Positions 1 through 36,535 of a DNA stretch of 36,535 bases are shown in pieces (within the stretch, counting starts at the first letter, position 1; every line of letters begins with the position of its first letter). A program made the translations under genes and the position numbers. The stretch spans positions 1 through 36,535 of IMG/VR virus record IMGVR_UViG_3300031949_000107; one strand, 5' to 3'. The notes beneath the pieces were generated by a model. It saw nothing but the letters and a program-made list of their open reading frames with translations, was not told where the DNA came from and ran no database searches. Origin of the DNA: a virus. Taxonomy: Duplodnaviria > Caudoviricetes.

Positions 1-1
1 G

Positions 2-133
2 GCCGGTGAGTTGAAGCCGGACAAGGAAAAGAGCACGGAGAGGATTGACGGAATGGTAGCAATCTGCGATGGGCTTCGCATCCTTCCGACTGTTGCAACC
101 TCTTACACCGATCCAAACGTGATGGTCGTATGA
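2..133 (+). CDS. terL: terminase large subunit, C-terminal fragment (partial)
   Basis: Frame 2 reads AGELKPDKEKSTERIDGMVAICDG...VMVV*. KPDK-K-S-xRIDG is the typical C-terminal motif of HK97-like TerL, and it lies directly upstream of the portal. Confidence 0.85.
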   Translation, partial: AGELKPDKEKSTERIDGMVAICDGLRILPTVATSYTDPNVMVV

Positions 134-294
134 AGCGGCCTGACATCTTGAGCGTGCTCGGAGTGATTGGATACTGCGCCGTCGTCTTCGGCGTTTGGCA
201 ATGGCATCGTCCAGCCGCCTGGATCATCGGCGGTCTGCTGCTGCTCATCTACGCCGTGCTGGCCTCAGCCGGCAAGAAACGCGAGGGTCAATGA
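130..294 (+). CDS. small two-TM membrane protein (54 aa) between terminase and portal
   Basis: Not in the ORF track. MKRPDILSVLGVIGYCAVVFGVWQWHRPAAWIIGGLLLLIYAVLASAGKKREGQ*, with ATGA overlaps at both ends (130-133, 291-294). Confidence 0.75.
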   Translation: MKRPDILSVLGVIGYCAVVFGVWQWHRPAAWIIGGLLLLIYAVLASAGKKREGQ

Positions 295-1889
295 ACTGGC
301 TGCGTATGGCACTCGACGGATACTCGCAGATTCGCGCCGAGGTCACAGGTACGCCCGCTCCCTGGGACGATTATTGGTACACGGGAATCGGAGTCAGTTC
401 AGCCTCTGGAATGAAAGTCACTCCTGAAACCGCGAAGCGGATCTCCACTGTCCTGGCCTGCGTCAACAAGATTGCCAAGACCGTAGCGATGTTGCCGCTC
501 AAGGTTTATTCAGAGCAGAGCGACGGTGGTAAGAAGCTTGCTGTTAACCATCCCGTGTACGACGTGCTCTATTCCAAGCCGAACGACCAACAGACCTCAT
601 TCGAGTTTCGCCAGATGATGCAGGGCCATCTTGAGTTGCGCGGCAACGCCTATGCCGAGATCATTCCTGGTCCGCGCGGCGCCGTTGACCAGCTGGTCCC
701 GATACATCCTGACCGCGTGACGCCGGAGCAAATTCGCGCGAGCGGTCGGATTCGTTATCGGTACAACGATCCTTTGACGAACATGACGCGCTACCTGGCT
801 CAGGAGCAAGTATTTCATCTCCGCAACTTCATGGACGATGGCGTCGTCGGACAATCCACGATTGCTTTGATGTGCGATACCATCGGCGTCGCGATGGCAG
901 CGCAGGATTACTACGCGCGCTTCCTCAAGAACGACGCCACACCCAACTCGGTCCTGACCGGGGCGAACTTCAAGACCGAGCAGGACAAGAAAGCGTTTCG
1001 GGACAACTGGCAGGAGTCGCAGACGGCGGCGAACCGCGGCAAGACGGCCGTGTTGCCTTCCGGCATGGACATCAAGACGCTCGGCATCAGCGGCAAGGAC
1101 TCGGAACTGCTGGACGCTCGCAAGTTCAGCAGAATCGAGATCTGCTCCGGGTTCGACGTTCCTCCGCATCTCATCGGAGAAACGGAAAAGACTGCGACCT
1201 ACGCCTCGGTCGAACAGTTCAACATCATGTTCGCCACCTACTGCATTTTGCCGAGACTGGTTTTGTGGGAACAGGCCATTCAGCGGTCCTTGATTTTCTC
1301 ATCCCGCTATTTCCCTAAGTTTTCGATGGGCGCTCTGCTGCGCGGCGATAGTGCCGCGCGCGCGTCCTTCTACAAGACGATGGTTGAGATTGGCGTCTTC
1401 TCCCAGGATGACGTCCGGATCATGGAGGACATGAATCCGATTCCTGGAGAAGTCGGGAATACTTACTGGCGTCCACTGAATTGGGCTCGGCTCGATGACG
1501 TGAGCGCGTCCGTCCAACCTAAGAACCCATCCGACGCCGGCGAGGACCCAACGGGCAAAACTCAATCGGAGCTCCGCCGCCAAGTCTACGCAATGGCAGC
1601 AATGGCCGCGGAGCCCTGCGTCCGCAAGGAAGTAAACACCTTGCGGCGCTTGGGTGAGCGCAGCCAGACTCCAGAGGAATTCAAATCCGCTGTCACGGAT
1701 TTCTACCGCGAGCACGCTGGCTTCATCTCCAAATGCATGAAGCTTGACCCTCAGAAGGCGCGCGAATACTGCGAGCGCAATCGGGACTTCGTGCTTGGGC
1801 TCCAGCATCCTGTCAACGGACAACTCGATGCACTCTTGACGTTCGGCACACAATTACTCGGCCGTCAGGCCGCGGAGGTACTTCAGTGA
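291..1889 (+). CDS. HK97-family portal protein with C-terminal extension
   Basis: Motifs VLACVNKIA..VAMLPL, PNxxQTxFEF, LRGNAYA, IHPDRV, FDVPPHLIG, LLRGD. Start reassigned to ATG 291 (ATGA overlap with the upstream small gene). Confidence 0.95.
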   Translation: MNWLRMALDGYSQIRAEVTGTPAPWDDYWYTGIGVSSASGMKVTPETAKRISTVLACVNKIAKTVAMLPLKVYSEQSDGGKKLAVNHPVYDVLYSKPNDQQTSFEFRQMMQGHLELRGNAYAEIIPGPRGAVDQLVPIHPDRVTPEQIRASGRIRYRYNDPLTNMTRYLAQEQVFHLRNFMDDGVVGQSTIALMCDTIGVAMAAQDYYARFLKNDATPNSVLTGANFKTEQDKKAFRDNWQESQTAANRGKTAVLPSGMDIKTLGISGKDSELLDARKFSRIEICSGFDVPPHLIGETEKTATYASVEQFNIMFATYCILPRLVLWEQAIQRSLIFSSRYFPKFSMGALLRGDSAARASFYKTMVEIGVFSQDDVRIMEDMNPIPGEVGNTYWRPLNWARLDDVSASVQPKNPSDAGEDPTGKTQSELRRQVYAMAAMAAEPCVRKEVNTLRRLGERSQTPEEFKSAVTDFYREHAGFISKCMKLDPQKAREYCERNRDFVLGLQHPVNGQLDALLTFGTQLLGRQAAEVLQ

Positions 1890-2740
1890 AACCTACGACA
1901 CAGGCACCAATCCGGCGCATCTTCGCTGCGGCGAAGAAAAACGACGAGCTCGAAATCCTCATCTATGACTCGATCGGGGAATCCTGGTTCGGCGAGGGAG
2001 TCACAGCGAAGGACGTGCAGGCGAAGCTAGCAGAGGCCGGCGACGTCAAGAAGATCGTCCTCCGCATCAATTCCCCGGGCGGCGACGTCTTCGAGGGTGC
2101 GGCGATTTACTCCCTGCTGTCGCAGCACGCGGCCACCGTGGAGTGCTTCATCGACGGCCTTGCCGCCTCGGCCGCCTTCACCATCGCCATGTCCGGCGAC
2201 AAGATTCACATTTCGGAATCCGCGATGATGATGTGTCACAACGCCTGGGGCATCTGCGCCGGTACGGGCTCCGAGATGCGGAAGATGGGCGAGGTACTCG
2301 ACAAGATCTCCGGCACGATGCGCGACATCTACGCCAGTCACAGCGGGATGACACCGGAGGAGTGCCAAGCACTCATGGACGCCGAAACTTGGATGACCGC
2401 CGCGGACGCCATCAAGTACGGCTTCGCGAATGACGAGATCAAGCGCGACCCGGAGGATGACGATAAGGCTCGCGCCTTGCTCGCCCTGTTCGATCTCTCG
2501 AAGTTCGCCAAGACGCCGGAGGACCTGAAGCCCAAGGCCGATGAACCGCCGAAGGAAGAGCCGAAGCAGGAAGCTGGCGTTCAATGCGACTGCAATTGTC
2601 AGGAGTGCGAGGCGGGAGACTGCGAGGACTGCTCCGATCCGGAATGCGACGACCCGAACTGCGAGCACGAGGAGGCTTCTGCGAACGAAGCCGAGAACAT
2701 CGCCATGCTGCGCGAGCAGTTTTCGGTTGCCGTGCTATAG
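1886..2740 (+). CDS. ClpP-like (S14) prohead maturation protease with Cys-rich acidic tail
   Basis: INSPGGDVFEG, DGLAASAA (catalytic Ser), MMCHNAW, ETWMTA..A...GFA. Lies between portal and capsid. Confidence 0.93.
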   Translation: MKPTTQAPIRRIFAAAKKNDELEILIYDSIGESWFGEGVTAKDVQAKLAEAGDVKKIVLRINSPGGDVFEGAAIYSLLSQHAATVECFIDGLAASAAFTIAMSGDKIHISESAMMMCHNAWGICAGTGSEMRKMGEVLDKISGTMRDIYASHSGMTPEECQALMDAETWMTAADAIKYGFANDEIKRDPEDDDKARALLALFDLSKFAKTPEDLKPKADEPPKEEPKQEAGVQCDCNCQECEAGDCEDCSDPECDDPNCEHEEASANEAENIAMLREQFSVAVL

Positions 2741-2860
2741 TTCGAACAGGTTTGGACGCCTTCGCGTCCAGTTTGTGAAGCAAGGTGCTCGCTAGCCGTC
2801 GTCACGGCCTGCCGCGGCACCGGGCCAAAGAAACAAAAACAAAACCGACAAGGAGATGAC
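2741..2860 (+). promoter_or_regulatory. structured leader of the major capsid gene (two hairpins, A-rich spacer, SD AAGGAG)
   Basis: TGGACGC-cttc-GCGTCCA stem. GGTGC...GCCGT-cgtc-ACGGC...GCACC stem. Then AAAGAAACAAAAACAAAA and AAGGAG before ATG 2861. Confidence 0.5.
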
Positions 2861-4222
2861 ATGAAAAACATCAACGCGCTGCGGCAGCGGAGAATCGACG
2901 TCAAGAAGAAGGCGGAAGAGATTCTCGCGGCGGCAGAGAAAGCGAACAACACGTTCACGGCCGAACAGCGGACCGAGCTGGCAGCCCTCAAGACCGAACT
3001 CGAGGGGATCAACGCCGACCTGGTCACTGTCGAGGCCTTCCTCGAGGACGAGCGCACGCCTTCCAAGCCCGTCGTGTCCGCCGAAGTGCGCGACATCCAC
3101 GGCAAGAAGGTCTACGCCAAGCTGAGCGACCAGTTCCTGGCGTCGGGCATCAAGCCGACGACTGCGAGCGAATCGCTCGGGCCGTTCACTTCCCTGGCCG
3201 ACCAGCTCCGCTCCGTCTATGAGGCGGAACGCAGCCGTGGGCAGCATGTGGACCCGCGCCTCACCGAGATCCAAGCGGCTCTCGGCGGCAACGAGTCCGT
3301 GCCCGCGGAGGGCGGCTTCCTGGTCATCCCGGAGTTTGCTGCCGGGCTGATCAAGCGCACCTATGACGTGGGTGTCCTGCTCGGCCGCTGCTTCAAGATG
3401 CCCATGACCTCGAGTCGGCTCATCATGCATGCCGTCGACGAGGACAGCCGCAAGGACGGGTCCCGGTGGGGCGGCATCCTCGCCTACTGGATCGCGGAGG
3501 CCGGCACCTACACGCCGACCAAGCCGAAGTTCCGCGAGATGCAGCTCGTCGCCAACAAGCTGATCGCCCTCTCCTACGCCACCGAAGAGCAGCTGGAAGA
3601 TGGTCCGGCGTGGGAAGCGTACGTCAACGAGGCCGTCCCGCAGGAGTTGGCGTTCCAGATCGACCAGGCGGTCTTCAACGGTCCTGGCGCTGGCGCTCCG
3701 TTGGGAATCCTCAACAGCGGTGCCGTCGTCACCGTGGCGAAGGAGGGCGGTCAGACCGCCGCGACCATCGTCACGAACAACATCCTCAAGATGTGGTCGC
3801 GGATGTTCGCGCGCAGCCGCGCGAACGCCGTCTGGTTCATCAACCAGGACATCGAACCGCAGCTCTATCCCCTGACCCTGGGCTCGCCGTCGCTGGCTCA
3901 GGTCCTGCTGTTCACGCCTCCGGGCATCAACGGCAATCAGGGACCCTACGGCAAGATGTTCGGCCGCGACGTGATCCCGATCGAGCATGCGGCCACCATC
4001 GGCACCTTGGGTGATATCGTGCTCGCCGACATGAGTCAGTATCTGCTGGCTCAGCGTTCGGACGTACGGGCCGACACGTCCATCCACGTCGCTTTCCTGA
4101 CGGGCGAGCAGGCATTCCGCTTTATGCTCCGCCTCGACGGCCAGCCGATGTGGAAGAAGCCCCTGACGCCCTACAAGGGCAGCGCGACCCAGTCTCCGTT
4201 CGTGGCGTTGGAGACGAGGTAA
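2861..4222 (+). CDS. HK97-fold major capsid protein
   Basis: N-terminal coiled-coil delta domain, GGFLVIPE, W.AE, NG.G...PLGIL.S, G..FGR.V, GDIVLAD.SQY, R.DG.P. Strong SD. Confidence 0.95.
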   Translation: MKNINALRQRRIDVKKKAEEILAAAEKANNTFTAEQRTELAALKTELEGINADLVTVEAFLEDERTPSKPVVSAEVRDIHGKKVYAKLSDQFLASGIKPTTASESLGPFTSLADQLRSVYEAERSRGQHVDPRLTEIQAALGGNESVPAEGGFLVIPEFAAGLIKRTYDVGVLLGRCFKMPMTSSRLIMHAVDEDSRKDGSRWGGILAYWIAEAGTYTPTKPKFREMQLVANKLIALSYATEEQLEDGPAWEAYVNEAVPQELAFQIDQAVFNGPGAGAPLGILNSGAVVTVAKEGGQTAATIVTNNILKMWSRMFARSRANAVWFINQDIEPQLYPLTLGSPSLAQVLLFTPPGINGNQGPYGKMFGRDVIPIEHAATIGTLGDIVLADMSQYLLAQRSDVRADTSIHVAFLTGEQAFRFMLRLDGQPMWKKPLTPYKGSATQSPFVALETR

Positions 4223-4296
4223 GGAACCGCAACGGTCCAATTGCTTTAGCATCAAAAATCTGAACGGACCTGAGCGGTCCGAGAAAGAGGTTCACC

Positions 4297-4782
4297 GTGG
4301 GTGCAAGAGGAATCTACCAAGCCCAGGAATGTCACTTCGTCAACCTGATCCCGCCAGTCGATGGGGACGGCGGGATCACCAGCGGCGTGATCAATCTCAA
4401 GGATTACGCTCACGCCACAATCGTCCTGCAGCTCGGAGTCTCGGCCACGCCTGGCAAGGTGTCGCTCGAGGCCTCCGACAACGGTTCTCCGGAGGCGACT
4501 GCCGCCATCGGCTTCAACGTCCACAAATGCGAGGTCGCGTACAACGCCGCAGATGGCGATGTGCTCGGTCCACGCGTGGCGTGTGCTGCCGCGGACGGTT
4601 TCACTCCAGTGACCGGCGATGGCATCTTCTACGTCATCGAGCTGGATTCGAACACGCTGCCGTCTGGCAAGCCGTACGTCAAGCTGGTGCTGGCCGATCC
4701 CGGTGCCACGCTCGGCAGTGCGCTCGCCATCCTGTCCGGCGCGCGCTACGGTCACGACCAGAGCGAATCGGTCCTGGTCTAG
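4297..4782 (+). CDS. putative capsid decoration / head accessory protein
   Basis: Beta-rich 161-aa protein directly after the capsid gene and before a terminator, which suggests high-copy co-expression. GTG start with GAGG SD. Confidence 0.55.
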   Translation: MGARGIYQAQECHFVNLIPPVDGDGGITSGVINLKDYAHATIVLQLGVSATPGKVSLEASDNGSPEATAAIGFNVHKCEVAYNAADGDVLGPRVACAAADGFTPVTGDGIFYVIELDSNTLPSGKPYVKLVLADPGATLGSALAILSGARYGHDQSESVLV

Positions 4783-4803
4783 CGTCCCTGGTCAGGGATG
4801 AAA

Positions 4804-4849
4804 TCCGGGGACAGTCCTTTCGGGGCTGTTCCCGGAATCCTTATTTTTT
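4804..4849 (+). terminator. rho-independent terminator after the capsid genes
   Basis: TCCGGGGACAGTCC-tttcg-GGGCTGTTCCCGGA stem followed by ATCCTTATTTTTT. Confidence 0.7.
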
Positions 4850-4854
4850 GAGGC

Positions 4855-5046
4855 ATGCAAATGTTGGTACGCATGGAAGTAGGAAGTCACAAGGGAACGA
4901 TTCGAGACATCGAACCGGAAGCAGCTCGCGCGATGATGGCTGATGGTCGCGCTTCGCTTCCTAACTGGGATCCTCCGGCGGTCGTCAAGGCCGCGATTCC
5001 CGTATCGCCAGTCCGCCGTTCGCGAAAGAAGGCGAGAAAGGCCTGA
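4855..5046 (+). CDS. small basic phage protein (weak ribosomal L9 N-terminal-like pattern)
   Basis: 63-aa ORF filling the gap before the connector gene. Pattern G-x2-G-x-I-x-D-x5-AR-x5-G-x-A, then a Lys/Arg-rich tail. Confidence 0.55.
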   Translation: MQMLVRMEVGSHKGTIRDIEPEAARAMMADGRASLPNWDPPAVVKAAIPVSPVRRSRKKARKA

Positions 5047-5049
5047 GTC

Positions 5050-5724
5050 ATGGAAGATGTCGTTCTCATTACGCCGCCCGCAATGGAGCCGCTTACGCTC
5101 GACGAGTTCAAGGACCATTGCCACATCACGAGCGACGACGAGGACGGCTACATCTCCGACATCGTGATTCCCGGCATCCGCTCAGCGGTCGAGAGCGAAT
5201 TGAAGCGGGTGCTGGTCACGCAGACCTGGCGCTACAAGATGGATGGGTTCCCCGGCTTCGACCCACGGTACGAGTCGCACGGCTACCCCACGATCGTGCT
5301 GCCGAAGCCTCCCTTTCAATCTATCGAGTCCTTCACCTACGTGGACCCGGCCGGAGTTCTGCAAGAGTTGGCCGAATGCAATCCTGACGGCACCGCGCCG
5401 GCAGGGCAGTTCTACGGGTACCAAGTTGACCCGGGCTCGGAGACCCAACCCGCGCGGCTGCTCCCGCCATGGGCCGGACCCTGGCCGCCATCGCGACGCA
5501 TGCCGACAGCGGTACAAATCGAATTCGTCTGTGGCTACGGCGCGCTCGAGGGCTCTCCACTGGCCTGGGCGCCCGGCCCGATCCCCGCGCAAATCAAACT
5601 CGCGATGCTCCATTGGGGAGCGAGCTCTTACGACAATCGGTGGGGCGTGATGAACGAGAACCTGAAGGAAGTGCCTCGGGGAATCGCCACTCTGCTCAGT
5701 CCCTACATAAATCACATCGCGTAA
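5050..5724 (+). CDS. head-tail connector (HK97 gp6 / phiE125 gp8-like)
   Basis: PP..EPLTL.E.K.H..I....ED..I, R.LVTQTW, V.I.F.CGYG, P..IK.A.L......Y.NR. Confidence 0.9.
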   Translation: MEDVVLITPPAMEPLTLDEFKDHCHITSDDEDGYISDIVIPGIRSAVESELKRVLVTQTWRYKMDGFPGFDPRYESHGYPTIVLPKPPFQSIESFTYVDPAGVLQELAECNPDGTAPAGQFYGYQVDPGSETQPARLLPPWAGPWPPSRRMPTAVQIEFVCGYGALEGSPLAWAPGPIPAQIKLAMLHWGASSYDNRWGVMNENLKEVPRGIATLLSPYINHIA

Positions 5725-5733
5725 GCGAGGACC

Positions 5734-6105
5734 ATGCCTCAGTTGAGTCCACAGAATACCGGAATCCGCATGGTGAAATGTACTCTGTGGAAGAGTGTCG
5801 GTTCCGATTCTCTCGGAGGTCCGAGTCAAACCCCTGTGTTGGTAGGCGGTGTGTGGGCTCAGATTGTCAGCTTGCGCGGCGTGGAGCTCGCAGCGGCCCA
5901 ACAAATCAATGCACAGATCAACGTACGCATCAGCGTTCGCTATCAAGACGTCCGCGCCATCTTCGAAGACGGCACGATTGTGAAGATGTACGTCCAGCAT
6001 CGGACGGCCTATTACGACATCCAGGCACCGATTGCCCGAGACCAGCGAGACCAATGGATCGACCTATTTTGCGTGGGCCGCGATACGCCGCCGATTTTCT
6101 CATGA
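5734..6105 (+). CDS. head closure / head-tail adaptor (SPP1 gp16-like)
   Basis: VWAQI..LRG.E...A.QI.A.....I.VRY, Y.I motifs. Canonical position after the connector. Confidence 0.8.
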   Translation: MPQLSPQNTGIRMVKCTLWKSVGSDSLGGPSQTPVLVGGVWAQIVSLRGVELAAAQQINAQINVRISVRYQDVRAIFEDGTIVKMYVQHRTAYYDIQAPIARDQRDQWIDLFCVGRDTPPIFS

Positions 6106-6779
6106 AGGTCTCATGCATCATGCCAACTCGTAACCGCGGTCACCTGCTGCCACTCGCGTTGGCCTGCTTCGATGCCCAGGATTGGCCGGAGCGCGAGCTG
6201 GTGGTGCTCGACGACGGCGAGGAGCCGGTCGATAAGGCCGTGGGCGGGCACCCGGGAGTCCTCTACGGCCGGCTTCCGGCAATCACCGCGCTCGGGAAGA
6301 AGCGCAACCTATGCTGCGAGATGGCCCGCGGCGACGTGATCGTCCATTGGGACGACGACGACTGGTCGGCGCCGACGCGGATCCGTGACCAGGTATCGCG
6401 GCTCGTGTCCGCAGGCAAGTCGGTGAGCGGCTACCATTCGCTTTTCTTCTGGTCCATGACCCTGGGCAGGGCGTTCAAGTACCAGGGGCAGCCGAGCTAT
6501 TCATGCGGCACGGCGCTCTGCTACACGCGGGACTATTGGGCCAGGAACCGGTTCAAGGACTGGCTTCCGGTGAAGGGCTCACACGAGGACAACGATTTCA
6601 CGTCCAGGGCCAGGGATCATCGCGAGCTCGTTTCCGCCGCCGGCTGGAGCCAGCTCGTGGTGCGCGCCCATTGCGGCACGACGAGCGCGGACAGCCGAAT
6701 CGGCAGCAACGGGTGGCCCGCAGCGGACGCCTCTGAACTGCCAGCGAAGTTCTTCGAGGATTTAAGCCGTGCGCTTTAA
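6102..6779 (+). CDS. glycosyltransferase family 2 (GT-A)
   Basis: MKVSCIMPTRNR, Q....ELVVLDDG, LG.KRN, GD.IVHWDDDDW (DxD), ED..F. Start moved to ATG 6102 (ATGA overlap with the closure gene). Confidence 0.9.
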   Translation: MKVSCIMPTRNRGHLLPLALACFDAQDWPERELVVLDDGEEPVDKAVGGHPGVLYGRLPAITALGKKRNLCCEMARGDVIVHWDDDDWSAPTRIRDQVSRLVSAGKSVSGYHSLFFWSMTLGRAFKYQGQPSYSCGTALCYTRDYWARNRFKDWLPVKGSHEDNDFTSRARDHRELVSAAGWSQLVVRAHCGTTSADSRIGSNGWPAADASELPAKFFEDLSRAL

Positions 6780-7671
6780 CATCATCAGCAATCTCGTCAA
6801 CGGCGTCGGACTTCAGCAAGACTATCTGCTACTGAAGTCTGAATTGGAAAGGCGCGGCCATTCCGTCACCGGACTTCAAGGAGACGACAAGCACGCGGTC
6901 CCTGCGCCTGCGGACATCAACATCTTCATCGAATGGGTGGTCCCCAGGTATTTCAGCGCGGCGCCGCGACAATGGCTTATTCCGAATCCTGATTGGTTCT
7001 ACGTCGAATGGCGGTCGCTGCTACCACGATTCGAAAGAATCCTGGCTAAGACAAGGGATTGCGAACGGATCTTCCGGTCCACTAATCGCTGCTCGTATCT
7101 TGGATGGCGCTCCCGGGACCTGTTGGATGCGAGCGTAACGCGATCCCGCAAGTTCCTCCACGTCGCCGGCAAGAGCCAACTGAAAAACACGCCATCCATA
7201 ATCGAGGCGTGGCGACGCGGTCTGGTAGATGCAGACCTGACGGTCATTTCGGCGCATTACTGCGCGCCATCTCTGAACCGGGTGACCATCGTGAGGCGCG
7301 CGAGTGATTCCCAGTTGCAACACAACATGAATTCTCACCTATTCCACTTGATGCCCTCTGCCTATGAAGGATGGGGGCATGCTTTGCATGAGGCGCTCGG
7401 GGTCGGAGCCGTGCTTCTGACCACAGACGCGCCGCCGATGAACGAACTGAAGGCCGCGGCGCACTTCATCACTGCCGATGGGACCAGCCGATTCAATACC
7501 GCGGATTTGCGGCAGGTGAATTTTCCGGAGATAGCGTCGGCGGTGAACGAAGTCCTATCGTGGTCGTCTGACAAACTGAGCTCGGCTTCCTCGGTCGCCC
7601 GGCAGGGCTTCCAGGAGGAGACGACGGCCTTTCAGGAAAGACTGGACGAGTTGATTCGGAGTGCAGCATGA
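6769..7671 (+). CDS. glycosyltransferase, GT-B fold (GT4-like)
   Basis: FLHVAGKS..KNT, then PS.YEGWGHALHEAL.VGA...TTDAPPMNE (E-x7-E motif). Confidence 0.85.
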   Translation: MRFNIISNLVNGVGLQQDYLLLKSELERRGHSVTGLQGDDKHAVPAPADINIFIEWVVPRYFSAAPRQWLIPNPDWFYVEWRSLLPRFERILAKTRDCERIFRSTNRCSYLGWRSRDLLDASVTRSRKFLHVAGKSQLKNTPSIIEAWRRGLVDADLTVISAHYCAPSLNRVTIVRRASDSQLQHNMNSHLFHLMPSAYEGWGHALHEALGVGAVLLTTDAPPMNELKAAAHFITADGTSRFNTADLRQVNFPEIASAVNEVLSWSSDKLSSASSVARQGFQEETTAFQERLDELIRSAA

Positions 7672-8969
7672 AACAAGAGACCGCAATCATCATTTTGGCG
7701 AACGGTGAACAGAGCCGATGGCCTGATGGGGCCCGCCCCAAGCAGCTTCTTGAGGTTGACTCGGTCCCGATCATCCGGCGAGCCATCGCCTTATTCGAGG
7801 AAGCTCTCCGCGCCTCCGCTCGAGTCGTAACGCGGGACGATCGCATCATCGCCGTGGTCGGCGGGATGCGGGTGGTGAATGTCGGTCCGCCAGTAGAGCA
7901 ATTAAACGACCTGCTTCGGGCTCGTGCAGAATGGGGCACGAAGCGCACGGTCTGCTTGCTTGGCGACGTGTTCTATACCGATGCAGCGGTCAAGGCGATT
8001 GCCGGGTGCAGGAAGCCGGTGGCCTTCTATGGTCGGCGGCTTGCCTCCCAGATTACCGGCAAGCCTCACGGCGAGCTAGTGGCGATGGCCTGGGACTCGG
8101 AGAATGACGAACGCATGGCGGCGTCGCTCGCTACTTGGCACGATCGGCCTCTACTGTGGTCGCCATACCGGGACTTCGCTGAGCTCTGGTCGCTTCCCAT
8201 TGAAGATAATTACCTGCACCGTGTGCCCGACTGCCTAACAGAGATCGATGATTTCACGGATGACTTCGATTGCCCGCAGGACTGGCAGACGTGGATGAGG
8301 CTTCGCGTGGCAAGCATCACCGGCTTTGCAGAGCTACGTCATGACCCGACGCGTAAGTGGACTATCTCCGGGAGAGAAATGCCTTGGGCCTACGGATGGC
8401 AGCGGCCGGCGAATGCTCCTGGAGCCGAACGGATAAGTACGTCAGGGTATGACATTCAAGACTGCCTGGTCTCAGCCTGCAAGATGATCTCGCCCCGCAA
8501 TTATCTGGAGATTGGCGTCGATGGCGGCGGCTCATTCTTCGCTGTGCTCGAAGCAGCTGAGATTGAGCACGCTGTGCTGTGCGACATTTGGAACCCATCA
8601 TATTGTGACCATGGATTCAAGGACCACGAGCATATCGCCGAGCAGCTTCGCACTTTTGCACGCCCGCCGAAATCCGTTGAATACCTCGACGGTCCATCCG
8701 TTGAATTGATACCGAGGCTGGCGGGACGGAAGTTTGACCTGATCAACGTGGACGGATGCCACACGTCAGAAGCGGCGACGTTAGACCTCGATAACTGCTG
8801 GCCCTTGCTCCGAGAGGGCGGGATGTTGGTCTTCGATGATGTGGGCCATTCTCGATACCGGCATCTCGAGTTTGTTCTCAGGGATTTTATGGCGAAGCAT
8901 CCTGACGCAGCCCTGATTCCAGAGGCCGCCGCCGACTGGCGAACCTGCGCCCTGGTGGTGAAGACATGA
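7668..8969 (+). CDS. nucleotidyltransferase (LicC/MobA-like) fused to a class I SAM methyltransferase
   Basis: N-terminus IILANGEQSRW....PKQLL.V...PII.R, LLGDV.Y, DDFD..D. C-terminus YLEIGVDGGGS, FDLINVDGCH, L.EGG.LVFDD. Confidence 0.8.
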   Translation: MKQETAIIILANGEQSRWPDGARPKQLLEVDSVPIIRRAIALFEEALRASARVVTRDDRIIAVVGGMRVVNVGPPVEQLNDLLRARAEWGTKRTVCLLGDVFYTDAAVKAIAGCRKPVAFYGRRLASQITGKPHGELVAMAWDSENDERMAASLATWHDRPLLWSPYRDFAELWSLPIEDNYLHRVPDCLTEIDDFTDDFDCPQDWQTWMRLRVASITGFAELRHDPTRKWTISGREMPWAYGWQRPANAPGAERISTSGYDIQDCLVSACKMISPRNYLEIGVDGGGSFFAVLEAAEIEHAVLCDIWNPSYCDHGFKDHEHIAEQLRTFARPPKSVEYLDGPSVELIPRLAGRKFDLINVDGCHTSEAATLDLDNCWPLLREGGMLVFDDVGHSRYRHLEFVLRDFMAKHPDAALIPEAAADWRTCALVVKT

Positions 8970-9478
8970 GGCTAGAGTTAGGATGCGGCACGAAGCCCAC
9001 CGAAGGGTACGTTCACCACGATCGGTGGAAGCACAGTCCTCACGTGGACCTTGAATTTGACCTGGCCGATCTTCCGTGGCCCTTAGAGAGCGGCTCAGTG
9101 GATGAGATCCGGGCCTATGACGTTTTCGAGCACTTGGCCGTCGAGATTGAATTTCCCCTGGAGAGCGGGACCAGGTCCGTTTTCGTTCCGCTGCAGGTGC
9201 AGCAGTGGCTTGATGAATGCTGGCGGATACTGAAGCCCGGCGGGCTGCTCAACATGCGCCTGCCCGCGTACGACAACCCGTACAGCGACCGCGACCCTAC
9301 GCACCAGCGCGTGTTCCACCCGGAGTCGTTCCTCTACTGGTGCCCTGACGCATCCGGTACGGTGTGGAAGGAATTCGGGCGATTTTATTTCGGGCCGGGA
9401 TACAACAAGTGGTGGCATCAGGCAAAGGCCTCCAAGGACGACTCCAAGGACCTTGTCTTCTGTTTGGTGAAGCTGTGA
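8966..9478 (+). CDS. class I SAM-dependent methyltransferase
   Basis: LELGCG, D.....P....SVDEI....VFEHL, E.WRILKPGG, DPTH. Confidence 0.85.
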   Translation: MRLELGCGTKPTEGYVHHDRWKHSPHVDLEFDLADLPWPLESGSVDEIRAYDVFEHLAVEIEFPLESGTRSVFVPLQVQQWLDECWRILKPGGLLNMRLPAYDNPYSDRDPTHQRVFHPESFLYWCPDASGTVWKEFGRFYFGPGYNKWWHQAKASKDDSKDLVFCLVKL

Positions 9479-10230
9479 ACGATGTAGTCATTGTCCCGAC
9501 GCACGGCCGCCCGGAAATGCTTTTGCACTGTCTCGAACATCTTGAGGCCTGTCCCGACCTTGCGAATGCGGACGTTCGCATTGTGGTTGACCAGCACCAG
9601 CACAAGAGAATACCGGCGGCGGTGCACCACGAGACACTGGATGTGATTGCGGGGTTCACACACCGCGGCTGGAAATTAACGGTGCGCGACCGCCACTTCT
9701 ATTGGGGAAACAGCTTCAACGTGCTGACTGCCTACAAGGAATCATTCGCCGCCGGCCATCCACTCACGTTCCTCGTGGAGGATGACGTGATGGTGGAACC
9801 TGGATTCTTCGCATGGCATCGAGCGGTGCATGAATCCGAACAACTGTTCTGCTCGATAGCGTCCGCGAACACGAGGTCCGGCCAGCTGAGGACGAAGGAT
9901 GATTTTGCTTCTCTCGGCGTGTGCTTCCCGCTGGCGTCCCTGGGCCTGATCGTTCCTCACGCCCGCGTTGCGTACTTTATTAACATGGGCAAATATTGCG
10001 TGGACACCTTCGGCGGTGATAGTAAGCTGTTCTGTGAGCAGGACGGGTTGATTCTTAGGATCATGAAACAGGCCGGAGGAACGGCCCGCTATCCTGAGAC
10101 TCCACTCGCGCGGCATGTGGGGGATTACGGTTACAACCGTGGATTAGCAAACCAGCCGGGTGGCGACTTGCAAGCTCGCTACCGGGCCATAGGGGAAAGA
10201 ATACGTGATAAAACTTTCCGAGTTATCTGA
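9475..10230 (+). CDS. glycosyltransferase, GT-A-like
   Basis: VVIVPTHGRPE.L, VVD, FLVEDDV (DxD-like), EQDG, HVG.YG. GTG 9475 overlaps the upstream TGA (GTGA). Confidence 0.75.
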   Translation: MNDVVIVPTHGRPEMLLHCLEHLEACPDLANADVRIVVDQHQHKRIPAAVHHETLDVIAGFTHRGWKLTVRDRHFYWGNSFNVLTAYKESFAAGHPLTFLVEDDVMVEPGFFAWHRAVHESEQLFCSIASANTRSGQLRTKDDFASLGVCFPLASLGLIVPHARVAYFINMGKYCVDTFGGDSKLFCEQDGLILRIMKQAGGTARYPETPLARHVGDYGYNRGLANQPGGDLQARYRAIGERIRDKTFRVI

Positions 10231-10627
10231 CAAGTTCAGTCCGGAACCTATGAGCGGATGCTGGTTGTGGTTGCTGTGCTGTGACCGCGAGGGTTATGGC
10301 CGCATCAGCATCGGCGGGAAAAGGTCGCTCTATGCCCATCGTTTAATGTTTGAACTGGTGCGAGGACAGATTCCTCGCGGCTTGCAAATTGATCATCTGT
10401 GTCGCGTTCGCTCATGCGTAAATCCATCGCACATGGAGCTTGTTTCTTCTTGCGAGAACACGATGCGAGGACAGAATTTTGCTGCGATTCATGCGAGGAC
10501 AACGCATTGCCCGCGCGGACACGCGTACACGCTGACAAATACGTATATACCGCCAGGCAGGACTGACAGAAATTGCAGGCGTGCCGCCGGATCAGGAGAA
10601 CCCTGTAATGGCCGAAGGCGATGTTAA
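10205..10627 (+). CDS. HNH homing endonuclease (HNH_3 type), probable 1-nt frameshift near the 3' end
   Basis: GCWLW, GYG, AHR, IDHLCR.R.CVNP.H.E.V...EN, THCPRGH. Adding one G at about 10578 restores CRACRRIRRTL* ending in TAATG with the next gene. Confidence 0.85.
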   Translation: MIKLSELSDKFSPEPMSGCWLWLLCCDREGYGRISIGGKRSLYAHRLMFELVRGQIPRGLQIDHLCRVRSCVNPSHMELVSSCENTMRGQNFAAIHARTTHCPRGHAYTLTNTYIPPGRTDRNCRRAAGSGEPCNGRRRC

Positions 10628-11075
10628 GGTCAGCGGACTCAAGGAGCTTGGCGAAGTGATGCGCCTTGTACCTGAGAAGCTCGAGAAGCGCATCATCGGC
10701 GAAGCGACTCGGGCCGGGACCAAGGTTCTCGTGGAGGGCGTGCGCCGCCGGGCGCCGCGGCTCTCCGGAGAATTGGCGAGGAACATCACGGCAACCTTCA
10801 AAGTGTTTTTCGGCAAGGGCATAGCGGTCGCAAGAATTGGAGTCAGGTATCGCCGCATCCTCGCGGCATCGAGTCGCCGTCCAGGTCTGGTTCCGAGCAC
10901 TGAAGATCCTGGCGTGTACGCCCTATTCCTTGAGTTCGGGCGCCCGAACCGGAAGGGCCACACCTATCAAGCCGCGCAGCCATTCATGCGGCCCACCTTT
11001 GACCAGGATGCTGACGCTGCGGTTAAGGCGTTCGCCGCGAAGATCCGCGAACGCCTGGGGGATTTGGTCGGATGA
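10608..11075 (+). CDS. HK97 gp10-like neck / tail-completion protein
   Basis: V.GL.EL, AP..SG.L..NI, Y..FLEFG, AQPFMRP.FD. Start reassigned to ATG 10608. Confidence 0.9.
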   Translation: MAEGDVKVSGLKELGEVMRLVPEKLEKRIIGEATRAGTKVLVEGVRRRAPRLSGELARNITATFKVFFGKGIAVARIGVRYRRILAASSRRPGLVPSTEDPGVYALFLEFGRPNRKGHTYQAAQPFMRPTFDQDADAAVKAFAAKIRERLGDLVG

Positions 11076-11725
11076 TTGAGCGAGACCTGAGAGATTACAT
11101 GCTGTCCGACCCCGGCATCAGCGCCAAGGTCGGAACCCGCGTCCACCTGGAGCAGCTCCCGGAAATGACGCCGTACCCGGCGATTGCTTTCCAGCAGATC
11201 TCCGGTCCGCGCGAGCACACTCTGGGGGACGGCTACCCGACCGCCGCGACGCCGCGCTATCAGATCGGTTGCTTCGCCGTTACCTATGCGGCCTCCAAGG
11301 AACTGGCCCTGGCGGTTGAAGCGGCACTGGACGGGCATCTGGGTGAGCTCGTGCCGAGCTCACCCATCCAAGGCACGTTCGTGCTTGACGTGCACGACAT
11401 CTTTGAGCCGGTCCCCAGGGTCTTCATGTGCCCGGTTGACGTGATGCTATTCTTCAACCCGCCGGCGGGCCCGGTCCCAGGAGGGAACGTGAACATCTGG
11501 CAGCGGTACACGATCGGGGACGGCTTGACGGGTGCCATCAATGGCGTGAATCAGATCTTCACCGTGTCCGTGACCCCGGACCCGCGGACGGCCATCGTCG
11601 TCTTCAACGGACTCGTCATACTCAAGAGCCGGTACACGATCAACGGGAGCCAGTTCGTGCTCTCGTTCGCTCCGAAGGCAGCGGACGGTGACTTCGCGGC
11701 GGACACACTGGAGGTCTACTGCTGA
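11072..11725 (+). CDS. tail terminator (DUF3168 / gp17-like) with fused C-terminal beta domain
   Basis: L..D..I...VG.RV.....P.....PAI.F, R.QI...A..Y. Extra domain after the linker PPAGPVPGG. Confidence 0.8.
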   Translation: MIERDLRDYMLSDPGISAKVGTRVHLEQLPEMTPYPAIAFQQISGPREHTLGDGYPTAATPRYQIGCFAVTYAASKELALAVEAALDGHLGELVPSSPIQGTFVLDVHDIFEPVPRVFMCPVDVMLFFNPPAGPVPGGNVNIWQRYTIGDGLTGAINGVNQIFTVSVTPDPRTAIVVFNGLVILKSRYTINGSQFVLSFAPKAADGDFAADTLEVYC

Positions 11726-12186
11726 TGAGAAGAAAAGTCATCGCTCTCGGTTTCTTTCTTTGGCTGTTTTGGGTATCGCTTTTGCCTTGGGGGCGAACGC
11801 AGCAGGTGGACTACGAGACCCAGACGAAGAACAAGCCGCTGATGGCGTTCACGGTTGCATTCAAGTCGCCGACCACGCTCGACAGCGGCAAGGTGCAGTA
11901 TCAGTTTTCGAACAAGGCGACGGTCCGCCGGTTTAAGTGTTGGACGGATACTGGAACCGTGGACGTGAACTTCGACCTGCGCGCTGAGTCAACGCCGGAC
12001 ACCCCGGGCGCCAACTTGCTGCCCGGGGACCTTACGTGCGCCAATCCGCCGAACGCGGCGCAAGACGTGAGCGTGCCGGTCGCGGCGGGGCAGCTTTTGA
12101 ACTTGCAGGTAAACGGCGCGGCCGGGACGCCGGGGGTGGTGCGAATCTCGGTGTCGTACAAATTCTTCCAAGGAGCGAATCAATGA
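11725..12186 (+). CDS. signal-peptide/TM-bearing protein with fibre-tip-like beta-sandwich
   Basis: MRRK followed by hydrophobic VIALGFFLWLFWVSLL. The C-terminal pattern (V.AG..L.L.V......V.I.V.Y) resembles the C-terminal domain of the 26755 fibre. TGATG coupling to the upstream gene. Confidence 0.65.
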   Translation: MRRKVIALGFFLWLFWVSLLPWGRTQQVDYETQTKNKPLMAFTVAFKSPTTLDSGKVQYQFSNKATVRRFKCWTDTGTVDVNFDLRAESTPDTPGANLLPGDLTCANPPNAAQDVSVPVAAGQLLNLQVNGAAGTPGVVRISVSYKFFQGANQ

Positions 12187-12905
12187 ACAGCTTGAAGCGT
12201 TGGTCTTTCGTGTGCGCGATGTTCCTCGGGTTCATGAGCCTGGGGATGTACCAGATGAAGGAAAACCACGTCACCACGGCGACGCCGGCGGTTTCTGTGG
12301 GCCGCGGCCGGACAATTACCGAGAACCTGGGGACAAGCCACCCCGTCGAGCGGGTCCTGCACCACTGTCAGGCGTATCAGCGACACGATCCTCTGACCGG
12401 CGCCGGTCTGCCTCTGACGGATTCTGAGATCGCGCGCTGCCATGCGGACCCGCTCACAGAGTTCGGCCGGGAAGTCACCTATAACCTGCGGACGAACACG
12501 GGCGACGACTGGCAGGCGGAGCTCATGGGGAAGAATTCCGCGCCGACCACAAACCTTCAGTGCCAATACCTCGGCATGGCGATGGACACGTCCAACGCGG
12601 AAGTAGGGACGGTCGCGCAGACCGACGACTCCATCGAGGACTCCGGGACCGGCTCGACGGAGATCACGGCCAACGGCTTCTGGAACGGCGGCACAGCGCG
12701 CTGGCAGGCGACCTATAACCACACCGGTGGGACCTCGACGTACACGTCGCAGAAGGTCATCTCCGCTACGGGCACGCAGTCCAGCAACAAGTCCGGGCTA
12801 TTCACGGCGACCACGGCGGGGTTGATGTGCTTCGAGGCCCTGTTCACCAAGGCAACGGTGAACTCGGGAGACACACTCACGACGACCTGGACTATCAATT
12901 TTTAA
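12183..12905 (+). CDS. signal-peptide/TM-bearing virion fibre-anchor-like protein
   Basis: MNSLKR followed by hydrophobic WSFVCAMFLGFMSLG. Later N..TN.G...Y.G......D....EI...GLF.A...G....F....VN.GDTL..TW.I pattern typical of phage fibre/collar N-terminal domains. ATGA start at 12183. Confidence 0.65.
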   Translation: MNSLKRWSFVCAMFLGFMSLGMYQMKENHVTTATPAVSVGRGRTITENLGTSHPVERVLHHCQAYQRHDPLTGAGLPLTDSEIARCHADPLTEFGREVTYNLRTNTGDDWQAELMGKNSAPTTNLQCQYLGMAMDTSNAEVGTVAQTDDSIEDSGTGSTEITANGFWNGGTARWQATYNHTGGTSTYTSQKVISATGTQSSNKSGLFTATTAGLMCFEALFTKATVNSGDTLTTTWTINF

Positions 12906-12914
12906 CTATCATAC

Positions 12915-12953
12915 TTTAACCTTCTTACACTAAGATAGTGTATGGAGGTTAAA
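12915..12953 (+). promoter_or_regulatory. AT-rich hairpin sequestering the Shine-Dalgarno of the HNH gene
   Basis: TTTAACCTTCTTACACTA-aga-TAGTGTATGGAGGTTAAA. 16 of 18 pairs are Watson-Crick plus one G-U. GGAGG lies in the 3' arm and the ATG is at 12958. Confidence 0.8.
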
Positions 12954-12957
12954 CGCG

Positions 12958-13539
12958 ATGGAAGGTAACTGTGAGGTGTGCAGTACTTTCAGGAAGTGGC
13001 TTCACAAGCACCACGAAAAGCTGCAAGTCGAGGGAGGAAAGGATGAGGATGGCACCAGGCTCGTCTGCGCGAACTGCCACGAGGACATTCACGGCGGGCC
13101 ATGCGGTGGTGTCGAGCGGGGCAGAACGTCCTTGTCGCCATCGGCCAGGAAGAAAAAGGCAGTGGCTGCTGCTCGGCTGTGGAATGACCCAAAGTACCGG
13201 AAGAAGGTCGCGGCTGGACAACGGCGAGCCATCAAGAAGAAGGATTACAAGGCCATCGGCAGGAAGATCGCGGCGGCTTGGACGCCGGAGCGCAGGAAGG
13301 CGCATGCTAAGCTGCTGAGCAGGATCAAGCGGAAGCAGCTCGCCGGTCGCTGGTCCTTCAAGTACAAATGTTGTCGTAAGTGCAAAACCACTAAGGTCCC
13401 GCACAGGGGGAAAGGGTTCTGCGAGCGATGTTACATGCGCCGGTTCATGCGGGAGCAACACGCGGAAAGAGCGAAGAAGCTCTTCGCTTCTTCTCTTGCT
13501 TATCGTCGCTTGGCGGAGCCTGGGAAAAAGCTGCCATAA
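12958..13539 (+). CDS. HNH homing endonuclease with basic linker and C-terminal Cys zinc-finger
   Basis: CEVC...LHKHH.....GG.......VCANCH..IH. C-terminal C..C......H..KG.C..CY. Confidence 0.8.
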   Translation: MEGNCEVCSTFRKWLHKHHEKLQVEGGKDEDGTRLVCANCHEDIHGGPCGGVERGRTSLSPSARKKKAVAAARLWNDPKYRKKVAAGQRRAIKKKDYKAIGRKIAAAWTPERRKAHAKLLSRIKRKQLAGRWSFKYKCCRKCKTTKVPHRGKGFCERCYMRRFMREQHAERAKKLFASSLAYRRLAEPGKKLP

Positions 13540-15449
13540 CACTACTGGCGGTACTTGCCCTCGCGCTCTGTCTGTCGGAGGGCGCCGAAGCCGGCATCGC
13601 GCGCGCCGGGGCGAACTGCACCGGGACGACGAGCTGCACGCCGACCAACGCCGTAGGCGACCTGATGCTGGCGTGGGCCGTTCGCAACGGCAATCAGAAT
13701 ATTCCTACGGTTCCGTCCACTCCGGCGTGGACGACCCTTGGGACGGTAATTCAGAATGGCGCGGGGTCGAATGACAGCGCGGCGGTACTGGCGTGCTTCG
13801 TGTCGACCAGCTCGGACCAGGCCAGCGGCACGTTCACAAACGCCACCGGGCTCATCGTGATGGTGTACTCGGGGCAAAGCGGAGGCGCGGATTGCAGCGC
13901 CGGCGGCTCCATCATGGGCACGCCGGTCACGTACAACGCCGGCGCGAGCTCGACGACGGAGACGTTCAACGCTGTCACGAACGCCAACGGAAACTCCTGG
14001 GACGTGGGCTTCGGCTTCTGCCACGCGTGCACGGCGGGGATCGCCACGGCCCCGACCGGGATGGGGAACAGGTCGTCGATCGCCGGCCCTCCGGGGTTCG
14101 GCGGGCACGACACGAACGGCGCGGTGTCGTCGTTCAGCTCGGCCAACGTGACGCTGACAACGGCGGGCCGCATCCTGACCATGGTGGTTGAAATCAAGGC
14201 GTCGGCTGCGGCCGTGGCCAACATGACAGAGGATCTCAGCCCTTCGCAGAGCGTGGCTTCTGTGACGGCAGCACTCGCCAGCCTGACGGAAAATCAGGGC
14301 CCATCCTACACCCTGTCCACGGTGACTGCGGCTAGCGCGCTCCTCACCGAGAACCTCAACCCAGGAGACAGCGTGACGGCGCCGCGCGGTACGAACGCGG
14401 ACCTCACCGAGAACCTCAGTCCGTCTGATGAAGTTGCCAGCGTCACGGCGGCGACTGCCGGGTTGACCGAGAATCTGAGCCCGACGGACAGCGCGGCAGC
14501 GGTGACGGCGGCTAACGCTTTGCTGTCCGAAGATTTGAATCCCTCGCAGGATCTGGCGCGCGCCTGGGGCACCACGGCGAATCTTACTGAGAACCTTGGG
14601 CCCTCCGACACCGTGCTTTCGGCGACGGCCGCGTTCGCATCATTGACTGAGGACCTTTCTCCTGGGGATGCGGTGGCAGGAGTGACGGCTGCATTCGTGT
14701 CCCTCGTGGAGAACCTATCCGCGTCAGATTCTCCAACGGCCTCGACAGCGGCAAATGCTGCGCTGACTGAGAATCTTTCTCCAGGCGATACAGTTGCCGG
14801 TGTCACTGCCGCCTTCGCGGCCATCGTTGAGAACCTATCGCCCTCTGATTCATCGGCAGCCGTTACCGCTGCTAATGCTTCGATCATCGAGTCGTTGGGT
14901 CCTTCGGATTCCGCCGGCGTAGTAACAGCGGCGTTCGCCAACTTGACCGAGAACCTATCGCCATCAGACGTGGTGGCCGCCGTGACGGGAGCCTTTGCCG
15001 GGATCACCGAGACCCTTTCTCCCGGAGATAGCGTGACCGGGGTCGCGAGCGGCGGCGGTGGGCAGGCGTTCTTCGCCAATCTGACCGAGAGCCTGTCACC
15101 GAACGACACGGTCAACGCCCTAACCGGGGCTTTCGCTATTTTGACTGAGAACCTGTCGCCGTCAGATGCGGTCAACGCCGTGACCTCTGCTTTCGCAGCC
15201 CTTGTGGAGTCTCTTTCCCCTGGCGACAGTGCAGGGGCGGTCACGGCGGCCAACGCTCCGGTGACTGAGAATCTTGCTGGCGGCGATACCGTTGGTGCTC
15301 AGACGGCCGCGAACGCGTCCATCTCGGAGACTCATACCGCAGCCGACATGGTATCGGCAGTTGTGGGAGCGGCGGGCGAGGCGAAGGATTACATCATCAT
15401 CGGCTTCAAGAGATTTTCAAATCTGTTCAACAAATCAAAAGGGAGGTAA
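13428..15449 (+). CDS. signal-peptide-like, Ser/Thr/Ala-rich repeat fibre/surface protein (start uncertain)
   Basis: K-AAITLLAVLALALCL-SEGAEA|G has Sec signal architecture. It is followed by a Cys-containing beta domain (GDLMLAW...P....WTT...YSG) and 19 repeats of 20 aa. Confidence 0.75.
   Translation: MLHAPVHAGATRGKSEEALRFFSCLSSLGGAWEKAAITLLAVLALALCLSEGAEAGIARAGANCTGTTSCTPTNAVGDLMLAWAVRNGNQNIPTVPSTPAWTTLGTVIQNGAGSNDSAAVLACFVSTSSDQASGTFTNATGLIVMVYSGQSGGADCSAGGSIMGTPVTYNAGASSTTETFNAVTNANGNSWDVGFGFCHACTAGIATAPTGMGNRSSIAGPPGFGGHDTNGAVSSFSSANVTLTTAGRILTMVVEIKASAAAVANMTEDLSPSQSVASVTAALASLTENQGPSYTLSTVTAASALLTENLNPGDSVTAPRGTNADLTENLSPSDEVASVTAATAGLTENLSPTDSAAAVTAANALLSEDLNPSQDLARAWGTTANLTENLGPSDTVLSATAAFASLTEDLSPGDAVAGVTAAFVSLVENLSASDSPTASTAANAALTENLSPGDTVAGVTAAFAAIVENLSPSDSSAAVTAANASIIESLGPSDSAGVVTAAFANLTENLSPSDVVAAVTGAFAGITETLSPGDSVTGVASGGGGQAFFANLTESLSPNDTVNALTGAFAILTENLSPSDAVNAVTSAFAALVESLSPGDSAGAVTAANAPVTENLAGGDTVGAQTAANASISETHTAADMVSAVVGAAGEAKDYIIIGFKRFSNLFNKSKGR
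14217..15374 (+). repeat. 19 degenerate 60-bp tandem coding repeats (A-x-LTENLSP-[SG]-D-x-V-x2-VTAA-x)
   Basis: The period is visible in consecutive 60-nt lines 14221-15001. One 18-nt Gly-rich insertion (SGGGGQ region) lies in unit 14. Confidence 0.9.
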
Positions 15450-15454
15450 CTCAA

Positions 15455-15892
15455 ATGTCAGCAGGCAGCCAAGCAACACTCGGTTCGGCGACCAAGCTCA
15501 AGCAGGGCGACGCCGCCAGCCCCGAAGTTTTCACCACGGTGGCCGAAGTCCTGACGCTGGAGCGGTCAGGGCGCAAGATCGACCTCGTGGACGTCACCAA
15601 CATGGACTCGCCGGTGGACGGCGACCTCACCTGGCGCGAGTTCATCCACGGGCTGGCGGACGGCGGCGAGATCAAGTTCTCCGCCAACTACATCCCCGAC
15701 AATGTCTCGCAGCAAAACTTCACCAACTCGTTCGACGGCACACGGCGCAACTGGCAGATCGTGCTGCCGAACAGCCTGGGAACCTGGTCCTTCACCGGCT
15801 TCATCACGGCGGCGGATATGAAGTTCCCGATCGACAAGCAGATGGAGTTCTCCGGCACCATCAAGGTGACGGGAGCCGACACCTTCGCGTAA
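15455..15892 (+). CDS. tail tube (major tail) protein
   Basis: F..VAEV........D.VDVT..DS......EFI.GL.DGGE..F..N..P, F.G.I, IKVTG. SD GGAGG. Confidence 0.9.
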   Translation: MSAGSQATLGSATKLKQGDAASPEVFTTVAEVLTLERSGRKIDLVDVTNMDSPVDGDLTWREFIHGLADGGEIKFSANYIPDNVSQQNFTNSFDGTRRNWQIVLPNSLGTWSFTGFITAADMKFPIDKQMEFSGTIKVTGADTFA

Positions 15893-15917
15893 ACTACGCG
15901 CGAGCTGCCTTTAACTT

Positions 15918-15944
15918 GAGGGGGGAGCCAAAGCTCCCCCTCTC
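15918..15944 (+). terminator. GC-rich stem-loop after the tail tube gene (weak terminator or mRNA stabiliser)
   Basis: GAGGGGGGAGC-caaa-GCTCCCCCTCTC with no good U tract. Confidence 0.5.
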
Positions 15945-15968
15945 CCTTACCAAAGGAGAACCAGCAAC

Positions 15969-16346
15969 ATGAAAGACCCGACAGTAGAGAAGCATGTGAT
16001 CACCTTGAATGACGGCGTCGAGCGGACCCTGTTGTTCGATTACGAGGCTTGCGCGGCCATTGACGAGCTCTTTCCGGAAACCACGTCTCTGCTACCGAAG
16101 TTTTGGGCGACCATCAACGCCAAGAAGCTGCCCGTCATCATCTGGGCCGGCCTCGAGGACGCCTGCCACCGGGAGGAAGGCGGCAAGCCCGAAATCACTC
16201 TGGCCCTGGTCCGGAAGCTGATGAAGGGAATCCGTCCGCTGAAGCTTCTCAACGTCGCCGCGGAAGCATGGATGGGCGCGCTGCCGGAGGACGTTGAGGT
16301 CCCTACAAAGGCGCAAGTGGTCGAGGCCATCAAGCAGTTCCAGTAG
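15969..16346 (+). CDS. tail assembly chaperone (gpG-like)
   Basis: Lies between tube and tape measure. L.FD..A...I.E and IIWAGL motifs. SD AAGGAG. Confidence 0.8.
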   Translation: MKDPTVEKHVITLNDGVERTLLFDYEACAAIDELFPETTSLLPKFWATINAKKLPVIIWAGLEDACHREEGGKPEITLALVRKLMKGIRPLKLLNVAAEAWMGALPEDVEVPTKAQVVEAIKQFQ

Positions 16347-16663
16347 TCAAAGTCACCTGGCTTGATGTGTGGTCACTGGCGCGTTTTGATCTAGGACTCT
16401 CCGACCGAGAGTTCTGGAAGAGTACGCCACGGAAGCTCGATGCCATGGCCCGCCGCTCTGTCAAACGACAGCAGCAGGCCGACCAGCGCGCGGGCGTGTT
16501 GGCGGCGTTGATAGCCAACATCGTGCGCGAGAAGGGCCGCGTGCTCATGCCGGAAGATTTCTTCCCTAGCCTGAGTGCTGGCGAGGCCAAGGTTGTAGCC
16601 GAGACCCCGAATCAGATGAAGGAGTTCATCCAACTCTTCAGAGCATCCCGCAAGAAAGGGTAA
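16298..16663 (+). CDS. tail assembly chaperone gpT-like ORF, probably expressed by -1 frameshift from gpG
   Basis: The -1 frame is open from 16298 and encodes W..VW..AR.DLGLS..EFW..TPR. No SD-associated start is visible. Confidence 0.75.
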   Translation, partial: GPYKGASGRGHQAVPVVKVTWLDVWSLARFDLGLSDREFWKSTPRKLDAMARRSVKRQQQADQRAGVLAALIANIVREKGRVLMPEDFFPSLSAGEAKVVAETPNQMKEFIQLFRASRKKG

Positions 16664-16670
16664 CCCCACC

Positions 16671-19574
16671 GTGGCGATCAAACTCGGCGAACTCGTAATC
16701 CAACTTACGGCTCAGACCAGTGCCTTCACCAAGGGCATGACTGATGCTCGCCAGATGACGTTCACATCCGTGGACGGCATCGTTGGGTCCCTCAAGAGGG
16801 TCGGTGACTCCCTCTCCCGCCTGAAGTTCGACAACGCCAAACAAATCGAACGGTCTTTTCAGATCCTCGGCGGAGTAGTGGCCGGAGTTTCCCTTGCAAT
16901 GGGTGCGGCGCTGACATTCATGGTGGGCAGGGCCATCGCGTCTGCCGACAAGCTGCACGACCTGGCGATGGCGACGGGCCTGACGACCGAGTTCCTGAGC
17001 GGGATGAGCCTGGCCGCGAGGCTGAACGGTGTGTCGCTGGAGGCTTTCGCCAAGGCCTCCGAGCGCCTGAGCCGAAACATGCTTGCCACTGCCCAAGGCA
17101 TTGGAGTGTCTCGCACGGCCTTCAAGCAGCTTGGGATCGACGTCACGGACGGCAAGGGTCATCTGCTTTCGCTTCAGGAAGTTCTGTTCAAGATCGCCGA
17201 CCATTTTGCCACGATGCCGGACGGCCCGATGAAGACGGGCCTCGCCATGCAGTTCCTCGGCAAAGCGGGGGCCGAACTGATCCCGATGCTGAACGGCGGG
17301 AGCAAGGAGCTCAAGAAATACCTGGAGCTCGCGCAGCGCCTGGGCATCATCGTCGGGCAGGACGTTGCCGACGCCGCTGATAGGTTCGGTGACTCCATGC
17401 TCATCGCGCGAGCCGCGATGGACGGGGTCGGTATGCAGATCACCGCCGGGATGCTTCCGGCGCTCAACAATCTCATCGAGGCGTTCTTCAGAGTCGAGCA
17501 GCACGACGACAAGATGAAGAAGTTCGGTGAGGGCATCGGTAGCAGCATGCGGAACGTCTCTGCGTGGTTCATCGATGCCGCGTACTACATGGGCGTCTGG
17601 GCAGTAAAGCAGGACACCTGGAATGCAAAACTTGCGGGCGCAGCCGCAGCCGGGATCACGGGTGGTCCATTGGCCGCAATCGCTGCACTATTCAAGAAAG
17701 GTCCCGACCAAGATGCGTTGCTCAAGGGATTAGAGGATGAGCATCGAAAGCAGATTGATCGCCTGTATGGAATAACGCAAACCGGCGGCGAACTGCCGAA
17801 GCTGAAGACCGATAAACCGGTGGTGGTGGGCGGCAAGGAAGCCCCGGTCGATCGCGTCTCGAAGAAGCTGGCTGACATCGCGGCCGAGCGCAAGGCGATC
17901 ATGGACAAGATACTGGCGCAGGATCTAGACGCCGCCTCAATCCTGCGCGTCGTTGCCGCTGCCAAAGCGGACGAGGAAATCTCCAAGTTGCGGGCCGGCC
18001 TGAAGGCCAAAGAGAAGGCCGAGCTTGATGCCATCGCGCCGGTGATGAGACAGGAGATCATCGCCCGCGAGCTAGATGCCAACGCCCTGAAGCAGATGGA
18101 GCAAGCGCGCGGCGGCGCGATCAAGAAGGCCGATGAGCAGATCGCCGCCGAACAGCGATTGATAGCCGCGGCACCCCGCGGCCTGGAGGCTATGCGGGAG
18201 GCTGAGCTCCATAATCAAATAGCTGTCGAGACCGCTGACCTTGTGATTGCGCGCGACCTGGCCGAAGGCAGGGTAAAGGAACAGCTCACGTCCATCATTG
18301 AGGCCGTGACCGCCGCGCGACGTCGTGAGGCTGCTGTGACCGGCGCCGAGAAGGCAATCTCCGGAGCCACCGGGCAGACCGAGCAGCTCAGACAGCAGAC
18401 CTCCGCAACCGATAACCTTGCCCGCGCCACGTCCAAGGGTAATGACGCCGTGCGGCAGGCCGAGCTCCAGAACCGCATCGCCAACGCGACCCGCGAGCTT
18501 GGTATTCAGTGGGCGAAGGCCGACGCCCAGGGCAAGCTGGAAATCGCCGACGCTGCCGAAAAGCTTGTCGATAGCGAAGTTCAGTTATTCCGAGCAGAAG
18601 AAGATCTCCGCAACCAGCAGGAGATGATGCGGTATCTGGCGCCCTCCGAGCGGTACGACATGGAGATCGCTCGGCTCGAGAAGCTGCGGGACATGCTGCA
18701 GGCGGCCGGTCGCAGCACTGCGTACCTGGCTGAGGAGGAGCGCCGCCTCAAGATCGCAACCCAGGAAGCGAACGATGAACTCCTGCGCGGCACAGGGACG
18801 GCCCTGGCCGGCATCACCGTCGGGATGCACCAGTATGCCCGCAACGTAGGCACGATGGCCGACATGATGGAGCGGGCTACGACGACAGCTCTACGCGGCA
18901 TCGAGGGCGCCATGTCCTCGCACGTCAGCGCGATGCTGATGGGAACGGAGACGATCGCCGAGGGGTTCCGGAACATGGGCCGTGACATGCTCCAGGCCAT
19001 CGTGGATGCCCTGTCTCAGATGCTGGCCCAGTGGATCGTCACCCACATCATCATGGCCGCGGTCTCCAAGATTCTCGGCTTTGATCAGACCGGCAAGAAG
19101 GAGGTCGCGGAGAAGCAAAAACAGTCCCGTCAGAAGATCTCCGCGGACGCTGGCGTAGTCGGTGCTGACGTGTTCCGGCAGGCCATCGAGAAGATTCCTT
19201 TCCCCGCCAACCTTGCAATCGCTCCGCCACTCGCTATGGGGATGGCAACTTTGGCCGGCGCCTTCTCATCGCTGACGATGCTAAAGGCTGCCGGTGGTGG
19301 CATCGTCCCTGGGGCTGTGTCCGGCGACGTAGTGCCGGCCATGTTGACTCCCCGCGAGGGCGTTCTTACCGTAGATGAAATGCGGGCGATTCAAGGCGCA
19401 CGCCGCGAGAACGGTTCCGGGGCTTCTAGGGGAATCTCGGTTACGGTTCACTCTAGCCCGGTGCTACAAGCCCTGGACGCCACCGGCGCAGACGCGATAC
19501 TCGAGCGCCACGCACAGAGCATCGGGCGCATTGTTCGTTCCGAACTGCGGAACGGGAGAATGCCTTATGAGTAA
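16671..19574 (+). CDS. tail tape measure protein
   Basis: 967-aa Ala-rich helical protein. LGELVI.L.A.T..F..G at the N-terminus, AxGG.VPG...D.VPAMLTP.E.VL at the C-terminus. Confidence 0.93.
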   Translation: MAIKLGELVIQLTAQTSAFTKGMTDARQMTFTSVDGIVGSLKRVGDSLSRLKFDNAKQIERSFQILGGVVAGVSLAMGAALTFMVGRAIASADKLHDLAMATGLTTEFLSGMSLAARLNGVSLEAFAKASERLSRNMLATAQGIGVSRTAFKQLGIDVTDGKGHLLSLQEVLFKIADHFATMPDGPMKTGLAMQFLGKAGAELIPMLNGGSKELKKYLELAQRLGIIVGQDVADAADRFGDSMLIARAAMDGVGMQITAGMLPALNNLIEAFFRVEQHDDKMKKFGEGIGSSMRNVSAWFIDAAYYMGVWAVKQDTWNAKLAGAAAAGITGGPLAAIAALFKKGPDQDALLKGLEDEHRKQIDRLYGITQTGGELPKLKTDKPVVVGGKEAPVDRVSKKLADIAAERKAIMDKILAQDLDAASILRVVAAAKADEEISKLRAGLKAKEKAELDAIAPVMRQEIIARELDANALKQMEQARGGAIKKADEQIAAEQRLIAAAPRGLEAMREAELHNQIAVETADLVIARDLAEGRVKEQLTSIIEAVTAARRREAAVTGAEKAISGATGQTEQLRQQTSATDNLARATSKGNDAVRQAELQNRIANATRELGIQWAKADAQGKLEIADAAEKLVDSEVQLFRAEEDLRNQQEMMRYLAPSERYDMEIARLEKLRDMLQAAGRSTAYLAEEERRLKIATQEANDELLRGTGTALAGITVGMHQYARNVGTMADMMERATTTALRGIEGAMSSHVSAMLMGTETIAEGFRNMGRDMLQAIVDALSQMLAQWIVTHIIMAAVSKILGFDQTGKKEVAEKQKQSRQKISADAGVVGADVFRQAIEKIPFPANLAIAPPLAMGMATLAGAFSSLTMLKAAGGGIVPGAVSGDVVPAMLTPREGVLTVDEMRAIQGARRENGSGASRGISVTVHSSPVLQALDATGADAILERHAQSIGRIVRSELRNGRMPYE

Positions 19575-20475
19575 TGACGTATTCCCGTCGTTGATCCGCG
19601 GGCCAGCCTTCCACTTCAAGAAAACACAGAGCTTCGCCACGATCATCCAAGCGGCGGCGAGCAAGGCTGAGACTCGCATCGCTCAGATGCAGAACCCGGT
19701 CTGGATGTGGGAGCTTCCTTATACCTACCTCACGGACGACCCTACCAAGCTTTCTGCCGGGCTGAGCTACACGGACTTCCAGACCATCATGGGCTTCTAT
19801 GGTCGGATGCAGGGGCCATTCGAATCCTTCCTCTATAGTGACCCCGACGACCATTCTGTAGGACCCGCGATGATTAGCGGGTCGCCGAATCCTGCGGCCA
19901 TTCTTCAGGTGGTGGATGATGGCCTGGGAAACTACTACTCTCCTATTCAGCGCAACTTGGGAGGCGAGTTCTACGAGGACATCACCGACCTGAACGGACT
20001 GATTGCCGTCTATGCCAACGGAACGCTGAAGACCTTGACGACGCACTACACGGTCGGCGGTCCTGGCTTGGCGCTTCCGAACGCCAGTTTCGCCGGCCTG
20101 TACGTCGCCTGGGTCTCGCCGGCGGCGTGGCTGCCGAACCACAACTACTCCGTCAACGACGAAATTCTTGACCCGGCGGGACACATACAAAAGGTCACAT
20201 ACGACAACGGTAGCTCCGGCAGCACCGAACCTGATTGGGACGATGAGGGAGGCACGACCGATGAAGGGAGCCCTGTGTCATTGACGTGGGAAGATCAGGG
20301 CTACAACCCGGGCCCCGATACTCCGGTGACGGCGGCATTTGACTTCTACTTCCGCGTCCGGTTCATGAATGACGAGCAGCAGATGGAGCAGTGGCTCAAG
20401 AAGGCCTGGGGCGCCGGCGGCGACCAGGGTGGAGATCCAATCAAGTTGATCACCGCGCGCGTGCCGGCCGTCTAG
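19567..20475 (+). CDS. distal tail protein, DUF2460 / RcGTA g12-like, with inserted module
   Basis: F.T.I...AS..E.R, F..R..G....FL..DP.D, P....VTA.F.F...VRF..D. Start at ATG 19567. Confidence 0.8.
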   Translation: MSNDVFPSLIRGPAFHFKKTQSFATIIQAAASKAETRIAQMQNPVWMWELPYTYLTDDPTKLSAGLSYTDFQTIMGFYGRMQGPFESFLYSDPDDHSVGPAMISGSPNPAAILQVVDDGLGNYYSPIQRNLGGEFYEDITDLNGLIAVYANGTLKTLTTHYTVGGPGLALPNASFAGLYVAWVSPAAWLPNHNYSVNDEILDPAGHIQKVTYDNGSSGSTEPDWDDEGGTTDEGSPVSLTWEDQGYNPGPDTPVTAAFDFYFRVRFMNDEQQMEQWLKKAWGAGGDQGGDPIKLITARVPAV

Positions 20476-20483
20476 GGGAATCC

Positions 20484-20639
20484 ATGACAAAGCCGAAGTA
20501 CGAACTGAAGATCACCGTCTATGGGGATACGCTTGAAGAAGCAAGGAGAAAGATGGTCTCGATGCTTGAAGCGGAGCTCAGAAAACTCACCGGCTCACGC
20601 CGCTTAAAAAATAGGGGAGAGCGCCGTTGCGAAAAGTAA
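20484..20639 (+). CDS. small basic hypothetical protein (51 aa)
   Basis: MTKPKYELKITVYGDTLEEARRKM... after an AGGGG SD. Fills the gap between tail genes. Confidence 0.5.
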   Translation: MTKPKYELKITVYGDTLEEARRKMVSMLEAELRKLTGSRRLKNRGERRCEK

Positions 20640-21790
20640 TTGACGGAGACGGCAATGACTCGACGACCGCGGTGCTGGCTTGGCTACAGTCAGGCAACAC
20701 GCTTCGGCTTGCCACCCTCTACTTGATTGGCGAGCCCGAAGATCCCTATGCGATCTGGCTCACCGATTGGGAGTCGCCTCTACGCTGGCGTCCATGGGGA
20801 ACCTTCCTGCCTTCGGTAATTCGACGCGCTGAGGTTGACAGCCACATCGGGCTGGACGTGTCTGCCCTGAAATGCGATTGGGCTCCAAAGAACGTGACAC
20901 CTGGAAACACGATCCCGACAGCATCACCCTATCAGCTGGCGCAGTACGGCTTCTACGACAACTGGACGTTCCGCTCCTGGACGGTCTATATGCCAGTGGG
21001 CGCCATGAACGTCTCGCAGGTTGCGCTCAGTGGCGGATATGCGCTCTACACCTACAGCCTGGACATAGGGGCCGCGGCATTGAAAGTCGGGATGGTAGTG
21101 CGGGTCCGCAACATGGCTAACGACGGCAACAACGGCACCCGAAGAATCCTGAGCCTACTTACCTCGCCCAACCGGTTCGTCGTTTCTAATCCGACCGCCG
21201 TGGCCGCCACCGAGGCGGGTCGGGCCGAGATTCTTCCGGGCGATGCTCACAGCTTTGGAGCTTCAGAATTGTTCGGCGGGCGTGTGGCGAAGGGGTCCAT
21301 CGAGCGCGGGTTGATCAAGTTCACGGTCAACAGCTTTCTGGACGTGCTGAATCAGCAGGTTCCGCTCAACGTCATCGAGAGGTTGAACACGCTGGCAGCC
21401 TTCCAAGGTGCGCGCCCGCCGGCGGGGCTCAGCGTAGTGCCGCAGTTCGACGCGGTTCCTGTGGACGGCCTGTCTAACCAGCTCGTTATCGGAGACTGCA
21501 CCTCGCCCACACCCGGCCAGATCTTCGCAGCCAACAAGTTTGTGAACGGTTACCTCGTTTTCAACGACCGGCCAGGCGCGGACCTGGGGCGCATGTGGGG
21601 AGCGATACAATCCAGCAAGTCGGTTACGATCGGAGCCAGCACCTACAACCAGTTCAAGTTGTACCAACCGCTGCCGTTCCCGGTAGGCGCGGCCGATACT
21701 TTCTACGCCACCGGGACACCACCGATGAACAAGGCAGATGGAGAATATAACGGATTTTTATATGTACCTGCGCCAGAGGAAGCCATTTAG
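20627..21790 (+). CDS. tail hub protein, DUF2163 / RcGTA g13-like
   Basis: LTD....L, R......GLDV, G..D, LFGGRV, F..G.L.F, PLPF....D.F, C-terminal Y.GF.YVP.PE.A. TTG start after GGGGAG. Confidence 0.8.
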   Translation: MRKVIDGDGNDSTTAVLAWLQSGNTLRLATLYLIGEPEDPYAIWLTDWESPLRWRPWGTFLPSVIRRAEVDSHIGLDVSALKCDWAPKNVTPGNTIPTASPYQLAQYGFYDNWTFRSWTVYMPVGAMNVSQVALSGGYALYTYSLDIGAAALKVGMVVRVRNMANDGNNGTRRILSLLTSPNRFVVSNPTAVAATEAGRAEILPGDAHSFGASELFGGRVAKGSIERGLIKFTVNSFLDVLNQQVPLNVIERLNTLAAFQGARPPAGLSVVPQFDAVPVDGLSNQLVIGDCTSPTPGQIFAANKFVNGYLVFNDRPGADLGRMWGAIQSSKSVTIGASTYNQFKLYQPLPFPVGAADTFYATGTPPMNKADGEYNGFLYVPAPEEAI

Positions 21791-21800
21791 AATCTACAAG

Positions 21801-22388
21801 ATGCATACGTGCAGGATTTACATTTTGATTGGACCTGATGGTCCGTTCTACATTGGCAGGACGAAGCGACCAATGCGCTTCAGGATGAACGAGCACAAAC
21901 ATTTCCTTGGCTTCATGCCTAAATACCGTGTCATCGCGACATGCTCCGAGAATTGCCGCGAAGTGGAGCGGCTCTGGATTGAGAAATATCGGGATGCCGG
22001 GTATCAACTGATGAACGTTTATTGCGGCAGCCAGGGTTCGCACTTCATTCCTGATTCCGTACGCGAGAAGATGAGTTTCGCTCATCGTGGTAGAAGAATA
22101 ACTTGGGCCGACAAGATTAGCGCCGCACAAAAAGGCAGACCGAAAAGATGGAGTGTAGAAGGTAGGAAACGCGTTCAGGCTTCACAGTTCAAGCCTGGGC
22201 ATAATGGAATGCCCGAAGCCTCGCGGCGCGGCGGCCTCGCGGCTTGGGCTGGAAAATCTAAGCTGGAACGGCTGCAACCTGTTCTTCACCTTAATGAGTT
22301 GCTCCGGCGCGACCCCGCAATCCGTGAAAAGCAGCGGCAGGGTATCATTCGCTCATGGAAGCGCCGTCGCTCTGCGTGGGCTGCCTAA
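21801..22388 (+). CDS. GIY-YIG homing endonuclease with NUMOD3-like motifs
   Basis: RIY-x8-YIGRT...R..EH, E..WI.......N, S.R.KMS.A..G. Probable start ATG 21801. Confidence 0.85.
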   Translation: MHTCRIYILIGPDGPFYIGRTKRPMRFRMNEHKHFLGFMPKYRVIATCSENCREVERLWIEKYRDAGYQLMNVYCGSQGSHFIPDSVREKMSFAHRGRRITWADKISAAQKGRPKRWSVEGRKRVQASQFKPGHNGMPEASRRGGLAAWAGKSKLERLQPVLHLNELLRRDPAIREKQRQGIIRSWKRRRSAWAA

Positions 22389-22877
22389 ATGGATCTCGCC
22401 GAAGCACGATTGCGCACAGTCGCAGAAGCTAGAAGTTGGATTTCGACGCCCTACCACATCGGGGGACGAACCAAGGGAGCCGGGTGCGACTGCGGATCGT
22501 GTCTGTATTGCATCCTCGTCAATTCGCGGGCCATCGACCCGGACGCGGAGCTCGAGGAGTTCTTCTCCCACGTCTCCGCCGGAGCGTGGGCCCACTGGAC
22601 GGACGACCAGTACCTTTTCAGAATGCGGCGGCACGCCGTAGAATTGATGCGCCGCACTGCGGTGGCCGGCGCCGACCTGCTTCCCGGCAACCTGATTCTC
22701 TGCAAGGCGTTCGGAGCCAACTTCTACAACCACGGGGGGATCGTGACGGACTGGCCCAAGATTATCCACTGCATCAGCCCGCGCGTGGGCGAGACCAGCG
22801 CGCTGTGGCACCCGGCCTGGGCCACGCGTGAGATAGCCGTGTTCGATCCGTTCGCCCGGAGGTTCTCCGGATGCTAG
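22389..22877 (+). CDS. NlpC/P60-family tail-associated peptidase (gpK / RcGTA g14-like)
   Basis: EARSW..TPY...G..KG.GCDC, PG.L, NHGGIV....IIH. Confidence 0.9.
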   Translation: MDLAEARLRTVAEARSWISTPYHIGGRTKGAGCDCGSCLYCILVNSRAIDPDAELEEFFSHVSAGAWAHWTDDQYLFRMRRHAVELMRRTAVAGADLLPGNLILCKAFGANFYNHGGIVTDWPKIIHCISPRVGETSALWHPAWATREIAVFDPFARRFSGC

Positions 22878-25800
22878 GCGGCAAGAGCAACGCCAAGACG
22901 ACGCCTACCATTCAGGGGCTCATGCTCCAGGCCGGCGTGTACGGCAAGACCATCCCGCCGATGTTCGGCTGCAACCGGTTCACCTACTTCGTGATCTGGA
23001 TGGCGAATCTGCGCGAGCACTGTAGCGGCAAAAAGAAGAAGAAGTGCTCGAAGATGGAGAAGAAGGGTGTCCCGCCGGGGTACGCCGCCAACGTCGATCT
23101 GCTGCTCGGCCAAAACCCAATCGCCGGCGTCCTTCAGGCGTGGAACAACAAGGACAAGTACAAGCTCACCTACAAGATTTCCGAGCAGACCTGGGACTCG
23201 TTCGACACCACATACAGCACTGGCGATGCGGCCTTCTACGCCGTGGTCGCCGTCACGCTTGTCCTGCCCCTGGGTCGGGACTTCGCGCACGGCTCCGGGG
23301 ACTCCGTGAGCTATGACGACTACGGCGGCGAGCCCGTGACCTATACCGGCTCCCGTGAAGTGCCGCTCTGGAACATCGCCTACGAGGGGCCGGACCCGAC
23401 GAACCCGCACGTCGCGCGCTACTACCCGTTCACCTACTACTGGAAGCCGGGCTCGGGAGATAGCGTTCTTTTCTATCAGAACGGTCTGCCGGATCTCACC
23501 GGCGGCGCAACCAAGGTCCGCATCTACTACGCGGCGAAGGTCGGATCGGAAACGCCTCTTGGAAAATTGAATTGCGGATTCGAGTACCAGCTTGGCGAAG
23601 GCTCCGAGTTTTCCGATGCTGGCAAGCCCGAGCAGCAGGTCATATATCCGCACTACGCTGGCCTGGGGTCCTCGGAGTTTGACCTCGGCATAGCACAGAT
23701 GATGCCCAACCTGAGATTCGAAATACTAGGCTCTTACCCGATGTATCCAAACCTGGGGTGGGATGGCATCAGTGAGAAGCCGCCGTCCGGCGATGCCGAC
23801 TTCGCGGACATGGTAGAGGCCATCTTCCGCATGGGTCAGACCCAGGCTGGATTCTCTGCCCTGAACCCGTTCAGCCCTGTGCACCACGGGCTCGGCTGCT
23901 CCGAATATCCCGGCACGATCCAGAAGAAGTACATGGGCGGGCTGCAGGGGTTCCAGTGCAGGGCGCTGACTTACGACCTCCCGAATCAGCCAGGGAACAT
24001 CCTGATTGCTACCGCGTCCTGCGGTGCCTTGAGCCCGGCGATCAGCGACACCGATGGCAACGCCTACACGACGCTGTTCGACGACGAGACGGCCGTAGTA
24101 GCCTACGCGCAATCCGCCGGCGCGGGTGCGCTGAACACGGTTTCCAACGCCATCGCCGGGTCGCCGAGCGGCAACAATTGGGATCTCGCAATCTACGAGA
24201 TCGGAGGAGTGGACACCGTCCTGGGCACCGCGACGGAGTCCGGGGTTTCCGGCTTCTTGGAGCCCCGCAAATCACACAGCGTCTCGATCACCGTGGATGG
24301 CGAGCCGGGGCGCCCCGTGTACCTGTTCGCGTTCGCGCGCGTCTCTCCCGGTTCGGGTTTCGATCCCTTACCGGTGGGCCCGTGGAAGGACCTGGTGCCA
24401 GTGCAGTACAACGCGCAGACGCAGGGAATGGCTGGCGGTGGTCTGGCCTGGTGCCTCTCTGCCTACCGCATCGTGTACCAGCCCGGGACGTACACCTTCA
24501 CCTGTGCTCTGGGTGGGAACAGTGCTCCCTGGAAGCTGGCAATCATCGCCATGCAGGGATCTGAGCCAGCTCAGTACGCTAAGCCCCTGGGCGAGATCAT
24601 TGACCAGGAGACCATGAACTTGACGCGGCGCCAGTGCCGCGTCTTTGGACTCCGCGGTTCGATGGTCATGGAAAGCCAGCGCAAGGCTCTGGACTGGATC
24701 GAGCCGCTCTACGTCGCCATGAACGCCGACCCGGTGTGGAGCGGATTCAAGCTGAAGTCCATACCACGGTCGGAGGTCAGCTACGCCGGTGACGTCACGG
24801 GCGACCCCTACACAGCGCAAGGGTGGGTGACCCGCGACGGGTACGTGGCGCCGACGGCCGCCGGTCCGGTGGCCGACTTGGGGCCGGACGACTTTCTTGG
24901 GGACGCGAAGGAACCGCTTATCATCGTGGAGCGAAGCGCCCAGGTGGACAGGCCGAACATCCTCCAGTACGAGCACATCGAGCGCAGCAACGATTACAAC
25001 AAGGTGACGACGGCGCAGCCGGAGATGGGCCCGATCGCGCAGCACGGGCTCCGCAAGGACGCCCCGAAGTCCATGCCAATGATCATGCAGGTCAGGGTCG
25101 CCCGCATGATCCTGGGTATCGAAGCGCGGCGGATCAACTACCTGCAGAACACCTACAAGTTCAAGCTGCGCGCGCGACGGAAAATGCTTGAGGCCCGTGA
25201 CCTGGTGACCCTGACGGAGCCGAAGCTTGGGATGGACAGGATGCCGGTGATCCTCACCTCTGTCAGGGAGAATTCACAGTATGGTCTCGAGTGTACGGCC
25301 GTGAAGTTCATCTATGGCCTGCACTGCCCCGAGCAGGGAATGGTGGAAGAGTTACCGGAGCCGTTCGTGACGGACCGCACCGAGGTTCCGGCCCTCGTGA
25401 ATGAGCCGGTGATCTTCGAGCCGCCGCCGGTGATGTCGGGTCAGAACAACCGAAACGAAGTCTGGTTAGTGGTCTCCGATTCCGATCCGGTCTATGGCGG
25501 ATGTGCCGTGCTGGTGTCCACGGACGGAGGCGTTGACTACAATCCACTCGGCACGATTCTTGGCAATGGAGTGACGGGATTCAGCGAGCCGTCAAGCGAC
25601 TCACCGCCGAGCTCCGGTGACTGGCCGGCGCATGCCGATCCCGATAGCGTAAACGATCTTTCAGTTGATCTCAGCGAAAGCCTGGGAACTCTGGCGTCGT
25701 ACTCGGTGGCCGACGAGGACAACTTCGTCTATCCGTGCTACATCGATAACCCGCGGCCGACGTTCGTTCAAAGCATCCAGAAGAGCCAGGCGACTCCGCT

Positions 25801-26755
25801 GACACAGGCGGTTACCGGAGAAATCTTCGCAGGAGATGCCCTGCTCGTATTCGTGCACTCAGACCAGCTCGCGGACGACCCAAGCGGCATCTCGGTGTCC
25901 GACTCCGATGGAAACACCTATGTGCTCCTGCAATCACAGCCGAAATCAGGTGGCGCGACCACAGGAGTCAGTCAGGTGTGGGCGGCCTACAACGTGGCCG
26001 CCGCCGCCGCGGGCGCGAACACTGTAACCGTGGTCAGCGCGAACGGCGGGCTGCTGAAGGTCGCCATCCTCGAGTACGAGAATGTGGCTTCGGCATCGGC
26101 GTTGGACCAGGAGTCCAGCGACTCTGGAGAGTTGAACATCACGCTTCCGACCGGTGACATCCTGACCACGCAGCACAACGAGCTCTTGCTCTCCTACGCG
26201 CACGCGTCCTCCATGACCATGAACGGTGGAGCTGCGTGGCAGCAGGTGGTGACTCCGGGCGTTGGAAACTTCCACATCTTCGAGCAGAACAGGCCGGTTG
26301 GGACATACTCGAACAGCTTCAGCTTCACCGGGTTCCAATTCGAGTTTGAGGTAGGCATCATCTCTCTCAAATCATCCTCGCCCTACGGCATGCCTTACGA
26401 GCTCATGGCCTACGCCGTGGCGGAGCTTGACTCGCTCTACAACTACACGCTGAAGGCCATCGGGGGGACGAACAAGCTGCGGCGCGCGGTGTTCGGTGCG
26501 CCCACGCAGGGCCAGGGCGTTGATCACCCCGTGGGTTCGCGCTTCGCGTTCCTGTCCGGAAACGGAATCTTGAAGGTTCAACTCGACCCGAAGTGGATCG
26601 GGCAGAGGCTCTACTTCAAGTTCGTGGCGTTCAACATCTACGGGGGAGGGCTGCAGGACGCGGACGACGTGGACGTGTATACATACACGCCTACCGGACT
26701 TTCCGGCTCTGTGAATCCCATCGGGCTGCCGCCCGGGATCGTGACGGTGAACTGA
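22871..26755 (+). CDS. large tail tip / host-specificity protein (gpJ / RcGTA g15-like)
   Basis: YG..IP..FG, HY.G, PNL.FEI.G, LE..DLV.LT, S.DGG..Y, L.R..FG.......H..G..FA.L, G..LYFKF..FN.YG...Q. Confidence 0.88.
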   Translation: MLGGKSNAKTTPTIQGLMLQAGVYGKTIPPMFGCNRFTYFVIWMANLREHCSGKKKKKCSKMEKKGVPPGYAANVDLLLGQNPIAGVLQAWNNKDKYKLTYKISEQTWDSFDTTYSTGDAAFYAVVAVTLVLPLGRDFAHGSGDSVSYDDYGGEPVTYTGSREVPLWNIAYEGPDPTNPHVARYYPFTYYWKPGSGDSVLFYQNGLPDLTGGATKVRIYYAAKVGSETPLGKLNCGFEYQLGEGSEFSDAGKPEQQVIYPHYAGLGSSEFDLGIAQMMPNLRFEILGSYPMYPNLGWDGISEKPPSGDADFADMVEAIFRMGQTQAGFSALNPFSPVHHGLGCSEYPGTIQKKYMGGLQGFQCRALTYDLPNQPGNILIATASCGALSPAISDTDGNAYTTLFDDETAVVAYAQSAGAGALNTVSNAIAGSPSGNNWDLAIYEIGGVDTVLGTATESGVSGFLEPRKSHSVSITVDGEPGRPVYLFAFARVSPGSGFDPLPVGPWKDLVPVQYNAQTQGMAGGGLAWCLSAYRIVYQPGTYTFTCALGGNSAPWKLAIIAMQGSEPAQYAKPLGEIIDQETMNLTRRQCRVFGLRGSMVMESQRKALDWIEPLYVAMNADPVWSGFKLKSIPRSEVSYAGDVTGDPYTAQGWVTRDGYVAPTAAGPVADLGPDDFLGDAKEPLIIVERSAQVDRPNILQYEHIERSNDYNKVTTAQPEMGPIAQHGLRKDAPKSMPMIMQVRVARMILGIEARRINYLQNTYKFKLRARRKMLEARDLVTLTEPKLGMDRMPVILTSVRENSQYGLECTAVKFIYGLHCPEQGMVEELPEPFVTDRTEVPALVNEPVIFEPPPVMSGQNNRNEVWLVVSDSDPVYGGCAVLVSTDGGVDYNPLGTILGNGVTGFSEPSSDSPPSSGDWPAHADPDSVNDLSVDLSESLGTLASYSVADEDNFVYPCYIDNPRPTFVQSIQKSQATPLTQAVTGEIFAGDALLVFVHSDQLADDPSGISVSDSDGNTYVLLQSQPKSGGATTGVSQVWAAYNVAAAAAGANTVTVVSANGGLLKVAILEYENVASASALDQESSDSGELNITLPTGDILTTQHNELLLSYAHASSMTMNGGAAWQQVVTPGVGNFHIFEQNRPVGTYSNSFSFTGFQFEFEVGIISLKSSSPYGMPYELMAYAVAELDSLYNYTLKAIGGTNKLRRAVFGAPTQGQGVDHPVGSRFAFLSGNGILKVQLDPKWIGQRLYFKFVAFNIYGGGLQDADDVDVYTYTPTGLSGSVNPIGLPPGIVTVN

Positions 26756-28176
26756 TGCCCACCGCCGACGGCTTCATCCCGCACTTCAGCGACACCGCTC
26801 CAGCGGCGCCGGCAGGTCAGCGCAACGTAAAGTGGCAGAAGGGCACCGGCTACAGTGGGACGCTGGTCTGGAACGGCCAGAATTGGACGGTCGTATTCTC
26901 CGATCTCTCCGCCAACGTGCCGAACTTCGGCGGGGTGAACGCGCAGGTCGGGACCTCGTACACGGTTGCGGACACCGATCAGGGGAAGCTGGTGACTCTC
27001 AGCAACGCTTCGCCGGTGGCGGTGACCCTACCGGACACGCTCGACGACCACTTCGTCTGTGCGGTGGAGAACCTTGGGGACGGCCTTGCCACGCTGACCC
27101 CGGCGTCCGGGACCATCAACGGCGAGGCGTCGCTCGACCTGGAGAAGGGCTCCGGCGCGCTGCTGTACTTTGACGGCACGAATTGGGAGTGCTTGACCGG
27201 GGGTGGAGGAGCTGGCGGCGGCGGGGTCAACGAGCAGGTCACCGACTACACGGCGCTCGCCACGGACAGCGGCAAGCTGATCGCGATGAACAAGACGACG
27301 GCGGTGACGCTGACCCTGCCGGCCGCCCCGCCCTCGGCCTCGTGGTGGATTGCGGTCGAGAACGTCGGCGCGGGCGCGCTCACGATCGACCGCAACGGGC
27401 TGAACATCGACGGGGCCGCGGCGAGCCTGACGATCCTGCGGAACGCGGGCCTGCTGGTCTACACGGACGGCGTGAACTATTTCACGTCGCGCGGTATCTC
27501 GCAGCCGGACGAGCAGCTAAAGGCCGTGGACGACACGCTTGTCCTCACTCAGCAGACGACCTATGTCGAGGCCGAGGGCGGGGTGAGCGGCATCACGCTG
27601 ACCCTGCCGCCGGTGGCGTCGAACGGGCGGCGCGTGGTGGCGGTGAAGAAGACCGACTCCGCTGCTGGAAACGTGACGGTCAAGGGCACCGGAGCCGAGA
27701 ACATCGACGGGGCCAACACCTACGTCATCACGTCACAGTACGCCTTTGTGGTGATGCAGTGCGACGGCTCGGACTGGCAGATCATCAGCTCGTCTCGAGC
27801 CCTGAGCGGTGGCGCCACGAAGGGCGTGGTCGGCATCACGGTTGACGGCGGCGGCGGCGTCGTGCCGACGACCGGGGTGAAGGGCTACATCCGCGTTCCC
27901 TACTCCGGTACCATCACCGGCTGGACGCTCTTCGGCGACGTGGCCGGGAGCTGCGAGTTTGACGTCAAGAAATCCACGTTCGCCGGCTTCCCGCCGACCG
28001 TGAGCATCGTAGCGGGCGACCCGCCGGAACTGGTGGCGCAGCAGGCCGCGGAGAGCTCGACTCTGACAGGCTGGACGCTGGCGATCACCGCCGGCGATGT
28101 GCTCAGCTTCAATCTCGTATCGGTCTCTACCCTCAGCCGTATCACGCTGGAAATACAGGTGAACAAAACGACATGA
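26755..28176 (+). CDS. tail fibre with three T4 gp9/gp10-like repeats and a C-terminal beta-sandwich
   Basis: Repeats GGVN.Q...YT....D.GKL......VTLP...I[ND]G....L......DG.NW. TGATG start at 26755. Confidence 0.75.
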   Translation: MPTADGFIPHFSDTAPAAPAGQRNVKWQKGTGYSGTLVWNGQNWTVVFSDLSANVPNFGGVNAQVGTSYTVADTDQGKLVTLSNASPVAVTLPDTLDDHFVCAVENLGDGLATLTPASGTINGEASLDLEKGSGALLYFDGTNWECLTGGGGAGGGGVNEQVTDYTALATDSGKLIAMNKTTAVTLTLPAAPPSASWWIAVENVGAGALTIDRNGLNIDGAAASLTILRNAGLLVYTDGVNYFTSRGISQPDEQLKAVDDTLVLTQQTTYVEAEGGVSGITLTLPPVASNGRRVVAVKKTDSAAGNVTVKGTGAENIDGANTYVITSQYAFVVMQCDGSDWQIISSSRALSGGATKGVVGITVDGGGGVVPTTGVKGYIRVPYSGTITGWTLFGDVAGSCEFDVKKSTFAGFPPTVSIVAGDPPELVAQQAAESSTLTGWTLAITAGDVLSFNLVSVSTLSRITLEIQVNKTT

Positions 28177-29318
28177 GCTACGCAGCGCAGAAGTTCCTCG
28201 TCTTCACCAACGCTACGGACGCCGACTATCAGTCCTGGGCCGACGCTATCAGCTCCGCCATCCGCTCGATGGGCTGGATTCAGCAGAACGACACCGGGCA
28301 GGGCGTCTTCGCCGTCACGAACATGGTCCTGACCCAGGTGGCGGTCGGGGCGAACGCCGTGTACTCCTACTCATCGTTCACCGGGCCGGCGCCGCGCGTT
28401 GGGATGTCGGTGACGTTCTCCGGTTTCCTGACCGGTGGGAACAACGTCACGGCCGTCCTGACCGCCGTTTCCGGTGGGGCCAGCGGCACCGTCACCGTGG
28501 CCCTGACCACACAGGCGAACGAGACGCACGCCGGGACCGGCGTCACTACGCTCTCGACCTCTCCCGCCTCGGCCAGCTTCAACTTCGAGATCTGGGGGCC
28601 TGGCGACGGCGGGGCGACCTTCTACCTCAAGATCGAGTACGGGTCGAGCAGCGGCGGCACGAAAGGCCCGCGGGTTCGTATGTCGCTCGGCACGACGACG
28701 AACGGAGCCGGGACGCTGACTGGGCTCGTGACCTCGGTCTTCGAGCCGAGCGCGTCCAACCTCGTTGGTACGGCCAACACTAACTCCTACGATTCTTATT
28801 TTTCTGGTGACACAAACAGGCTGGGGTTGATGCTCTGGCGCGGTCTAACTGCGGGCGGGGGTTCCAACAGCGGGGTGCCGATGATCTTCGTCGTCGAGCG
28901 CACCCACAACGTGGACGGTACGGACAACTCAGATGGCGTCACCATAGTTGTGTACGCGCCTACGAATGTCATGGTCGGGCAGTCTGGACAGCAGACGTTG
29001 GTCATGGCGGTGGGGGTTGGCAATCTTTCCTCCAACTCGCCCACCACCGTACCGAGCTACAACACGCCGATGAACAACACCAGGAACACCTCCGATGCCT
29101 TCAACGGCAGCATCCCGGTAGGCCCCATCTTCCCCAACTACGGTAGGTTCGGTCCTCCGCTCACTTCGCTGGCGGTCGTGCACGCTCAGGACATAGCCGA
29201 GGGTTGCTACTTCACGACGACCCTCTACGGTGCAACTCACACTTACATCTGTACGTGGATTAGCCAGGTGCAGGGAGTTACCAACGGTAGTTTGCGATTC
29301 GCCATGAGGTTCGACTGA
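28173..29318 (+). CDS. tail fibre-associated / virion structural protein
   Basis: Gly/Ser/Thr-rich beta protein, coupled by ATGA to the fibre gene. Confidence 0.6.
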   Translation: MSYAAQKFLVFTNATDADYQSWADAISSAIRSMGWIQQNDTGQGVFAVTNMVLTQVAVGANAVYSYSSFTGPAPRVGMSVTFSGFLTGGNNVTAVLTAVSGGASGTVTVALTTQANETHAGTGVTTLSTSPASASFNFEIWGPGDGGATFYLKIEYGSSSGGTKGPRVRMSLGTTTNGAGTLTGLVTSVFEPSASNLVGTANTNSYDSYFSGDTNRLGLMLWRGLTAGGGSNSGVPMIFVVERTHNVDGTDNSDGVTIVVYAPTNVMVGQSGQQTLVMAVGVGNLSSNSPTTVPSYNTPMNNTRNTSDAFNGSIPVGPIFPNYGRFGPPLTSLAVVHAQDIAEGCYFTTTLYGATHTYICTWISQVQGVTNGSLRFAMRFD

Positions 29319-29319
29319 G

Positions 29320-30081
29320 ATGGCGATCAGTGCCACTCTCGGTTCGGCTGCCTCGACCACCGCGGCGGCGGCGTCGAAGGCGTTGGGAGCGTTCACGCTC
29401 ACGGTCGGGCAGAACGTCTACGTCTTCGTCGGCCTCGACTCTACGGCCACCGCCGTGACGTCCATCACGGACACGAAGGGGAACACCTACAGCTTCGTCG
29501 GGGCGAAGGACGGCACGGGCGTCCGCATCGAGTGCTGGAAGTCGGTGAGCGTGGGAGCGCAGGCGGGGAACATCATCACGATCAACGTGTCCCCGAACTC
29601 GAACATCGCCGGCGCCGCGGAGGAGTACGCCGGGGTCAGCGCGGAGGGGAACACGGCCAACGACGCGGTCGCCTCGGACGCTAACCCTGTGCTCGGCGAT
29701 GACGCGCAGGACGGGAACAACTACGTCGCCTTCGGTGTTGCCTTCCCCTGCCAGTCCGGGGACACGCTGACGGCGCTGCTCGGGACGGAGCGGCAGAAGA
29801 GCATCCCGGCGGCCACGGCGGTTGGCGTGGCGCTGTACGACGTGACCTCGGTGTCGAATGAGACGATGAGGGCGCTGGCCAGGATCTCGGCGGCACGGGG
29901 GTGGGCCGCGTTCGCGCTGGAGCTGCGGAGCGGCGGCGGCGACAACCTGCCCGGCGGTTACCCGGTGGGTGACGCCCCGGCGCTGAACGGGGACAAGGAC
30001 ACCAAGTACCTGAACGTGAAGTGGCCACTGGGCGGCGGCGAGGGCTCGGGCGGTGGCGGGGCATGGCCGTTCGTATCATGA
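29320..30081 (+). CDS. tail fibre-associated beta-domain protein
   Basis: ITDTKGNTY...EYAGV motif, shared with the domains inserted in the tail tip protein. Confidence 0.6.
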   Translation: MAISATLGSAASTTAAAASKALGAFTLTVGQNVYVFVGLDSTATAVTSITDTKGNTYSFVGAKDGTGVRIECWKSVSVGAQAGNIITINVSPNSNIAGAAEEYAGVSAEGNTANDAVASDANPVLGDDAQDGNNYVAFGVAFPCQSGDTLTALLGTERQKSIPAATAVGVALYDVTSVSNETMRALARISAARGWAAFALELRSGGGDNLPGGYPVGDAPALNGDKDTKYLNVKWPLGGGEGSGGGGAWPFVS

Positions 30082-30097
30082 ATCCACGGAGGACTTC

Positions 30098-30484
30098 GTG
30101 AGGATACCTTTGCCAAGTCATGAGTTCGTTGCTACCGGAGCCGCCTACGCGCTCAGCTCGTCGGTGGGCGCCTCTCTGGGCCTCAGCATCTTTTCGATGG
30201 AGAGCAACGGACTCAGCACGGTCGACAACGAGGTCTGGCGCTGGATAGTGGGGAGCTTGCTCTTGGTCATCATCTTTTTGATGGGCGCTGGCATCAAAGA
30301 CGTCTCCAGACAGTTCAAGGACCTTAAGGGTGAGGTCTCTAAGACAGCGAAAGCGCAGGAGTTCTCTGCTCGTCAGCACCAGGCGATCATCACGCTGATG
30401 ATGATGATGCACCCTGACAGGAAGGACGACATCATCGCCGTCCTCAACACGGCCTCGATTCTGACCCACGAAAGGAAGGACTAA
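30098..30484 (+). CDS. putative holin / membrane protein
   Basis: GTG 30098 after GGAGG. TM segment WIVGSLLLVIIFLMGAGI followed by coiled coil. Directly before the endolysin candidate. Confidence 0.55.
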   Translation: MRIPLPSHEFVATGAAYALSSSVGASLGLSIFSMESNGLSTVDNEVWRWIVGSLLLVIIFLMGAGIKDVSRQFKDLKGEVSKTAKAQEFSARQHQAIITLMMMMHPDRKDDIIAVLNTASILTHERKD

Positions 30485-30488
30485 AAAA

Positions 30489-30887
30489 ATGGCTAAGTTT
30501 GCTATCAAGCGCGTAGCGATGCTTCCCACCAGCAGCTTCGGCGTGTTCCTGGACGACGGCGTCCCGTTCGCCGTCACAGTGGAGCGCCCGTGGCTCAATA
30601 ACCAGCGGTCCATATCCTGCATCCCGGCTGACACCTACCTGTGCAAGCGCGTACGGTCACCGAAGTTCGGCAACACGTTCGAGATCACAGGCGTCCCGAA
30701 CCGCTCTGCTATCCTGTTCCACAAGGGCAACCTGTCCGATGACTCGCATGGGTGCGTCATCACAGGGGAGCAATTCGAGCCGCTGAACGGCAAGGACGGC
30801 ATCGTGGCATCGGCTCACGGCTTCGAGGAATTCCTGCGGCGCACCGAAGGGCTGGACGAATTCTGGCTGGACGTCGTCGAGGTCTGA
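30489..30887 (+). CDS. DUF5675-family protein, putative endolysin (L,D-transpeptidase-like fold)
   Basis: TVE.PW.NN....SCIP...Y......SPKF......VP.RS.IL.H.GN...DSHGC..G. Confidence 0.8.
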   Translation: MAKFAIKRVAMLPTSSFGVFLDDGVPFAVTVERPWLNNQRSISCIPADTYLCKRVRSPKFGNTFEITGVPNRSAILFHKGNLSDDSHGCVITGEQFEPLNGKDGIVASAHGFEEFLRRTEGLDEFWLDVVEV

Positions 30888-30936
30888 GAGCTCGTCCCAT
30901 TCTGGCCGTCGCCGGAACTGAGCATCTGAGGAGGAC

Positions 30937-31710
30937 GTGGTGAACGTAGCTTGGGAACGAATCAAGTACGACCCGCTGCGCGCCGTCGCGCTCGTAGCCG
31001 TCATCGTCCTCGTGGCCGTGCTCACCTGGCAGGCTGTCAGCATCGGGCCTTACGCGCGCGACACCCTAAAAGAGACGAAGGCTGCGGCCGTCGAGGCGAA
31101 GATGCGCACGGTCGAGGCGAAGCCCATCATCGAGAACGCGAACAAGTTCGTCGAGGCTGGAACCGAGGAGCTTCGGGCGAAGTCGGACCTCCTGGGCGAC
31201 CAGATCAGGCACGCCAACAAGTTGTTCGCCTTGAACCAGCGGCAGATTAACACGACGGCCGACCTGCTCAACGGCAACAGGCACAGCTCGTACTGCCCGA
31301 TCGGCTCGACGCCGAATGGCTTCAGCTCGGAGGGCACGCCGTACTGCAACATCCCCGGAGCCCTGCCCGAGCTCACGGTGGCGATTCACAACTTCGGCGC
31401 GGCCGGCGAGGAGTTCCGCAAGGCCGGGGAGACGGTGAACGCCAAGGTACTGCCCAGTGCCATCAGGATCCTAGCGACCGTCGAGGACCTGATGAAGCAG
31501 CCGGAGTGGAAGGCAATCGCGCCCGAGGTCCTGGCGATGGTCAAGCACTGGCGGGAGACCGGGGCCAACGTCAAGGACATCACCGCCGACATCAAGAAGA
31601 TGGCCGACGACGCAGTGAACCCGAAGAAGAGGGGGCTGTGGCTCACCCTGCTCGGCATCGTAGGTCGGATGATAGTAGGGCCCGGAGTCCAGGGGCTGGT
31701 TCAAAGATGA
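30937..31710 (+). CDS. membrane-anchored coiled-coil protein (i-spanin-like candidate)
   Basis: N-terminal TM AVALVAVIVLVAVLTW, long helical region with a Cys pair, hydrophobic C-terminus. SD GGAGG. Confidence 0.6.
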   Translation: MVNVAWERIKYDPLRAVALVAVIVLVAVLTWQAVSIGPYARDTLKETKAAAVEAKMRTVEAKPIIENANKFVEAGTEELRAKSDLLGDQIRHANKLFALNQRQINTTADLLNGNRHSSYCPIGSTPNGFSSEGTPYCNIPGALPELTVAIHNFGAAGEEFRKAGETVNAKVLPSAIRILATVEDLMKQPEWKAIAPEVLAMVKHWRETGANVKDITADIKKMADDAVNPKKRGLWLTLLGIVGRMIVGPGVQGLVQR

Positions 31711-31773
31711 ATTCTCCGGAAAGCGGTACCGGGAAAAATCTGCCGGGAAAAGATGTACGGCGAGGGGTAGAGC

Positions 31774-32031
31774 ATGAACGTCAGAGCAAAGTTCAACATC
31801 GGCAACATCACGAAGTACACGGTACCCGCAGGCTCGGGCAGCGTGGTGCTGAACGCCGTCTACGCCAACAAGAACGGCACGGTCTGCGAGGAGAACAAGT
31901 CGTTCTCCGAGGCGACGCCGTCCGCTCAAATCAACATGATGATTAGCAACCCGGCGGCCTTCAAGCAGTTTGAGGAGGCATTCAACGGAAAGCGGGAGCT
32001 TTACGTGGACTTCAGCCTGGCGCCGGAGTAG
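31774..32031 (+). CDS. small phage hypothetical protein
   Basis: 85 aa with RAKF...V.L..V.....EN..F..ATPS..I.M.I.NP.A...F.....YVDF. SD GAGGGG. Confidence 0.75.
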   Translation: MNVRAKFNIGNITKYTVPAGSGSVVLNAVYANKNGTVCEENKSFSEATPSAQINMMISNPAAFKQFEEAFNGKRELYVDFSLAPE

Positions 32032-32089
32032 GCGGGAAGGGCCGGACTTCATCCCGGCCCGGGCATCATAAGAAACTCAAGGAGGCAGT

Positions 32090-32863
32090 ATGAAACTGAA
32101 GCGAGTTGCTATGGTGGCCGCGCTGTTCTTCGTCTGTGTCGGGCTGATGGGATTCAGTTGCGACAAGCCGAAGGCGGCAGCGGTAGCCGTCAACAAGTAC
32201 GCGGAGGCGCTGTCGCACTTCCAGGACGCCGAGATCAAGTGGCACGACATCGGTGAAAAGGCTGTCGCCGCTTGCAAGTTGCGGGGTGGGGCAGCGGGAG
32301 AATGTGCGAAGCTGGTCAAGGTGGATGCTGCCACGCATCACAAGATTCTCGTGGCGGAAAAGGCGGCGGCCCAGGCCGGGAGAAACCTCAACGCGGCCAT
32401 CACGCTCGCGAACAACGGTGGAGACCCGACCCTGTACGTGGACGCAGCGCAAAATACGTTCGACGACCTGCTGGCGGTGGTGAAGGCCGACGACCCGCAG
32501 GCGCAGCAGGAGTTGACCTCGCTCGCCGGCGCCGCCGGTGCGCTATTGAAGAATGCTGTCTCAGTGATCCAGGCGATAAAGAAAGCAGACCTGAATCCAG
32601 GAGGCACGTTCCCGGGCCTAGCCTTCCTGTTCCTGGGCCTCACGCTCGCCGGTGCCACAGTCTCGCTCGGGAAGGTTCTCGAGCTCCTGAACGCACTGGT
32701 CGAGCTTGAGCCCATCGCCTTCGACCTAGTGCTCAAGCTGTCTCGAAGCTTGAAAGGCAAGACCACAGAGGAGGTCGTCGCCATGAACGAGGCGATCTTC
32801 GGTAAGGTGGAGGCCGTGGCCGACGCCGAGCTGGCGAAGGAACAACTACCACCGGGGACCTAA
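32090..32863 (+). CDS. putative lipoprotein with internal hydrophobic helix (spanin-like candidate)
   Basis: MKLKR, hydrophobic stretch, then LMGFS|C (imperfect lipobox). Later GLAFLFLGLTLAGATVSL. SD AAGGAGG. Confidence 0.65.
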   Translation: MKLKRVAMVAALFFVCVGLMGFSCDKPKAAAVAVNKYAEALSHFQDAEIKWHDIGEKAVAACKLRGGAAGECAKLVKVDAATHHKILVAEKAAAQAGRNLNAAITLANNGGDPTLYVDAAQNTFDDLLAVVKADDPQAQQELTSLAGAAGALLKNAVSVIQAIKKADLNPGGTFPGLAFLFLGLTLAGATVSLGKVLELLNALVELEPIAFDLVLKLSRSLKGKTTEEVVAMNEAIFGKVEAVADAELAKEQLPPGT

Positions 32864-32866
32864 CAA

Positions 32867-33316
32867 ATGAACTCGGCTGAGTACTGGCTGGCATTCGCTT
32901 TGATCATGCTTCTGTGGTCTCTCATGCAACGGGCCGGAAAGATGCCTTCGGCGCGTGGCTGGCACGTATTCCTCGACTCGTTCAACACCCGGGGAGGGAA
33001 CATCGTCATTCTGACCTTGCTGACGCTGTTCTTCTATCGGACATCCCTGATCTTCTTGTATCAGATGTTCGACCGCGCCGTGGCGCAGGACAATTCGTTC
33101 GCCTTGATGGGTTTCCAGGCCACGACGGCTGCGTGGGGCGGGACGATGGGGGCGCTGATGAAGACCATGACCAGCGACTCTGGTCAGCGGCGCGCCACCG
33201 ACCCATCTGGTGACCCTGCGGCGCGGACGACACAGGTGCAGACGCAGACCACCACGTCAAAGACCGAACTGCCGGCGGAAGTACCCGCCGAGGAAGGAGG
33301 CAAACATGCTGAGTAA
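32867..33316 (+). CDS. multi-pass membrane protein (holin-like candidate)
   Basis: About three hydrophobic segments and a polar C-terminal tail. Confidence 0.6.
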   Translation: MNSAEYWLAFALIMLLWSLMQRAGKMPSARGWHVFLDSFNTRGGNIVILTLLTLFFYRTSLIFLYQMFDRAVAQDNSFALMGFQATTAAWGGTMGALMKTMTSDSGQRRATDPSGDPAARTTQVQTQTTTSKTELPAEVPAEEGGKHAE

Positions 33317-33455
33317 CTTTCTGTTGATGCTTTCCGCGGTGCTGTTCTTCATCGCGACGGTCTGGAACCCGGAGCCTCATCGGTTCCGTCTTGTATCGGC
33401 AGGACTGTTCTGTTGGGTCCTGGCGATACTGCTTGCTGCCTTCCGCGTAGGCTAA
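33306..33455 (+). CDS. small two-TM membrane protein (49 aa)
   Basis: MLSNFLLMLSAVLFFIATVW...LVSAGLFCWVLAILLAAF. SD AAGGAGG before ATG 33306. Confidence 0.7.
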   Translation: MLSNFLLMLSAVLFFIATVWNPEPHRFRLVSAGLFCWVLAILLAAFRVG

Positions 33456-33496
33456 CCGGCCTACGGGAAAGGAGGTCGCTTCGGAAACGCCAGAGC

Positions 33497-33531
33497 GGGC
33501 CCAGGCCGAAAGGCTTGGGCCTTTTTCTTTT
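33497..33531 (+). terminator. rho-independent terminator ending the late operon
   Basis: GGGCCCAGGCC-gaaa-GGCTTGGGCC followed by TTTTTCTTTT. Confidence 0.88.
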
Positions 33532-33629
33532 GCGCGCTCCAAGACTTGGAGTCCTTAGAGTCCCGTCAATACAGGGTTCAAGGTCATTCGCCTACCATTC
33601 GCCTATCCGTTTCCGGGCCTAAAAAAGAC

Positions 33630-33658
33630 TTGACAACCTACCAGCAACCTACTAATAT
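33630..33658 (+). promoter_or_regulatory. sigma70-type promoter for the probable early operon, overlapped by direct repeats
   Basis: TTGACA-N17-TAATAT with an A-tract upstream. CAACCTAC occurs twice across the spacer. Confidence 0.85.
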
Positions 33659-33703
33659 AAAGGTAGCTGGAAATGGACATCCGGCTAGAACAGGTGGACA
33701 GAG

Positions 33704-33958
33704 ATGACTACCAAGGAATTGCAGAACATCTTAATCGAGCATCGGCCAGGTTGTGAGTGTTCGACGTGCGATATGGCGATGATGGAATTGGCGCGGGCCC
33801 TCCGCGCAGAAGCCTCCGACAACATCCACGCTCACGCGCTCGGCGTCAGCGATACCACTTGCGACCCGACAGAACTGGTCGAGCCATCCGAAACGACTCC
33901 CGAACAAGAAGCAGCGGCGGACGTGATTCGCGCTCATGCGCTCGGGGTGCGGCTGTGA
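33704..33958 (+). CDS. small hypothetical protein with duplicated AHALGV motif
   Basis: First ORF after the promoter. H-x2-GCECSTC, plus IHAHALGV and IRAHALGV. Confidence 0.65.
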   Translation: MTTKELQNILIEHRPGCECSTCDMAMMELARALRAEASDNIHAHALGVSDTTCDPTELVEPSETTPEQEAAADVIRAHALGVRL

Positions 33959-34245
33959 TTCGGGGATCAGAAGCAGCGAAGGAAGCAGGACGCAAGGCCG
34001 CAGAGACGCGGCGCCTCAAGCTGGCGGCGATGACCGGGCCGGAAGTCGCGGTCCAGGTTCCCGACGACGCCGAGTTTGCCGGATGGGTCGGCAAGGGCGT
34101 CAGCTACTTTGATGCGGGATGGCGGTACGGCATCCTCTTATCAGTCTCGCGCGGGCGTGCCGTCATCGAACACGCGGCGAACGCCTACCGCAAGGAACAG
34201 GTCAAGGTCCCGGTGCAGGACGTGAAGCTCTATGCGAGCAATTGA
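33955..34245 (+). CDS. hypothetical protein, possible SH3/Tudor-like barrel
   Basis: GTGA overlap start. WVGKGVSYFDAGWRYGILLSV...AVIE. Confidence 0.6.
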   Translation: MIRGSEAAKEAGRKAAETRRLKLAAMTGPEVAVQVPDDAEFAGWVGKGVSYFDAGWRYGILLSVSRGRAVIEHAANAYRKEQVKVPVQDVKLYASN

Positions 34246-34675
34246 AATGAAAACCGCCAAGGAACGATTCCTAAAGCGCGTTGACAGGCGCGGCAATAAT
34301 GAATGCTGGCCGTGGACAGGATACGTCAGTAAGAACGGATACGGCTGGTTCCATTTGGACTCACACGGACCACCGACTACGGCGCACCGCGCAGCCTACA
34401 TTTTGTTTGTCGGTCCAGTAACCGATAAACAGGAAGTCCATCACAAGTGCGACAACCGCAGTTGTGTTAACTGGATTCGTCATTTGGAATCTACTGCCAC
34501 AAAGCGGCACCGCCTAGAACTATCTCCGCGCAACATCATGTACGGTTTCAAACACCGGACGCATTGTAAGCGCGGTCACGAATTCACGCCATCAAACACT
34601 CGGATTTCAAAAAGCGGAGGGCGGTATTGCCGAGCTTGCCGCGCTCTCCGCCAACGTGAAAAGAGGAAGTCATGA
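34232..34675 (+). CDS. HNH homing endonuclease (HNH_3 type)
   Basis: RF...V.......CW.WTG....GYG, AHR.AY, VHHKCDNRSCVN..HL, THCKRGH.F...N....R.CRAC. The start may be 34247. Confidence 0.88.
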   Translation: MRAIEMKTAKERFLKRVDRRGNNECWPWTGYVSKNGYGWFHLDSHGPPTTAHRAAYILFVGPVTDKQEVHHKCDNRSCVNWIRHLESTATKRHRLELSPRNIMYGFKHRTHCKRGHEFTPSNTRISKSGGRYCRACRALRQREKRKS

Positions 34676-35835
34676 GAGAACGTGTAGACCTATTCTTTCG
34701 GGACGAGCAGAGCGACAAAACCTATTCGATCTGGAAGCAGGACACGCCCGAGGGCGTGGTCGTTCAGGTCAGGTTCGGGCGGCGGGCGCAGACTCAGCAG
34801 CAATGGGATTCTGGAACGCTGACCGTCGAGGCCGCAGAGAAGCTCTACACGTCCAAGCTGAACGAGAAGCTGCGGAAGCGGTACAAAGCCGCCGAAACAA
34901 CTCAGGATAAGGTGGATGCCATCGCAGCCCACTTTCAGGCCGCGCCAGCCAAGGCCGGCCCGGTTGACCTATTGGACCCGCGTCAGGTTGCCAGCGTCGC
35001 GCAGAGACGGGCGCGCGAGGCTCAGGAGACCGCCACAGCGTCCCCGGTCACGTCCTACCCTCCAGAGCTCCTAACTCCCATAGAGGACCGCGAGGCGGGC
35101 CGCTACATCGTTGACCCGCGCTATTTGGCCCAGGACAAGCGGAACGGCCATCGGCGGCTTGTGGTGAAGAATCTGGCCGGGGTCTACGGCATCACCCGTC
35201 CGGGACGGGTCGTTGACCTGCCGGACGGACTGGCGTCTGACCTACGCAAGCTGCCGTTCGACGTGGTGGTGATGGACGGCGAGCTCGAGGGCGACAAGTT
35301 CATCGCGTTTGATCTCCTGAATCTCGATGACGAGCTCGGCGGTCACTCTTACGAGGAGCGGTTCAAGATGCTGGTGGACCTGCTCCGCTATGGCTTGCCG
35401 CACGTCAAGGCGGTTGAGACGGCCAAGAGCGAAGCGGACAAGGAAGCCCTATGCCGTCGCCTCGCCACGGAGAAGGCCGAGGGCATCGTTTTCAAACTGA
35501 GGACCGGAACCTACCGGGCCGGGCGGAACGGTCAGCACATGAAATGGAAGTTCTGGAAAACGGCGACCGTCCGCATCTCGAAGCCCCGCGCCACGGGCAA
35601 GGATTCCGCAATGATTCAACTGCTCGACGGCGCAAAGTGGCGCGAGGTCGGGCACGTCAGCCTGATTGGGAAGCCAGTGGTCGAGGACGGGACGCTGGTC
35701 GAGGTCAAATACCTCTACGCGACGCGGGCGAAGAAGGTGGTACAGGCGACTATCCTCATGGTCCGCGACGACGTACCGGAGTCCTCTTGCACACTGGCGC
35801 AGCTGGTAATCAACCGCGACGAGGAGGCCGCATGA
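34672..35835 (+). CDS. WGR-like domain fused to an ATP-dependent DNA ligase
   Basis: N-terminal SDK.Y.I.........RFGR...K..EKL.K.Y. Ligase motifs K-x-NG-x-R, DGE, AFDLL, EGIVFK, KWK, then an OB-fold segment (VEVKYL...R.D). Confidence 0.85.
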   Translation: MRERVDLFFRDEQSDKTYSIWKQDTPEGVVVQVRFGRRAQTQQQWDSGTLTVEAAEKLYTSKLNEKLRKRYKAAETTQDKVDAIAAHFQAAPAKAGPVDLLDPRQVASVAQRRAREAQETATASPVTSYPPELLTPIEDREAGRYIVDPRYLAQDKRNGHRRLVVKNLAGVYGITRPGRVVDLPDGLASDLRKLPFDVVVMDGELEGDKFIAFDLLNLDDELGGHSYEERFKMLVDLLRYGLPHVKAVETAKSEADKEALCRRLATEKAEGIVFKLRTGTYRAGRNGQHMKWKFWKTATVRISKPRATGKDSAMIQLLDGAKWREVGHVSLIGKPVVEDGTLVEVKYLYATRAKKVVQATILMVRDDVPESSCTLAQLVINRDEEAA

Positions 35836-36535
35836 AGCAGACCTCGCTCGAGTACCCGAAGTCTCTCTCGGAGAAACACAAGCCGCACAACATCTGGAAC
35901 GACGCAGCGAACGGAGTAGACGCGATGTGGTGCGTGGGCGACCGTGAGGCCGCTTGGCATCGTCTCGGACAGCGGACCGCCGATGCTCAGAACTGGCAAG
36001 CGGCGATGAAACTGGCCGGGCTCGATTGGGATGTCAGACGGACGGCGCCTTCCTCGGCGCTGTGGGTCCGAGCTACACTCCGATTCAGAACCGCACCGCC
36101 TTCGACTTCGTGGACACGCTCCTCGAAGCGCAGGACGGCGCACACTACGAGAGCGCGGGCGCTCTCGGACACGGTGAGAGGATTTGGACCTTGGCGCGAG
36201 TGCCCTACGACATCACGATCAAGGGCACGGACGACAAGAGCTTGGTCTATCTCCTGTTCACCACGGCGCACGATGGGAGCCAGGCGGCGACCTGCAAGCT
36301 GTCGACAGTGCGGGTGGTCTGCATGAACACGCTGAACGCGGCGCTCTCTGGCGCTGGCGCGGCGATGAAGGTCCGCCACACGAAGGACGCGGCGGTCAAG
36401 ATGCTCCAGGCGAAGAAGGCGATGACCGGGGTCATGCTGGACGCGAAGATGCTCGAGGAGAAGCTGAACCTCTTGGCGACGCGGCGGCTGACCAAGGACA
36501 CGATGCTCACGGTTCTGGACCGCCTCTTTCCCAAG
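35832..36535 (+). pseudogene. DUF932-family phage/plasmid protein, frameshifted at about 36036 and cut by the window end
   Basis: Frame A reads AWHRLG...AGLDWDV. The -1 frame continues TDGAFLGAVGPSYTPIQN..AFDF.D...YESAGAL..G.RIW...HDGS...RVVCMNTL...RHT. Confidence 0.8.

What the first reader, a model, noticed from the sequence alone, without database searches (positions are those of the whole stretch)
11725..15449. Three fibre/decoration-like genes in the neck-tail operon carry export-type N-termini
Seen: three genes (11725, 12183, 13428) sit between the tail terminator and tail tube genes. Each has a basic residue followed by a hydrophobic helix near the N-terminus, and 13428 has an A-E-A|G cleavage-like site. 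Each has cysteines downstream (for example NCTGTTSC, FCHAC). Their mature parts resemble virion domains that occur without signals elsewhere in this window. Known: siphovirus virions assemble in the cytoplasm, so structural proteins normally lack signal peptides. Inference: these may be virion accessory fibres that fold in the periplasm and load at lysis, or virion-derived domains reused as a host-surface appendage. This is my best candidate for an undescribed system.
Basis: partly seen in the sequence, partly recalled or inferred. Interest (0 to 1): 0.85.

Follow-up and report, generated by a model that had tools for sequence, protein, structure and literature searches.

The report
Phage bead-and-rope fibre with export signals
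A soil phage, probably of Acidobacteria, carries a three-gene cassette predicted to build a beads-on-a-rope accessory fibre. Its parts bear secretion-signal-like starts that most relatives share, so they likely fold outside the cytoplasm where phage particles are built and would join the particle only when the cell bursts.

Summary
Gene B (12183) has a Sec-type leader in 26 of 30 homologues and sits in a 59-member clade with 56 leaders. None of the 19 other virion genes here has one. The predicted fold of B resembles the 'bead' of GP4 fibre I and Bas63/Sf14 whiskers (Z 7.0, middling). Gene C (13428) is a disulfide-type head domain plus 19 repeats of 20 residues, the period of the likely GP4 rope. 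Gene A (11725) is a jelly-roll whose homologues lie directly upstream of beads. The cassette recurs in unrelated Acidobacteriota phages, often beside a leaderless gp77-type collar (39 of 40 leaderless). Corrections: an HNH-like ORF lies between B and C and overlaps C's start, so ATG 13428 is doubtful; A's and B's cleavage sites are non-canonical; resemblance to leaderless genes in this window was not shown. Most likely an exported, disulfide-folded chain fibre that docks on virions at lysis (~50%); rival, a host-surface appendage (~27%). This scan found the phenomenon before on other DNA, including bead/rope cases; seven literature searches listed no description. Verdict: new variant of a known fibre.

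The parts
11072..11725 (+). Tail terminator, leaderless, with an extra ~80-aa C-terminal domain (DUF4183/T7-fibre-N-like small beta domain); candidate cytoplasmic dock, unsupported
   Evidence: PF11367 over residues 6-118; Atlas structure row named DUF4183, feature scores under 0.9; no homologue in fetched loci
11725..12186 (+). Gene A: leader (aa 1 to ~25) plus single jelly-roll domain with two invariant cysteines; conserved upstream partner of the bead
   Evidence: AF2 pLDDT 72, all-beta; VIA top XepA Z 10.2, many jelly-rolls near Z 8; phmmer E 1e-13 to 2e-17 to the gene upstream of the bead in L001-L004, L087, L106
12183..12905 (+). Gene B: Sec-type leader (aa 1 to ~23) plus whisker/fibre-I-like 'bead' domain with two cysteine pairs (62/86, 127/216)
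12261..12323 (+). One rope-like 21-aa unit at the mature N-terminus of B (possible placeholder or donor strand)
   Evidence: PSSM from 92 rope units, shuffle p 0.01; 11 of 92 leader-bearing and 3 of 41 other beads reach p<=0.01; pLDDT under 50 in the monomer model
12906..12961 (+). RNA hairpin covering the RBS and ATG of the HNH-like ORF
   Evidence: -23.2 kcal/mol, z -5.4, 0 of 200 shuffles
12958..13539 (+). HNH-like free-standing endonuclease ORF inserted between B and C, overlapping C's 5' end; not part of the conserved cassette
   Evidence: motif recalled, no library hit; absent between bead and rope in the mapped relatives
13428..15449 (+). Gene C (start uncertain: ATG 13428 or ATA 13536): leader, cysteine-rich head domain, rope, short basic/hydrophobic C-terminal tail
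13593..14222 (+). C head domain (aa 56-265), six cysteines; also found as a module on other leader-bearing proteins
   Evidence: 25 homologues, 36-58% identity, 20 pass the leader heuristic; three Cys invariant and one nearly invariant in 10 aligned
14223..15380 (+). C rope: 19 tandem repeats of 20 aa (one of 26)
   Evidence: period 20, also the top period of GP4 gp79
15455..15892 (+). Tail tube protein, leaderless (downstream boundary)
   Evidence: PF16461

Best explanation
Genes A, B and C form a conserved three-gene cassette with signal-peptide-like starts that likely encodes a GP4/Bas63-type chain fibre (B predicted as bead, C as rope with a head domain, A as partner), likely exported by Sec and folded with disulfides in the periplasm, and predicted to dock on finished virions when lysis mixes the compartments. 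Shown: the genes, leaders, repeats, paired cysteines, conservation and synteny. Predicted: the folds. Inferred: B dimers thread on C at about one repeat per monomer (about nine dimers per rope), export, cleavage, docking through C's C-terminal tail or through A, and a role in reversible adsorption to surface glycans. In this particular phage C may be made at low level or impaired, because the HNH-like ORF overlaps its start.
For: Leaders: 26 of 30 B homologues; 56 of 59 in B's clade on a tree built without the leader, 13 label changes against 34 shuffled; 20 of 25 C-domain homologues, with the two farthest leaderless; 4 of 6 complete, distinct A homologues by heuristic, the other two by eye; 0 of 19 other virion genes. 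Disulfides: Cys127/Cys216 both present in 57, both absent in 40 and single in 9 leader-bearing beads, against both present in 4 of 60 leaderless ones; the Cys62-type insert has exactly one partner in 28 of 29; even counts in 77 of 91 vs 18 of 40. Bead and rope leaders go together (10 both, 9 neither, 6 discordant of 25 loci with a rope; p 0.012). Virion link: fold neighbours are virion parts (GP4 fibre I Z 7.0, rmsd 3.6, 114 aligned; Sf14 neck Z 5.7; 36 BFVD matches at E<=0.001); the cassette lies inside morphogenesis operons of unrelated phages; a gp77-type collar (PF23148) neighbours the bead in 63 loci and is leaderless in 39 of 40 distinct sequences. Precedent: Cellulophaga phi18:3 gp085-087 carry leaders and are annotated as structural from MS/MS; cultured Tunturi 2 gp12, gp13 ('tail fiber') and gp17 ('virion structural') carry leaders.
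Against: No experiment shows export or presence on virions for any member. B itself does not hit PF23140; Z 7 is in the tool's middling range, and two baseplate proteins rank level with gp80; hhalign to gp80 gives only 2%. This genome has no gp77-type collar (record 72% complete) and no dock was identified. A's and B's cleavage sites are non-canonical and C's start is doubtful. A few relatives have lipoprotein-type leaders (2 of 99 by regex; L009 bead and L094 A by eye). Nitrososphaera carry leader-bearing beads among non-phage genes, one near a rope protein with a C-terminal membrane anchor (L036, L037). The bead persists without a rope in a Mu-like cluster at one chromosomal site (L025-L028). 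The loci are not independent: many come from one Terriglobia lineage. The MS annotation of phi18:3 could reflect co-purified protein; I did not see the paper.
Confidence: 0.5

Rival explanations
1. The exported parts never join the virion. They build a host-surface or released appendage (adhesin, decoy or receptor shield) from virion-fibre parts, with beads threaded on the rope or chained through their own N-terminal rope unit.
For: Lipoprotein-type leaders in a few members; archaeal chromosomal bead and membrane-anchored rope with no phage genes nearby (L036, L037); bead kept while rope is lost in the conserved Terriglobia cluster; no collar in this genome; the phage has a separate leaderless tail-tip fibre set at 26755-30081.
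Against: Position inside late operons, transcribed when the cell is about to lyse; a leaderless virion collar beside the bead in 63 loci; no outer-membrane usher or anchor in A, B or C of this window; only 2 of 401 sampled genomes of the phylum matched (limited sensitivity), so it is not a common host gene.
Confidence: 0.27
2. The leaders are uncleaved membrane anchors or non-exported assembly peptides. The fibre is built on the cytoplasmic face of the inner membrane and added to virions in the usual way.
For: Non-canonical c-regions in A and B of this phage; disulfides occur in ordinary virions, e.g. the putative Bas63 collar rings (PMC12609058, passages); the A1002 bead gp41 loses ~30 N-terminal residues (PMC13730344, section 11), and its KPP25 counterpart has no leader.
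Against: Most homologues have a basic-hydrophobic-A/G-Gln pattern (65 with a small or aromatic residue before Gln at positions 15-34); a positive N-terminus predicts the mature part outside; cysteine pairing tracks the leader.
Confidence: 0.1
3. In this phage the cassette is decaying: the HNH-like insertion removed C's start, so no rope is made, whatever the family does elsewhere.
For: No canonical start at the expected place; 37-codon overlap with the HNH-like ORF, whose own start is buried in a hairpin.
Against: C is open for 673 codons with 19 intact repeats and 50-59% identity to homologues; rope genes of relatives also lack an ATG at the leader (L001, L002, L005), which would suit a subunit needed once per many beads.
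Confidence: 0.13

Closest known systems
Ralstonia podophage GP4 fibre I (gp80 dimers on a separately encoded rope, Ig-like adaptor gp77; PDB 8JOU; PF23140, PF23148)
   Same: Bead-like predicted fold (Z 7.0); bead gene followed by a gene with a 20-aa period; relatives have a gp77 collar next door.
   Different: GP4 gp77-gp83 are leaderless. Here bead, rope and partner have leaders and paired cysteines, the rope has a head domain and 19 repeats, there is no gp77 in this genome, and the phage is a siphovirus.
Collar-whisker of Bas63 and Sf14 (PMC12609058)
   Same: Whisker dimers wrap a rope like beads on a string at the neck (passages read); B's model matches the Sf14 neck chain (Z 5.7) and weakly Bas63 9mt4_M (E 0.32).
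   Different: There the rope is fused to the collar, carries two dimers, and no export is described in the passages read.
Pseudomonas podophage A1002 / KPP25 chain-like fibre (gp40, gp41 on nozzle-rope gp39; PMC13730344)
   Same: B's profile aligns to KPP25 ORF007, the gp41-length gene (E 8e-4, probability 24%).
   Different: The rope is part of the nozzle; KPP25 ORF005-008 have no leaders.
Leader-bearing structural proteins of Cellulophaga phage phi18:3 (gp085-087) and Tunturiibacter phage Tunturi 2 (gp12-14, 16, 17)
   Same: Sec-type leaders ending before Gln on virion-annotated proteins of cultured phages.
   Different: No homology to A, B or C found (B and C tblastn); podoviruses; the Tunturi paper text does not mention signal peptides; Tunturi 4, a siphovirus, has none in 20 late genes.
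Q-rule signal-peptide proteins of Porphyromonas gingivalis phages (PMC10367356)
   Same: Phage genes with Sec leaders exposing Gln.
   Different: Function unknown there, read by the authors as modifying the host outer membrane; not fibre modules (passages).
Chaperone-usher and type V pili (recalled)
   Same: Exported subunits with an incomplete beta-sandwich completed by a donated strand.
   Different: Different fold family; no usher or chaperone gene here; the donor is predicted to be a separate rope.

Membership tests
GP4/Bas63/A1002 chain-like (bead-and-rope) fibre | Bead subunit with gp80/whisker fold | tested here: inconclusive
   VIA Z 7.0, rmsd 3.6, 114 aligned to 8jou_a, tied with two baseplate proteins; B lacks a PF23140 hit, homologue P0012 E 0.014, P0033 precomputed PF23140; hhalign to KPP25 ORF007 24%, to gp80 2%
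GP4/Bas63/A1002 chain-like (bead-and-rope) fibre | Adjacent rope protein with a regular repeat | tested here: met
   19 repeats, period 20; GP4 gp79 also has top period 20. That gp79 is the GP4 rope is my inference from position and period
GP4/Bas63/A1002 chain-like (bead-and-rope) fibre | Bead dimers bind the rope by beta-augmentation | not testable with these tools
GP4/Bas63/A1002 chain-like (bead-and-rope) fibre | Ig-like collar/adaptor (gp77, PF23148) that anchors the rope | tested here: not met
   0 matches in the own record at E<=10 (72% complete) and none with a locus-built profile; met in relatives
GP4/Bas63/A1002 chain-like (bead-and-rope) fibre | Present on the virion | not testable with these tools
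   Uncultured phage; needs MS or cryo-EM
Sec/SPase I substrates | Basic n-region and hydrophobic h-region at a true N-terminus | tested here: met
   A and B, ATG with RBS; own heuristic, not SignalP
Sec/SPase I substrates | Small residues at -3/-1 | tested here: inconclusive
   C has A-E-A; B has S-L-G or -1 Tyr; none found for A; canonical in most homologues
Sec/SPase I substrates | Leader of C begins at a usable start codon | tested here: inconclusive
   ATG 13428 gives 55 aa with weak RBS; ATA 13536 gives 20 aa without a basic residue
Lipoprotein (SPase II) appendage | Lipobox cysteine at +1 | tested here: not met
   No lipobox after the h-region of A, B or C (sequence); B not among 2 of 99 regex hits
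Free-standing HNH homing endonuclease (ORF 12958) | HNH family match | tested here: inconclusive
   No Pfam, PHROG or NCBIfam hit; motif recognised from memory

The most novel reading that the evidence does not exclude
Acidobacterial tailed phages use a second, extracytoplasmic assembly line. Sec exports bead, rope and partner; the bead's own N-terminal rope unit holds its groove until the rope displaces it (or chains beads together when no rope is present); and the finished disulfide-bonded fibre clicks onto cytoplasm-built virions at lysis. Hosts, including ammonia-oxidising archaea, have re-used the same module as a surface filament.
Probability: 0.3. Interest if true: 0.88.

Novelty: new variant of a known kind. 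Interest (0 to 1): 0.68.

Why it matters
Tailed-phage morphogenesis is taught as wholly cytoplasmic. A fibre whose subunits pass through Sec would give virions host-made disulfides and possibly periplasmic modifications. It would make lysis an assembly step, and it would explain why annotation pipelines miss many virion genes of soil phages. This family is a clean test case: the same fold exists with and without leaders, solved structures say which parts must touch, and relatives pair exported beads with a leaderless collar. Cultured Tunturi 2 and phi18:3 make the general question testable now. If the rival holds, it is a phage-derived pilus-like surface structure, which is also undescribed in what I searched.

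Tried and rejected
Single-protein scans of viral contigs with B and with the terminator found no relatives. A had no homologue in the large protein search (length-limited); its relatives came from fetched loci. B has no match among 50,697 annotated phages; a homologue gave one weak hit, Chlorobiaceae phage CV-1-33. PDB sequence search: nothing under E 0.07; Foldseek PDB: none at E<=0.001. The idea that A1002 gp41's missing 30 residues are a signal peptide was rejected: KPP25 ORF007 starts with a beta-hairpin, not a leader. Terminator extension as a conserved dock: no homologue in 4673 frames. A first test of the rope-like N-terminal unit, with this window's repeats, showed no overall difference between leader-bearing and other beads (p 0.50; 17 of 83 vs 4 of 48 at z>2.5), so it is a subclade feature at best. 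An intron around the HNH-like ORF was dismissed by eye (52 bases between B's stop and its start); no RNA-family search was run. Assembly error at C's start: no variant in the one run, which is not independent; no RNA holder listed. Complex prediction of two B plus rope was not available; nothing was folded. The careful tree did not finish; the quick tree is quoted. No tRNA genes. Literature searches listed no paper on exported fibre subunits of tailed phages; only open-licence papers are searched, the original GP4 and Cellulophaga papers were not seen, and no supplements were read (the annotation tables of PMC11924767 and PMC10367356 may bear on this).
Full report
Setting. The window is a whole viral record (G000, 36,535 bases, 72% complete) holding an HK97-type head and lambda-like tail operon. 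Between terminator and tube lie four ORFs, not three: A (11725-12186), B (12183-12905), an HNH-like ORF (12958-13539) and C (13428-15449). The host is inferred only: 17 of 22 genome loci with B relatives are Acidobacteriota, two Nitrososphaeraceae and three other (patterns came from a leader-rich alignment, so this is biased).

The leaders. SignalP was not available, so I used a simple rule (basic n-region, 9-residue hydrophobic core, small residues at -3/-1). It fires on 0 of 19 other virion genes of the window and 4 of 808 internal windows. B passes; A has n- and h-regions but no A-x-A; C has h-region and A-E-A, but 35 residues after the ATG. Of B's 30 homologues 26 pass; two more have leaders by eye, one looks like an internal start, and the farthest (P0033) has none. 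Among the best 150 of 3855 profile hits, 73 of the 140 that begin with M pass, so the family has both forms. A quick tree of 126 core domains (rows without an M start, without the core motif or with unusual core length left out) puts B in a 59-row group with 56 leaders (SH-aLRT 90). It needs 13 label changes against a shuffled mean of 34; well-supported branches force at least 6, so leaders were probably gained or lost more than once. C's head domain has 25 homologues, 20 passing; three look mis-started and the two farthest are leaderless. A's domain is the C-terminal domain of the gene just upstream of the bead in 15 fetched loci (about ten distinct), with both cysteines invariant; of six distinct complete ones four pass and two have leaders by eye.

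Cysteines. Mature A, B and C have 2, 4 and 6. In leader-bearing beads Cys127 and Cys216 are both present in 57, both absent in 40 and single in 9; in leaderless beads both are present in 4 of 60. Even counts: 77 of 91 vs 18 of 40 among those with any cysteine. This fits oxidative folding, though related sequences inflate the counts.

What the parts are. B's model (pLDDT 80) has virion proteins as its five best structural neighbours: HFTV1 baseplate hub Z 7.8, phi812 baseplate Z 7.5, GP4 fibre I gp80 Z 7.0, KP1 baseplate Z 6.9, Sf14 neck Z 5.7. These are middling scores and B has no PF23140 hit, so the fold alone does not settle it. Gene context adds weight: a gp77-type collar (PF23148) lies near the bead in 63 loci, and a repeat protein lies near it in 25 of 52 non-redundant loci. 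In Bas63, whisker dimers wrap a rope 'such as beads on a string', the rope completing incomplete sandwiches, and GP4's separate rope takes five dimers (PMC12609058, passages); A1002 has eleven (PMC13730344, abstract and section 11). C has 19 repeats of period 20, and GP4 gp79, the gene after gp80, has the same top period over about 240 residues. I infer C is the rope, with about one repeat per monomer and about nine dimers. A is a single jelly-roll (pLDDT 72; many folds near Z 8, top XepA Z 10.2). A-type and gp77-type loci never coincide among those fetched (15 vs 63; several A loci are short), which hints that A may stand in the collar's or a tip's place; this is untested.

A rope unit on the bead. 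Some leader-bearing beads, B included, begin their mature part with one 21-residue unit in rope register (E1, D7, R17, E21): 11 of 92 vs 3 of 41, two of those three being truncated members of the leader clade. An earlier version of the test showed no overall difference. It may be a placeholder or donor strand in one subclade; it is poorly ordered in the monomer model.

Distribution. The cassette appears after the capsid gene, between terminase and portal, between portal and protease, and in tail regions, in phages with different capsid and portal families. Bead and rope leaders agree in 19 of 25 loci (p 0.012). By eye L009 and L002 ropes have leaders and the L062 call is false; L040 and L041 appear to be real cases of an exported bead with a leaderless rope, and L037 is cut off. 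Many loci come from one Terriglobia lineage, where a Mu-like cluster sits beside dtd. The collar is leaderless in 39 of 40 distinct sequences, so in those phages exported and cytoplasmic parts could meet only at lysis.

Against. This genome has no collar, and the terminator's extra domain has no homologue in relatives. A few members look like lipoproteins, archaeal genomes keep a bead and an anchored rope without phage genes, and some clusters keep the bead without a rope. C's start is overlapped by the HNH-like ORF, whose own start is in a hairpin; C's frame and repeats are intact, and relatives' ropes also have odd starts. Bead-rope binding could not be modelled.

Known and new. The parts are of a known kind. 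Leaders on virion-annotated proteins exist in cultured phages: phi18:3 gp085-087 (MS-annotated; 0 of 8 other late genes checked pass) and Tunturi 2 (4 of 21 genes checked pass, gp14 by eye; 0 of 20 in Tunturi 4). PMC11924767 (passages) does not mention them; PMC10367356 (passages) notes Q-rule phage proteins as possible membrane modifiers; PMC5723332 (passages) only counts signal peptides. Seven searches (listings only) showed no account of an export route for tailed-phage fibres. Earlier notes of this scan describe the same phenomenon, and bead/rope cases, in other genomes. I reached the bead/rope reading before seeing those, and they are not independent evidence. None matched this sequence or genome.

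Verdict. Real, conserved, a new variant of the chain-like fibre. Export likely (about 0.85 for the family); joining the virion about 0.5; interest 0.68.

Noticed in passing
window 6105-10230: Five genes for glycosyltransferases, a nucleotidyltransferase-methyltransferase fusion and a methyltransferase sit between head closure and neck genes; possible virion or host-surface glycosylation.
   Followed up: no
window 10205-10627, 12958-13539, 21738-22388, 34232-34675: Four free-standing endonuclease-like ORFs (two HNH_3, one GIY-YIG, one HNH-like), some overlapping the starts of essential genes; the 12958 ORF has an RBS-burying hairpin (z -5.4).
   Followed up: partly
window 11474-11722: Tail terminator carries an extra DUF4183-like C-terminal domain not seen in fetched relatives.
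   Followed up: partly
window 15885-15972: Strong hairpins between tube and chaperone genes (z -4.6).
   Followed up: no
window 30489-33316: Lysis-like region: DUF5675 protein, a membrane-anchored coiled-coil protein, a predicted lipoprotein at 32090 and a small membrane protein.
   Followed up: no
L023-L030, L033, L035 (about 2000-20000): A Mu-like terminase-portal-protease-capsid cluster at one chromosomal site beside dtd in many Terriglobia MAGs; looks domesticated (GTA-like?). It keeps bead and collar while the rope is lost in L025-L028.
   Followed up: partly
L036:9875-10468; L037:988-3147 and 4558-5091: Nitrososphaeraceae MAGs carry leader-bearing beads among non-phage genes, one near a rope-repeat protein with a C-terminal membrane anchor: a possible archaeal surface filament from phage fibre parts.
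   Followed up: partly
L020:12828-13208: The one gp77-type collar with a leader, in a phage where neighbouring genes are also leader-bearing.
   Followed up: no
L040:523-2801; L041:9812-13697: Leader-bearing bead with an apparently leaderless rope.
   Followed up: partly
window 34672-35835: ATP-dependent DNA ligase-like gene with an N-terminal extension.
   Followed up: no
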